This document shows, piece after piece, positions 1 through 49,261 of a stretch of 49,261 nucleotides of DNA. The stretch's first letter is position 1, and every line of letters starts with the position of its first letter. The stretch lies in NCBI GenBank assembly GCA_031258695.1, contig JAIRMM010000040.1:1-49261 (forward strand), in the 5' to 3' direction. A program made the position numbers and the translations under genes. Origin of the DNA: Puniceicoccales bacterium (GTDB lineage Bacteria; Verrucomicrobiota; Verrucomicrobiia; Opitutales; JAIRKQ01). The notes beneath the pieces were generated by a model. That model saw only the letters and a list, made by a program, of their open reading frames with translations. It was not told where the DNA came from and made no database searches.

Positions 1-84
1 GTTTTCAAAACTTCCAGTGTTTCCGCCTACCGAAGGCAACGATGGCCTACCAGGACCACTTCCAAAATTTCCGAAAAAATTCAT
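1..84 (-). CDS. 5' end of an unidentified gene that runs off the left edge (Gly-rich N-terminus)
   Basis: ATG at 82-84 on the minus strand is preceded by AGGAGG (plus-strand cctcct, 89-94) with a 4-nt spacer. The frame is open to the window edge. Only 28 codons are visible (MNFFGNFGSGPGRPSLPSVGGNTGSFEN) and no family is recognisable. Confidence 0.4.
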   Translation of the reverse strand, partial: MNFFGNFGSGPGRPSLPSVGGNTGSFEN

Positions 85-175
85 TTTTCCTCCTTTGTCT
101 AATTATGTGGAGGCACATGGTATATAATTCCGAAAAATGTCAATGCTAAAATGATACCTGTCGAAAAATACTAGC

Positions 176-202
176 GGGGGTCGGCGGACGGAGTCCAACC
201 CC
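176..202 (-). terminator. Possible intrinsic terminator after the aldehyde dehydrogenase gene
   Basis: On the minus strand a GC-rich imperfect hairpin (GGGGTTGGAC-TCC-GTCCGCCGACCCC) is followed, after 6 nt, by ATTTTT. The stem has an internal mismatch or bulge. Confidence 0.35.
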
Positions 203-233
203 AAACCTTTGCAAAAAAGAAAATCGCAATGGA

Positions 234-1562
234 TTAATCCTTTTTGCCGACAATGGTTTTATAATTGAGCAGGTGCTTTATGCCAACATTTTCGCTGGAG
301 GCATTCCCTCCCCATGAGCCGCAACCGAGGGTCAATGACGGAGTAAGGCTGTCATTGGATAACCCGATGGCGCCCTGGGAAGCCGGCAAATTGATCAGTA
401 ACCTACCCGTAGGCATTTTGCTTGCGAAATAGTCGATGCGCCGTTGGTCGTTTGCGTCGGTGTGGAGGACAGACGTGTGGCCCAACCCTCCAATGCTAAC
501 CAGTTGTAGGCCAATTTCTACGGCCTGTTCAAAATTCGGTGCCCCATAGAGGGAAAGAATTAGGGATAACTTTTCCCGGGCATAGGGATTGGTGGCTTCG
601 TAGACTTTTTCTTCGCTGACAAGCACGCGGGCCGATGGGGGAATCCTAAGTCCAGCCAACTCTCCAATCTTCTGGGCACTTTGCCCGACGATGGCAGGGT
701 TGAGCCCCTTTTCATTGATGATTATTTTCCCAAGCGTAGCTGACTCCTCTTTGTTTAAAATATAGGCTCCCTGTTTTTCCAGTTCTTTCCTTACATCGCC
801 ATAGACACTTTCCACGGCGACGATGGATTGCTCGGAGGCACAGATGACACCGTTGTCAAAAGTTTTGCTCGCCAGTACGGCTTCCACGGCCGCCGAAACA
901 TTTGCATTTTCATCGATGATGGCAGGGGTATTTCCTGCTCCGACCCCCAGTGCGGGCTTTCCGCTGGCATAGGCGGCTTTTACCATGCCACCTCCCCCCG
1001 TGGCTAAAATAAGGTCAATGGACGGATGGTGCATAAGGGCTGTGGTTGCTTCCAGAGTTGGTTCGCCTAGGCATGCCAGCAAATTTTTGGGAGCCCCCGC
1101 CTTGACTGCGGCATCGGCAACGATCTCCACCGCTGCCGCCGTACACTTTTTCGCCCTCGGATGGGGAGATACCACAATTCCATTGCGCGTTTTTAAAACC
1201 AGCAATGCCTTAAAAATTGCCGTGGCAGTTGGATTTGTCGTCGGAATAACTCCCGCAATCAGTCCAATGGGGTCCACAACCACCTTTACCCGATTGGATT
1301 TATCTTCGGAAATGATTCCGCAGGTCTTCGCCGTTGCATACTTTTCATAGATAAAGTGAGCGGCGAAATGATTTTTAAAAATTTTATCCTTCACTATGCC
1401 CATGCCCGTTTCATCCACGGCCATCCTGGCAAGTTCTTCCCGTGCTTCATCCGCTGCCATCGCCGCAGACTTAAAGATTGCATCAACTTTTTCCTGGGGG
1501 AATTTTGCATAAACCTTTTGAGCTTCCTTCGCTTTCCCTATGAGTGTGTCCAAGTCATCCAT
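234..1562 (-). CDS. CoA-acylating aldehyde (acetaldehyde) dehydrogenase, like the AdhE N-terminal domain or EutE/PduP
   Basis: 442-aa ORF with an ATG start and an AAGGA SD. The N-terminus (MDDLDTLIGKAKEAQKVYAKFPQEKVDAIF...AREELARMAVDETGMGIVKDKIFKNHFA) is typical of acetylating ALDHs. The catalytic-Cys motif FDNGVICASEQS and the GxGxG-like ATGGGGMV are present. Confidence 0.85.
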   Translation of the reverse strand: MDDLDTLIGKAKEAQKVYAKFPQEKVDAIFKSAAMAADEAREELARMAVDETGMGIVKDKIFKNHFAAHFIYEKYATAKTCGIISEDKSNRVKVVVDPIGLIAGVIPTTNPTATAIFKALLVLKTRNGIVVSPHPRAKKCTAAAVEIVADAAVKAGAPKNLLACLGEPTLEATTALMHHPSIDLILATGGGGMVKAAYASGKPALGVGAGNTPAIIDENANVSAAVEAVLASKTFDNGVICASEQSIVAVESVYGDVRKELEKQGAYILNKEESATLGKIIINEKGLNPAIVGQSAQKIGELAGLRIPPSARVLVSEEKVYEATNPYAREKLSLILSLYGAPNFEQAVEIGLQLVSIGGLGHTSVLHTDANDQRRIDYFASKMPTGRLLINLPASQGAIGLSNDSLTPSLTLGCGSWGGNASSENVGIKHLLNYKTIVGKKD

Positions 1563-1653
1563 AATTGTCCTTTTTTAATGCCATATGTCATTTGTTTCCT
1601 ATTATCAGCCATATAATATGAAGAATTTCACTTTACCGAAAATCATCAACGAA

Positions 1654-3072
1654 TCAAGCATTTTCTGACTTTTTGTCCGACAGGGAATGTCCTTTTTCTC
1701 CATAACTTTTAACTTGCCTAAGGGCGGTGGCGACCGGACAACAAACCAGTCCGCCGCCGATGCATCCCCCCTCGCATGACATTACTTCCAATAGGGTCCC
1801 TTTTTCACATTCCCCAGCTTTGGCAAAACGTTTTAAATCCTTTACAACTTCGCGGTCTATTCCATTAACAGGTGCAAATGTTACTTCTTTCCCACTCGGG
1901 TCCAGGACGCTTTGAACGGCCCGGGAAACACCACCGCTTATGGCAAACTCCCTCGCTTCCTTCGCCGTTTGATATGGAAATGTTTCCCCTTCACATTCGC
2001 TGGGGGTAATTGAAAATGCTTCAAATAATGCTCCAACCTCTTCGCAGCCAAGGATGAAGTCGACATTTTCATTGGCGAATACCTCTTCATATTTAGCCAG
2101 GCATGGGCTGATGAAAACTAAAACCCCATCCCAATGTTTTCTCCGGGCATATTCTGCCGTATAAAACAATGGTGTGCCGGTGGTGGAGACGAACGGTTTT
2201 AGGTCCGGAATATGTTTCTTCACGAGGTTGTTGTAGGCGGCACAGCAGGACGTCGTCATAAACTTTTCACCCCTAGCCAGGCGTTCTTCCAGATCTTTTG
2301 CCTCATGGAACGAGGTGGATTCTGCTCCCACGGCGACTTCGTAGGCAAAGGAAAATCCAACTTTTTTCACGGCACTATGCAATTGTTCTGCGGAACATTT
2401 GAACTGTCCGAGTAACGCGGGAGCCAGCAAGGCTACTACATTTTTTTTAGATTTGATGGCTTTTAACACATCGATAATTTGACTTCTGACCTGGATGGCC
2501 TCGAATGGACAGGCAACCATACATTTCCCGCAACTGATACATTTGGTGAAATCAATCACCGCCCGTCCCTCTTCGTCCTTTGCAATGGCATCAACGGGGC
2601 AAGCATTTTCGCATGGGACAATGGTTTTGATGATGGCGCCGTAGGGGCAAACGCGCAAGCAAGCACCACACTTTTTACAACTTTTTACATCAATGGTCGA
2701 CCGTTTCCCATCGTTGCTAATCGCGTTGAATCGACAGGCGGCGAGGCATGGTTTTTTTGTACAATTTTGACATAAATCGGTGACGTGTATGTGGCTGGCT
2801 TTGCACCCATTGCATGCACAATGGAGCACGGTTAGAGGTGGCGAAGAAGGTTTTTCACGTTCCAAAGCACGCCGGGCACATTGGTCCAAAGATTCTTTGC
2901 CATCATCCCCCTCCAAAGCTAAGCCCAAAACGCTCATTGCCAGTCCTCGACAAACTGCGGTTTCTTCTGAACTTTGCTCGTGTTCATTGGAAATTTGTCC
3001 AATGTTTTCTAAAAAATTTTGACCATTAAACATCCGAATAAGTCGGACCAATATTTCCCTTTGCGGTATCAT
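1654..3072 (-). CDS. [FeFe]-hydrogenase-like protein with N-terminal 4Fe-4S ferredoxin-type domains
   Basis: 472 aa. Several CxxCxxCxxxCP-type clusters are present (CKKCGACLRVCPYGAI, CISCGKCMVACPFEAI). H-cluster-like motifs are L1 TTSCCAAY, L2 ISPCLAKYEE and L3 EVMSCEGGCIGGG. It is co-oriented with the downstream ALDH across a 91-bp gap. Confidence 0.8.
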   Translation of the reverse strand: MIPQREILVRLIRMFNGQNFLENIGQISNEHEQSSEETAVCRGLAMSVLGLALEGDDGKESLDQCARRALEREKPSSPPLTVLHCACNGCKASHIHVTDLCQNCTKKPCLAACRFNAISNDGKRSTIDVKSCKKCGACLRVCPYGAIIKTIVPCENACPVDAIAKDEEGRAVIDFTKCISCGKCMVACPFEAIQVRSQIIDVLKAIKSKKNVVALLAPALLGQFKCSAEQLHSAVKKVGFSFAYEVAVGAESTSFHEAKDLEERLARGEKFMTTSCCAAYNNLVKKHIPDLKPFVSTTGTPLFYTAEYARRKHWDGVLVFISPCLAKYEEVFANENVDFILGCEEVGALFEAFSITPSECEGETFPYQTAKEAREFAISGGVSRAVQSVLDPSGKEVTFAPVNGIDREVVKDLKRFAKAGECEKGTLLEVMSCEGGCIGGGLVCCPVATALRQVKSYGEKGHSLSDKKSENA

Positions 3073-3398
3073 TTTTTCTGCATTCTGCGCTTCTTTTCAA
3101 TAAAATCGATCATTAAATGATTTTTCCATCACAATACTTAAATCGGGGAGTGGACGGAGATTCGACTACGAAATTATGGGTGAGAACATGGGCATCACCA
3201 AAAACTTCGATGCCGTCGATGGTTACGTTAGTTTTCTTGCCTGCCTATGCTCGGCCCAAATTGTTCGAATCCTAGAGCTTATTTCTCCCTAGCGGTGCAA
3301 CATTCGTAGGAGAATTCAAACCACACAATTACAAAATTTCCAAAAAAAGACTTGAATTTTGCTTTGAAACTTTATATGAGTTTGACCTCAAAAAAATT

Positions 3399-4163
3399 AT
3401 GATAAGCAATATTTTCCCAAGAAGATTAGAAGGTCCAAATGTGAAGTCCACACTGAAACCGTGGGCCCAGGCAGCTGTAGCTGGGGGAACTTTGTTTGGA
3501 AATATGAGGTGCCCTGACCTAGAGGAGGCTTTTCAAAGATTCCCAAGCATGCTCAAACTAGTCGCCAGATATTTGGCTGGCCAAAAAACAAACTTATTTA
3601 CCAAATGGATCTACGACCCATCCTCCAGGAGGATAAAATTAAAATTGCCGATACAAGCCGCATTATTCCTAATGAAAGTGGGTGATCTTTTATTTAAATT
3701 TTCGGGGCCATTGGCAACGTTTCACATCACACTAAAAGTGGCACTGTGTATCGTAGCCACAGCCCAAGTGCTTATGGCTTCCGATAAGTTAAAGTCGAGC
3801 ATTGCAAGCCCGGGCGGCTTGGGAAACCTTTTCTTGGCAGTTGTATTTCCATTGTTTGCCGATGCTATACCGTATTTCTATGGAATGTGGAATGCGGAAA
3901 TAGCAAATTGGTATACGGTAACTTTCTTTTCCGTTTATACGGTTTTCCTACAGTCTTTTCTGGAACAAGAAGGATTCAAGGATGTATTGTTGGCTTCAAT
4001 ATCGACACGTGAACTCATGGGACCTAACCCGTTTCTGGGAAATGTACCAGAGGTTGCCATGGATCTTTGGAAGATATCCCACAACCTAGCGAGTGGCTAC
4101 TGTGCAATGGAAACACTGGTACTTCTCCTAAAAAAAGTTTTGACAGCCTTCTTCCTGGCTTAG
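3399..4163 (+). CDS. Hypothetical membrane protein
   Basis: 254-aa ORF with no competing ORF on any strand. It has several hydrophobic stretches (ITLKVALCIVATAQVLMA, LGNLFLAVVFPLFADAIPYFYG, YTVTFFSVYTVFLQSF). No known motif was recognised. Confidence 0.55.
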   Translation: MISNIFPRRLEGPNVKSTLKPWAQAAVAGGTLFGNMRCPDLEEAFQRFPSMLKLVARYLAGQKTNLFTKWIYDPSSRRIKLKLPIQAALFLMKVGDLLFKFSGPLATFHITLKVALCIVATAQVLMASDKLKSSIASPGGLGNLFLAVVFPLFADAIPYFYGMWNAEIANWYTVTFFSVYTVFLQSFLEQEGFKDVLLASISTRELMGPNPFLGNVPEVAMDLWKISHNLASGYCAMETLVLLLKKVLTAFFLA

Positions 4164-4307
4164 GGCTCCTAAATTCAAATGGGAAAGGAAAGAACTGGCG
4201 GTGTAGATGGAAGAAAAGAAGGGTGTGTGCACGGCAAATAGGGGAGTAAAAATATCAATGGACTTTTCTTGACTTTCGTGAAATTTTAGATAACATTTTC
4301 ATCCATT

Positions 4308-5618
4308 ATGGATGAAGTAGGGGTGGGGTCTTCGAAGGGAGGTAGCGTAACGGATCAAAGATTGGAAGCTGGTCGTGGATCTGACGTATCTACGAGTAAC
4401 GTTCGACTCCAAGGACAGCAAACAGGAACAGCAGATACCACCCTTTCCGATCGTAGTGCGAGTGTAATAGAAGTTTTGGATACCGTTGATGCCGCTGGGG
4501 GAAGAGTATCTTCTTATACGGATACAGTTGCCTGGATGGTACAATCTTTTATCGACGGAAATTGGGCACAATTTTCTGCACTGGAAGCCACAATGTTTTT
4601 AAATACGATGGGAGCCGCGATGTTTTTAGATCCAGCGACGTTGGAAACTGCAAAACTATCGCCTGAACATGTCCAGCAAGCCATAGAAAATATCACGCGA
4701 ACAATCGAAGATGAAGAAGTGCTGGAATGTGTCACATTGGCAATGGATGTCGTCACCCATCCAGAAAAAAATGGGGATTTCGATGTCACCACCGATGGTA
4801 GTGGGCCAAAACTCGGTAAAAAAGATGCCTTGCGCCGACTAAAAACTGGCCTTAAAAAGCTAAATTCCATGGACGACCAAGGTGACCAGGGCGCCATTGG
4901 AAAGGCCAAGGAACTTATAACAATAGCACAAAATATTGCACAAAAGAAATTGAATGTGGCCAGGGGAGCGAAAATTTGTGGAGTTGCGGCTAACATAGCT
5001 TCAATTGCTGCGAATATTGCCGGTGTGATAGGAACCTCTGGGGCAAGTTTGATTCCGTGTGTTATAAATGTTGCAACGGCAAACCTTGCTTCCGTAGGTA
5101 ACATTGCCCAGGCGGCGATAGGAAAAACCTATGCGGAGACAATTCTTGGGAGCAAGGTCAAATTGGTAGGGTTCGATCCATATCTTGAAGAATGCTATGG
5201 GTTGGCAATCGATGTTTTAACACATCCAGAAAAAAGTAGAGATTTCGAAGGTCCTGGGGGCGCTAAATTAGGTAAAAAAGAAACAAAACGGTTATTAAAG
5301 GAGACCCTGGGTAGGGTTGATAGGGTGATGCAAGAGGTGACCCCTGGCACACAAGCAAAGTTGGCAAAAGTACGACAAGATATCCAAACGGCCCATGATG
5401 TCGTAAGTTCCAAATTGAACAAGGCAATAGCAACAAAGGGTTTAAAGATTGGCGGTGCAATCCTGGCAACGGCCGCCTCTATTGCTGCCTGTGTGGCAAC
5501 CTTTGGCACAGCTGCTCCAATAGCAATTCCTGCAGCAATTAGCGCGTCAGTTGGACTTTTGGGAACAGGTATTAGCGATGTGAAATTACTCCGTGAAATG
5601 TTGCAAAATAAGCATTGA
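4308..5618 (+). CDS. Hypothetical protein with an internal two-module duplication, each module ending in a long Ala/Gly/Ile-rich hydrophobic lobe
   Basis: 436 aa. Module 1 reads ECVTLAMDVVTHPEKNGDF..GPKLGKKDALRRLK... then GAKICGVAANIASIAANIAGVIGTSGASLIPCVINVATANLASVG. Module 2 reads ECYGLAIDVLTHPEKSRDF..GAKLGKKETKRLLK... then GLKIGGAILATAASIAACVATFGTAAPIAIPAAISASVGLLGTG. There is no signal peptide. Confidence 0.7.
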   Translation: MDEVGVGSSKGGSVTDQRLEAGRGSDVSTSNVRLQGQQTGTADTTLSDRSASVIEVLDTVDAAGGRVSSYTDTVAWMVQSFIDGNWAQFSALEATMFLNTMGAAMFLDPATLETAKLSPEHVQQAIENITRTIEDEEVLECVTLAMDVVTHPEKNGDFDVTTDGSGPKLGKKDALRRLKTGLKKLNSMDDQGDQGAIGKAKELITIAQNIAQKKLNVARGAKICGVAANIASIAANIAGVIGTSGASLIPCVINVATANLASVGNIAQAAIGKTYAETILGSKVKLVGFDPYLEECYGLAIDVLTHPEKSRDFEGPGGAKLGKKETKRLLKETLGRVDRVMQEVTPGTQAKLAKVRQDIQTAHDVVSSKLNKAIATKGLKIGGAILATAASIAACVATFGTAAPIAIPAAISASVGLLGTGISDVKLLREMLQNKH

Positions 5619-5817
5619 GAACCGCGCAACGGGTGAGAGAATTTTGATACCCTAGGCGAGGATACATTAGGATGGTACCACTTCGACGGTTTTACAGCCC
5701 TTCTACACTTTTATCGACCTTTTCGGGCTCAGGGGAAAGAAAAACCTTTGAAATAATTTCACAGCAGGGAACGAAGTGGCTTTTTAGATCAATGGCTAAG
5801 CTCGCTTCCTAAAAGGT

Positions 5818-5893
<76 letters not shown>

Positions 5894-5988
5894 TCTAGAT
5901 TCGGTGTAAGGTGTAATAGGCATAGGCCTTGTCAACGATTATTGCATGATTTGAAAAAATTTCTCCTACCTCCGCTATGTTTAGACCT

Positions 5989-8385
5989 CTAGGCCATGGA
6001 AAACTCTTCTTTAAATGCGTCAATGGCAGTCGTTGTCCCAACTAGCAATAATATGTCATCCTCCATCAATTCCATGTCGGGCCTGATATCGCTGATTTTT
6101 TCATTTTTTCTCTGAATTCCCACGATGTTTAGGTTATACTTTTGCCTAAAACCCAGGGTAGATAAAATATTGCCGACGAAGTTTTTATCACTGCCGACGC
6201 AGAAATTTAAAATGTCAAATTGGGCATTTGTCCGCTTTGACTTTTTTCCCTCACTCTCCTTGAGCAATATTGCTTTGGCATCATTTATTTGAGATTCCGT
6301 TCCTATGAGAATTATGTGATCTCCGGGGAATAATTGACTATTCGGACTGAGCTTATAGGATGTCAAACCACCACGGGAAACAGCAATAATGGTAATCCCC
6401 GTCAGCTCACGAAGTTTTAGTTCGGAAAGTTCCTTGCCCACGCTATCGTGGTTTGGCTGCAGCAAAACTTCATGGATTTCTATGGGCCAGGGATTATCGG
6501 CAGCGGCTTTGGCTAGAATAGATTTCCTATGAAGTTGTTCCTGGGATTCTATCCTATCGTTAAAATTTTTAATAAACGCTAGCTCGAGCCTGTTATTGAG
6601 TTTCGACAATTGTTGCCATAGAAAAATCGCCAGAACAACGGCAATTGACCCAAACAAAATTACGGGGACGCCATGGGGCAAATATCTCGAAGCAATCCCT
6701 AGAAAAATACCACTGAATAAAAATAGAGCTGCAATAGTGGAAATGGCTTTCATCACATTGAACACTCTGTTGTGTAGTAATTCCCTTTGGGCATGTTTGT
6801 TCAGCGAGCTTTTGATCAAATTGGTGAATATTGCTTGAATATTTTTTATAATGCCGACCAAAAATGGTACGCAAATTAAAAATGCTGTCACCCAAATGCA
6901 CACTTGAAACACGTTGGAACTGATTTCAAAGATTTTTTCTTCGGGCAATTGTTCCACATAGGATTTACTGATCATGCAGAATACTTTGCTCAAAAACTTT
7001 AGTATGGACGACAATACATTTCCAAATTCCCCACTTTTGGTCAAGGCTGCCAGCCATGAAACGGAAAATAAGGTGCCACTTAGCAAAAATAACCAAAGCA
7101 CTGCCAATAGCAGTTGCCGGATTACCAATCTGATGAACATGTTTTTTGATACATTATCTTTGATTTCACCGAGTAAATGGTGGTAAGTCTTGCCAAACTC
7201 TTTTAGAAAATTTGGACAGCAGGAATAGAAAAATCCAAAAATCCTATCGGCCTGATTGCTCAAAATCGAACATATTAGGATTGTACCCAATGCAACACCG
7301 ACGGTCACGGACATAAAATCTTTGTGGAGCACGCCCAAAGAATTTCCCAAAACGGCGATGACAAAGCTGAACTCCCCAATCTGTGCCTTCGAAAATGCAG
7401 CTTTAAAGGCAGTTTCACTCTTCTTCCCTATCAAAAACAAAGCTATGGTCCCGATACATGTTTGTCCGACGAATGTTATTACGGCCAGGGTCAGTATCCA
7501 TGGCCAAAAGTGTACGATCGCTTTTAGGTCAATCATCATGCCGACGGATGTGAAAAAGACCGCATTGAAAACATCTCGCAGGGGTTCCGTTATTCGGTCA
7601 ACCTGCTGGGTAATGTTTGTTCGCGACAGAATTGATCCTGCCAGGAATGCACCCAATGCCACCGAAAAATTAAAATAATGTGCTAGTTGGCATATGGCCA
7701 TCAAAAAGCCAATTATAGCTACTACCAATGCCTCCGGAGATGGATCTCGGAATAGGATACGTACGAAAAACGGTGCTACCAGCTTGCCCACACAAAATAC
7801 CATGACAACGAATACGCTGATAACGAAGGTGCTTCTCTTAACTTCAAACATGTCGAACTGGCCCGTGTGTCCTATGCTCGAAAGTATTACCAAAAACACC
7901 ATGGCAAGAATATCTTCCAATATTAAACAACCAATGGCACACTGGGCATATTCCGTGTTGAGTGTGTTTTTGGCCTTCAGCAGTGGGATGGTTATCATCG
8001 TCGAACTCATCACCAGCATGGAACCTAGAAATAGACCATTTAAACCAGACCAACCGAGTAGCGGGGCGACCATCATTCCAATCGCTATCATTCCGATGGA
8101 TTGAAGCGTCAACCAAAAGGCGGATGGAATGAAGATTTTTTTTAATTTCATCAGGTCAAATTCCAGCCCGATATAGAACATTAGGAATATCACTCCCAAT
8201 TCACTCAATTGATTTATGGATTCGCCTCCATGTATGCAATTAAGGCAATGGGGTCCGACCAGGAACCCGCCGACTATATATCCCAACAGGAGTGGCAATT
8301 TTAGGTAGTGAAAAATCAGAGCAAATATACCGCTGGCAATGCAAACGGTGGCTAAATCCTGAAAAATTGTGATAGTTGCGTCCAT
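5989..8385 (-). CDS. Cation:proton antiporter (CPA2/Kef-type) with extra TM segments and two C-terminal TrkA_C/RCK_C-like domains
   Basis: I place the start at the internal ATG at 8385 (MDATITIFQDLATVCIASGIFALIFHYLKLPLLLGYIVGGFLVGPH), which is a typical CPA2 N-terminus. The 54 codons upstream look non-coding. The C-terminal repeats (LRELTGITIIAVSRGG...LFPGDHIILIG and NIVGIQRKNE...MELMEDDILLLVG) are RCK_C-like. Confidence 0.8.
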   Translation of the reverse strand: MDATITIFQDLATVCIASGIFALIFHYLKLPLLLGYIVGGFLVGPHCLNCIHGGESINQLSELGVIFLMFYIGLEFDLMKLKKIFIPSAFWLTLQSIGMIAIGMMVAPLLGWSGLNGLFLGSMLVMSSTMITIPLLKAKNTLNTEYAQCAIGCLILEDILAMVFLVILSSIGHTGQFDMFEVKRSTFVISVFVVMVFCVGKLVAPFFVRILFRDPSPEALVVAIIGFLMAICQLAHYFNFSVALGAFLAGSILSRTNITQQVDRITEPLRDVFNAVFFTSVGMMIDLKAIVHFWPWILTLAVITFVGQTCIGTIALFLIGKKSETAFKAAFSKAQIGEFSFVIAVLGNSLGVLHKDFMSVTVGVALGTILICSILSNQADRIFGFFYSCCPNFLKEFGKTYHHLLGEIKDNVSKNMFIRLVIRQLLLAVLWLFLLSGTLFSVSWLAALTKSGEFGNVLSSILKFLSKVFCMISKSYVEQLPEEKIFEISSNVFQVCIWVTAFLICVPFLVGIIKNIQAIFTNLIKSSLNKHAQRELLHNRVFNVMKAISTIAALFLFSGIFLGIASRYLPHGVPVILFGSIAVVLAIFLWQQLSKLNNRLELAFIKNFNDRIESQEQLHRKSILAKAAADNPWPIEIHEVLLQPNHDSVGKELSELKLRELTGITIIAVSRGGLTSYKLSPNSQLFPGDHIILIGTESQINDAKAILLKESEGKKSKRTNAQFDILNFCVGSDKNFVGNILSTLGFRQKYNLNIVGIQRKNEKISDIRPDMELMEDDILLLVGTTTAIDAFKEEFSMA

Positions 8386-8704
8386 TATCTTGTGTCGGTA
8401 GGTAAAGATTGGAGAAAGATTTTTTTTTGTAAAGCTGATATTCCGGATGCCCACCAAACATCTTCCGTGCAAAGCCTGAAATTTGACGGTATGGTGAATG
8501 GGTGAAAATTTCCCTGCCCCCTGGAACAAATGTAACCCCATGGACAATGAAAGCTTGGCCCACAGGAATCATTCACATGGAGCCTAATTTCGCATAAAAC
8601 CTCGTCCTCGCGCAAAAGTATCCGACCAAAAGGAAAACTCGCCGGATGGTAGAAAAACTTTGCTTGCAAAACAAAAGGAAAGTCCCAATGTGCACCTTAC
8701 AATA

Positions 8705-8791
8705 GCCCGGATGGCGGAACTGGCAGACGCGTCGGACTCAAAATCCGATTCCCGCAAGGGAGTGTGGGTTCGACCCCCTCTCCGGGCACCA
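8705..8791 (+). tRNA. tRNA-Leu (CAA), class II with a long variable arm
   Basis: The acceptor GCCCGGA pairs with TCCGGGC, followed by A and an encoded CCA. The anticodon stem TCGGA/TCCGA carries loop CTCAAAA. The variable arm is CCCGCAAGGG. The T loop is TTCGACC, with one U-U mismatch in the T stem. Confidence 0.85.
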
Positions 8792-8961
8792 CCGATAAAT
8801 ATAGACCTGGCGGGCGATAATAGAAATATAAGGCGAAGCATCAAAAAATTTATGGACAAAACATGGACAAAAATTTAAAGATAAGGTTTTTCGGTGAGGA
8901 TTCGCGGAGATGTGAGCATATTCGTTGGCGAAATTATTTGGGGAAGTTTAGATTTCATAGA

Positions 8962-9051
8962 GGAGAGATGACAGAGTGGCCTATTGTGCAGCACTGGAAA
9001 TGCTGTGTGCTAGCAATGGCACCGAGGGTTCGAATCCCTCTCTCTCCGCCA
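8962..9051 (+). tRNA. tRNA-Ser (GGA), class II
   Basis: The acceptor GGAGAGA pairs with TCTCTCC, followed by G and an encoded CCA. The anticodon stem CAGCA/TGCTG carries loop CTGGAAA. The variable-arm stem is GTGC/GCAC. The T arm is GAGGG-TTCGAAT-CCCTC. Confidence 0.9.
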
Positions 9052-9106
9052 GGAGATGATATTTTTGTTGTCTAATCCTAGCAATTTATTTATTAAAAGC
9101 CGACCC

Positions 9107-9382
9107 ATGTTTAATGTCTCTAATTTTTTTGGAACGGTGGCTTTTTTATTGTCCTGTGTGGGTCTTGTTCCTCAGATTTGGAAATCGTTTAAGACCAAGT
9201 CCACGGAAGATATCTCCACGCTAATGCTCATAAATTATCTCGTTTGTTCGGTCTGTTGGATTATTTATGGTTGCTACGTGAAATCACACCCTGTGATATG
9301 GAGTAACGTGGCCATGCTTGTGACTAGTTTTATTTCCATTGTCCAAAAATATTACTATGATCGTAAGGCTCGACGAATATAG
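9107..9382 (+). CDS. SemiSWEET / PQ-loop family small membrane transporter
   Basis: 91 aa counted from the ATG at 9107, which is the size of a 3-TM SemiSWEET. The PQ motif is in TM1 (LLSCVGLVPQIWKSFKTKSTEDIS). The longer ORF from 9056 would start 5 nt after the tRNA. Confidence 0.7.
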   Translation: MFNVSNFFGTVAFLLSCVGLVPQIWKSFKTKSTEDISTLMLINYLVCSVCWIIYGCYVKSHPVIWSNVAMLVTSFISIVQKYYYDRKARRI

Positions 9383-9992
9383 ATCGGTATTATGCCTGCA
9401 CGGCACTTTGCCTGACCATAAATTTTTTCAAAAAATACAGCTACCGATAATTGCGGCAGATGGGGCTGCAAATTATTTGGCAACGATGGGCATAATACCC
9501 CATATGATAATAGGAGATTTGGATAGCGTCAGGCAAGATTTGTTGGTCGACGGTAAGTTCATAAAACTTGGGGATCAAAATTCATCGGACTTTGAAAAAG
9601 CATTAAATTATTTGGAAAATAATAACCTTTTGCCAACTGTCATCCTCGGCATGGGTGGTGGATACATGGACCATATCCTAAATAATATCAATATTTTTGC
9701 CCGAACAAATTCTGTTTTCTTGGGAGAGGATATCATGGGTCTGATGCTTAGGGGAACCCACCTGTTTAACCTAGAAATCGGGACAAAGTTATCGCTTTTC
9801 GGAATTCCCAAATGTCGTATTACGACGAAGGGACTAAAATGGAACCTTAGTATGTCAGAATTGGTTTTTCCCGGATTCAACTCTTGCTTCAATAGAACAG
9901 CGCTGGAAAATATCCACATTCACGTAACAGCTGGGACAGCGCTGCTGATTGTTTATACATCGACCATAGTCGACGCAGGACTACAAGTCTAG
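9357..9992 (+). CDS. thiN: Thiamine pyrophosphokinase (thiamine diphosphokinase)
   Basis: Motifs are PIIAADGAANYL, IIGDLDSV, DQNSSDFEKAL and ILGMGGGYMDHILNNINIF. I prefer the ATG at 9357 over the TTG at 9339. Either start overlaps the 3' end of the SemiSWEET gene. Confidence 0.8.
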   Translation: MIVRLDEYRSVLCLHGTLPDHKFFQKIQLPIIAADGAANYLATMGIIPHMIIGDLDSVRQDLLVDGKFIKLGDQNSSDFEKALNYLENNNLLPTVILGMGGGYMDHILNNINIFARTNSVFLGEDIMGLMLRGTHLFNLEIGTKLSLFGIPKCRITTKGLKWNLSMSELVFPGFNSCFNRTALENIHIHVTAGTALLIVYTSTIVDAGLQV

Positions 9993-10086
9993 ATGACACA
10001 ATTCCCGAAGATAAAATCCGAGAATCCATCTGCAACAAAAAGTAAACAATTCGATACACCCATTTCGTCGTGTCGACACCTTTTAT

Positions 10087-10115
10087 AAAAAAGCCCCAAC
10101 TTCCGTTGGGGCTTT
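10087..10115 (-). terminator. Intrinsic terminator of the outer-membrane protein gene; the hairpin is shared with convergent thiN
   Basis: AAAGCCCCAAC-TTCC-GTTGGGGCTTT forms a perfect 11-bp stem. On the minus strand it is followed directly by TTTTTATAAAA. Confidence 0.75.
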
Positions 10116-10137
10116 CAAAGAATTAAAAACAAATTTC

Positions 10138-10935
10138 TTAGAATGAACAATCAATGGAAGCATTTACCCAGAGACTATTCTTGTGTCCTGGAACCACATC
10201 ACTTAAAGTATTTACCCAAGATTTTTTTTCCCCGGAATTTCCTTCATAGGCGAATCCAACTTTAGCCCTAGCATTGCTGTTAAGCTCATATACTAGGTCA
10301 GCACTTACGCCATAGTAGCCGTAGTTTTTTTTGCCAAAACTTTCCTGGTAAGTGTCCCCAAAAGGTTTATTTGCCCTATCAAATCCTACCTTAGCCCCTA
10401 GGTCAATTCCTAGGCCAGAAAATGCGTATTGGGACAGATCGACGTTATAGAATAGGCGACCTTCTACCGCCAATTCTTGACGGTCGAAATCATAAAAGAC
10501 ATATAAAGATGGTTCCCCTATAACATCCACAACAACCCCTCCATAAATTTCACTGGAGCTGTGCTTTATCTCTTCCATACCTTGAATATTTGGAATTGAT
10601 GGGTAAAAATGGTGCCTATACCCCCCATCCAATGTGCATATTTCAGCTACATCCCACAACACTCCAAGGTAGGGCGTAACTTGATTGAAAGCAGTCAGCC
10701 CATCGATGGCAATGGCAGTGTCGATCCCGACATAGGCATTGCACCCGTCGCCCACGGGACATCCTGCCTGTACTTTGGGAGTCAATACTTTATGAAACTC
10801 GTTACGACCACGAAATACACGCTCCGTCTGAAACGAAACGCTTGTCTCTAGGCTCCAATCCAATCCTCCTATATCTTCTGCGTATAGACCAATAGCACTA
10901 AGTATGCCAACGGCTATTCCTAATAGTTTTTTCAT
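10138..10935 (-). CDS. Outer-membrane beta-barrel protein (porin-like), family not assigned
   Basis: The start is at the ATG at 10935, giving the signal peptide MKKLLGIAVGILSAIGLYA. The sequence shows alternating aromatic/Gly beta-strand patterning. The C-terminus ...NASIDCSF ends in Phe, as in OM beta-barrels. Confidence 0.65.
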   Translation of the reverse strand: MKKLLGIAVGILSAIGLYAEDIGGLDWSLETSVSFQTERVFRGRNEFHKVLTPKVQAGCPVGDGCNAYVGIDTAIAIDGLTAFNQVTPYLGVLWDVAEICTLDGGYRHHFYPSIPNIQGMEEIKHSSSEIYGGVVVDVIGEPSLYVFYDFDRQELAVEGRLFYNVDLSQYAFSGLGIDLGAKVGFDRANKPFGDTYQESFGKKNYGYYGVSADLVYELNSNARAKVGFAYEGNSGEKKSWVNTLSDVVPGHKNSLWVNASIDCSF

Positions 10936-11231
10936 AGATTTTCCTTTATTAAATTTAGTTTGTAAAAAAAACAAAATGCGACTCACATATTCCTCACGGA
11001 GGAGATATTGTCAAGCCTTTTTCTATTAAATTTTTAGAAAAAAATCCAAAATATGCGAAAAAAACCAAATGGCTATTTGGTTATTTCGTAAACTAAAAAC
11101 TTCCCAGGGGTGAAAAAATGGACCCCGGACATTTTCCGCAGTTTGCCAAAAACTTTTGCTCCCCTCAAAAATTGGTGTCGGGGTATAAATCGTACATTAC
11201 CATTGAAATTTCCGTAAATTTTCATTTTTAT

Positions 11232-11720
11232 ATGCCAATGAAAAATCTACACGCCTATTGGCGAATGGAGTACGTGGAAGTTCCCCAATCGGAAAAAACA
11301 AAGGGTAAGGATCCATTTTTGGAAATTTCTCGGGAGGATGAAGCTACGTCATTGCTAATATTTAGGAGTCAATTGTGTTATTCGGCACTGAATAAATTTC
11401 CCTACAACCCGGGGCATGCCATGGTAATACCCTACCGTCAAGTTGCAGACATCCAAGATTTGACCGAGGAGGAATATGGGGATATCTGCCGGTCCGTTTT
11501 AAGGATGCAAAAAATATTGATCGATGCTCTCAAACCCGATGGGTTTAACATTGGATATAATCTGGGGGCTGCTGCTGGGGCAGGCATAGCAAACCATGTA
11601 CACTGCCATGTGGTTCCGAGGTGGGAAGGGGATACAAATTTTATGCCGGTGATAGGACAGACGAAAGTATTACCCATGGCGTTGGAAAAAATGGTTGCTC
11701 GATTAAAAACTTTCATTTGA
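11232..11720 (+). CDS. HIT-family nucleotide hydrolase/transferase (Ap4A phosphorylase/GalT-like branch)
   Basis: The histidine triad HVHCHVVPRW is present, together with NLGAAAGAGIANH and an N-terminal AYWRMEYV. The start is at the ATG at 11232; the upstream part of the ORF looks non-coding. Confidence 0.75.
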   Translation: MPMKNLHAYWRMEYVEVPQSEKTKGKDPFLEISREDEATSLLIFRSQLCYSALNKFPYNPGHAMVIPYRQVADIQDLTEEEYGDICRSVLRMQKILIDALKPDGFNIGYNLGAAAGAGIANHVHCHVVPRWEGDTNFMPVIGQTKVLPMALEKMVARLKTFI

Positions 11721-11772
11721 ACTTTTCAGTCGATGTTTCCTTAATCTTTTAATCCTTAGCAGAGAATCATCA

Positions 11773-14133
11773 ATGGTCGTAAAGAGATGGCAAGATAGAA
11801 TATTTGAAATGAGTTCTAACTCTGAAGCAACTCGCTTTGGGGATCGGTACCCGGTTTGGCAAAGGAAGACCATTGGGGTATTAACATTTTTGCTATTTTC
11901 TTTCGGATTTGCCCTCGTATCATTTTTTGGAAACAATTGTCTGCGCATCCAATTCGTACCAGGAAGCGTATCAAAATCTAGGGTTGTGGCAGATGTGGCA
12001 TTTGAGTATGAAAGTAAAATAAAGACGGAAAAGTTATATGAACAAAAAAGACACCAGGCCGATAATGTTTTCTACATAGACAAAAGATGTTACGATGATT
12101 TTGTCGAGGTTCTAAAGCTGCTCGAAGAACAAATAGAAAACTTTAACTACGAGCACACATTGACCAAATCGGGACGCAACGACATCAGAGAGTTTATCAA
12201 TGAATTTGTATCTTCCAACGTAATAAAGTTGGAGTGGCACGATATCGCCATACTGATAAGTTCTCTGACGCCCATCGATCGGGCACAGGCATTCCAAGAA
12301 TGCATATCCCTTTTGAGAGAAATAGCAAGGGATGGTGTTCTTTCCGGAGAAATATCGGCCAGCCTGAAGCAATTTCCGATGAGCTACTCGGGAATTAAAT
12401 TAAAAAGTGATAAGCGGCGTAACCTCCGCACATTGGAACAGGCTCTCCACTATGTCAGAATGCACCTGATGTCGATGGATGTCGACCAGGAAGTTGCGAA
12501 CATATTCTTTAACATCATCAAACAGGGCGTTAAACCAAACCTAGTGTTTGATGCCGAAGAGAGCAAGGCTCGGCTTGAAATGATTCGCAAATCGATCAGG
12601 CCGGTTCGAGTAAAAGTACGGCACGGAGACCTAATATTGGAGGGTGATACGGTCATTAACGATGAAATCCACGAAGCCCTGGTAGCGTATCAAAAAGCAC
12701 TGAAACAGTCAAATTATGTGGGCTGTGGGTTTTATAGGGATTTCTATACCAAAATGCTCCAGGGGATGATTGCGCTCTATGTCGCAATGGTCCTTCTGCG
12801 AATTTTGCGAAAAAACAAAACCTTCAATCTGAAAACTTTGGTGGGATGTGGCATACTAACAATGGCTCAATTGCTATTCCTTAGAATATTTCTTCAAATT
12901 GGAAACCATGAGGTATTTTTAAAACATTTCACCCTCCTTAACTGTATCCCGTTTTGTTTACCCATACTATGGGCTTCCGGCATTACAATATTGCTCTATG
13001 GTTTCTCGGGTAGTGTGATTGTGGCTTTTTTTGTGTCGTTGTACTACACACTAATGATAGCCAAATCCATACACTTTTTTCTAATGTTGCTGACGTCTCA
13101 TTTTATCTTCCTTGCCTTTCTAAAGAACATAAACTTTAGGATAAAAATTATATGGGCAGGCATACTATCGGGTGTGATCACCGCCACACTTATGCTGGCG
13201 GAACATATATTTCCGATGACCATAAATCGGCTAATTCTATTCCAGAGTGGTGCGTCGATGATAATGTGCACGGGTTCTGGGCTGCTAACTGTCATGCTAT
13301 TTCCTATTTTTGAAAGGCTATTTTCTGTTTACTCCAACGTTACGCTTTTCGAACTGATGGATTATAACAATCAAATTTTAAAAAATTTACAAATTACAGC
13401 TCCCGGCACCTATAATCACAGCCTAATCGTGTCCAATATTGCAGAACAAGTTGCTATCAATTCAAATGCCAATTCAGTCCTGTGCAAAACGGGAGCATTG
13501 TTCCACGACATAGGGAAAATGGTGAAGGCAGCCTATTTCATAGAAAACCAAAATAATCAAATAAATTTACACGACCAACAGACTCCCTATCTTAGCACGC
13601 TCATAGTTAAAAATCATGTGAAGGATGGTGTCGCTCTGGCCAAACAGTATAAGCTGCCATCACCGATTATCGATATTATACAACAACATCATGGGACAAC
13701 GCTGATCTACTACTTCTATGAAAAAGCCAAGCATGATCTTCTGCTAAGCGCCGATACTGAGAACATGTCCGACGAAGAAATTAACATGCTCATAACCAAT
13801 AAGCTTGACGTTTCCGTTTTTAGGTACAATGGTCCACGGCCAAGGACAAAGGAAAATTTAATCGTCATGCTGTCTGACTCCATCGAAGCTGGCAGCAGAA
13901 GTCTAAAGCGGATAACCCATCAGTCCATCGAGGATTTGGTTAATATGGTTTTCGACATTAAATTAAATGATCATCAATTGGACGAATGTCCAATCACGTT
14001 CGATGAAATTAGGGAATTGCGAAAGATTTTTGCATCCATCATGCTATCCATGATGCATTCTAGAATTTCATATAAGGTATCGGAAGATAGTACGGGTAGC
14101 ACCGATAGCAACATTTACTGGAGAAGTGAATAA
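11773..14133 (+). CDS. 7TM-receptor HD-domain phosphohydrolase (YqfF/PgpH family, putative cyclic-di-AMP phosphodiesterase)
   Basis: 786 aa. The layout is an N-terminal TM, an extracytoplasmic domain, seven TM helices and a C-terminal HD domain (YNHSLIVSNIAE, LFHDIGK, QQHHGTTL, MLSDSIEA). It sits directly upstream of, and overlaps, ybeY, which is the classic arrangement. Confidence 0.8.
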   Translation: MVVKRWQDRIFEMSSNSEATRFGDRYPVWQRKTIGVLTFLLFSFGFALVSFFGNNCLRIQFVPGSVSKSRVVADVAFEYESKIKTEKLYEQKRHQADNVFYIDKRCYDDFVEVLKLLEEQIENFNYEHTLTKSGRNDIREFINEFVSSNVIKLEWHDIAILISSLTPIDRAQAFQECISLLREIARDGVLSGEISASLKQFPMSYSGIKLKSDKRRNLRTLEQALHYVRMHLMSMDVDQEVANIFFNIIKQGVKPNLVFDAEESKARLEMIRKSIRPVRVKVRHGDLILEGDTVINDEIHEALVAYQKALKQSNYVGCGFYRDFYTKMLQGMIALYVAMVLLRILRKNKTFNLKTLVGCGILTMAQLLFLRIFLQIGNHEVFLKHFTLLNCIPFCLPILWASGITILLYGFSGSVIVAFFVSLYYTLMIAKSIHFFLMLLTSHFIFLAFLKNINFRIKIIWAGILSGVITATLMLAEHIFPMTINRLILFQSGASMIMCTGSGLLTVMLFPIFERLFSVYSNVTLFELMDYNNQILKNLQITAPGTYNHSLIVSNIAEQVAINSNANSVLCKTGALFHDIGKMVKAAYFIENQNNQINLHDQQTPYLSTLIVKNHVKDGVALAKQYKLPSPIIDIIQQHHGTTLIYYFYEKAKHDLLLSADTENMSDEEINMLITNKLDVSVFRYNGPRPRTKENLIVMLSDSIEAGSRSLKRITHQSIEDLVNMVFDIKLNDHQLDECPITFDEIRELRKIFASIMLSMMHSRISYKVSEDSTGSTDSNIYWRSE

Positions 14134-14590
14134 ATTTCGTAGAAAAATCCAAATTTTTAATGGGGTGAGGTGGCTCGATTTCAACGGCGAAGAAATCTTT
14201 GCACTATTTGATGTGCTCGATTCTTCTCCGTTTAAAATTTCCGAAGGAGAGCTATCCATTGCATTTCTCGACAAAGAAACCATGCAAAATCTCCATTTAA
14301 AATTCTCAAATGATGGTACGCTGACGGACGTAATAACATTTGAAGGGGACCAAGGGATGAATTTCGCTGGAGAAATTTGCGTTTCCCCCGACTATGCTCA
14401 TGGCAATCACAAAGCATACGGAACAACATTTTCCGAAGAATTGAGTCTCTACTTGATCCATGGATATTTGCACATCTACGGATTGAACGATATTTCCCCC
14501 GACGAAGCAAAAAAAATGCGAGAGGGGGAGCATATCTGCATGGCACAGGTGAAAAATGCAAATGCACTGCCAACATTTTTAGCCCATTAA
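14126..14590 (+). CDS. ybeY: rRNA maturation endoribonuclease YbeY
   Basis: A GTG start overlaps the upstream stop by 8 nt. Motifs are ELSIAFLDKETMQNLHLKF, TDVITF and the metal motif HGYLHIYGLND. The third ligand position is Asp rather than the usual His. Confidence 0.8.
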   Translation: MNKFRRKIQIFNGVRWLDFNGEEIFALFDVLDSSPFKISEGELSIAFLDKETMQNLHLKFSNDGTLTDVITFEGDQGMNFAGEICVSPDYAHGNHKAYGTTFSEELSLYLIHGYLHIYGLNDISPDEAKKMREGEHICMAQVKNANALPTFLAH

Positions 14591-14634
14591 AATATTGCAA
14601 AATCATCGACCGTGGCTAATGTTTCCCCATTCAT

Positions 14635-14955
14635 ATGAGTAATCAAGAGGTAATTATTTCGGGGGTACGCGTTGATTTGACAGACTCTCTAAAGTCGGTG
14701 GTTCACGATAAAGTACACAAATTATTTAACCACGATGACAAAATCATCCGCGTTCGAGTAACACTTGAAATGTCTAAAAATAAAGCTCATCAAGACGAGT
14801 TTATCGCCCATGGGCACATGGACATCAGCGGTTCAGACATAGAGGCAAGGGCAGCAACGGAGGATTTGTATAAGTCAATCGATGCCATGGTTAGCAAACT
14901 TGACAGGCAGCTAATCGATGCCCATAAAACAAAGCAAGGGAAGCGGAAAAATTAG
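14635..14955 (+). CDS. hpf: Ribosome hibernation promoting factor (short HPF/RaiA family)
   Basis: 106 aa. The N-terminus VIISGVRVDLTDSLKSVVHDKVHKLFNH and the C-terminal DLYKSIDAMVSKLDRQL are typical of the S30AE/HPF fold. Confidence 0.8.
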   Translation: MSNQEVIISGVRVDLTDSLKSVVHDKVHKLFNHDDKIIRVRVTLEMSKNKAHQDEFIAHGHMDISGSDIEARAATEDLYKSIDAMVSKLDRQLIDAHKTKQGKRKN

Positions 14956-15216
14956 AGGGTGTTAGGAAAAATGTCCGGCCGACTACTTGCCCCCACGGCC
15001 TATGCAAATGTGGAATGCCACGAAATATAAATTTACGCGAATCTCAAAAAGAAGGAGCTAAATTGAAGGCAATATTTGCATCGCCTGCACCTTCCTCTTT
15101 TATTTGAATTTATGAGTCCTGACCCTAGGTTAAATCTTTCACGGAAAATTATAACTCGTAACAAATTCATGTCAAGCCCTAAATCCCTTAAATAATGGGA
15201 TTTAATGGTTTATTAT

Positions 15217-15289
15217 GTGTCCGAGCGTGTAATTGAGCCGATGTCTTCTAAGCCGAAGGTCGAGGGTTCGACTCCCTCCTGCCTCGCCA
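15217..15289 (+). pseudogene. tRNA-Ser-like remnant: D-arm-like segment, T arm, 3' acceptor strand and CCA, with no 5' acceptor strand
   Basis: GTGTCCGAGCG resembles a class II D arm. It is followed by a perfect T arm (GAGGG-TTCGACT-CCCTC), then CTGCCTC, G and CCA. The complementary 5' acceptor GAGGCAG is absent upstream and no 7-nt anticodon loop can be folded. Confidence 0.45.
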
Positions 15290-15540
15290 CCCTCAAAATC
15301 CATATAAATCCAGGCTTTACGGGCGATGAATGGGTTAAAAACGAAGTGTCGAAAAAAACTATTGCCGCAATATGGCCGCAAAAAACACGTCTTCAGAAAA
15401 ATAAAAGTTCGTTTTTGAGGAAGGAAATAAATGTTTCTTTGGATCCTTGCTTCGAATTCGTCCATGCCCATGTGCAGCTGTTTACCTATTTCCGATGTTC
15501 ATGGAATAATTCATTTTACTCCAAAAAATATTCGAAAATA

Positions 15541-15562
15541 ACAAACAAACAAACAAACAAAA
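15541..15562. repeat. (ACAA)5 tetranucleotide microsatellite upstream of the autotransporter gene
   Basis: acaaacaaacaaacaaacaaaa is read directly from the sequence. It lies about 75 bp upstream of the ATG at 15636 and is followed by a complementary T-rich run (tttgtttttttgtt). Confidence 0.9.
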
Positions 15563-15635
15563 GATTTGTTTTTTTGTTGACTTTGGACGGAAATTTAGGT
15601 AACCCTAGAAATAACAAACAAAACAAAGGGATAAA

Positions 15636-18600
15636 ATGGGAATAAATATACGTACGAATGGACGAGGAACCCTGTCGACTATCAAGAAAGTTTTGGAAGC
15701 GGGGTCCACTGACAACTCTAAGACCATGGGAGAGGGGATAAAAAAGTGTCCGTTTTGGAAGAATAACATCAAAGGACACATGGCAAGGCTACACGGCTGG
15801 TGGAGCGATATATTTAAAAAAATACTGTCACCGGTAAAAGGCATTGGTGGTCTTTTCTGCCACAGGAAAAAGACAGGGCCGGCGGTCCGTAGGCGGTCTG
15901 TACTGCGGTCGACGGTGATAGGGGCATTGCTTCTCCTATGCTCTTCTTTTTTAACGCCAATCTCTTCCGTCCATGGCACAAACCTCGAGGTTGTTGGGAC
16001 CAAAGTGTTCAAAAAAGGATTCTTCTCTAGCGAAGAAATCCCCCTAACTCCTGAAAGTAACATAGGCGACCAGAATGATATAGATATGTTAAGGGTACAT
16101 GACGGCAACATGGAAGTAAATAACATATCATTAGAGAGGATGTCATTGTCAGGCGGTGATAGGGGAAGGTCCGGTGTGGTGGCGAAAGATTCCATATCCG
16201 TGAAAGGAAAGATGACCTATGGAACTGATGTCTCCCTGACAGCAGGAAAAGATATATCCGCAGGATTTATGGAGTGTCAACATGGCAATGTCTCCCTGAC
16301 AGCAGGAAAAGATATATCCATGGGAATTATGTACCACTATCCACATGGCAATGTCTCCATGACAGCAGGAAAAGATATATCCATGGAAGCATTGAAGGGA
16401 AAGGGATCTGAAAGGGAAAGAACCGAAATCCGTATGGAAGCAAAAAATATATCCGTGGAAAAAGATATATATCATGTCAACAACATACACTTGAAAGCAG
16501 ACGAAAAAACAGGCCAAATATCCGTAGGGGGAAACCTCATGGGAGACTGTTCCGGCGGTGTCGTTATGGTAGCAAGTAAAGTATCCGTGGATGGAAATAT
16601 AAACGAACGTGGGGCTAGAACCGGCAATATAACAGCAGCAAATTCCATATCCGTGAAAGGAGATATGAACTATCAATCTAACAATGTCTCCCTGCAAGCA
16701 GGAGAAATATTCGTAGGAAAAGATGCGACGTTCGTGAACCATGACGGCGAGGACACCAATATAGTAGTAACAAATTCCATATCTGCAAAAGGAAGTATGA
16801 AGCTTGCCGGGGACAATGCCTCCTTGAAAGCAAAAACAGTATCCGTAGGGAAAGACATGACGTTCGAGGGCCACAGCGGTGGTGTCGATGTGGTGGCGGA
16901 AGATTTAATATCCGCAGATGAAAATATGAAGCTTTTGGGTAGTAGAAACACCAACGGCAATGTCTTCTTGCATGCAGGAAAAGTATTCGTAGGAAAAGAC
17001 ATGACGCTCGAGGGCCGCAGCGGTGGTGTCGATGTGGTGGCGAAAGATTTAATATCCGTGGAAGGAAATATGAAGCTTTTGGGTGGTAAAAACACCAACG
17101 GCAATACTTCCCTGATAGCAGATTTCGTATTCGTAGACGGAAATATGACGCTCGAGGGCCGCAGTGGACGAGCAAGTGTGGTGGCGGAAGATTCCATATC
17201 CGTGAAAGGAAATATGAAGCTTTTGGGTGGTAATGGCAACGACGGTGGCGTAACATTGAGATCTAATACTCTTGTGGTAGGAAATATGATAGGAAATGCC
17301 AATAAGAAAAATACCGCAAATATAACGCTGACAAAAAGGAACGGTGCACTAAATTTCGATGTAAAAGACCTCATTGTTAACGAAAACTGCCATGCAAAAA
17401 TCTCATTGGATGGAACGGAAGCATGGAATAGAGCTACAGGAGATTCCTCTACCGGAGTGCACTTCCAAAAGCTTACCCTCCGCAGTGGAAGTACATTCGA
17501 TGGAATACGCACGGCAAATAATGCCCGGCACACATCCTTCAATACCTACATCTTTCAGGGAAAAGACATCACGTTTGAAGGCGATTTCTCGGGTAGTGGA
17601 AAACTTTTAAACTTCCAAATGCCAGCCGACATAGGGAATGCCCCCATGGTAACTGTTACCGGTGGTGCTTTTCTCAAAGGAAGTAGGATTAATGTCGCAA
17701 TCGACGGAGGGACTCCTATCCTTTCGGAGGGTAGCCGGATAATCCTAATGAAGGCAAATACTATGGAGACCCAAGATATTCCATTGACGTCAGACGCGTC
17801 CCCTGACTCCCTTTTCACCGATGGCGATGGCAAAAGATTGTCGACTGGAGCTGCCACACAAGGCGAAACCAAGCAAGACAATGTCTCCACGGTAGACAGC
17901 ATTTATAATGCCGCTACTAATGTTGCTAACAGTTTGAAGAATACTGCTGGTAATGCCGCTAACGGTTTGAAGAATTTTATCGGCGGCAACAATGGAACGT
18001 CGGAGACTGGAACTGGCGAAACTGAAACTCAACCTAATGGCAACAATGGAACATCGGCTAATTATGCAAATGAATCACTGGCTAATTATTCCAATGAATC
18101 GCTGATAACTGAAACTGACGGCACACAAAGTGGAACTGCGCAAGACCATATCCTCTCAATAAACAACGCTGGAACATCTAGTGGCAGCAAGGGACCTGAA
18201 ATTACTGTCATGCAAGGCGTAACTATGCAATACCCTTACTCCCTATCCGTCGATGGTGGTGCTTTGTCGATGGAGATAGCAGGTAACCCGACGCTCGCGC
18301 CACATACGAAAGCGTTTTCCGAAGGTGCCATCGCTGCCGTGGGAGCAGTAAATCGCGCAATCGATTTCGTCGCCGATGCGGGAATACAAAATTTCATGGA
18401 GCAGGGACGCATATTCACTGCGTTTTCCGGTGGAATGTCACGCTATCAGAGCGGTTCCCATGTCGATGCCAACGAATTTGCAGCCCTTATCGGTTGCGGA
18501 AAAAGGTTCGAAACATCCATGGGAAAATTTACGGCGGCAACATTCTGCGAAGGCGTATTCGGAAACTACAAAACACACAACACCTTTGCGGGTATCGGTG

Positions 18601-19220
18601 ACGTCACCGGCGGTGGAGATACCAAAGGCTTCGGCGGTGGCATCTTCTACCGTTTTGACCTCCATGGATCAGAAAAAGGTCACCTTTATGGAGAAGGAAC
18701 CGCACACGTCGGAAAAGTTAGTTACAACTTTGGGAGTTCAGACATAGCCGATGCCGCTGGAAGGAAAGCGACATACTCATCCGAAAGCACCTATTACGGC
18801 TTTCACGGGAGCGTAGGATATATGGGTGCAATCTCGGATAATGCCCATTGGGACCTCTATGGAAAGTATTTCCTGACGCATAAAAAAGGGAAAGATGCCA
18901 CTCTGTCAACGGGCGAAAAGATCTCTTTTAAAGATGCTAATTCCCAACGGGCGGTTGCTGGTTTGAAGCTTGCTCGATTCGTTGGCAACACCACAAAAGT
19001 GTACCTAGGTGGAGCCTATTCCTACGAGTTTGCGGGAAAAATCAATGCCCAGATACAAAGCCTAGACGTCGAAGCCCCTTCTCTCCGTGGATCCACGGAA
19101 ATTCTAGAAGTTGGCATTGCAAACAGATGGAACGATAACTTCATCGACCTTGCTATCCAGGGCTACGTCGGAAAACGCAGCGGTGTCTCCGCAACCATCT
19201 ACCTGGAACACAGCTTTTAA
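15636..19220 (+). CDS. Autotransporter (type Va secretion): repeat-rich passenger and C-terminal beta-barrel translocator
   Basis: 1,194 aa, with AAGGGA SD before the ATG. A long N-terminal leader contains RRRSVLRSTVIGALLLLCSSFLTPISSVHG. The passenger consists of about 48-aa repeats. The C-terminal ~280 aa show alternating aromatic/Gly strands (GGGIFYRFDL, YYGFHGSVGYMG, VYLGGAYSYEF) and end in YLEHSF. Confidence 0.8.
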   Translation: MGINIRTNGRGTLSTIKKVLEAGSTDNSKTMGEGIKKCPFWKNNIKGHMARLHGWWSDIFKKILSPVKGIGGLFCHRKKTGPAVRRRSVLRSTVIGALLLLCSSFLTPISSVHGTNLEVVGTKVFKKGFFSSEEIPLTPESNIGDQNDIDMLRVHDGNMEVNNISLERMSLSGGDRGRSGVVAKDSISVKGKMTYGTDVSLTAGKDISAGFMECQHGNVSLTAGKDISMGIMYHYPHGNVSMTAGKDISMEALKGKGSERERTEIRMEAKNISVEKDIYHVNNIHLKADEKTGQISVGGNLMGDCSGGVVMVASKVSVDGNINERGARTGNITAANSISVKGDMNYQSNNVSLQAGEIFVGKDATFVNHDGEDTNIVVTNSISAKGSMKLAGDNASLKAKTVSVGKDMTFEGHSGGVDVVAEDLISADENMKLLGSRNTNGNVFLHAGKVFVGKDMTLEGRSGGVDVVAKDLISVEGNMKLLGGKNTNGNTSLIADFVFVDGNMTLEGRSGRASVVAEDSISVKGNMKLLGGNGNDGGVTLRSNTLVVGNMIGNANKKNTANITLTKRNGALNFDVKDLIVNENCHAKISLDGTEAWNRATGDSSTGVHFQKLTLRSGSTFDGIRTANNARHTSFNTYIFQGKDITFEGDFSGSGKLLNFQMPADIGNAPMVTVTGGAFLKGSRINVAIDGGTPILSEGSRIILMKANTMETQDIPLTSDASPDSLFTDGDGKRLSTGAATQGETKQDNVSTVDSIYNAATNVANSLKNTAGNAANGLKNFIGGNNGTSETGTGETETQPNGNNGTSANYANESLANYSNESLITETDGTQSGTAQDHILSINNAGTSSGSKGPEITVMQGVTMQYPYSLSVDGGALSMEIAGNPTLAPHTKAFSEGAIAAVGAVNRAIDFVADAGIQNFMEQGRIFTAFSGGMSRYQSGSHVDANEFAALIGCGKRFETSMGKFTAATFCEGVFGNYKTHNTFAGIGDVTGGGDTKGFGGGIFYRFDLHGSEKGHLYGEGTAHVGKVSYNFGSSDIADAAGRKATYSSESTYYGFHGSVGYMGAISDNAHWDLYGKYFLTHKKGKDATLSTGEKISFKDANSQRAVAGLKLARFVGNTTKVYLGGAYSYEFAGKINAQIQSLDVEAPSLRGSTEILEVGIANRWNDNFIDLAIQGYVGKRSGVSATIYLEHSF
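16230..16385 (+). repeat. Three tandem 60-63-bp coding repeats in the autotransporter passenger
   Basis: gtctccctgacagcaggaaaagatatatcc recurs at 16230, 16290 and 16353, with one substitution in the third copy. It encodes VS(L/M)TAGKDIS. Confidence 0.9.
16854..17285 (+). repeat. Three tandem 144-bp (48-aa) coding repeats in the autotransporter passenger; more diverged copies lie upstream
   Basis: Copies start at 16854, 16998 and 17142 (gacatgacg(t/c)tcgagggcc(a/g)cagcggtggtgtcgatgtggtggcg...). They encode DMT(F/L)EG(H/R)SGGVDVVA(E/K)DLIS..NMKLLGG.NTNGN. Confidence 0.9.
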
Positions 19221-19244
19221 AAATGCAAAATCCTAGGAAACCAC

Positions 19245-19281
19245 AAGCCCCAAAGGTCAAGAACCTTCGGGGCTTGATTTT
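19245..19281. terminator. Bidirectional intrinsic terminator between the convergent autotransporter and dus genes
   Basis: AAGCCCCAAAGG-tcaagaa-CCTTCGGGGCTT gives 7+4 bp with one mismatch. It is followed by GATTTT on the plus strand and lies between two convergent stop codons. Confidence 0.7.
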
Positions 19282-19292
19282 CGGCAAAAACT

Positions 19293-20279
19293 TCATCTGA
19301 AGTGGCGATTTTCATATTTTTTTGTAAAAAATCTTTCACACATATCCCCTAGGTCCTGCGGCGTCGTCGCCCGACGAACACAATGGGAAAAGTCCCCCAA
19401 AGGATCCACGAAATCGGCAATTGGAATGGCATATTTTTTTAGGAATGAGGTTTTTTGAAAATCCGTAAGGGCAGGTTTGGTGGGAAAGTTTTGTAATTTT
19501 TCTATGAGATTGAGATAGTCTTCGCCGGTTGGGATAAAAATTTTAGTTTTGTTGGTTAATTCGTCAATCTGACGAAATATCCACGGGTTAGCTATGGCCG
19601 CTCGCCCAATCATTATGCCATCGGCATTGGTTTTTTTGACGACATTTACGGCTTCCTGGGCTGTTTTTATGTCACCGTTGGCAATTACGGGGCAATTTAG
19701 GGCAGCCTTGGCAATGTTTATGTATGCGAAGTCAACGGGTTCACCATACATTCCTTTTACGGTTCGCGCATGCACATATACCGCAAACAGCCTATGCCGT
19801 GCTAGATGGCTTAAAATAATGTCAAATTCCCGAGGGCTTTTATAGCCAATGCGAGTTTTTACGGAAATTGGAATGTTGGTATTGGCAGATATTATTGAAA
19901 TGATATCGTCGATGGTACTTAATTCCGTTAGTAGGGTTCCTCCCACGCCCTTTCTCCCAATTTTTGGCATGGGACATCCACAGTTTAAGTTGATGGACTT
20001 AATTTTATGGTTTTGTAACATTTTTGCTATTCTTAGAAAATGCTCCGGTTCCTTCTCCAGCAATTGTATGCTCAAATCTGCCGTACTTTTTCTATTTTCG
20101 ATCAAATCTATCACGTCATTCGTAACGGTTGCCGTTGGGTGTACCCGTAAAAATTCCGAAATATATTCGTCGGGCTCCCCACAGTCGCACACTATGTCCA
20201 TAAAATGGCGTGTGGTCAGTCCTCGCATCGGTGCCAAACTCGTAAAAATTTTCCCCTGCCGTTGACCGCTAACACACAT
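19293..20279 (-). CDS. dus: tRNA-dihydrouridine synthase
   Basis: Motifs are LAPMRGLTTRHF, INLNCGCPMPKIGRKGVGGTLL, VKTRIG and IANGDI..GIMIGRAAIANPWIF. I prefer the ATG at 20279 (MCVSGQ...) over the TTG at 20306. Confidence 0.8.
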   Translation of the reverse strand: MCVSGQRQGKIFTSLAPMRGLTTRHFMDIVCDCGEPDEYISEFLRVHPTATVTNDVIDLIENRKSTADLSIQLLEKEPEHFLRIAKMLQNHKIKSINLNCGCPMPKIGRKGVGGTLLTELSTIDDIISIISANTNIPISVKTRIGYKSPREFDIILSHLARHRLFAVYVHARTVKGMYGEPVDFAYINIAKAALNCPVIANGDIKTAQEAVNVVKKTNADGIMIGRAAIANPWIFRQIDELTNKTKIFIPTGEDYLNLIEKLQNFPTKPALTDFQKTSFLKKYAIPIADFVDPLGDFSHCVRRATTPQDLGDMCERFFTKKYENRHFR

Positions 20280-20321
20280 AATAATCTTGAAATGCCGTTG
20301 ATTCAAAATGATATATGCAGC

Positions 20322-20822
20322 ATGTCAATCGTTAGAACCTTCGTCCTGTCCATGTGTTTACTTTTAATTGCAGCGGATATCCATTGCGGTCCCATCAGGC
20401 GAGGTGCCAAGAAACGTAATGTGATGATTCAACGTGTTTCAATTTGCCAACTTGGCGATGATTCGTTTAAAACGATTGGGGAATATTTTGGCCACAAAAA
20501 GGAACATCCATATTTTCGGTGCATAGCTCGTGACAATGAAAATATTCGGGCGGGCGCCTATTTTGTGGTTGGGTTTAATAAATCGATTACCCTATTACCC
20601 GGGGAGATATTTGTTAAAATTTATGTCCTAACGTCCCTGCGGGATGGTGTGCTCTCGTTCAAATGCAGGGTGCCCGACCATAGGCATGTCCTCGTCTCAG
20701 AAATATACTGCGGCATAACATCGATGCCCATGGACATTAGAAACCTCAAGGCATGGAAAGTGGAATTGATTGATAAAAATGACAAAGTCCTTTGCTCGCA
20801 ACAAAGCTATATGTGGCAATAG
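20322..20822 (+). CDS. Hypothetical secreted protein
   Basis: The ATG at 20322 gives a signal-peptide-like N-terminus (MSIVRTFVLSMCLLLIAADIHC). 166 aa, Cys-containing, with no recognised motif. The upstream part of the track ORF overlaps dus. Confidence 0.5.
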   Translation: MSIVRTFVLSMCLLLIAADIHCGPIRRGAKKRNVMIQRVSICQLGDDSFKTIGEYFGHKKEHPYFRCIARDNENIRAGAYFVVGFNKSITLLPGEIFVKIYVLTSLRDGVLSFKCRVPDHRHVLVSEIYCGITSMPMDIRNLKAWKVELIDKNDKVLCSQQSYMWQ

Positions 20823-20848
20823 TTGAATTTAGACTCGGCATATGCGTA

Positions 20849-23800
20849 TTAGGCAGCACTAAAAAATTCCACGGCATCGTCATATTCGCGGGGGTGGAGG
20901 GTTTGTACCCGTTTCAGAAAACTTACTTTCGTTTCCGGTGAAACGCCAACACGCGTTCGAAGCACTTTCTGATTGTATTCCGAAGAATTCAGATGGTGGA
21001 AATTGCCGTACAAAATGGCTAGATCGGCGGATGCTTCACGCCCTGCGTCTAATACACCTTTTTCGATGGTTACCAGTGGATTGGTGGATGTTGGAATTCC
21101 AGCGGCATTGAACATCCAACAATCCTTTACGTTCAAATCCGCCATGGCTTTACCAATCTCCTGGGCATCTTGGTCACTCAAAAACAACGTTTTAAATGTC
21201 TCCCCAGACCTATAAACCAGCGCAAATTGTGCATCTTTTCTCCGGGAATCATCCATCCACTTGACACCCTCCAGGTTTTTTGCAAGGTTAGCCGTAATTT
21301 GCACATCGTCCCTGAAAATATGAAAATCAGGTTTATCCGTAATACATTTGTCGGCAGACAGTATGGGAGGAAACCCTGGTCTTGCTTCTGCTCTTTCCGG
21401 AAAAATCAGGGAAGCAAATGTGGGAGCTTCGGCTAATATTCTAGCTTTGGTTTTATCAACCAATAAAGGGTTTTCAAAAAGAGGCAACAATTGCGACTCT
21501 CCTGACTCTCCTTCATCGCTTCCAGGATGATTATATCTTTCATTTAAAACAACCAGCAGTTCCCTATCGGAAAGTCCATTCTTCCGTGCCGCCGTTTGCA
21601 ACCTTTGATCCACTAAATCTATGGTAGTTTCGGGATCTTCCTTTTGACTTTCCAATATGGATTCCAATGTGGATCCTTCCCTAAACTCTTCCGATTGAAA
21701 GTCATCCATCATACTCTTTGCTCTTTCCGGCAATGATTTTGGAGGCTGCGGTGCATCACCTGTTGCCTGAGCGCTTTCTTCGGGTTGAACTGCCACCGAA
21801 ACATCTAAAGCCGGAGCAGGAGCATCGCCAGCGACCACAGCCGTCGTAGCCCTTGTTCTGTCCTCCAATGGTTTTGGAGGCTGCGGTACATCATCCGTTG
21901 CCCGAGTGCCTTCTTCGGATTGAGCTACCGCCGAAGCTTCATCGGGAGCAGGAGCAGGAGCTTCATCGAGAGCAGGAGCATCGCCATCGACCCTAGCCTG
22001 TGCGTTTAAAACATCCCAAGATGTTTCTTCCACAACTTTGCTACTATCCTCCGTGACCTGCTCCTGCTCTGTTTCTGTTTCTGTCTCTGTTTCTGTCTCT
22101 GTTTCTGCTTCTACTTCTGTCCCCGTATCAACCGCACTTTCCCAAACTGCGAAGTCTAAAACTTTTTCGGCTAAACTTAGTATTATTGCAGCCCGGACTC
22201 GAAATTCCTCAGCCATGCCCCTATCTACCTTCTTAATCTTTGCAAGGGTACCCTCGTAGTAGTTTTGCAAGGACTCATATGCTGGTTGTTCGGAATCAAA
22301 GTCACCATATAATTCCAACGGATCTGCTTCGAATGAAGAATATGTAAATTGTTTACATAGATTTAGTGTTTTCCGTTCTTGTTTTGATATTTTTTTCCCA
22401 TCATGCTTTCCGATGATTTCATGCAATCTTTCGAAAGTTATACTTTTTACACAATTGGATATTTGGGCTTTGTAAGATTTGTAGGTCTGTTTCGCTAGCA
22501 TGACCGATTGATTTTCTATGCAATGGGAACATATTTTTGTCATAGCCCCCACGGGGTCATCGCTTACATTCATACCTGGAGGTACTAAACCCTGCGGAAC
22601 ACATAGATCTACCGTTTGTGAATCCAGAAATTTCCTTGCACGCAAGATACCTTGCAATGCCGTTCTGATCGGAGTAGTGTCGGGGTTTACGGTTAATATA
22701 GCTCTGGCATTTTTATCCAAAGGCACGTCACATCCCGTACATCTCAATTCGTCAAAATATGTGAATGTTTCATTGATATGATCTTTCCCAACGACCTTTT
22801 CTATTTCTTCGAGGCTAGTATTTGGAATCGGACGGGGGTGGCTGCGATCATTCTTGGCCATTACAAAGAAAGACTCTTCTCCCGCCATCGTCTTTCCCAG
22901 GTAAACCACATGTTGTACATTCGAATCATCTCTGTAATAGTCTAATATATCGTTGGCGACTTCCTCGTTCGTCCTGTCTTTGAAAATTCCTCCCGCATCT
23001 ACCAGGGCACGCAAATTCCCAGAATCTGTCTCGTGGACAGCTGCATGCTCTCCTAGAATGCTGGACACCGTTGCCCCCGCTGGGGTTAATATTTTCGAAG
23101 CTCCCGTCTGGAAATCCTTTTGCCACTTCTGCACAATTTTACCTTCGGTCCCCAGCTCCAGGATAGCTTTATTGTCTCCCTGAAATGCGGAATGGTATGT
23201 TTGCATATTCCAGGGAGTTCCTGTACATCCAACGGATGTTTTGCTCATGTCTACCATCGAGATCGCATCGCATTCAAGCAATTCGGAATTATATTTTATT
23301 GTGTTTGCGGCTAACATTTTCACAAACGACATAAAATTTTTAGACTTTTTCTTCCCATTCAATTGTTCGGTTGCCTTATGGATTGCTGCATGCCGTTGTG
23401 CATCGGTCATCCTCTTGAGGTCGCTGAGTTTTCCGAAACCGCTGTCATCCCACAGGGATTCAAGTTGTTCTGCCAGTGATTTGGGCAACAATCCATCAAC
23501 GTACTTGTCAATTAGAGAAGTCATCTGGGACAGCTGAATACCATTGTGCAAAATGGCTGCGAAAAAGTAGTATGCCTGTTCATAAACATTACCAAATTCT
23601 CCGGAAGAAGGCGTACCTACTCCCTGGTATGGAATGACGGCTCCATCCTCCCTAAAACCGTAGTGGCGGTTGTATTCCTTCTTCGCGGCACCGTCTACGA
23701 TGGACAGCATACCTTTTTGCAGTGCAATTTTCTCCGCTTCCCTTCGATGACTTTGTTTTATATTTTCCCAAGCTTGTTTAAAAGTCGCACCCGGCTCGTT

Positions 23801-26800
23801 GGCCCCAAGCATAAAATTTCGAAAATCGTTTTTGTCTATCGAACCGTCCAACGCTTGAATTTGCTCAAAGCATCTATCGATAATTTTTTCCTTGAATTGA
23901 TTGACGGGCGTTTTCCCATCTTTTTCAGCCCCAAATTTATCATTACAAAATGCATCATATAACCCAGTATCTTCCGTGACAACATCCAGCATCGACCCAA
24001 TGACATCAATTTGGGAGCTGGCGAGTGATTTCCGCGTACCACCGGGGAAATTTACGGACTTTGTTATGTCCAGATTCAGGTCTATTTCGTCTAAAAGTTG
24101 TACACAATTTTCCTTTACTTCTGATAGTATATCCGCCAGCTGTTTTGCCCGTGCCATGGCCGCGGGATCTCCGCCTTCCATTGCCAATCGGCTTGTCCTT
24201 ATGAATTCCAACTTGATAGCTCTAAGGGTGGGGGCTTGGATTACCAGGCATCCTCCCCCATCCTTAGCCCGTTTAAGCTTTCTCACTATTCCCGATAGCT
24301 TGTTACTATCTTGCAAATCCGATTTGCTTTCATCGATGCTGATAACTTCCTGGGAGTATCTACTCTCTTGAAATAGTCTCAAATTCCCCAGCATGGCAGT
24401 GTATTGGGAAGGGTGGCAGACAAATAGTGGTACCTTGTGCTGTAGGCTTATGCTATGGGCCAGCTGGGAAAGAATAACACTCGTTTTCCCACCCCCCATC
24501 ATAAGTTGAAAAGTAACACCCGTCTGTTCATTGTTTGCCTCGTTTGACTGGAGTTGGGCCGTTACATTTTGGATAATGCTAGCTTGGGCTCCTCTTACTC
24601 GAAACCCTACTATATCCTCGAAGACCAATGCTTCCATATTTGTCTCTGCATCATAGGTCCTTACGCTTTCATATGCCGTGATCAGTTGGTCCTTTGCCAG
24701 GAGGAAATCTTTTTGCTCGGGGGTAAGATTCGTTGCCCCATGGGCAGGAATTTCATGGTCATCATTCAAGAGAATTTGTCCCTTAGCCCGTACATTTTCA
24801 ACGGCAGCTTCCAGCTGTTTCATGGATCGTATGGCCGTGGAAGCTTGCAACAGTTGTCGGGTAAGATTAACGATCTCCTTACAATCTAAAATTGTGAATT
24901 CTGGATTGATTTCTTGGAGAATCTTTATGGATTTTGACCAGTCCCCATTCGGGTCAGATGGGGCACAAACCAAAGCTTTCCTTGCATCATCCAACGTGGG
25001 GGTCTTGGCCAATTTCGTTTTGCGCAAACTGTCCATCGTTTTGGAACATGTGGTAAGTTTTTCTACCAATTTCCCCTGAAATGTACCCTCGTGCTCACTG
25101 TAAATTTCATCCCTTTTGTTGGTTGCCGCTTGAATTTGGGCAGCTATGCCAGCAATCGTTGATTCTATTTGGGATTTTCCTGTGCCTTCGTCCCTAGTAA
25201 AACTTTCGGGACTAATTTCGTACAACTCACCGAGCGCCCTTGCCCTCAGGTCCTGGGATCCTGCCAGGGACATTTCTTCGTTGTACCTAGCCAATTCTTT
25301 TTTTGCCGTACTCTCGTATTGGGAAACCCCCTGCCTTTCATTCGATAAAAATGATCCCTTTTGTCCGTTAATCGCATTGGCCAAATCAAGCAATCCTGCC
25401 CTGAATTCCGAGTTAATCTGCGGAGCAGTTTGGCCACGGGAGGCTTCGGTGGCCGTAGCTATTTCTTCTTGGCGCTTTTTCTTAAATTCTAAAATTAGTT
25501 GCCTATCGTTTTTGTTCAAAGCTCCATGGGATTGGATTGCCTCTTCATCCAACTGGACAATTTCTAACAAGAGGTTGAATTTCCAGGCATCAACAGTTGC
25601 ATCTGTTTCTTGTTGATTACCTGCACCTTCGACGGAAGGTGGGGTACTAGTTTTCGGTGCTTCAACGGGTTTCAGTATGTTTTCATTAATTAACCTTCTG
25701 ACCTGATTTTCTCCATCTAAAGCTTCCGAATGTTTACTCGCCACAGACTGACCGTTGAGAAAATCTTCTATTTCAGAAATATACACTTTTCCAATACTAC
25801 CTATGATGACCCCATTTCCCTCTCCACCATCGGTGAGCTGCGGCAAGGCCATGGTATCCCTAAATCTTATGTAAGCTGCCCGTTCCCGATCACTTAATTC
25901 GGAATCTCTGCGGATAGCCTCATCACTTCGGCAGCATTTTGTCAAGACTTTTTCCCTCCGCTCGACGGAAGATTCTAGGAGTAGGGCAGTCTCCCGTGCT
26001 TCTTGCCTAAGCTTTGCCAACATCTCCCTATTCCTTGTGGGCAATACGGATGCAAACTTACTGGCTTTGGCGAAGGAGGGTTTCCCTCCCGGCTTATAGT
26101 ACACTATTTCGTGGTCTTTTGAGTCCTTCGCGACTTTGGTAAAATGTTTCGCGTGGGTTTGAACTCCAAGTTCTTCCACGAGCATTTGATGTTTTTGCTC
26201 AAACAATTTTAATAACCCGTATTCCGGCATTTCAGTCAGTATCATCCCTTCCCCGAAAGCTATAAGCTTCATCCCTGCTTTCAGTGTCGCAGGAGCTGCT
26301 TCTAATGCTTGATTCATCGCGCCTATGATTTCTTCCACAATGACCAGCTCGTTTTCCTTGGAAAGATTGACCTCCATCGTAGAATTTTCTCTAGCATCTA
26401 TCAACGATTGGTAGAGGGAGCTCATTTGCATAATTAGGTCGAAACTATCTTCAAAGTTAACGGTACCATCTTCCTTTCTAGCCAATAAAAGATTGCGAAA
26501 ATTGTAAGGGTTTGATTCGAGCAATAGGGTGATAATTTTAAAAGTGGCCAATTTTTCTTCAAGGATTTGATCCGCTTTTATTGTAAGTACGTTCCCTTTT
26601 GTTGCATCGGTAACGAGCGGACGAAAGGCAAGTTCTAGGAGTGCACTGTTTCTCCCGGCGACCACCTCCCTCATATTTATCTTATTTAAAATATCTAGAG
26701 TCTGTTCCCACCTTCCTGATCTATGTAATGCGTACACCAGTATCATTCCCGCTGCTTGATAGTCGCTGGAGGATAGGTCGAAGCCGGTGACAGCGTGAAA

Positions 26801-29800
26801 CCCAATTTCCAAAACATCCTGGCAGAGAATGGGTATTTTTTGCTTTGTCGCATTATCGATGGACAAAGAATCGATAAGGTTTTCATTGTTTATCAGGATG
26901 AACTTGTAGTCGCTCGGCTTATCCTTTGACCGCAAACAAATATAATTTAACCCGCCAGTGAGCGGACTGGGCACCGGAGGTTTTGATAGCACATATTGTT
27001 CGTTGCTCGCCAAATGCAATTCCCCGTCCTCTCCTCGATTGAATTGTAACACTTGATTATTATAATGCAGACCGGGCATCACGCAGGAAAGAACTTCGTT
27101 CGTATCAGGATTGATTGTCTCCAAGACATCGGTCTTCGTTGTGCCCCCGCAAGAAAGATTAGCCAAGAGCAGACTACCGCTAGAATACTTGCCATTCGTA
27201 CCGTGGTGTGGGGTTTTATACTCACGCATATCCCCATCTGGGGTGCATAATTTACCGTTTTCCAGCATAAATACTGGCTTATCCAAGGACTTTGGATCGT
27301 AGAGATAGACTTTTGCACATGCCGTATCTGTTTCTTCGACAAATGGCAAAAAGCGGGAAATCATTGAATCTGTTGCCGTCAGTTTTTTCCCAGGAGGAAG
27401 TGGTTTGGGTGTCACTAGGACTCTACCATCCATTGTTACTCTGTTGGTAAGGTTATCTATGGTTATTTTCCCATCCACGGTACTGGTGTCACCTTCTACT
27501 TTTACCCTGGAACGGATATTGGTACGGTCAATGCCAAGCTTGGATAATATGGGATGTTCCTCATTCTTTACTTTTACATGTTCCTCCGGATGTATCCCAT
27601 TGGTCAGGCGTACAAAATTGTTAAAATCTATGCTAGCTTTGATTTTGTTATCTCTGCCTTTGATTGTTATGAGTTTGTCATTAGCCGTCACTGGGGCATC
27701 TTCGTATCCCTGTTGCTCTGCATACCGCTCCCCAATTACTTGAAATGTCTCTGGTGTCAATTTACCTGCTTGGTCAACTATGAAATTTCTCAAAGCTTCC
27801 AACGGAACTCCCTCGAACATGTTCTTTATGCCAGAAGAATCTTCCGGATCTCGCTCAAGAAGCATATCGCTCGCCCCAGCCATTTCTGGCCAGATCATCA
27901 TCTTGGGATCCGTACATTTTAATATCTCATCGGTTGTTAAATCTTCTCCCCGGATCATTTTTTTGCACAAAACGCAGGCAAATTCCAGCTCTTCGTTTAC
28001 TGTGCCAACCGGTGAAATTTCTTTGTCAAAAACCTCGCCGTTGAGATCGGGTCCTCCGGCTCCTTTTACCACCCCACTTAGCTGCCTATGGAGTGATGCA
28101 TAAAATTTATACTTTTGCATGGCTTCCTCCGTTTTGACCGGATTCGGCAAGGTTTCAAGGGCTGTTTTAAAAAATTGATCGGCGAGGCGCACAAATTGTT
28201 CACGGGTTGTTCTGTCTTTTAGGGCTCCGGCCAGCGCTTCGGGGTTATTTGCATCCCCACATAGCAATTTGCAAAACATCCTTTGCATAGCAAGGTTGTC
28301 AAAAATGTTGGCGTTGCCTGAGGTTTGTAGCCATGAAAGCATGGCTTCTGTCTTTTGTACAACATTTCCATTGGGAGGCAAATGGCAATGCTCTAAAAAT
28401 GGGAACCGTTTGGCATGTTTTGATTTCGCAATATCTCCCTGGGAGTTGTCATTTAAGAACCCACAAATTTCTTGGTAATCATTTTGTAATTGTTCCCCAA
28501 ATGAGACATTTTTTATTACCACCGGCTCCTTATTGTCCTGCCTGGGAAATGCTACGCCATCCTTTGATTTTTCATCCAAGCTAAGGAGCATATAGGCAAA
28601 CCCATTGCCCGCAGACTCGGAACGTCCTAGACCCCCAAAACAGTCTGGTGATAACAAAAAAATCTCCCTAATGGCACTACGCGTATCATTATCGAACGAC
28701 GATAATAGCGGCACTACGTCTTGATAACTCTCTATGGAATTTCTTTCATTGAACAAAGCGTTCATTATTTCTTCAGATTCATGATGATCTCTTTTAATCC
28801 CATACCCTTCCCCATATTTTTTATAAATATCCGCTCCTAATTTTATGAGCTTGTCATAAATTTCCTGTTTATCCTCGGGCACGGTGATTCCATTTCTTCT
28901 ATTATATTCCGTATACGCCACGGCCATTCTAAAAAAACCCCCAATGTTTTCTAGGGTTTCACCTATGTCTTTGCCTTGCAGTGCCCCAAGGGTCCCATCA
29001 TGGTCTGATATGAGTTTTTCAAACTTCCACGCACTGGCGAATCCCATGGTCAAACGAGCAGCCTTTTGACTGCTAAGTTTCGCATTAGCCTGCTGAAGGA
29101 ATGCGGGAACATTGTCACAGACTTGTATGTTGTGTCCCTCTGAAATTTGTAGGGTGCTATCTTGGGTATATGTGGTACTAGCCTTAGCAAGGTCACGTGC
29201 TCTATCATCCTTACACGACGACGGGACTACGGCTGCCGGATTTGCCGCTAGGGGAGTAATTGCTTCGTTTACCCGTGATAAATATTTGGATGCCAACTCC
29301 GTACTGATCTTCCCAGATGCTTGCAAAGACAAAATTCTTTGTTGCACATCCCTACCTAGAGCATTAAGGACAACCGTGTGCTGTTCCAATAAGCATAAGG
29401 TTTCTCCTCTTTCCATTTTGGATTTAATATTTTCCAAATGGGCAACGCATTCACCTATTTCAAACGTGGCAACAAGTGCTTCCCGGGGAGAATTTCCTTT
29501 CGTGGCATATTGCAAGGCTTGTAATAGTTCAAATTTTAAACTCGTCTGCTTCTTTCCTCCGCCAGACTTGATCAAGACCATTTTCTCCTGGGGAACTTCC
29601 TTTGCTGGCTCTTCGCCAGCACATATTTTCCCCAAATCAGTTTTTATGTCTTCAAGCGAAGATTCGGAGTTGCTTGGATCAAATTTGTGTTTGAGGTCAA
29701 ATAGCTGAAATGCATTGACATAATCACCGGAATCCATCTGAATACCACCATGCGTTTCCAATGTTTTGGGTTGCGTGGTAAATTTTGTAACTTCCAAACT

Positions 29801-30532
29801 CCCTTTTTCATTTTTCCTGATCAGGAGAGCGTTAAAGTTCTTTTCTGCCTGAAATTCCTCTCCAGCACATTCCATTATTACCACCATTGGTTTATTTTCA
29901 TTCGCACATGCCTGCAGATGTTCCAACGTCAAATTTTCAAGGCCGTCAACTTTAGAAATGTTTAATTCTTTAAAAATTTCTCCAAAAACACCATCAATGC
30001 CTTCCCTAATTCGCTGTGGTTGTCGTAGCATGTTTTCCCCACGTAAAAATTCCCTGAGGTGTGAAATTGAACAGTCGATTGGTTCCGATTGGTCTACGTT
30101 GGTAAAATCGCATTTTGGGGGCACTTCTTCGATTTCCTCGGGTACTTCCGAATTTTCTGGGATGGACTCCCCAATGCTTTCGAAAAATTCTTCTATCTCT
30201 TTTCTAAGACTTTGATTTGTTTCATCTGCACTAGATGCAAGTTTGTGATGTATATCTTTCAACCCTTGTTTAAATTCTCCTAGCAAATCATCAATGCCGG
30301 AATTTCTGCGCAAGCACCATAACAGAAGCTTTTGGGGTAAAATTTTAAATTTAATCCATCCACCCCAACATCTGCGTTCTTCTAAGATTTTATGCTGGAT
30401 CTTGGTTGCTGTCATCTGCAAGTTATCATATCCCGCCACAGATCGTATGTCAGATAAACCCGAGAGTTTACTTTTTGCTGCGCCAGCCAATTGAAAAGTT
30501 TGTTCTATGAAATCAAGGTTTGCTATGGGCAT
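20849..30532 (-). CDS. Giant 3,227-aa protein with a central SF2-like P-loop NTPase core (reminiscent of DUF3638/DUF3645), an acidic disordered linker and an unassigned C-terminal domain
   Basis: A single uninterrupted ORF with an ATG start (MPIANLDFIE). Walker A is MMGGGKTSV (aa 2011-2019, nt 24476-24502). Walker B/DExD-like is LLDEIDLN (nt 24080-24091). Downstream motifs are SVGCTGTP, LVDAGG, FDELRCTGCDV and QGILRARKF. There is no signal peptide. All plus-strand ORFs inside it are short shadow ORFs. Confidence 0.85.
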   Translation of the reverse strand: MPIANLDFIEQTFQLAGAAKSKLSGLSDIRSVAGYDNLQMTATKIQHKILEERRCWGGWIKFKILPQKLLLWCLRRNSGIDDLLGEFKQGLKDIHHKLASSADETNQSLRKEIEEFFESIGESIPENSEVPEEIEEVPPKCDFTNVDQSEPIDCSISHLREFLRGENMLRQPQRIREGIDGVFGEIFKELNISKVDGLENLTLEHLQACANENKPMVVIMECAGEEFQAEKNFNALLIRKNEKGSLEVTKFTTQPKTLETHGGIQMDSGDYVNAFQLFDLKHKFDPSNSESSLEDIKTDLGKICAGEEPAKEVPQEKMVLIKSGGGKKQTSLKFELLQALQYATKGNSPREALVATFEIGECVAHLENIKSKMERGETLCLLEQHTVVLNALGRDVQQRILSLQASGKISTELASKYLSRVNEAITPLAANPAAVVPSSCKDDRARDLAKASTTYTQDSTLQISEGHNIQVCDNVPAFLQQANAKLSSQKAARLTMGFASAWKFEKLISDHDGTLGALQGKDIGETLENIGGFFRMAVAYTEYNRRNGITVPEDKQEIYDKLIKLGADIYKKYGEGYGIKRDHHESEEIMNALFNERNSIESYQDVVPLLSSFDNDTRSAIREIFLLSPDCFGGLGRSESAGNGFAYMLLSLDEKSKDGVAFPRQDNKEPVVIKNVSFGEQLQNDYQEICGFLNDNSQGDIAKSKHAKRFPFLEHCHLPPNGNVVQKTEAMLSWLQTSGNANIFDNLAMQRMFCKLLCGDANNPEALAGALKDRTTREQFVRLADQFFKTALETLPNPVKTEEAMQKYKFYASLHRQLSGVVKGAGGPDLNGEVFDKEISPVGTVNEELEFACVLCKKMIRGEDLTTDEILKCTDPKMMIWPEMAGASDMLLERDPEDSSGIKNMFEGVPLEALRNFIVDQAGKLTPETFQVIGERYAEQQGYEDAPVTANDKLITIKGRDNKIKASIDFNNFVRLTNGIHPEEHVKVKNEEHPILSKLGIDRTNIRSRVKVEGDTSTVDGKITIDNLTNRVTMDGRVLVTPKPLPPGKKLTATDSMISRFLPFVEETDTACAKVYLYDPKSLDKPVFMLENGKLCTPDGDMREYKTPHHGTNGKYSSGSLLLANLSCGGTTKTDVLETINPDTNEVLSCVMPGLHYNNQVLQFNRGEDGELHLASNEQYVLSKPPVPSPLTGGLNYICLRSKDKPSDYKFILINNENLIDSLSIDNATKQKIPILCQDVLEIGFHAVTGFDLSSSDYQAAGMILVYALHRSGRWEQTLDILNKINMREVVAGRNSALLELAFRPLVTDATKGNVLTIKADQILEEKLATFKIITLLLESNPYNFRNLLLARKEDGTVNFEDSFDLIMQMSSLYQSLIDARENSTMEVNLSKENELVIVEEIIGAMNQALEAAPATLKAGMKLIAFGEGMILTEMPEYGLLKLFEQKHQMLVEELGVQTHAKHFTKVAKDSKDHEIVYYKPGGKPSFAKASKFASVLPTRNREMLAKLRQEARETALLLESSVERREKVLTKCCRSDEAIRRDSELSDRERAAYIRFRDTMALPQLTDGGEGNGVIIGSIGKVYISEIEDFLNGQSVASKHSEALDGENQVRRLINENILKPVEAPKTSTPPSVEGAGNQQETDATVDAWKFNLLLEIVQLDEEAIQSHGALNKNDRQLILEFKKKRQEEIATATEASRGQTAPQINSEFRAGLLDLANAINGQKGSFLSNERQGVSQYESTAKKELARYNEEMSLAGSQDLRARALGELYEISPESFTRDEGTGKSQIESTIAGIAAQIQAATNKRDEIYSEHEGTFQGKLVEKLTTCSKTMDSLRKTKLAKTPTLDDARKALVCAPSDPNGDWSKSIKILQEINPEFTILDCKEIVNLTRQLLQASTAIRSMKQLEAAVENVRAKGQILLNDDHEIPAHGATNLTPEQKDFLLAKDQLITAYESVRTYDAETNMEALVFEDIVGFRVRGAQASIIQNVTAQLQSNEANNEQTGVTFQLMMGGGKTSVILSQLAHSISLQHKVPLFVCHPSQYTAMLGNLRLFQESRYSQEVISIDESKSDLQDSNKLSGIVRKLKRAKDGGGCLVIQAPTLRAIKLEFIRTSRLAMEGGDPAAMARAKQLADILSEVKENCVQLLDEIDLNLDITKSVNFPGGTRKSLASSQIDVIGSMLDVVTEDTGLYDAFCNDKFGAEKDGKTPVNQFKEKIIDRCFEQIQALDGSIDKNDFRNFMLGANEPGATFKQAWENIKQSHRREAEKIALQKGMLSIVDGAAKKEYNRHYGFREDGAVIPYQGVGTPSSGEFGNVYEQAYYFFAAILHNGIQLSQMTSLIDKYVDGLLPKSLAEQLESLWDDSGFGKLSDLKRMTDAQRHAAIHKATEQLNGKKKSKNFMSFVKMLAANTIKYNSELLECDAISMVDMSKTSVGCTGTPWNMQTYHSAFQGDNKAILELGTEGKIVQKWQKDFQTGASKILTPAGATVSSILGEHAAVHETDSGNLRALVDAGGIFKDRTNEEVANDILDYYRDDSNVQHVVYLGKTMAGEESFFVMAKNDRSHPRPIPNTSLEEIEKVVGKDHINETFTYFDELRCTGCDVPLDKNARAILTVNPDTTPIRTALQGILRARKFLDSQTVDLCVPQGLVPPGMNVSDDPVGAMTKICSHCIENQSVMLAKQTYKSYKAQISNCVKSITFERLHEIIGKHDGKKISKQERKTLNLCKQFTYSSFEADPLELYGDFDSEQPAYESLQNYYEGTLAKIKKVDRGMAEEFRVRAAIILSLAEKVLDFAVWESAVDTGTEVEAETETETETETETEQEQVTEDSSKVVEETSWDVLNAQARVDGDAPALDEAPAPAPDEASAVAQSEEGTRATDDVPQPPKPLEDRTRATTAVVAGDAPAPALDVSVAVQPEESAQATGDAPQPPKSLPERAKSMMDDFQSEEFREGSTLESILESQKEDPETTIDLVDQRLQTAARKNGLSDRELLVVLNERYNHPGSDEGESGESQLLPLFENPLLVDKTKARILAEAPTFASLIFPERAEARPGFPPILSADKCITDKPDFHIFRDDVQITANLAKNLEGVKWMDDSRRKDAQFALVYRSGETFKTLFLSDQDAQEIGKAMADLNVKDCWMFNAAGIPTSTNPLVTIEKGVLDAGREASADLAILYGNFHHLNSSEYNQKVLRTRVGVSPETKVSFLKRVQTLHPREYDDAVEFFSAA
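21737..21990 (-). repeat. About 135-bp tandem duplication encoding the Pro/Ala/Glu-rich linker of the giant protein
   Basis: ttttggaggctgcggt(g/a)catca(c/t)c(t/c)gttgcc(t/c)gag... occurs at 21737 and 21872. The two copies encode Q(S/P)EE..(R/Q)AT.D.PQPPK(P/S)L(E/P).R. Confidence 0.85.
22066..22120 (-). repeat. In-frame hexanucleotide tract encoding the ETETETETETETEQEQ run in the giant protein
   Basis: The plus strand reads ctctgtttctgtttctgtctctgtttctgtctctgtttctgcttctacttctg. The translation is AETETETETETETEQEQ. Confidence 0.9.
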
Positions 30533-30728
30533 ATGGATCCTTTTTGATGTTTAAACCTAGCATAGCATACATCCCATTACACAATTGTCAATTTTTAAAC
30601 ATGCTTCGGTCTGGTTTTCTCCCGAAAAGCATATAATTCAACGGAGATGGTTCTTTTTTCGATGATTGATGCCAGATTGCAGCTAAGTTTCGGCTCGCCA
30701 TGAAAAATTTTATCATTTTTCTGGGGAC

Positions 30729-31955
30729 ATGGGTAAAGTCTTTTCAAATACCAAAGTGGCAAGAAAAACATTCTTCTTTGACAATTGGCGGTGTTTCTGT
30801 TCCGGATTCATGGATCCTTTGCCGGAAAGTCTTGCTTTGGTTATTGTCCTTCGGATGTTTCGGGCCCCAATTTGGATAAAGTCTCTCATATTTGCCTCAG
30901 GTTTCATGGGAAATTTCCTTACCCCCCTGACTCAATCTTTGGTAGCACGGCAAAAACGATATAAAACCATGGATTTTAGTACAGCCTATTGGTTCATCGT
31001 TTCATTCTTGGTCTTTGCTTCAACTTTTGCTACATCGGTTGTGTCATTTTCGATCCTAATATCCTTTGCCATAATTTTTTCCAAACAACCAATTCCCCTT
31101 ATGGAAGATGTCTATGGCCAAAATTATTCACCCCAGGAACGGGGTGGTCGGCTAGCCATTACGCTCAACTTGTTACTATTATCCACCATAGTTTTTGGAC
31201 AGGTAGGGGGAAAATTGATGGATTTAAATTTACAAAACTACAAACTGGTGCTTCTCTTTGTGTCACTGGCGGCGATGGGAACAGCCCTATCCTTTTCTAA
31301 AATTCCTTCCAGGATCCTTCCCGCAGAAGGGGGAAAATCAATGGCTTCCAGTGTCAAAATAATTTTTACGGACAAACAATTTGGCATGGCCCTCCTTTGG
31401 TGGTCGTTATCAGGACTTGGCATACAAATAATGGGGCCCCTACGGACAGAGTACCTAGTGGACAGTACGAATGGGATAGGTGCTTCGAACGCATTTACGG
31501 TCCTTATATCCATAACTATTCCCATGGGATTTAGGATTTTGAGTACCTTCGTCTGCGGCCAAATTTTCCACCGGTTCAATTTTATTGCCATAAAACTAGT
31601 GGTTAACCTGTTTTTAATGGCCAGCGTCTTGCTGTTTTTTAATACGAAGATAAAATTTTTAGTTGCCCTTGCATCCGCCTGTTCCGGCATTGCCCGCGGC
31701 GGAGGTGAAATAATTTGGTGCCTGTGGGTTACCAAAATTGTACCAAAGGAAAAATTTAGCCTATATATGAGTCTCAACGTTGCCGTTACGGGACTGAGAG
31801 GGATGCTATCGCCCTTCATAGGATATGGTATTCGCCAACATTTGTCATTGGCCCAAATGAGCTACTTTTCGGCCACACTCGTACTAATTTCATCCTTCGG
31901 TTTTCTTTCATTGATCAAACATCCGCGTTTTACCACAATGTCAACAGCAGAATAG
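30729..31955 (+). CDS. MFS-type transporter, substrate unknown
   Basis: 408 aa with about 10-12 hydrophobic helices throughout and a mid-protein loop. It is divergent from the giant gene. The start codon is uncertain; alternative Met codons are at aa 28 and 43. Confidence 0.6.
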   Translation: MGKVFSNTKVARKTFFFDNWRCFCSGFMDPLPESLALVIVLRMFRAPIWIKSLIFASGFMGNFLTPLTQSLVARQKRYKTMDFSTAYWFIVSFLVFASTFATSVVSFSILISFAIIFSKQPIPLMEDVYGQNYSPQERGGRLAITLNLLLLSTIVFGQVGGKLMDLNLQNYKLVLLFVSLAAMGTALSFSKIPSRILPAEGGKSMASSVKIIFTDKQFGMALLWWSLSGLGIQIMGPLRTEYLVDSTNGIGASNAFTVLISITIPMGFRILSTFVCGQIFHRFNFIAIKLVVNLFLMASVLLFFNTKIKFLVALASACSGIARGGGEIIWCLWVTKIVPKEKFSLYMSLNVAVTGLRGMLSPFIGYGIRQHLSLAQMSYFSATLVLISSFGFLSLIKHPRFTTMSTAE

Positions 31956-32127
31956 TTGGGCGATAAACTTCCGAAAACCGGCGGCGGTAGTATGTCACTC
32001 CCAGGTAAATTACCAGTGATCGGATATCATAACAAAAAAAACAAACGTTTTACCAAAAATAATATTGATTAATCTAAAAATATGTAAATAAATTATACTT
32101 TGGGAGGTTTTAAAAAGGTTTAAAATT

Positions 32128-33684
32128 ATGAGCGATACTGACACAATGCCGGAGTTTGGCAAAATGAGAAAGTTCTTTTTTCCAATCTATGGTTTCGAGG
32201 TGAAAAAAGCGTTACCAATGGGGTTTATGTTTTTTTTCATCCTGTTCAATTACACATGCCTAAGGAACATAAAAGATTCCATGGTAATCACAGCGCCTAA
32301 TTCGGGAGCGGAAGTCATTCCCTTTCTAAAGGCGTTTTTAGTCATGCCTAGTGCCATATTATTTACGCTGATTTATGCCAAGGGTAGTGATGTTATGAGT
32401 TGTGAAAACTTGTTCTATGTAACCATTGGATTTTTCATAATATTTTTTGGATTTTTCGGATTCGTAATCTATCCTAATTTGAGTTTTTTTCATCCGGCAG
32501 TAGATACCGTTGCACGTTGGCAAAATCATTATAGCCAATCCGTGCGTTGGCCACTGGCAATAGCGGGAAATTGGACATTTGCACTGTTCTATGTGATGTC
32601 GGAGTTGTGGGGAAGCGCAACACTGTCCCTGCTGTTTTGGCAATTTGCCAATCAAATATGTAAAACTTCGGAAGCTAAAAGATTTTATGCATTTTTTGGA
32701 TTACTTTCCCAATTTTCACTATTACTGGCGGGGGAGGTTGCCGATTACATTGAAAAATTTTCTCACAATGTTCCCAAAGGGATTGATCCTTGGGCAGTTT
32801 CCCTACGATGGTCAATGGGAATAGTCGTAGTATCCGGCATTGTGCTTATGATAATCCACCGTTGGATTTATAAAAATGTATTAACCGACAAACGGTTTTA
32901 CGATAAACCGGAACTTCCAGGGGCAAAAAAGAAAAAAAACAAGATGGGATTTTGGCAAAGTATGGCGTTTATGGTAACTTCTCCATACCTGATTTTGATA
33001 ACTGCGCTGGTAATTTGCTACGGCATCGGCGTCAACGTGATCGAAGGATTGTGGAAAGGACAGGCAAGATTGCTGAATTCCAGTACCGGTGCATTTAATG
33101 CATTCATGGGGCGCTATTCGTTCTACACGGGAATAACAACGATGATTGTGATGATTATCGGCGGAAATATTTTGCGTAAATTTAGTTGGTTTACGGCTGC
33201 CGCTATTACACCGATATTGACTTTGGTCTCCGGTAGCATATTTTTTTCCTTCGTAATATGGAGAAATGATTTTGTAAACATACTTGCTTGGTTTGGAACA
33301 AATCCCGTAGTCGTAGCAGTTTTTGTCGGGGCTGTAATACTAATTCTAGCGAAGGCAACCAAGTATTCTCTCTTCGACCTAACAAAGGAAATGGCCTATA
33401 TTCCACTCGACGATGAAATGAAAGTGAAAGGTAAGGTTGTGGTCGAAGTCATCGGTGGACGGTTGGGCAAGGCAAGTGGAGCATGGTTACAATCTGGATT
33501 ATTGATGATCTTTGGGCTAAACGTATTTGGCCATGGGAAAAAAGTCGAACTGATAAACCTGGCGCCCTACCTATTTGGGATACTAATTACGATTTGCCTA
33601 CTGTGGGTACTCGCCGTACGAGCACTTAGCAAAAAAATTGAGGCGGTAACAGCTACGGCCTCCAAGCAAGCAGCAGGCGAGTAA
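32128..33684 (+). CDS. ntt: ATP/ADP translocase (nucleotide transporter, NTT/Tlc/Npt family)
   Basis: 518 aa. The N-terminal half closely matches my recollection of chlamydial Npt1 and rickettsial Tlc: FGKMRKFFFPIYGFEVKKALPMGFMFFFILFNYTCLRNIKDSMVITAPNSGAEVIPFLKAF, NWTFALFYVMSELWGSATLSLLFWQFANQI and SEAKRFYAFFG. Confidence 0.9.
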   Translation: MSDTDTMPEFGKMRKFFFPIYGFEVKKALPMGFMFFFILFNYTCLRNIKDSMVITAPNSGAEVIPFLKAFLVMPSAILFTLIYAKGSDVMSCENLFYVTIGFFIIFFGFFGFVIYPNLSFFHPAVDTVARWQNHYSQSVRWPLAIAGNWTFALFYVMSELWGSATLSLLFWQFANQICKTSEAKRFYAFFGLLSQFSLLLAGEVADYIEKFSHNVPKGIDPWAVSLRWSMGIVVVSGIVLMIIHRWIYKNVLTDKRFYDKPELPGAKKKKNKMGFWQSMAFMVTSPYLILITALVICYGIGVNVIEGLWKGQARLLNSSTGAFNAFMGRYSFYTGITTMIVMIIGGNILRKFSWFTAAAITPILTLVSGSIFFSFVIWRNDFVNILAWFGTNPVVVAVFVGAVILILAKATKYSLFDLTKEMAYIPLDDEMKVKGKVVVEVIGGRLGKASGAWLQSGLLMIFGLNVFGHGKKVELINLAPYLFGILITICLLWVLAVRALSKKIEAVTATASKQAAGE

Positions 33685-33718
33685 CCGTTGTGAGTTTAGC
33701 AAGTATTTATGCGGACCC

Positions 33719-33745
33719 GTCCTCGGCATATTGCCGAGGACTTTT
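33719..33745 (+). terminator. Intrinsic terminator of the ATP/ADP translocase gene
   Basis: GTCCTCGGC-atatt-GCCGAGGAC forms a perfect 9-bp stem and is followed by TTTT. It starts 35 nt after the stop codon. Confidence 0.8.
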
Positions 33746-33852
33746 GGTTAAAATTTGGCCATGGAAAAGATAATTCAATTTTTGTTCGTAAATTTTAAAA
33801 AATTTACCATATAGCGTGCTCAGGAAGGTTTCATAGGGATCTTCGCAAACAT

Positions 33853-34734
33853 ATGCCGCTAAACAAAATAGTATCATCTTTGCTGCAACCGATCGAAGCG
33901 GTTGTTTCACCAATAAAATCAAAATTGAAAAAACTTTCCGACATTCGGGCCGTAATTTTTGATGTTTATGGCACGCTGTTTACGACCAAATCCGCCCACG
34001 GTTCTTTGTCAGAATCGGGGATACAATCCGATACAGCCATAGTAGAGGCCCTGGAGGAGTCCGATTTCGATGTATTTGAACACGATATAAATTTGAGCAA
34101 TCTATACATGGAACATGTGCGGGCACACTATGATATTCGCCGGGCCGAGGGAATAGCATATCCCGAAATTAATATTTGTGACGTTTGGCAAGATTTTTTA
34201 AACGAATTATTCATTGGCGGAATCATCGATGGGGATTTGACAGAACGTTCAATTCGTCGAGTAATAATGTGCTATGAATGTAAAATCAACCCGGTATGGC
34301 CGGCGAAAAAATCCCTGGAATTTATAAGAAATTTACAAGACAATGACACCTATGCCGGAATAATTGCAACCGGTCAATTTTATACGCCAAAAATAATGGA
34401 AATACTGTACCAAAACAGCCTTGAAACCCTCGGATTTAAGCAATCCCTTTGCCTATGGTCCTACGAATATAGGCACCGAAAGCCATCTTCCCTACTATTT
34501 AACATGTGCAGGGAAAGATTGCAGGACCTCGGCATAGACCCACAGGAAACCATATACGTCGGCAATGACATGCTCAATGACGTGGTACCGGCCCGCAAGG
34601 TGGGCTTTAAAACAGCTTTATTTACGGGAAATGCCAATTCCATACGTTTGCATGAAGATGTTGCAGAATGTGTAAAAACAAAACCGACCATCATTTTCAA
34701 CAATTTTGACCAATTGGCTGACTGTATTTTTTGA
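33853..34734 (+). CDS. HAD-superfamily hydrolase (haloacid dehalogenase-like, subfamily IA-type)
   Basis: Motif I is AVIFDVYGTLF. The C-terminal motif is YVGNDMLNDVVPARKVGFKTALF. Confidence 0.7.
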   Translation: MPLNKIVSSLLQPIEAVVSPIKSKLKKLSDIRAVIFDVYGTLFTTKSAHGSLSESGIQSDTAIVEALEESDFDVFEHDINLSNLYMEHVRAHYDIRRAEGIAYPEINICDVWQDFLNELFIGGIIDGDLTERSIRRVIMCYECKINPVWPAKKSLEFIRNLQDNDTYAGIIATGQFYTPKIMEILYQNSLETLGFKQSLCLWSYEYRHRKPSSLLFNMCRERLQDLGIDPQETIYVGNDMLNDVVPARKVGFKTALFTGNANSIRLHEDVAECVKTKPTIIFNNFDQLADCIF

Positions 34735-34741
34735 TGGGACA

Positions 34742-35299
34742 CTATGCCCTTCCGATGTATGAACCATCGTCGGAACTGACACGGATGGTTTCACCCGGTT
34801 TGATAAATAGTGGTACTTGAACCACTAATCCCGTTTCCGTCGTGGCAGGTTTTTGTACGCTCGAAGCGGTATCGCCGCGAACACCATCGGGAGCATCCAC
34901 AACCTTCATTGTAATTGAGGCTGGAAGCACAATTTCCACTGGTTTGTCGTTTACACAGGCAATGTCGTAGGGTTTGCCAATGGCCAGAAACTTTTTTTTA
35001 CTTTCGACCAATTCGTTCGGCAGACAAATATCCTCGTAGGTTTCCGGGTCTAGAAAATGATGGCCCATGTCGTCCACATAGGAATATTCCAGTGTCATCG
35101 TGCTTGTCGTTAAAAATGTCACATTGTCGGAGGAGAGAAACTTAACGGCCGTGGAGGCACCCGTACTTAAATTTCGCATGACTACCTGCACGAACCCTGC
35201 CTGTCTCCCCTGTGTCCTATGTTGAACTTCCAGGACGGAATGTGGGACGCCGTTATAATCTATTACTTTACCCTTTCGAATATCGGTTGGATTAGCCAT
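34742..35299 (-). CDS. efp: Translation elongation factor P
   Basis: 185 aa. MANPTDIRKGKVIDYNGVPHSVLEVQHRTQGRQAGFVQVVMRNLSTG is typical of EF-P, and the C-terminal OB domains contain VVQVPLFIKPGETIRV. The loop-tip residue aligns as Arg (QGRQAG). Confidence 0.9.
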   Translation of the reverse strand: MANPTDIRKGKVIDYNGVPHSVLEVQHRTQGRQAGFVQVVMRNLSTGASTAVKFLSSDNVTFLTTSTMTLEYSYVDDMGHHFLDPETYEDICLPNELVESKKKFLAIGKPYDIACVNDKPVEIVLPASITMKVVDAPDGVRGDTASSVQKPATTETGLVVQVPLFIKPGETIRVSSDDGSYIGRA

Positions 35300-35381
35300 G
35301 GTAGATTTCCTGTATTTTATGGCAGAAAAATCAAGCTTTTTGGGAAGTTTTTAAAATTGTAAAGGACACATATCCCGGAGG

Positions 35382-36092
35382 CTACTTCTGTTTCGTTTCC
35401 CATTCTATGCCGGTCCACGATAAGGCACGGGCACCGCCGTTGACCGCTTCCGAAATTTTCGATGTTTTTTCTCCCGTGTAATAGTTTACGAGTATGTTTG
35501 CTTCGTCTGTCAGGTTGGGATAAAACTCCACGTGACCATCCAGAAAGACGATAATGCCTCCACTTTCCCCATAGACCCCACCGTTATTTCCTTTTGCGGG
35601 ACGCCATTTGCCGGTCTCCGGATCAAGACCTCTGGTGTAGGCAATGGGAGTGGTGTCGGCGGGAGCTCGACCGGCAATGCCAGAAATTACGACGACACTC
35701 AACGGAAAATTCTCAAAATCTGGATTGATGCTCCATTGACCGTTTTTTCTAATACCGATGGTTTTCGGGATTGCCCGGTGGTTTGACTCAACCAAGTAGT
35801 CATCGTTGAAAATGAAAATGGAGGCAGCATTTAATTCTTCATGTTTTGAAAGTACTCCGGCCCACTCCGCTGCGTTTTTGCAATTGTTCAATTCCCTAAA
35901 GCGGTCTTTCAATGAAAAACTGACGTAGGCCGTTGCGATTTGTTGCAAATTTTTTAGCGCTTTTATCTTCTTAGCATCGTTTATCGCATTTCCCACCAAC
36001 GGCATCAATATGGCAGCCAGTATTACAATTACCGAGACTACGGTCAGCAATTCTATCAGACTAAATCCCCTATCCCTTTTATTCCAACGCAC
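35382..36092 (-). CDS. Prepilin-type N-terminal cleavage/methylation domain protein (type II secretion/type IV pilin-like pseudopilin, PVC style)
   Basis: GTG start. The leader is MRWNKRDRG followed by FSLIELLTVVSVIVILAAILMPL, the G/FxLxE class III signal. The C-terminal VFLDGHVEF motif is common in planctomycete and verrucomicrobial pseudopilin-like proteins. Confidence 0.8.
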   Translation of the reverse strand: MRWNKRDRGFSLIELLTVVSVIVILAAILMPLVGNAINDAKKIKALKNLQQIATAYVSFSLKDRFRELNNCKNAAEWAGVLSKHEELNAASIFIFNDDYLVESNHRAIPKTIGIRKNGQWSINPDFENFPLSVVVISGIAGRAPADTTPIAYTRGLDPETGKWRPAKGNNGGVYGESGGIIVFLDGHVEFYPNLTDEANILVNYYTGEKTSKISEAVNGGARALSWTGIEWETKQK

Positions 36093-36195
36093 AGTGTATC
36101 AAATGTATGGATCCCCCCATCCCTGTCAAGACAATCGCCATATTTTTTCATTCCATGATTGCCTATCATCTTTCTAACCCTAAACAACGGGAGAA

Positions 36196-36795
36196 GTGAA
36201 TATTTTTGTGACAGGGACGGATACCGATGTGGGGAAGACAACCATAGCGGCTTGGATATGCCAACAGCTTGGGGTTGCTTACTGGAAACCAATCCAAACG
36301 GGAAATATGCGGGATAGCGAAACCGTAAAAATCCTTTCCCCGGGCACAAAAATCATCGATGAAGTCTATGGGTTAAGCGCTCCGCTGTCTCCCTATGACG
36401 CTGCAAAAATTGATAACATTTCCATGGATGGAGAATTGCTTAGACGGCGGATAGATAATACTGTTATCGAGGGTGCCGGTGGTATTTTGGTACCCATCAA
36501 GTTTGGTTTTTATATGGCAGACCTGCTAAAACTTTATAATGCTAAAGCCATCGTGGTGGCTAGGTCAAAGCTGGGTGTGATCAATCACATACTAATGACA
36601 ATCGAAGTTTTAAAAGCCAGGAACATTGACATCCTAGGGATAATTGTAAACGGGCAAATGGAAGAAAATATCAAACAAACGATTGAGCTATTTTCCGGGT
36701 CAAAGATACTTGCCCATATTCCCCATAGCAATGACCTAAATGGGACGTTGCGATCCATCCGTGTTCCATCTGAAATCAGGGAGGTATTTAAGTGA
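36196..36795 (+). CDS. bioD: Dethiobiotin synthetase
   Basis: GTG start with a GGGAGAA SD. The P-loop is FVTGTDTDVGKTT; EGAGGILVP is also present. Confidence 0.85.
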   Translation: MNIFVTGTDTDVGKTTIAAWICQQLGVAYWKPIQTGNMRDSETVKILSPGTKIIDEVYGLSAPLSPYDAAKIDNISMDGELLRRRIDNTVIEGAGGILVPIKFGFYMADLLKLYNAKAIVVARSKLGVINHILMTIEVLKARNIDILGIIVNGQMEENIKQTIELFSGSKILAHIPHSNDLNGTLRSIRVPSEIREVFK

Positions 36796-38027
36796 TTTGG
36801 AGACCATTTACACAGGAAAAAACCACGGTTCCAGCGATCAAAATAGTTCGTGGAGAGGGGGTTTATCTATTTTCTGAAACCGGGGAAAAGTATATGGATA
36901 TGATATCCAGCTGGTGGGTCAATATCCATGGCCATGGAAATGGGGAAATCGCAGAAGCAATCTATTCCCAGGCTAAAACACTGGAGCATGTCATATTTAC
37001 TAAATTTTCCCACGATCCAGCAGAAATATTGGTGGAAAATTTGAAAAAATTACTTCCGCCAAACCTATCGAAATTTTTCTTTTCCGATAACGGATCCACT
37101 TCCGTGGAAGTTGCCCTCAAAATGGCCTATCAATTTTTTAAAAACATGGGCATGGAAAAGCGTAACCTATTCCTTTGTTTGGAGGGAGGATACCACGGGG
37201 ATACTTTTGGGGCGATGAGTGTCGCAGGAAAATCTTCTCCGTACCATGGGACGTTTTCTGAACTGTTTTTCCATAGCCACCCGATGGATGTGCCAGAATA
37301 TTACGAAGGTTTGGAGGGTGTGGAAGAACGGGAGTCCAAAATCATAGAAGAATGGGAACGAAAATTATCGGCAATCGGGAATAGGGTCTGCGCCATAATA
37401 GTCGAGCCTCTCCTCCAGGGAGCTGCAGGGATGAGGCTATATCGTCCGAAATTTCTTGAAAAGCTTGTTCATGCCGTTCGTCCCTACGGAATTCTTGTAA
37501 TTTTCGATGAGGTAATGACGGGATTTTACCGTACCGGAAAGATGTTTGCCATGGATCACACGAATATAATACCGGATTTCATCTGCTTGTCGAAGGGTAT
37601 TAGCGGTGGATTTCTTCCCCTCGGAATGACCGTAACCACGGAAAAAATTTACGATGCGTTTCTGTCGGACGATCCACGTAAAACTTTCATACATGGTCAT
37701 TCCTATACTGCTAACCCAATTTCCTGTGCAGCCGCAAACAAGTCATTGGAAATACTTTTACGCCAAGAAACCCTCGAAAACATCAAAATGATATCGGAAT
37801 TCCACAAAAAGGCCATTTTAAAAAATGTTTACCGGAGAAGGAGCTTCGGTACGATGTCCGCCTTTGACGTTGGTTCGTCGGCACAACGGGATTATCTGGT
37901 AGAATCCGCTTTCCGAAAGGGAATATTTCTGCGACCGCTGGGGAATACGATATATTTTCTACCGTCCTACTGCATAGCAGAAGAAGAGTTGGACAAAGCC
38001 TATGCGATCGTTAGTGAATTTTTATGA
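36792..38027 (+). CDS. bioA: Adenosylmethionine-8-amino-7-oxononanoate aminotransferase
   Basis: The start overlaps the bioD stop (GTGA). Class III aminotransferase motifs are SSWWVNIHGH, DEVMTGFYRTGKMFA and LSKGISGGFLPLG (PLP lysine). Confidence 0.85.
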   Translation: MIWRPFTQEKTTVPAIKIVRGEGVYLFSETGEKYMDMISSWWVNIHGHGNGEIAEAIYSQAKTLEHVIFTKFSHDPAEILVENLKKLLPPNLSKFFFSDNGSTSVEVALKMAYQFFKNMGMEKRNLFLCLEGGYHGDTFGAMSVAGKSSPYHGTFSELFFHSHPMDVPEYYEGLEGVEERESKIIEEWERKLSAIGNRVCAIIVEPLLQGAAGMRLYRPKFLEKLVHAVRPYGILVIFDEVMTGFYRTGKMFAMDHTNIIPDFICLSKGISGGFLPLGMTVTTEKIYDAFLSDDPRKTFIHGHSYTANPISCAAANKSLEILLRQETLENIKMISEFHKKAILKNVYRRRSFGTMSAFDVGSSAQRDYLVESAFRKGIFLRPLGNTIYFLPSYCIAEEELDKAYAIVSEFL

Positions 38028-38036
38028 AAAGTTACC

Positions 38037-38984
38037 ATGGAGAACACTTTTGAGAAGGCAAAGGAGATTTTCAATTATCCATTTTTTAAGCTTATCCGAA
38101 TGGCCCACGAAGTGCATATTGAAAATTTCGATGGACAAAGGGTACAAATAAGCGGTATTCTGAGTGTAAAAACGGGGGGATGTTCGGAAGACTGCGCCTA
38201 CTGCGCCCAATCCATTAGGAATGGATCGAAATTTCCAAAGCAGCCGATGCTAGGTTTAGAAACCGTGGTGGCAGCTGCGAAAGAAGCCAAAAGTAGAGGA
38301 GCCAGTAGGTTTTGCATGAGCACTTCCGGGAGACGTCCATCGTCTGAAACGGAGTTCGATGAAATTTGTAAAATGATAAAAGAAGTAAAATCATTAGGCA
38401 TGGAAACCTGCGTAACCCTCGGCATGGTCAGTGAAGAACAGGCCATCAGATTAAAACAATCGGGACTGGACTATTACAACCACAACGTGGATACCTCCCC
38501 TGATTTTTACGGCAAAATAGTTTCAACCCATAGCATCGATGACCGGATAAAAACCATAGCCGTCGTTCAAAATGCCGGAATTAACATATGTTCCGGCGGC
38601 ATTGTTGGCATGGGAGAAACAAATGACGATAGGATAAAAATGCTCGTTTTACTGGCAAATTTAAAAGTGCCGCCCCGGTGTGTGCCCATAAACAAATTGG
38701 TAAAAATTCCCGGGACAAGGGTGGATGATAGTCATCCCATAGACGATTTCGACTTTGTTCGATTGGTTGCCCTAGCAAGAATTCTAATGCCACGGTCCTA
38801 CGTCAAGATCGCGGCGGGACGCAACACTTTTTCGGATGGCATACAGGCTTTATGCATGTTTGCCGGGGCAAATGCTCTGTTTTCCAGTGAAAAATTACTC
38901 ACCGTTGACAACATAAAAGATGGTACCGACAAAAATCTGTTCGCCAGGCTCGACATCCAACTGGAACAATCGTCAAATGTCTAA
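38037..38984 (+). CDS. bioB: Biotin synthase (radical SAM)
   Basis: The CxxxCxxC motif is GGCSEDCAYCAQS. YNHNVDTS and ICSGGIVGMGET are also present. Confidence 0.9.
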   Translation: MENTFEKAKEIFNYPFFKLIRMAHEVHIENFDGQRVQISGILSVKTGGCSEDCAYCAQSIRNGSKFPKQPMLGLETVVAAAKEAKSRGASRFCMSTSGRRPSSETEFDEICKMIKEVKSLGMETCVTLGMVSEEQAIRLKQSGLDYYNHNVDTSPDFYGKIVSTHSIDDRIKTIAVVQNAGINICSGGIVGMGETNDDRIKMLVLLANLKVPPRCVPINKLVKIPGTRVDDSHPIDDFDFVRLVALARILMPRSYVKIAAGRNTFSDGIQALCMFAGANALFSSEKLLTVDNIKDGTDKNLFARLDIQLEQSSNV

Positions 38985-39024
38985 AATTCATCCCAAATTT
39001 CTATACCCCATTGCGTCCTAGCAT

Positions 39025-39780
39025 TTAATCTGTTTCCGTCGTTTTACATCTCTCTATGCAAGCTTCCGCTAGGATCGACAGCGAATCGGCTATGGGCTTA
39101 CTTTTGTGGTATTTATCCCTCACTGCCAAAGGAATTTCCGTACATCCTAGAACAATGACATCGGATCCCTGGGCAACTAAATCATCCATTGCGCCTGTGA
39201 AAAATGCTCTGGCTTTTTCGGGCGAAGCGTATTGCAGTCCACGTTTTACCGCCACAATTCCACCGTCGACGGATTGCTGCAAATTTTCTTTGGGAAATAA
39301 AAATTCCAAGGAGCAACCTAGGGACTGGGAATGTTTTTGATAAATTTGGGAAGATCGTGTGCCCGCGCTACACAGTAGTCCAACTTTTTTTGCTTCCGGA
39401 TGTTTTTCCAATATGAAAAATAGTGTTTCATTTACTATGTTCACGAATGGAAGGCCGACGGCATGTTCGATCTCTCCGATTACGCAATGGGCCGTATTGC
39501 ACGGAATGCAGCAAATTGTTGCCCCACAGGTTTTCAATTTTCTACCAACTCCAATAAAATATGGCGCGAACGAAACGTTGCTCTTCCCCGCTGCAAAAGC
39601 AATCCTATTCGGTGCCTGGGTCGCCTGAAATAATATCATTTCGGGCTGTTGGTCATCGTCCAAACACCCAAGTTCGGTAAGTCTTTTTTCTATGCGGTGG
39701 GCCAGCTCATTGGCCGCCGCCACCCCACAACCACCAATAATCCCTATGGTCTCTTTCGTATAGGCAGACATAAATATCAC
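39025..39780 (-). CDS. Aspartate/glutamate racemase-family protein (aspartate racemase-like)
   Basis: Motifs are IGIIGGCG and both catalytic-Cys motifs, IPCNTAH and LGCTEIPL. The GTG at 39780 overlaps the clpP stop (GTGA). An alternative ATG is at 39771. Confidence 0.75.
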
Positions 39781-40388
39781 TTGGACTCAGGAATTTCAAC
39801 CTTGTTTTCTATTACGGCGTCCACGATGCCATATTCCTTTGCTTCCGTTGCAGTCATGAAAAAATCACGGTCAGAATCCCTTTCAATCTGTTCTATGCTG
39901 CGGGTGCTATGCTTTGCAAGAATTTCGTTTATGACCTTGCGCCATCTCAAAATTTCCTTTGCGGCGATGGAAATATCGGAAGTTTGACCACTGGCACCCC
40001 CCCTCGGTTGATGAATCATGATCCTGCTATTTGGTAGGGCGAACCGTTTGCCCTTTGTTCCTGCGGCCAACAGAATCGTTCCCATGCTGGCCGCTTGGCC
40101 GATGCAATAGGTAACGACGTCACAGCGCACAAACTGCATGGTGTCGTAGATTGCCATTCCCGACGTTACGCTTCCACCCGGTGAATTTACGTAGACATGA
40201 ATGTCCTTTTTCGGATCTTCCATCTGCAAAAAAAGTAGCTGGGCGACAACGGCATTGGCGACAAAATCATCGATCTGCGTTCCAATGAAAATGATCCTAT
40301 CCTTCAACAATCTGCTATAAATATCCCACGAGCGCTCACTGCGGCCATCCTTTTCATAGATATACGGTAATGGTAGATAACTTCCCAT
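39777..40388 (-). CDS. clpP: ATP-dependent Clp protease proteolytic subunit
   Basis: 203 aa. Motifs are [17 protein letters not shown], the Ser motif GQAASMG and the His motif RIMIHQP. Confidence 0.9.
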
Positions 40389-40588
40389 GGTCCCTTTTTA
40401 AGCAAAAGTATTATAAAAGCAAGAATCTTTGCGATGAATTCCCCACAAACCTCCGATATTCCGGGAAAGAACGAAATGTAAAAACATGGTTTGACATTTC
40501 CGTGGAAAGGGCTACGCTTTTACGTTGCCGTCAATATTGGATGTTGGATGAACCGTTTTTACACTAAAAAATATAACTGGCTAAGATT

Positions 40589-40912
40589 ATGAAGGGAGTA
40601 AGTACCAGTTCTCCGGTTACAAACCAGGAGGTAAACAATAGCGAAACAGGGATATTCGGCCGTGCCATTCGATGGTGCGAAAACCGAAGGTGGAATGGGA
40701 TAGCCGCCCTCTTAAGTAAAATAACGGGCATACCTCTGAGTGACCGCGAAGACCAATCGACCATTCGCCGAGGAACGTCTCCTCAGACCATGGCCGCCAT
40801 GTGCAATTTAATCATCTTCCTGTCACATAGCCTCGGCACCTCCCTCGTCGATTTTATTTGCCTCTGCTCCCGCTCCCACTCCGCCCCTCCTAATCTTTTG
40901 ACGGAGAACTAA
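40589..40912 (+). CDS. Hypothetical protein (weakly supported ORF)
   Basis: 107-aa ORF in an otherwise gene-poor 1.2-kb stretch. It has no SD and no motif, and it overlaps a minus-strand ORF of similar quality. Confidence 0.25.
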   Translation: MKGVSTSSPVTNQEVNNSETGIFGRAIRWCENRRWNGIAALLSKITGIPLSDREDQSTIRRGTSPQTMAAMCNLIIFLSHSLGTSLVDFICLCSRSHSAPPNLLTEN

Positions 40913-41094
40913 ATGGCCCTGTCCCATTTCAGGATTCCCATTTCGGGTTTGCGATTTTCTGGCTTGCAATTCCTCATTCCCGACTTGCCATTCCCAAGGT
41001 TCCAGCTGTCCGGTTGGTCATTTCCGTAGTTGTTCATCCCCACCCACAGCAGTATCCGCAAATAGTCATACAATCTGCCGTTTATGCTCTTCAG

Positions 41095-41238
41095 CTACTC
41101 GCCCTGCCCACTGAGCGTACCGGGCAACGGCAATCCTCCTCCCATCGTCTTACATCCTCCGCACACCACCACGCACAGCATGCTTCCCACAAACAGTATA
41201 CTTACCAATACTTTCCTTGTCCCTTTTCCTACTATCAC
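41095..41238 (-). CDS. Candidate small lipoprotein (47 aa), below the ORF-track cutoff
   Basis: The minus-strand reading, from a GTG start, is MIVGKGTRKVLVSILFVGSMLCVVVCGGCKTMGGGLPLPGTLSGQGE*. It has a basic n-region, a hydrophobic core and Cys residues in a lipobox-like position. An internal ATG is at 41181. No SD was checked. Confidence 0.25.
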   Translation of the reverse strand: MIVGKGTRKVLVSILFVGSMLCVVVCGGCKTMGGGLPLPGTLSGQGE

Positions 41239-41393
41239 TAGCCTTCCTTCCGGCTCCTAGGTTACTACTTTTTACTATTTTTTCAATGCTTTTACGTTTT
41301 TGCTAGTTTTATTATCCCTCCTTTTTACCAATTTCTATGAAAAAGAAACCTGGGAATGGGATTTTCGGTCAACCTTTTTGGTGGAACATTGGT

Positions 41394-41473
41394 GGATGTG
41401 TTAAAAAGCAGAAGAGGATGAAAAGAGCAGAGGGTACAGCCATCCCTTTGCCGGCGACATTTAAATGGATAAA
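41394..41473 (+). repeat. Copy A of an approximately 77-80-bp conserved element, about 100 bp upstream of the repeat-protein gene
   Basis: The sequence is ggatgtgttaaaaagcagaagaggatgaaaagagcagagggtacagccatccctttgccggcgacatttaaatggataaa. It contains the perfect palindrome CATTTAAATG at 41458-41467. Confidence 0.9.
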
Positions 41474-41574
41474 GCGAGGCGAAAGAAAATTTCCCCATCT
41501 TCCGATGTGAAACAAGGTATTAAATTTTTACAAAAAAATTGCTATTTTTGTATTTTTTTGTATTTTTTTTCCAC

Positions 41575-44500
41575 ATGGAAAGAATGACAACAAGTGTTTT
41601 AAGAGAAGGTGAAAATATTTTTGAGACAATAGGGCAAATATTGACTCAAATAAGGCCTGGTCTGATCCCAGAAGGAAACATACCATTTCCGGGTGGCGAT
41701 GTAGATACTAAGGCTCTTGAAGAGAGAGAAACGACTTTAGATCTGCTTTCAGCCGATGAATCCAGAGAGTTTGCAAATAGACTGATTGAGGGTGGCGAGG
41801 TAGGTTTAAGATGTTTAAATACCTTGCTTAATAAAGGCAGAATAAGAAATCTTCAGTTAAGTGAAGCCGAAGCCAGAAATTTTTTGTATAGACTGCTTGA
41901 GGGTGGAGAGGCGGGCTTAAGATGTTTAAATACCTTGCTTAATAGAGGCAGACTAAGAAACTTTCGTTTAGATGAAACCGCACCCAGAGAGTTTGCAGAT
42001 AGATTGATTGGGCATGGCGAGTGGGGTTTAAGATGTTTAAATACCTTGCTTCATGAAGAGGGACTAAGAAATCTTAATTACAATGAATTAACACCTGCCC
42101 AAGCCAGAGAGTTTGCGCATAGACTGATTGGGCATGGCGAGGCGGGCTTAGAATGTTTAAATACCTTGCTTAATAAAGGCAGAATAGGAAATCTTCAGTT
42201 AAGTGAAGCCGAAGCCACAGAGTTTGTAGATAGACTGATTGGGCATGGCGAGGCGGGCTTAGAATATTTAAATACCTTGTTTGATAAAGGCATACTAAGA
42301 AACTTTCGTTTAAATGAAGCCGAATCCAGCAGTTTTGCACATATACTGATTGGGCATGGCGAGAGGGGGTTAGAATGTTTAAATACCTTGCTTTATAAAG
42401 GCAGACTAAGAAACTTTCGTTTAGATAAAGCCGCATCCAGAGAGTTTGCAGATAGACTGATTGGGTATGGCAAGGTGGGCTTAGGACGTTTAGATACCTT
42501 GCTTAATAAAGGCAAACTGGAAAATCTTAATTACGATGAATCAACACCTGTCCAAGCCAGAGGTTTTGCAGATAGACTGATTGGGCATGGCGAGGCGGGC
42601 TTAGAATATTTAAATACCTTGCTTAATGAAGGCAGAATAAGAAATCTTAATTACAATGAATTAACATCTGCCCAAGCCAGAGAGTTTGCAGATAGACTGA
42701 TTGGGCATGGCGAGTGGGGCTCAAGATGTTTAAATACCCTGCTTAATGAAGGCAGAATAAGAAATCTTCAGTTAAGTGAAACCGAAGCCAGAAATTTTTT
42801 GTATAGACTGCTTGATAAGAATAGCTGGCGGAGTGCGGAGTGTTTGATGCCAGGCACATTCCTAAACTTTCATCCAGAGAATTTAGATTCTGCCGAAGCC
42901 ACAAAGTTTGTATTTAAAGTGATTGACAATGGTGGCAAGAGGGATGTAGAGTATTTAAGAGTTTTAATTGGGGAAGGCAAATTACCAAACTTTCATCCAG
43001 AAACTTTAAATTCCGCCGATGCCGAAAAGCTTGCAGATAGGATACTTCGTAAAAATAGTCTGGAGGCTGTGAAGCTACTAGGTTATTTAATAATGGCTGA
43101 AAAATTGCCAAATTTTAATCCGGCAAAAAATTTGATGACGCTCGTGAGATGCGGTCTGCCTGGTATGGCCTTACTTAACAAGTTAGTGCTTGGGGAAAGC
43201 CCAAGAATTGGGCTAGGGGAATTACCTCTAACACAAGCCCTATGTCTTGCAGGAACAATGATTAAGGAGGGTGGTCGGGATGGAGCGAAACACTTATGTT
43301 CCTTAATTGAGGAAAAGAAACTCCCAAATCTTCAACTCCCAAACAAGAATATATCTGCTTTCGATGCTTCCTCCATCGGACTTACCGTACGGCAGTTGCT
43401 TTGTGAGGGTGGCCCGTATGGTGCGAAGTGTTTAAGACTTTTAATTGAGAAAGGCACATTTTTACCGAAGAATTTAGATCCTGCCGCCTCCAAATGGCTT
43501 GCAAGGACATTGCTTGTCAGGGGTGCCCGTGAGGGTGCAAAATGTTTAAAGTTTTTGCTTGAACAAGGCAAATTGCCAAGCCTTAACCTGAATGATTTAT
43601 CAAAAAATGACTCCACCGGGTTTTTAAAGAACCTATTTAGGTGTGGTCCGGAGGGTAGAGAATGCTTATTTTTCATTCTTAATCAAGGCACACCACAGCT
43701 TGATCTACTAACAAACCTTAAACTGCAGGATTTATCAGAAACCGACTCCTGTTTTTTGGCAGAGGAATTGCTTGGGGGTAGGGAATTCGGCGTAAAATGT
43801 TTTAATATCTTGATCGAAAAAGGCCAATTGCCAGGACTTAAGCTTGATAAATTAAGTGAAGGAGCGTTACTACAACTTGATCTTCATCTATTCCCGTCAA
43901 CTCAGCTTACAACATTAGCCGAAACGTTGTTTGTTAGTTCGCCTAGGCCGAGTCTGCTAGTAAGGTTGATTGAACAAAATAAACTATTCTTTGATCCGAA
44001 TTCTTTATTCTCTAAGTTCCCTGAACAATTCGAAACTTTTGCCATGGCATCGGCAGGATATGGTGCATTTGGCGGAAGACTATTAACAGAGTTAACATTG
44101 GTCCCCGATCGTCCTTTTTTCTCTTTACCAGAAACATCCAAAGCTTTTGTACATAGGTTACTTAGGTGTAGTCCATCTGGCATGGAATTTACAACAACGC
44201 TGATTGAACAAGGAAAATTGCCACATCTTGCCTTGCCAGTGGACACGGCCACACAAACTTATGCCGACAAATTTAGACTCCTACATTTAAAATTGGAAGG
44301 CGTAATCGGTAATAGGTCATTGGGTGATGTTCATAGTGAATCAACGTATATGCCTTTGAAGGAAGCCCGTAGGGTTTGGCAAGGAATAGCGAATGAAGTG
44401 GCGGTGGATTGTTTCGATGGAGGTGGCTATGTCAATGTCGAAAAGCTCAGAACATGGATGGAGTTTTTCGGAAATGCAGAAGTTTTCGAGGCCATACCGT

Positions 44501-45594
44501 ACCGTTTCATTCCCCAAGTGGAGTTAATGCGTTCCCAGATATACACGGTATGTGAATGCCTTGTTGCCAATAGAAACAACGTAATGGATATATTAAATCT
44601 CGCCAGGAATATCATCCCTGGGCCCTATGGGCTATTTCTTTTAAATATCATGTCGCGGGGCAGGAAACCACTTTTGACCCCTGCCGAAGCCATACTGGCA
44701 TCCCTGTTCTCTCTCCACAGGCAACTTGGTTTGCCAACATGCACCATAGACGCTCTTATCAGCGCAGAAATCCGAAACCATCCGGAACGGCTGATACTAA
44801 TGTATGGGCAGATATTACGCGGTGGCCAATTCCTCCTTCCGAGCGGGTTCACAGTCCAACTACTACCAATAGTAAATGATTCCATCACCGTTGATTTGAA
44901 AAATGGCGGGAGAGGGAAAGATAGTGTATTTGAGGATATTGAATGTAGCATCCCTTCTGTAATCGACGAGCGAATAAAAGTGTGGCAAGAAGAAGGGATA
45001 AAATACGTTGTCACACCCCATATGGAAGAACGATATAGACTCACATATCCGGTACATAACATGAATGCGGTGCTATTTCTTCACATATTACAGGCGTCTA
45101 ACTTTGGAAATTGGAAAATACACGGCAATAACTATGGCGTCACACAGATATACGCCGGGCACGAGGCAACTGCCGAAATATCAATCCCAATGGATAGGGC
45201 AAAACATTTAAATGGAATGGCAGAATTAAAAAAACAGGCCGAAGCCCGACAGAAACTTGGAGACCACTTCATCTATGTGGGAACAAATGGTACAATATAC
45301 ACAATACCTGCTACCCATGCAGAAAACATTGACATCGATGCCCTACTTGCCTTAGATTTGGACAATATGCATATCGGAAGGGCATACCCCTTCGGTGATC
45401 GCAATTGGTATAATAGAGAGATATCACGGGATATTCCCCGTCTGGCAATTAGAAGAACGGATGATACTCCAACCTATGAATTTGGAATCTTGAATGGATA
45501 CCGTTTCACCCCAACTAACATATCAACGGTCATGATTTGTGACATCGATATCCAGCGTCGCACGGATCAATCTGCACTTGTTTTTCCCTCCTAG
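41575..45594 (+). CDS. Tandem-repeat protein: about 20 helical repeats of 37-41 aa followed by an unassigned C-terminal domain of about 450 aa
   Basis: I prefer the ATG at 41575 (MERMTTSV...) over the TTG at 41539, which would add a poly-Phe leader. The repeat consensus is (R/T)EFA(D/H)RLIGHGEAGLECLNTLLNKGR(I/L)RN(L/F). It decays towards KCLxxLIExGKLPNLxL. There is no signal peptide. Confidence 0.85.
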   Translation: MERMTTSVLREGENIFETIGQILTQIRPGLIPEGNIPFPGGDVDTKALEERETTLDLLSADESREFANRLIEGGEVGLRCLNTLLNKGRIRNLQLSEAEARNFLYRLLEGGEAGLRCLNTLLNRGRLRNFRLDETAPREFADRLIGHGEWGLRCLNTLLHEEGLRNLNYNELTPAQAREFAHRLIGHGEAGLECLNTLLNKGRIGNLQLSEAEATEFVDRLIGHGEAGLEYLNTLFDKGILRNFRLNEAESSSFAHILIGHGERGLECLNTLLYKGRLRNFRLDKAASREFADRLIGYGKVGLGRLDTLLNKGKLENLNYDESTPVQARGFADRLIGHGEAGLEYLNTLLNEGRIRNLNYNELTSAQAREFADRLIGHGEWGSRCLNTLLNEGRIRNLQLSETEARNFLYRLLDKNSWRSAECLMPGTFLNFHPENLDSAEATKFVFKVIDNGGKRDVEYLRVLIGEGKLPNFHPETLNSADAEKLADRILRKNSLEAVKLLGYLIMAEKLPNFNPAKNLMTLVRCGLPGMALLNKLVLGESPRIGLGELPLTQALCLAGTMIKEGGRDGAKHLCSLIEEKKLPNLQLPNKNISAFDASSIGLTVRQLLCEGGPYGAKCLRLLIEKGTFLPKNLDPAASKWLARTLLVRGAREGAKCLKFLLEQGKLPSLNLNDLSKNDSTGFLKNLFRCGPEGRECLFFILNQGTPQLDLLTNLKLQDLSETDSCFLAEELLGGREFGVKCFNILIEKGQLPGLKLDKLSEGALLQLDLHLFPSTQLTTLAETLFVSSPRPSLLVRLIEQNKLFFDPNSLFSKFPEQFETFAMASAGYGAFGGRLLTELTLVPDRPFFSLPETSKAFVHRLLRCSPSGMEFTTTLIEQGKLPHLALPVDTATQTYADKFRLLHLKLEGVIGNRSLGDVHSESTYMPLKEARRVWQGIANEVAVDCFDGGGYVNVEKLRTWMEFFGNAEVFEAIPYRFIPQVELMRSQIYTVCECLVANRNNVMDILNLARNIIPGPYGLFLLNIMSRGRKPLLTPAEAILASLFSLHRQLGLPTCTIDALISAEIRNHPERLILMYGQILRGGQFLLPSGFTVQLLPIVNDSITVDLKNGGRGKDSVFEDIECSIPSVIDERIKVWQEEGIKYVVTPHMEERYRLTYPVHNMNAVLFLHILQASNFGNWKIHGNNYGVTQIYAGHEATAEISIPMDRAKHLNGMAELKKQAEARQKLGDHFIYVGTNGTIYTIPATHAENIDIDALLALDLDNMHIGRAYPFGDRNWYNREISRDIPRLAIRRTDDTPTYEFGILNGYRFTPTNISTVMICDIDIQRRTDQSALVFPS
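41758..42830 (+). repeat. High-identity coding tandem repeats (111-120-bp period, about 9-10 copies); diverged copies continue to about 44230
   Basis: gagtttgcagatagactgattgggcatggcgag(g/t)(c/g)gggcttag(a/g)atgtttaaataccttgcttaat recurs along this span. Three alternative linker types are interspersed (NLQLSEAEA, NFRLDxxAx, NLNYNELTxAQA). Confidence 0.9.
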
Positions 45595-45670
45595 GATATG
45601 TTGAAAAGCAGAAGAGAATGAAAGGGTAGAGGGCAGCCATCCCTTTGCCAGCGACATTTAAATGGATAAA
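45594..45670 (+). repeat. Copy B of the approximately 77-bp conserved element, starting at the stop codon of the repeat-protein gene and about 320 bp upstream of the 844-aa gene
   Basis: The sequence is ggatatgttgaaaagcagaagagaatgaaagggtagagggcagccatccctttgccagcgacatttaaatggataaa. The palindrome CATTTAAATG is at 45655-45664. It is nearly identical to copy A apart from a few substitutions and a 3-nt indel. Confidence 0.9.
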
Positions 45671-45990
45671 CCTATGATCGTTGTCCTTGGAAATGGCATT
45701 TGGTGGGTAGTCCATTTCCTCTTGTCTGCCATCTTTTTGTCTGCTTTTATCAAAAAAGATAACCATAACAGAATGTCGCTAGGTTTTTTCTAGGGCATGT
45801 CCCAGAACTTTTCAATGCTTTTAAAAAACATTCCAAAACATAAAAATGCAATGTTTTAAAAGTTTTTTATTAAATCTTTCAAAACTATTCTTTTTTTTGT
45901 TGATTTCTAATCTTTTGTGTGCTATGTAGTGATTCATGTACACCATATATAGTTACGTGAAATTTTAGTGAAAGGAGATAATTTAATTTT

Positions 45991-48525
45991 ATGGATATAG
46001 AAAGAAATGACGACAATATGCAATTTCCATCATCTACCGAAAGTTCTGGGGATGAACTAGGAAACAATCTCAGACCAGCGAATAGAGTAGGGCCAAATCC
46101 AGCTGGAGGTCAAGGAATTGAGCTGGAATTTCCACTGGGTGGACGGCAAGTGGAAGCTAACCTAGCTGATCGGGAGCCAACGCTGGAAGCTCTTCAGGAA
46201 GCTTTTCAGGAAACTTTCCAGGCAATTGAAGGGGTATGCAATCAAGCAACACTGGCAACTGCAATTGCAGCAGTAAATAACCTTGTAGGGTTAGTGGCAA
46301 ATGTACGCGATCCAGAAGTACTAGAAGCCCTGAAAAATTTGATTAAACAGGCAGAGCGTAAGATAGAAAGAGAAAATTCTAGGGCTGACAGAACCGAAGA
46401 CCCACCTCTTAAAGTAGCAGCCATAACGAAAGCTGTACTGGTAGCTATACTGACGGAAGTGCAATTATTAGAAAGGAATCGAAGTGTGGGCAAAGCAAGG
46501 GAGAGAATGGACGCTCTGAAGCAAATTTTGGAGAATGCAGAAAGGCAAATTTTGGAGAATGCAGAACCTAGAGTTACAACAATGGAAAATTCAGTGTGTG
46601 CGCTGCAAAACTTATTCCGTGATATAAGGCATGATGTGTCAAAGGAATCCGCAAAAAAACTTGTAGAAAAATTTGTAGAAAAACTTGTAGAAAAACTTAA
46701 CGAAGGATTCAATTTGGAAGCAACACAGGAGATGCTAATAAGCATTGTATCGGGAACAGATCCAAAAACATGGGAGGGTCAATGGAAAATAGAATGGTCA
46801 ATGGAATACTTGCGCGATTCAATAGATGATGCAGATAGAGTTGCGACAGAAGATGACAATGATTTGGAAGTTAGAGTGAAGGCGGCATTTGAATCCTTAG
46901 TGCTAAAAATAGCACAGGAGTCACTGTCCGCGGTGGTGGGAGATTCACCCCCACCGATAGAGGTGTCGCGAAATGCAGCAGCAGCAGGAATGGAAACGCT
47001 GCTCGATGGTCGGTTAGAAGTAGTGGCAAGTAAAGATCCGGAAGAAAAAATGACAGCGATGTATGCCCTAGAAAGAAATGTACTGTACTGGGTAAGGGAG
47101 GAGATAAGTGCAGCAAAAAAAGATGCAAACGAAAAAAGGGAAAATGCACTAGGAGCAATACAAGCAGTTGAAAACGAAATTATGCAAGCTATACAAACAA
47201 ACGATTCAGAAAGACTGAAAACTGTACTGGGTAGACTAGAGGAGATTGCATCGGGAATAAATCCAAATATACTGAAAGCTGCAGTGAAGGAAATATTGAG
47301 AGGTGCTCGGAGGAAGCCAGAAATCGTGCAGTGGCAGGCAATACTATTACCGCTAGAAGTACTTAACGCTGTGCTGGAAGGAACAAACGATCCAGCTATA
47401 CGGACAAGTGTGCTGCATGCGGGACTAGATTGGGCGGGTCAATTATTCGATGAGGTATTGGGGGAACCATCAATGGAACAACAAATAAACACGCTAAGAG
47501 ACGCATTAGGGAGCGTATCGGCAGCAGTACAGGAAGCAATATGGAAAGCTGAAGATGATTCAGCTGCTCCGGAATCAGAATCTGAAGGTAATTCAACTCC
47601 TCCTCCTCCGGATTCAGAATTAGAACCTCTTCCAAGACATGCTCCGGAACCTCTTTCAGAATCTGCTCCGGATTCAGAATCAGAATCTGAAGGTAATGCA
47701 ACTACTACTCCTCCGGATTCAGAATCAGAACCTCTTCCAAGACATGCTCCGGAACCTCCTCCAGGACATGCTCCAGATGTAGCACATGTATATGTAGTAA
47801 GGATACAAGAAGCTGTTCGGGCTATAGCTGCAGCGGGACCAGGAGCTGTTCAGGCTATAGCTGCTTTTTGGAACTTTATACAGAAGTATGTCCAAACGTG
47901 TTCCTTTGTTCTCTTAATTGCTTCATCAGTGTCTTCGCTATTGCCGTCAAAAATAGTAACAGTACTGGCAAAACTAGTATGGGTAACACGGATAGCAAAC
48001 TTGATAAATGCGGGAGGGTTTGCCCTTAGGATAATCAAGTTGATAGTAGATAACCGGCAGTATATAAAAGATCATCCTTTTAGATGCTTAGTAGGGGCAA
48101 TGGTTGCTGTAGTAGCAGTTTATGCAATAGTACCTATGTTTTGTGGACCAGGAGTGTTAAACTTACTGAGTGAAGTATCTACAATATTCTCGATAGGCGA
48201 ATGGGTAATGAATAGCCTTCCGGCAATCCAGGGGTGGATAAGAGGACATCCCTATAAATTCGCAGCGATGGCGGCTGTAATTATACTAGTGCCTCTATTT
48301 TATAAAATGGGATTATGGACACAGTTAACAGGGCTAATAAAAAACTTGTTGGAAAAAACACCAAAGGATGATACTACCATCCCGCCTATCATCCCGCCTA
48401 TCATCCCGCCTATCGCGTCGCATACCCCGCCTATCATCCCGCCTACCCCACCTAAAATTTCCAAATCTTTTTGTACAGCAAATGCTAGTGATTTTAGGTC
48501 AAAGTCGCCGTTCGGTAACCGGTAA
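45991..48525 (+). CDS. Hypothetical 844-aa protein: long helical N-terminal region, acidic Ser/Glu/Pro repeat, cluster of TM helices and a C-terminal PPII repeat
   Basis: ATG with an AAAGGAG SD upstream. The hydrophobic block spans about aa 605-775 (FVLLIASSVSSLL, LVGAMVAVVAVYAIVPMF, FAAMAAVIILVPLFY). The C-terminus reads IPPIIPPIIPPIASHTPPIIPPTPP. No known motif was recognised. Confidence 0.8.
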   Translation: MDIERNDDNMQFPSSTESSGDELGNNLRPANRVGPNPAGGQGIELEFPLGGRQVEANLADREPTLEALQEAFQETFQAIEGVCNQATLATAIAAVNNLVGLVANVRDPEVLEALKNLIKQAERKIERENSRADRTEDPPLKVAAITKAVLVAILTEVQLLERNRSVGKARERMDALKQILENAERQILENAEPRVTTMENSVCALQNLFRDIRHDVSKESAKKLVEKFVEKLVEKLNEGFNLEATQEMLISIVSGTDPKTWEGQWKIEWSMEYLRDSIDDADRVATEDDNDLEVRVKAAFESLVLKIAQESLSAVVGDSPPPIEVSRNAAAAGMETLLDGRLEVVASKDPEEKMTAMYALERNVLYWVREEISAAKKDANEKRENALGAIQAVENEIMQAIQTNDSERLKTVLGRLEEIASGINPNILKAAVKEILRGARRKPEIVQWQAILLPLEVLNAVLEGTNDPAIRTSVLHAGLDWAGQLFDEVLGEPSMEQQINTLRDALGSVSAAVQEAIWKAEDDSAAPESESEGNSTPPPPDSELEPLPRHAPEPLSESAPDSESESEGNATTTPPDSESEPLPRHAPEPPPGHAPDVAHVYVVRIQEAVRAIAAAGPGAVQAIAAFWNFIQKYVQTCSFVLLIASSVSSLLPSKIVTVLAKLVWVTRIANLINAGGFALRIIKLIVDNRQYIKDHPFRCLVGAMVAVVAVYAIVPMFCGPGVLNLLSEVSTIFSIGEWVMNSLPAIQGWIRGHPYKFAAMAAVIILVPLFYKMGLWTQLTGLIKNLLEKTPKDDTTIPPIIPPIIPPIASHTPPIIPPTPPKISKSFCTANASDFRSKSPFGNR
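47566..47765 (+). repeat. Two tandem 99-bp coding repeats (acidic Ser/Glu/Pro linker)
   Basis: gctccgga(a/t)tcagaa...gaacctcttccaagacatgctccggaacct occurs at 47566 and 47665. It encodes APxSESESEGNxT..PPDSExEPLPRHAPEP. Confidence 0.85.
48379..48453 (+). repeat. 12-bp coding microsatellite (atcatcccgcct)n encoding (IIPP)n
   Basis: atcccgcctatcatcccgcctatcatcccgcctatc...ccgcctatcatcccgcctaccccacct is read directly from the sequence. Confidence 0.9.
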
Positions 48526-48635
48526 TAAGGTTTGGTCGTAGGAGGAAGTTAAGCTTGTGAAATCTGTAATTTCACTCGATAATTTCCTCCAAGGTTGAAT
48601 CGACAAACAACTTTGGTTTTTAGGTTGGTTTACCA

Positions 48636-48686
48636 TTTACCCCAAGGAATTTCCAATGTTGGGAATTCCCTGGGGTAAATGTTTTT
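48636..48686 (+). terminator. Intrinsic terminator after the 844-aa gene
   Basis: TTTACCCCAAGGAATTTCC-aatgtt-GGGAATTCCCTGGGGTAAA pairs 17 of 19 positions and is followed by TGTTTTT. Confidence 0.7.
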
Positions 48687-48965
48687 AATAGGATCAATCT
48701 GCGCATCATTGTTTCATGGCACATTTTTGGTCGCAACTCCATAGATGGTCATCTTTTGCACGATCCAATGACGTTGGATAGCTTTGCCCATATTAACTCG
48801 CTAATGGTAAGAACACAAAGTGCTTGAAGTAAAATCATGGAGCAAACTTCAACCCGAGATAATACCACCGCCACATCTTTTTACCAATGCATATTTATAA
48901 GATTTTTACACTAAAATGAACAAAAAGCTTGACTTACTGCCATTGAACAGTTTTAACTCATTTCC

Positions 48966-49261
48966 ATGTTAGGACATATGCAATATTTGGTTCAATATTT
49001 TTCCAGGCTATTCATCATAAGTTGCCCCTTGGCAATCATTGCACTTTTTGTAAGCATGACAGCTCCCTACACATTAGCTGAACGTGTTCGGGCAGCCAAA
49101 GTGGGAACTTTCGTGGCCTATGGCACGGCACTGTTTTTCGCAATAGTAGGCGAAAAGTTTTTTGAATTTCTTGGGGTCACAATGGGATCCTTTTGCATAA
49201 CCGGAGGTATCATTCTAACCCTACTGGGCATATCGATGCTCAATTCCAATGACATGGATAA
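48966..49261 (+). CDS. MarC-family (UPF0056) integral membrane protein, 5' part; the gene runs off the right edge
   Basis: It is absent from the ORF track because no stop codon lies in the window. The translation from the ATG at 48966 is MLGHMQYLVQYFSRLFIISCPLAIIALFVSMTAPYTLAERVRAAKVGTFVAYGTALFFAIVGEKFFEFLGVTMGSFCITGGIILTLLGISMLNS. This matches the MarC pattern (...R...A......G..IL..FGI....F.IAGGIIL..IG..ML). Confidence 0.65.
   Translation, partial: MLGHMQYLVQYFSRLFIISCPLAIIALFVSMTAPYTLAERVRAAKVGTFVAYGTALFFAIVGEKFFEFLGVTMGSFCITGGIILTLLGISMLNSNDMD

Follow-up and report, generated by a model that had tools for sequence, protein, structure and literature searches.

The occurrence of a single reading frame of 3,227 codons in the genome of a Puniceicoccales bacterium raises the question of whether such a frame encodes a real protein and, if so, to which family this protein belongs and on what it might act. 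Our analysis covers contig JAIRMM010000040.1 (49,261 nucleotides; hereafter the window, i.e., the whole stretch of DNA analysed) and follows up a sequence-only reading, which had taken the product for a two-lobed SF2 ATPase of mostly eukaryotic flavour.

A giant gene conserved across a Puniceicoccales clade

The gene is conserved across the Puniceicoccales clade: intact orthologous frames of 3,139-3,247 aa, sharing 54-70% identity, were found in one JGI contig and three Puniceicoccales MAGs, together with additional partial copies and flanks that are conserved in part. Conservation among the orthologues is highest in the core, where its peaks (87-93%) fall on the catalytic motifs. The narrower genome scan relied on clade-biased patterns, and its Puniceicoccales-only matches do not show absence elsewhere. 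NCBI already labels the orthologues "DUF3638 domain-containing protein", and both the DUF3638 family and this label in public annotation were known beforehand; an exact-sequence look-up of the window protein returned no record.

One may ask whether the frame results from a chimeric assembly, belongs to a pseudogene in decay or is open by chance. A related MAG (L006, Cc175_bin120) does hold a copy that is spread over three frames and lacks aa 1686-2894, i.e., the whole motor, which suggests that the giant gene may be dispensable. However, the artefact reading is contradicted by the conserved orthologues, since four other genomes or contigs retain full-length frames, with their peaks of conservation on the catalytic motifs; a frame of 3,227 codons has a chance probability of about 1e-83 at the base composition of the window, and promoter-like and RBS-like sequences lie upstream of the start (Table 1). 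We consider an artefact extremely improbable. The chimera or frameshift that would have undone the sequence-only reading is contradicted by the same orthologues, and its claim of an unbroken frame is upheld by them and by the ORF call. It was also right to see no real gene antisense to the frame: we found no conserved one, the stop-free stretches on that strand do not exceed 203 aa and lie mostly in one phase, and they are absent from the most divergent orthologue.

The GC content of the giant gene equals that of the remaining window. A hydrophobic N-terminus or a transmembrane segment was looked for in the protein and is absent (maximum KD19 = 1.36), in agreement with the earlier statement that there is no Sec signal peptide; no internal repeat was found, and the net charge is about -111. 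The product of the gene is a real and conserved giant protein, soluble and very acidic.

Table 1. Features of the giant gene and of its upstream region, with positions in the window
Feature	Residues (aa)	Position	Strand	Basis or remark
Whole gene	1-3227	20849..30532	-	3,227 codons + stop, ATG start; ORF call and intact orthologues
Promoter-like site TTGACA-16 nt-TATGCT		30564..30591	-	~32 nt upstream of ATG; consensus match only
AGGA		30538-30541	-	5 nt before ATG; likely ribosome-binding site
N-terminal region	1-1939	24716..30532	-	Puniceicoccales-clade-specific at sequence level
RecA-like lobe 1 = Pfam DUF3638 match	1959-2186	23975..24658	-	Pfam, family alignment, AlphaFold model
Q-motif-like R..Q, RVRGAQAS	1978-1985	24578..24601	-	Family alignment; R1980 nearly invariant, Q1983 invariant
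Walker A MMGGGKTSV (within lobe 1)	from 2011	24476-24502	-	K2016 invariant
Walker B LLDEIDLN (within lobe 1)	from 2146	24074-24097	-	D2148, E2149 invariant
Mostly helical insertion between motifs II and III	2187-2411 (~225 aa)	23300..23974	-	Model secondary structure
DUF3645-equivalent segment VIPYQGVGTPSSGEFGNVYEQA	2299-2320	23573..23638	-	Aligned with Pfam DUF3645 match of P0006
Motif III SVGCTGTP	2433-2440	23213..23236	-	T2439 invariant
RecA-like lobe 2	2480-2646	22595..23095	-	Motifs, family alignment, model
LVDAGG (within lobe 2)	from 2510	22988-23005	-	D2512 invariant
Motif V FDELRCTGCDV (within lobe 2)	from 2593	22724-22756	-	G2600, D2602 invariant
Motif VI QGILRARKF (within lobe 2)	from 2627	22628-22654	-	Q2627 invariant; R2631, R2633 nearly invariant
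Helical scaffold after lobe 2	2660-2792	22157..22555	-	Model; opens with 50-residue helix
Alternating acidic linker DTGTEVEAETETETETETETEQEQ	2800-2836	22025..22135	-	Low model confidence; family-wide
Pro/Ala/acidic disordered spacer	2837-2925	21758..22024	-	Length and sequence vary among orthologues
Clade-specific helical region	2934-3050	21383..21733	-	Model, pLDDT ~80
C-terminal alpha/beta module	3057-3227	20852..21364	-	Family-wide; HMM and hhalign

A divergent ATPase of the DUF3638/DUF3645 family

The analysis shows that the giant protein is a divergent ATPase of the DUF3638/DUF3645 family, to which fold class its core belongs, and that its catalytic residues are conserved. Pfam DUF3638 (PF12340), whose gathering score is 31, reaches 54.6 bits on the whole protein and 59.2 bits on a single tile; aa 1959-2186 span positions 3-218 of the 225 of the profile. 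The SF2 motifs Q, I, II, III, V and VI occur in order and with complete patterns (R..Q, GxGKT, DExD, [ST]GT, TxGxD and Q...R.R), and the catalytic Lys, Asp-Glu and Arg are kept family-wide. The six motifs listed by the sequence-only reading all lie where it had placed them, and they coincide with invariant columns of the DUF3638 family alignment. The core starts at aa 1954 and the family unit spans aa ~1954-3227, in keeping with the architecture of the family giants (a core of ~800 aa that starts at aa 1,800-2,200 in a protein of ~3,000-4,300 aa).

The AlphaFold (AF2) model of aa 1940-2800 (pLDDT 80.4, pTM 0.73) contains two RecA-like lobes, and all 30 matches of this core model in the PDB at E <= 1e-3 by Foldseek are SF2 motors, the best being SecA (E = 5e-7), followed by DinG, MDA5, RapA and INO80. 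Among viral models, DUF3638 proteins of Klosneuvirinae were matched at E = 1e-22, with TMq up to 0.60. Tiled profile searches and structure comparison, which the sequence-only reading had itself proposed as checks, thus find DUF3638 and a two-lobed SF2 fold around aa 2011-2650, where it had expected an NTPase. Nothing significant came from the PDB when it was searched with the sequence of the whole protein, the core profile or the clade profile. When the family core was aligned by hhalign with E. coli SecA, DinG, UvrB, RhlE and RapA, weak local motif matches only appeared (not significant for RapA), so that the hhalign comparisons do not rank the SF2 subfamilies.

The second half of the family name is less apparent in the giant protein. 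Pfam DUF3645 (PF12359, gathering score 25 bits) matches neither the whole protein, nor tiles at E <= 5, nor a 71-aa excerpt at E <= 10. Its counterpart is a PY..PS..F segment within the insertion between motifs II and III, VIPYQGVGTPSSGEFG, at aa 2299-2314, which aligns with aa 2806-2826 of P0006, a relative encoded on a bacterial contig; the Y, G and P columns of this type of segment are nearly invariant in the family alignment. The DUF3638 part of the earlier assignment therefore stands, whereas its TGTP and RCTGxD variants are not DUF3645. A reading of DUF3645 as a "GFSGT" motif III was ruled out as well, the Pfam match in P0006 being the AIPY..PS..F segment.

Regions outside the motor and their relatives

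The features of the family do not end with lobe 2. The alternating acidic/Gln segment scores 9 at aa 2802-2825 of the giant protein, and a linker of this kind (alternation score >= 6) was found in 126 of 146 family members (86%) versus 3.7% of background windows. A dodecin-like PDB match, not significant at E ~0.6, recurs on the helix and the acidic strand. The last ~170 aa correspond to a module present in 133 of the 142 family members; an HMM built without the Puniceicoccales clade matches aa 3070-3136 of the giant protein at E = 5.8e-4 (P0001, E = 1.4e-5) and hhalign gives E = 5e-5 with 68% probability, which points, with moderate confidence, to a C-terminal module shared with the DUF3638/DUF3645 family. 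The model of linker and C-terminus found no match in the PDB (best E = 0.87). The Pro/Ala/acidic spacer is missing from family members outside the clade. The core is thus not the only recognisable part, as had been claimed at first, and of the two stretches that the sequence-only reading had left unmatched, the N-terminal ~2,000 aa remain so while the C-terminal ~270 aa end in this family-wide module. The family unit can now be defined as motor, inserted domain, scaffold, acidic strand and C-module.

For aa 1-1939 we found no homologue in Pfam, in the PDB or outside the clade, and a profile search of 5.8 billion proteins returned clade members only. Conservation among the orthologues is concentrated in islands at aa 241-420, 661-900, 1321-1500 and 1741-1939. 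Fungal giants carry an N-terminal DUF6606, whereas no similarity to it is detectable in these 1,939 aa and Pfam DUF6606 does not match the giant protein. Legionella-type proteins differ in their turn by an N-terminal module in which H112, H139, Q229 and C234 (P0005 numbering) are at least 90% conserved and which is absent here; their N-termini show a detectable relationship to those of fungi (hhalign probability 95.6%), whereas for that of the Puniceicoccales clade none is detected. Comparisons with the N-termini of other family members by HMM, hhalign and shuffle test were all non-significant. A likeness by eye to P0004 and to the Legionella-type "GGHAM...NSGxG..YH...QRSGTC" module was discarded on the same tests (shuffle z ~0). 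A bacterial member with a swapped N-terminus offers a natural experiment that separates the function of the motor from that of targeting.

Clustered at 50% identity, the DUF3638/DUF3645 family has 9,773 representatives, whose length is mostly 3,000-4,300 aa, and in 108 of the 166 family proteins examined the core starts at aa 1800-2200. It occurs in fungi, ciliates, microsporidia, Klosneuvirinae giant viruses, Legionella, bacterial contigs and now Puniceicoccales; fungal giants, giant viruses and the literature all confirm its mostly eukaryotic flavour. In this bacterial lineage the DUF3638 motor has kept all its catalytic motifs. The literature holds no biochemical or genetic data for any member, so that the molecular function is, as had been supposed, undescribed throughout the family. 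Fungal, ciliate, microsporidian and Klosneuvirinae giants are homologous to the core over ~700-840 aa, near aa 2,000 as here, and share the acidic linker and the C-module. The giant protein differs from these eukaryotic and viral proteins by an extra disordered and helical insert of ~250 aa between linker and C-module, by the missing Pfam DUF3645 score and by its bacterial genome. Some of these relatives are named "ubiquitinyl hydrolase 1" in databases, an automatic label; a deubiquitinase was rejected, as no peptidase family of Pfam or NCBIfam is found in the giant protein and neither Cys nor His is invariant in the alignment of the C-module. Bacterial giants agree with ours in size, core, linker and C-module. 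They include two paralogues of 3,509 and 3,954 aa in Legionella drancourtii, P0006 with fused ankyrin repeats, P0009 with a HECT ligase gene 10 nt downstream, and P0004.

Substrate, host association and origin

Taken as a whole, we judge it likely that the locus encodes an intact DUF3638-family motor that would remodel a polymer. ATP would bind in the cleft between the two lobes, and its hydrolysis would close and open them so as to move or remodel whichever polymer is bound, protein or nucleic acid; the lineage-specific N-terminal region of 1,939 aa may recognise the target.

SecA is the solved structure closest to the core, and it is tempting to see in the giant protein a polypeptide motor of that kind, one that would grip proteins, not nucleic acids, and thread or unfold them, with the insertion as a substrate clamp and a possible tie to the ubiquitin pathway. 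Both proteins have two lobes of SF2 type, a motif III with a TGT core and, beyond lobe 2, a long scaffold of helices. SecA carries its preprotein cross-linking domain between motifs II and III, and the helical insertion of the giant protein occupies the same topological position. The six best PDB fold matches are SecA chains, with the highest TM scores, and the HECT ligase gene beside the bacterial relative as well as the hydrolase name of eukaryotic and viral relatives would suit a link to ubiquitin. However, these TM scores are low (0.34-0.41), with DinG/XPD and MDA5, which likewise bear inserted domains, close behind; there is no significant kinship in sequence (hhalign against E. coli SecA, E = 0.08), and the SecA profiles of Pfam and NCBIfam find no match. 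The hydrolase name is an automatic one on proteins whose relative here has no peptidase domain, and the giant protein is 3.6 times larger than SecA, without detected SecA-specific domains or a link to SecYEG. We regard a SecA-like motor as unlikely.

The majority of SF2 enzymes act on nucleic acids, and the giant protein could instead be a translocase or helicase that works within the bacterial cell and plays no part in the host. It might then repair DNA, handle the chromosome, remodel RNA or ward off mobile elements. DinG/XPD, MDA5/RIG-I and Snf2/RapA share with it the two RecA lobes, the order of the motifs and an arginine-bearing motif VI, and its best sequence matches are of this kind, namely a weak DinG/ResIII signal that covers the Q-motif and Walker A (E = 7e-4 for DinG; 18.5-21.2 bits for Pfam ResIII, below the gathering score of 22.5). 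The absence of an export signal and the native-like base composition also speak for it. On the other hand, the scores stay sub-threshold and the FeS, Arch and CARD domains and the Snf2 protrusions are undetected, as is any nuclease or DNA-binding domain; the PADLOC anti-phage models give no match at E <= 1, and the PHROGs phage families and NCBIfam give none. The strongly acidic charge likewise sets the giant protein apart from these motors, and the bacterial carriers known so far are Legionella, contigs with ankyrin repeats or HECT and the translocase-bearing clade described below, no free-living one being identified among relatives that are mostly unlabelled and metagenomic. Such a role appears somewhat unlikely to us.

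ATP/ADP translocases are a hallmark of energy parasitism within eukaryotic cells, and the window encodes one, as the sequence-only reading had noticed (TLC, 32128-33684, E = 2.6e-175). Accordingly, a eukaryotic cell is the probable habitat of the bacterium. A signal peptide is lacking in the giant protein and the window shows no secretion system, so that export is unsupported. The ankyrin repeats and the HECT neighbour of bacterial relatives make a host-directed (effector) role plausible but unproven. Because of the translocase and of the family's range over eukaryotes, giant viruses and intracellular bacteria with ankyrin or HECT, we propose, tentatively and leaning slightly against it ourselves, that the giant protein acts on a target of its eukaryotic host. 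Bolder still, and in our opinion very unlikely, the DUF3638 unit, made up of the SF2 motor, an acidic strand of amphipathic character and the C-module, would be a new class of SecA-like protein remodeller acting on eukaryotic, possibly ubiquitin-linked, substrates and traded among protists, giant viruses and intracellular bacteria, to which the Puniceicoccales, as probable protist endosymbionts, would have added a new targeting region of 1,939 aa, with delivery by an unrecognised route.

As to the origin of the gene, a tree of the core, another of the checks proposed at the outset, shows it branching deeply, together with a single metagenomic relative and not nested in fungi, with the reservation that the taxon labels cover fungi, Legionella and Puniceicoccales only and the nearest relatives are unlabelled. 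P0004 and its tandem paralogue form the sister group of the Puniceicoccales clade, at 26% core identity and with a bootstrap of 100/100 in an approximate NJ tree. The deep branch and the window-like GC content give no sign of a recent acquisition from a eukaryote. A eukaryote-to-bacterium transfer of the giant gene is plausible, and the distribution over eukaryotes, giant viruses, Legionella, contigs with ankyrin repeats or HECT and Puniceicoccales matches what would be expected of gene exchange among residents of protist cells.

The giant gene and its surroundings

The uninterrupted frame claimed by the sequence-only reading for the 3,227-aa protein (hereafter the giant) was recovered exactly, and its chance occurrence, estimated from base composition, is ~1e-83. 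AGGA stands 5 nt ahead of the ATG and a TTGACA-16 nt-TATGCT site lies ~32 nt upstream of it, while the gene does not differ in GC content from the remainder of the window (0.441 vs 0.432). The product is very acidic (net charge ~ -111) and shows no hydrophobic N-terminus, membrane segment or internal repeat. Antisense to the gene, stop-free stretches reach at most 203 aa, mostly in one phase, and are lost in the most divergent orthologue, in agreement with the earlier view that no real gene lies there.

A full-length relative with 67% identity, P0001, is found on a JGI contig (L001), where the divergent MFS transporter neighbour is also preserved. Scanning one genome per prokaryotic species recovered the gene in five Puniceicoccales MAGs: three copies are intact (3,139-3,170 codons), one is truncated at the end of its contig and one is broken. 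The intact copies share 57-70% pairwise identity. Conservation peaks at 87-93% across the ATPase motifs and drops to 27% in a spacer rich in Pro and Ala, where indels are numerous, as expected of a multi-domain protein under purifying selection rather than of a chimera. The broken copy (L006:4520-10481; MAG Puniceicoccales Cc175_bin120, JAIRKQ010000004.1) is spread over three reading frames covering aa 1-580, 584-1685 and 2895-3227. Missing from it are aa 1686-2894, with all of the ATPase motor and the acidic linker, through either decay of the copy or misassembly of the metagenome.

The TLC and MFS genes lie immediately upstream of the giant gene and diverge from it, the former being the ATP/ADP translocase that had been noticed in the genome. 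The window also encodes BioA, BioB and ClpP, and the [FeFe]-hydrogenase-like protein suggests an anaerobic lifestyle of the source organism. Taken together, translocase and anaerobic metabolism would suit a symbiont living inside the cells of an anaerobic eukaryote; protists of the termite gut are known to house symbionts of the Verrucomicrobia. None of the three large ORFs of the window shows similarity to the giant or to the DUF3638 family. The 205-aa ORF and the dihydrouridine synthase gene, on opposite strands, overlap by ~100 nt at the start of the latter, and an ORF of corresponding length and position occurs at 19477-20094 of locus L002.

Features of the window surrounding and including the giant gene
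Feature	Position	Strand	Remarks
[FeFe]-hydrogenase large-subunit-like protein	1654-3072	-	several 4Fe-4S domains
Large ORF, 1,194 aa	15636-19220	+	no Pfam match
Dihydrouridine synthase gene	19293-20306	-	
205-aa ORF	20205-20822	+	no Pfam match; convergent with giant gene
Giant gene	20849-30532	-	single unbroken frame, 3,227 codons, ATG start
MFS transporter	30729-31955	+	beside TLC translocase
TLC ATP/ADP translocase	32128-33684	+	E = 2.6e-175
Large ORF, 1,351 aa	41539-45594	+	no Pfam match
Large ORF, 844 aa	45991-48525	+	no Pfam match

The ATPase core

The giant is a divergent variant of the known, uncharacterised DUF3638 family. Pfam DUF3638 scores 54.6 bits on aa 1959-2186 (gathering score 31), and ResIII, a helicase lobe-1 family, falls slightly under its own threshold. 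The six motifs listed in the earlier reading are present, starting at aa 2011, 2146, 2433, 2510, 2593 and 2627. In an alignment of ~800 core residues from the giant and ten distant relatives, Q1983, K2016, D2148, E2149, T2439, D2512, G2600, D2602 and Q2627 are invariant and R1980, R2631 and R2633 nearly so; in terms of SF2 ATPases, these columns represent the Q-motif, Walker A, Walker B, motif III, an Asp of lobe 2, motif V and motif VI. The AlphaFold2 model of aa 1940-2800 built from this alignment is confident (pLDDT 80.4, pTM 0.73) and displays, from N- to C-terminus, a RecA-like lobe 1, a mostly helical insertion of ~225 aa between motifs II and III, lobe 2, and a helix of 50 residues that runs into a helical bundle. 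Every PDB fold match of the model at E <= 1e-3 is an SF2 motor, the best being SecA (E = 5e-7, TM 0.34-0.41), followed by DinG/CasDinG, MDA5, RapA and INO80/SWR1; among predicted viral structures the top matches are Klosneuvirinae DUF3638 proteins (E down to 1.6e-22, TMq at most 0.60). The BFVD matches comprise four from Hokovirus HKV1 and others from Harvfovirus, Fadolivirus, Hyperionvirus and Yasminevirus. Since Pfam, alignment, model and fold matches agree, the central claim of an SF2-type ATPase core of the DUF3638 family was correct; the observation and the motor thus stand, and the interpretation proved right for the most part, with three corrections.

The TGTP and RCTGxD motifs, likened earlier to the DUF3638/DUF3645 module, are not Pfam DUF3645, which maps inside the insertion domain. 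In P0006, the one bacterial relative scoring on this model, the match is 'EIAIPYIANDVPSKRSQFASP', and the aligned segment of the giant is VIPYQGVGTPSSGEFG (aa 2299-2314); the Pfam model itself finds no match in the giant, even with an excerpt at E <= 10.

Regions flanking the core

The region after the core, whose part beyond the acidic linker had matched nothing known, in fact includes a linker and a C-terminal alpha/beta module common to the family. Right behind the core, 126 of 146 family proteins carry an alternating (E/D/Q)-x segment, a pattern seen in 3.7% of background windows, and DTGTEVEAETETETETETETEQEQ of the giant is an extreme case of it. With the Puniceicoccales clade left out of its making, a profile of the module beyond the linker still matches aa 3070-3136 of the giant (E = 5.8e-4) and P0001 (E = 1.4e-5), with hhalign giving E = 5e-5; the module is present in 133 of the 142 family proteins of sufficient length. 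In a model of aa 2740-3227 the folded C-terminal part is confident (pLDDT ~80-90), the acidic strand and the Pro/Ala spacer are unstructured or of low confidence, and a PDB fold search returned no match. The last scaffold helix and acidic strand (aa 2768-2836, window 22025-22230) give a weak recurring sequence match to dodecins (E ~0.6), small beta-alpha-beta-beta oligomerising proteins; AlphaFold confidence for this strand is low.

As had been anticipated, the N-terminal 1,939 aa match nothing in tiled Pfam scans, NCBIfam, or PDB sequence and profile searches, and a profile from five orthologues recovered only clade members among 5.8 billion proteins. The core begins at aa 1,800-2,200 in 108 of 166 family proteins. 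Legionella-type and fungal-type N-terminal regions are detectably related and collinear (hhalign probability 95.6%, E = 1e-8). Neither is matched by the N-terminus of the Puniceicoccales clade (best E ~0.3), which has therefore either been replaced or changed so far that its origin can no longer be recognised. A likeness by eye to the Legionella-type His/His/Gln-Cys module failed a shuffle test. In that module (aa 100-240 of the Legionella-type member P0005, compared with 21 related proteins), G103, G104, W105, G111, H112, N131, G133, G135, H139, Q229, S231, G232, C234 and R237 are at least 90% conserved. Judged from its residues, the module resembles the active centre of a Cys/His enzyme and could be the source of the name 'ubiquitinyl hydrolase'; the giant has no detectable counterpart of it.

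Family distribution and possible function

The core profile matched 9,773 cluster representatives among 1.84 billion, 4,488 of them at E <= 1e-30, most being 3,000-4,300 aa long. Named members include fungal giants with DUF6606, DUF3638 and DUF3645, one of them called 'ubiquitinyl hydrolase 1', two Legionella drancourtii paralogues and giant-virus proteins. Klosneuvirinae giant viruses each carry several DUF3638 paralogues, and the family is therefore common to protists, their viruses and their intracellular bacteria. In the literature DUF3638 appears only incidentally, with a microsporidian gene family, among new Tetrahymena genes and in tables of fungal genomes, and the mechanism of the domain is stated to be undefined. 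The label itself is already in public annotation, NCBI naming one Puniceicoccales orthologue 'DUF3638 domain-containing protein', and the locus of the giant alone does not reveal the function. The family is large and puzzling, and its bacterial members give the impression of exchange between protists and the organisms that live in them; from this distribution a host-directed role of the giant is plausible. Defence-system and phage families gave no match to it.

Among the metagenomic bacterial relatives, P0006 bears ankyrin repeats and is set among chemotaxis and two-component genes. P0009, a 4,244-aa protein (L010:5368-22495; Logan SRR21362437_191), is followed after 10 nt by a gene whose product, of 1,460 aa, contains a HECT ubiquitin-ligase domain, the pair being flanked by the bacterial housekeeping genes PheT, NDK and BipA.

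The giant retains all catalytic residues of an SF2 motor and carries an inserted domain that separates motifs II and III. By analogy with established SF2 mechanics, ATP would bind at the lobe interface, and its hydrolysis would drive relative motion of the lobes by which a bound polymer may be moved or remodelled. As to the nature of this polymer, some features tilt towards a protein: SecA ranks first among the folds, and the topology of the insertion, the HECT gene beside P0009 and the strong negative charge agree with this. Others tilt towards a nucleic acid, which is the substrate of most SF2 enzymes and to which the faint sequence signals of DinG and ResIII also point.

An approximate neighbour-joining tree built from 53 cores unites the Puniceicoccales clade with the bacterial relative P0004 and a paralogue of the latter (100 of 100 bootstraps); their common branch is long and deep and stands apart from the fungal and Legionella-type groups. 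The idea of a recent acquisition from fungi finds no support. P0004 (L007:3-16887; ENA ERZ23495397 scaffold_3467) is the nearest relative of the giant's core, at 26% identity, and is preceded by its tandem paralogue (>2,276 aa, truncated where the contig ends), which has the same core and C-terminal module.

Follow-up and report, generated by a model that had tools for sequence, protein, structure and literature searches.

HEAT and ARM repeats usually serve as protein-binding scaffolds. Importin-β and other karyopherins, CAND1, the N-terminal region of mTOR, and the HEAT subunits of condensin are built from units of ~37–47 residues, each with two antiparallel helices, which stack into elongated solenoids. 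Rickettsia RARP-2, a protein of an obligate intracellular bacterium, joins ankyrin repeats of strain-dependent copy number to a thiol-protease-like domain. Papain carries Gln19 and Cys25, six residues apart, and papain-like toxin domains are known in polymorphic toxins. IdeS/Mac-1/T-Mac (MEROPS C66), streptopain and interpain (C10), and staphopain (C47) are Sec-exported virulence factors of extracellular pathogens. IdeS and T-Mac share the placement of Cys, His, and Asp typical of the papain superfamily (PMC11833123). Termite guts are known to harbour a verrucomicrobial cluster of protist symbionts, both intranuclear and cytoplasmic (PMC8204192).

The gene analysed here, from an uncultured termite-gut symbiont of the order Puniceicoccales, is one intact open reading frame on the + strand (41575..45594), a complete coding sequence of 1339 residues plus stop, and lies in a window of 49,261 nucleotides, the whole stretch of DNA that was analysed. 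In the database, the gene is called from the ATG at 41584, which gives 1336 residues. A TTG at 41539 is unlikely to be the true start, as it would add just a Phe-rich stretch from a T-rich tandem repeat. The N-terminus of the 1339-residue protein aligns with the start of P0061, its closest homologue of the same architecture. The first part of the protein is a short acidic leader (residues 1–61; 41575..41757, + strand; pI 4.3), which is partly but weakly conserved with P0061 (…GE.IF.TIG.IL.Q…) and has no Sec signal. In a Kyte-Doolittle scan, no hydrophobic N-terminal signal or transmembrane segment is found (maximum 1.3 over 19 residues; 0.47 in the first 60 windows), in accordance with the initial annotation, which had noted no signal peptide. 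The 1.2-kb region upstream of the gene appears to hold a gene remnant.

The leader is followed by nine conserved repeat units of 37 or 40 residues (residues 62–403; 41758..42783, + strand) and by ~12 degenerate units of 35–50 residues (residues 404–893; 42784..44253, + strand). Tandem Repeats Finder reports the DNA array at 41758–42798, with a period of 111, 9.1 copies, and a score of 1014, as well as super-periods of 342 and 453 nt (scores 1169 and 1421). The conserved units, in order, are 37, 37, 40, 37, 37, 37, 40, 40, and 37 residues long. They carry one of three linkers: LQLSEAEA (type L; units 1, 4, and 9), FRLDxxA (type F; units 2, 5, and 6), or LNYNELTxAQA (type N, three residues longer; units 3, 7, and 8). 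The nine units cluster by linker type. The linker sequences and the consensus of the N-terminal units are as first described, but the linkers do not strictly alternate, since their order is L, F, N, L, F, F, N, N, L. Nor are nine or ten copies almost identical at the DNA level, as had been thought. Pairwise identity among the nine units averages 80% (range 70–90%), and the longest exact repeat is 52 nt; the first 31 nt of unit 10 are the same as in unit 2.

As described at first, the degenerate units drift toward GAKCLxxLIEKGKLPNL, which is also the consensus of the wider repeat family; they are nearer the family consensus EFALALLKAGPEGAECLATLIEKGKLPNL. A hidden Markov model of the repeat finds 16 units at E<0.01 and 20 with relaxed settings, and the AlphaFold model contains 21 helix pairs, so the original count of about 20 units is right, whereas the unit length given with it (37–41 residues) does not hold for the degenerate units. 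The repeats are real for residues 62–893; the last 446 residues (44254..45591), overlooked earlier, form a non-repeat globular domain.

In the AlphaFold2 model of residues 55–893 (pLDDT 80.7), each unit consists of two antiparallel 13-residue helices and an extended linker, with no β-hairpin. The second part of the protein would accordingly be described as an α-solenoid of ~830 residues with ~21 HEAT-like units, each predicted to run from helix A through a G-x-x-G turn and helix B to an extended GKLPNLxL linker. A Foldseek search of the PDB with the solenoid returns HEAT/ARM solenoids only (probability 0.95–1.0, E 2e-3 to 3e-2), including RESC, mTOR, CAND1, importin-β, and condensin, with an RNA-editing RESC subunit as the top match. 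The global TM-scores of these matches are low (0.15–0.31), indicating that the solenoid shares only the fold class with HEAT/ARM proteins. By this predicted structure, the repeat region is a HEAT/ARM-like α-solenoid, and the α-solenoid reading of the initial annotation stands.

No curated sequence family matches the repeat. It has no match at E<=1 in Pfam or NCBIfam, and the PDB sequences give none beyond a chance match to a pleckstrin DEP domain. In a whole-protein hmmscan, no Pfam family reaches E<=1, the HEAT families (HEAT, HEAT_2, HEAT_EZ, HEAT_PBS) included, and ten repeat-only relatives give only sub-threshold GUN4_N 'ARM-like' matches (E 0.06–0.12). Unlike HEAT/ARM proteins, the unit lacks the canonical HEAT Asp/Arg signature; it follows a consensus of its own (xxEAxxFAxxLxkaGxxGxxCLxxLIxxGKLPNLxL), which includes a conserved Cys and a long, extended linker. 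The repeat also fits none of ankyrin, TPR, PPR, TALE, and Sel1, as had been proposed; no TPR, Sel1, PPR, or TALE family (periods 34, 36–44, 35, and 34 residues, respectively) matches in Pfam. The vague resemblance to ankyrin seen at first is not borne out. There is no Ank match at E<=1 in Pfam, and the period is 37–40 residues as opposed to 33. The 'GH' occurs only in the homogenised units (family consensus kaGxxG), and the GH-to-LL spacing is 12 here compared with 8 in the ankyrin consensus. The modelled 13-residue helices have no hairpins, and no ankyrin protein is among the top 50 Foldseek matches.

The third part of the protein is a C-terminal domain of ~450 residues (residues 894–1339; 44254..45591, + strand), a putative papain-like (clan CA) thiol hydrolase. 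The AlphaFold2 model of this domain (pLDDT 87.4, pTM 0.89) comprises a helical N-lobe and an antiparallel β-sheet C-lobe. The best four Foldseek matches in the PDB, T-Mac (9mdk), IdeC (9hb1), IdeS (8a47), and interpain (3bba), are all papain-like cysteine proteases, and staphopains are also within the top 12. None of these matches is significant (E 0.036–0.28, 7–14% identity, TM about 0.2; the best has E 0.036 and probability 0.77), with nothing at E<=1e-3. The domain profile has no match at E<=10 among PDB sequences, and 43 members of the domain family have no match in Pfam.

Candidate catalytic residues are conserved in the family. Residues Q1050, C1056, H1248, D1275, and N1277 are conserved at 93–100%, counted over about 115–130 members. 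Q1050, in the motif Q1050-LGLPT-C1056 (44722..44742, + strand), is invariant (114/114) and lies six residues ahead of C1056, the same spacing as in papain; it would supply the oxyanion-hole residue that lies upstream of Cys in clan CA peptidases, a Gln in papain. The putative nucleophile C1056 is conserved in 107 of 114 members, the other seven having no Cys. The putative general base His1248 (HAEN motif; 126/130) and the D1275-R-N1277-W1278 motif (D1275 123/132, N1277 128/132, W1278 101/131) span 45316..45408 (+ strand). In the model (domain numbering), C1056 is at the N-terminus of helix 177–189, H1248 is in strand 365–374, and D1275 ends the next strand, 391–396; residue order and modelled secondary structure thus follow the clan CA pattern of Cys on a helix, then His and Asp/Asn on strands. 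The domain therefore looks like a papain-type cysteine protease, with a putative Gln/Cys/His/Asp(Asn) active site.

The C66, C10, and C47 proteases share with this domain the helical lobe and the β-sheet lobe. The IdeS-type enzymes also have the Cys at a helix N-terminus and the His and Asp/Asn on consecutive strands, and the D-x-N motif here parallels D284/D286 of IdeS (PMC11833123). The spacings are 192 residues from Cys to His and 27 from His to Asp here, compared with 149–168 and 22–24, respectively, in IdeS-type and related proteases (PMC11833123). The putative oxyanion residue is a Gln here, but a Lys in IdeS and T-Mac (PMC11833123). Unlike the C66, C10, and C47 proteases, which are Sec-exported, the protein has no Sec signal, and it has an extra conserved helical region of ~150 residues ahead of the core.

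The C-terminal domain defines the family of the protein and most likely its activity. A search with a 460-residue query finds 59 homologues of the domain (30–54% identity), and an exhaustive phmmer search gives 159 matches, mostly to this domain. Every taxon-labelled relative comes from a Puniceicoccales metagenome-assembled genome (MAG). The domain family is multi-copy, with 27 loci in nine Puniceicoccales MAGs whose isolate names point to lower termites, often in tandem arrays and with up to six loci per MAG; the N-terminal architecture is highly variable. Judged from these sequence searches, the family is lineage-restricted and absent from Pfam and NCBIfam. In paralogues, the same repeat precedes the protease-like domain in 1–11 copies; the 1339-residue protein has the most units. 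P0061 is not syntenic with the present gene, so that orthology is uncertain.

The repeat also occurs apart from the domain. Unlike the 1339-residue protein, the repeat-only proteins of these MAGs, such as P0104, P0125 (MDR1528461.1), P0140, and P0158 (MDR0742439.1), have no protease-like domain. Their repeats are of the same family (5–14 units each; E as low as 6e-27 in phmmer), and the proteins are limited to the same Puniceicoccales lineage, and are also found in adjacent genes. A separate N-terminal domain ('AIAKQAF…LAFQAAA.PEN') is conserved in many repeat-only proteins, which also have a 'KTKALELL' tail.

A TLC ATP/ADP translocase is encoded in the window and suggests that the bacterium lives inside cells. 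The host-associated setting proposed at first is consistent with the translocase and with the labelled relatives, all of them from MAGs of Puniceicoccales in lower-termite guts. With ~21 two-helix repeats and a domain that looks papain-type, the protein is probably a host-targeting effector. In full, we give a probability of roughly 0.55 to the reading that an intracellular lower-termite-gut symbiont of the Puniceicoccales (Verrucomicrobiota) makes an effector-like protein of three parts, in which the solenoid presents targets to the thiol hydrolase. The partner is most probably a host (flagellate) protein, which the solenoid would bind and bring to the thiol hydrolase. The hydrolase would then cleave it or modify it in some other way; its activity could be that of a protease, of a deubiquitinase-like enzyme, or of a deamidase. 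The analysis establishes the anatomy of the repeats, the predicted class of fold, the membership and distribution of the family, and how well the candidate catalytic residues are conserved; that the protein is catalytic, is secreted, and targets the host is what we infer. The architecture follows the same logic as RARP-2, a eukaryote-like repeat scaffold of variable copy number combined with a thiol-protease-like domain; RARP-2 differs in having ankyrin instead of HEAT-like repeats, another domain order, and another protease clan, and no sequence relationship is known.

The protein might instead stay inside the symbiont as a housekeeping or regulatory protein, its solenoid scaffolding a bacterial complex and its C-terminal domain processing bacterial substrates without export. 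HEAT-like solenoids are common intracellular scaffolds, no signal peptide or other recognisable secretion signal is present, and no secretion system or chaperone is identified, with no secretion genes adjoining the gene or elsewhere in the window. However, confinement of the family to one symbiont lineage, its several loci per MAG in tandem arrays, and its variable N-terminal regions form a pattern typical of host-interaction genes and unusual for housekeeping genes in reduced genomes, and the repeats evolve fast; we regard a housekeeping role as unlikely. A large protein with long repeats, a C-terminal enzymatic domain, and paralogue arrays could also be an antibacterial or other contact-dependent toxin that delivers the papain-like domain as its toxic module to competing bacteria. 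That is improbable: the C-terminal domain is constant and the N-terminal region variable, the reverse of polymorphic toxins; the window holds no immunity-like small gene, Rhs/PAAR/VgrG/LXG/TPS marker, or T6SS/T7SS neighbour; and an intracellular symbiont that carries an ATP/ADP translocase meets few competitors.

The initial annotation likened the modular linkers to programmable repeats, and a TALE/PPR-like solenoid would read nucleic-acid sequence, with variable residues or linker types setting base specificity. The two-helix units of 37–40 residues do have a few recurrent variable positions (7, 15, 18, 19, 25, and 26), the unit profile matches designer PPR proteins at E 1e-7, and the top Foldseek match of the solenoid is from an RNA-editing complex. 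But the designer match is an artefact of identical repeats: nine identical 12-residue matches contribute 2.3 bits each to the total. No natural PPR protein is matched, and hhalign of the unit profile against a PPR consensus gives a probability of 0.75%. The charge of the solenoid is close to neutral (pI 6.9 and 8.4; K+R about equal to D+E), and the remaining Foldseek matches are protein-binding HEAT proteins. The comparison with programmable repeats thus has no support, and a nucleic-acid reader is very improbable. Least probable of all is an assembly artefact, either in the copy number or in the entire array, or a gene that is decaying as a pseudogene. Short-read metagenome contigs are prone to error in tandem repeats, and an apparent remnant lies upstream, but the units are just 70–90% identical, the longest exact repeat is shorter than normal reads, the 4-kb frame is open throughout with all candidate catalytic residues intact, and an independent MAG encodes a homologue of the same architecture with about 15 units.

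Returning to the effector reading, the array carries traces of recent change. Units are 67% identical within the protein compared with 32% to the units of P0061, as expected from the recent expansion or homogenisation suggested by the initial annotation. The pN/pS ratio among the nine units is 1.57; this excess does not reach significance (bootstrap one-sided p about 0.08), and relaxed constraint could explain it. On these two measures, the repeats evolve fast. The first nine units may have arisen when a three-unit L-F-N block was recently amplified in tandem or homogenised. Most differences among them lie in the linker and at positions where helix B is exposed, and such changes would retune the binding surface.

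The locus brings to light two sequence families that Pfam, NCBIfam, and the PDB do not contain, a HEAT-like repeat of 37–40 residues and a papain-like domain. Should the proteins prove to be effectors, they would give a concrete way into host manipulation in the termite-gut symbiosis, and also a natural case of a repeat scaffold that evolves through tandem amplification. We only tentatively entertain, as a doubtful extension, an undescribed, lineage-specific superfamily of modular effectors of protist-dwelling (possibly intranuclear) verrucomicrobial symbionts. There, the new HEAT-like repeat would act as a recognition scaffold that diversifies rapidly and varies in copy number, joined to various heads and tails, among them the new papain-like hydrolase family, and array expansion in the present gene with dN>dS at exposed helix-B positions would be a sign that the protein is still adapting to a target in the host. 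Since both the fold classes and the pairing of a scaffold with a protease are familiar, the locus is a useful family discovery and not a new principle. Both families account for dozens of genes in Puniceicoccales genomes, shuffled into several architectures. The repeat-only proteins are annotated as hypothetical or carry spurious names.

The repeat gene is a single intact ORF of 1339 aa on the plus strand (41575-45594); the database gene call begins three codons downstream, at 41584. A T-rich 10-nt tandem repeat (TTTTTGTATT x2.5; 41545-41569) lies directly upstream of the start codon. The Phe-rich extension that this tandem repeat encodes from a TTG start at 41539 is spurious, and the minus-strand ORFs within the gene (88-145 aa), which are antisense to a conserved, homologue-supported frame, are treated likewise.

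The initial annotation, made from the sequence alone, described the product as an apparently new alpha-solenoid of about 20 tandem repeats. A repeat HMM built by iteration over all relatives (core consensus EFALALLKAGPEGAECLATLIEKGKLPNL) detects 16 units at E<0.01 and 20 with relaxed settings, and in combination with the structure model gives 21 units (aa 62-893). The count therefore stands, but the repeats end at aa 893 and the final 446 aa form a distinct globular domain. Overall, that annotation was largely right in observation and partly right in interpretation, and it overlooked the putative enzymatic domain.

Nine well-conserved units (aa 62-403) are 37, 37, 40, 37, 37, 37, 40, 40, and 37 aa long. 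They are joined, exactly as claimed, by three linker types, LQLSEAEA (L), FRLDxxA (F), and the 3-aa-longer LNYNELTxAQA (N); from unit 1 to unit 9 the types run L, F, N, L, F, F, N, N, L. In the DNA, Tandem Repeats Finder reports an array at 41758-42798 with a period of 111 nt (9.1 copies, 75% matches, score 1014) and higher-order periods of 342 nt (score 1169) and 453 nt (score 1421). The copies had been called almost identical, but the nine units are in fact 70-90% identical, with a mean of 80%, and no exact repeat is longer than 52 nt. Identity is 87-90% among L units, 80-84% among F units, 82-85% among N units, and ~78% across types, so the units cluster by linker. Because of this grouping and the 342-nt super-period, the array fits an ancestral three-unit block that would have been amplified and rearranged. 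The first 31 nt of unit 10 are identical to those of unit 2, and this shared start is probably a recombination boundary.

No Pfam or NCBIfam family matches the protein at E<=1. In the PDB sequences, phmmer returns nothing beyond a pleckstrin DEP-domain match (E 0.045, aa 601-694), a lone weak match inside the repeats that we attribute to chance. The novelty claimed for the protein thus holds at the level of sequence. A two-unit repeat profile yields zero matches at E<=1e-3 in a 5.8-billion-sequence set, which is uninformative on the spread of the repeat; its taxonomic range is taken instead from a phmmer search and from the relatives looked up individually (both below).

In the AlphaFold2 model of the solenoid (aa 55-893; alignment with 28 relatives; mean pLDDT 80.7), each unit has two helices of 13 residues, A and B, joined by a tight turn, and helix B is followed by ~10 residues of extended linker. 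The pTM of 0.49 is in keeping with a long, rod-shaped protein. A Foldseek search of the PDB finds HEAT/ARM-type solenoids only (RESC, mTOR, CAND1, the importin-beta family, and condensin subunits), with probabilities of 0.95-1.0, E values of 2e-3 to 3e-2, and low TM-scores. Because no other solenoid class is returned, the modelled repeat is assigned to the HEAT-like fold class, with a sequence family of its own, in agreement with the alpha-solenoid claim. The ankyrin-like pattern noted initially is superficial: its GH is confined to the homogenised units, the spacing differs, and there is neither an Ank match nor a hairpin. A match of the unit profile to designer PPR proteins (E 1e-7) adds up from nine identical matches of 12 residues and 2.3 bits each, and hhalign of the profile against a PPR consensus gives a probability of 0.75%; the match was rejected.

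The repeat also lies upstream of the protease-like domain, in 1-11 copies, in paralogues such as P0061, P0068, P0073, P0062, and P0034, and repeat-only proteins (e.g. P0104, P0106, P0125, P0126, and P0140) have 5-14 units. The window protein has the highest unit number among the relatives seen. Twenty repeat-only relatives were looked up; those with a taxon label all belong to Puniceicoccales MAGs, neighbouring genes encode some of them, and a Pfam scan of the repeat-only relatives gives no match. Many of them (e.g. P0125, P0126, P0151, P0158, P0118, P0140, and P0170) have in common an N-terminal domain, 'AIAKQAF…LAFQAAA.PEN…', and a C-terminal tail, 'KTKALELL', neither of which has a Pfam match. 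The same N-terminal domain is present in the protease-domain paralogues P0021, P0063, and P0066.

The nearest protein of the same architecture is P0061, from the Neotermes MAG Nc350_bin44 (37% identity). The alignment begins at aa 283, indicating that P0061 has ~6 fewer units. It has its own homogenised N-terminal units, whose linker, KNYHFNDLTxAQS, is related to the N type of the window protein; synteny between the two genes was checked and not found. Units are 67% identical inside the window protein versus 32% between it and P0061. This difference indicates that the units were amplified independently or under concerted evolution; the initial annotation had suggested recent expansion or concerted evolution. 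Among the nine units, pN/pS is 1.57, with neutrality not excluded (bootstrap one-sided p ~0.08). The changes cluster at positions 15, 18, 19, 25, and 26, on one face of helix B, at position 7, and in the linker. A Cys occupies unit position 20 in helix B (e.g. aa 81, 118, 155, and 195), and GxxCLxxL is kept in most units family-wide.

The C-terminal domain (aa 894-1339) is modelled by AlphaFold2 with a helical lobe first and an antiparallel beta lobe after it (pLDDT 87.4, pTM 0.89). Counted across about 115-130 members, the conserved residues are Q1050 (114/114), C1056 (107/114), H1248 (126/130), N1251 (125/130), D1275 (123/132), N1277 (128/132), and W1278 (101/131). In the model, Cys1056 starts a helix, His1248 is within a beta-strand, and Asp1275 is at the end of the next strand. 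Gln1050 is placed six residues upstream of Cys1056, the spacing of papain. The predicted Cys/His/Asp arrangement resembles the papain-superfamily layout of IdeS, Mac-1, and T-Mac, in which the Cys is at a helix N-terminus, the C-to-H distance is 149-168 aa, and the H-to-D/N distance is 22-24 aa; IdeS carries D284/D286 (PMC11833123). The four best Foldseek matches in the PDB, T-Mac (9mdk), IdeC, IdeS, and interpain A, are all enzymes of this kind, and staphopains are inside the top 12, with none of these matches statistically significant (E 0.036-0.28, probability <=0.77). On the papain layout and these top matches, none significant, a papain-like thiol hydrolase is likely but not proven. Viral structures (Foldseek, BFVD) give nothing meaningful for the model, the family profile has no match in the PDB sequences, and none of 43 family members scanned has a Pfam match.

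With the last 460 aa alone as query, 59 homologues were found at 30-54% identity; the full-length query returned itself only. All labelled homologues are annotated as hypothetical and come from 'Puniceicoccales bacterium' MAGs, with several homologues per MAG. Exhaustive phmmer over 1.84 billion representatives gives 159 matches, mostly to the C-terminal domain. Among the GTDB species-representative genomes, nine MAGs, all Puniceicoccales, carry the domain at a total of 27 loci, with <=6 loci per MAG, often in tandem. As we read their isolate codes, the nine MAGs probably come from lower termites (Neotermes, Kalotermes, Glyptotermes, Prorhinotermes, and others). Arrays of 2-3 paralogues are present at the MAG loci L001, L002, L003, L008, and L024. 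P0002 contains an additional partial copy of the domain, and hydrophobic tails end some paralogues (P0003 and P0007).

Just one gene of the window carries the repeat and C-terminal modules. Over the C-domain, its DNA identity to the MAG paralogues is 63-74%, and the DNA of an MFS transporter gene (30729-31955) is 64.5% identical to a stretch of the MAG locus L010. Judged from these identities, the organism is a related but distinct member of the same Puniceicoccales lineage. Adjoining the transporter gene is that of a TLC-family ATP/ADP translocase (32128-33684, plus strand; E 3e-175). Such translocases are a hallmark of energy-parasitic intracellular bacteria, indicating this lifestyle for the organism. 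In accordance with the host-associated setting proposed initially, the labelled relatives are all from Puniceicoccales MAGs. The verrucomicrobial 'termite/Nucleococcus cluster' is documented as a group of symbionts living in the nucleus and in the cytoplasm of gut flagellates (PMC8204192).

Given the anatomy, predicted fold classes, conservation, lineage restriction, and amplification of the protein, the reading with the most support is that of an effector-like protein of modular build, for which we infer catalysis, export, and host targeting. The long, fast-evolving HEAT-like solenoid would serve as a target-recognition scaffold, and the putative C-terminal Cys/His/Asp hydrolase would act on the solenoid-bound partner. 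By sequence searches both modules are outside curated families. Each fold class, however, and also the principle of combining a repeat scaffold with a thiol protease, has familiar precedents among the effectors of other intracellular bacteria.

The protein has no Sec signal. Less probably, it is a scaffold or protease that is not exported from the bacterium, or an antibacterial toxin. Another unlikely reading, a repeat array that reads nucleic acid, is close to the programmable repeats suggested initially; the near-neutral charge of the solenoid (pI 6.9 and 8.4) speaks weakly against it, and with the PPR match artefactual the programmable idea is not supported. An artefact of assembly is likewise an improbable reading of the array. 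The effector-like reading is preferred over these rivals.

Promoter and terminator scans give background level only, and Rfam and tRNA scans of the window find three tRNAs only, far from the repeat gene. ClpP, biotin-synthesis genes, and EF-P are also encoded in the window. The 1.2-kb gap upstream of the repeat gene (40389-41574) contains a sole ORF of 107 aa (40589-40912). Over its first ~60 aa it shows weak similarity to the N-terminal leader of the family member P0064 (phmmer E 1.2e-3, 191-sequence set), and it may be what is left of a paralogue that has decayed. Immediately after the repeat gene, in the same orientation, is an 844-aa ORF (45991-48525) with no Pfam match. It contains an acidic Ser/Glu/Pro segment in duplicate, has several hydrophobic, membrane-like stretches close to its C-terminus, and carries a PPIIPPIIPP tail. 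A 1194-aa ORF (15636-19220, plus strand) has no Pfam match at E<=1e-3. In a giant ORF of 3227 aa on the minus strand (20849-30532), DUF3638 (aa 1959-2186, E 1e-14) is the only family matched in Pfam and the remainder is unannotated; the ORF may encode a further large protein involved in host interaction.
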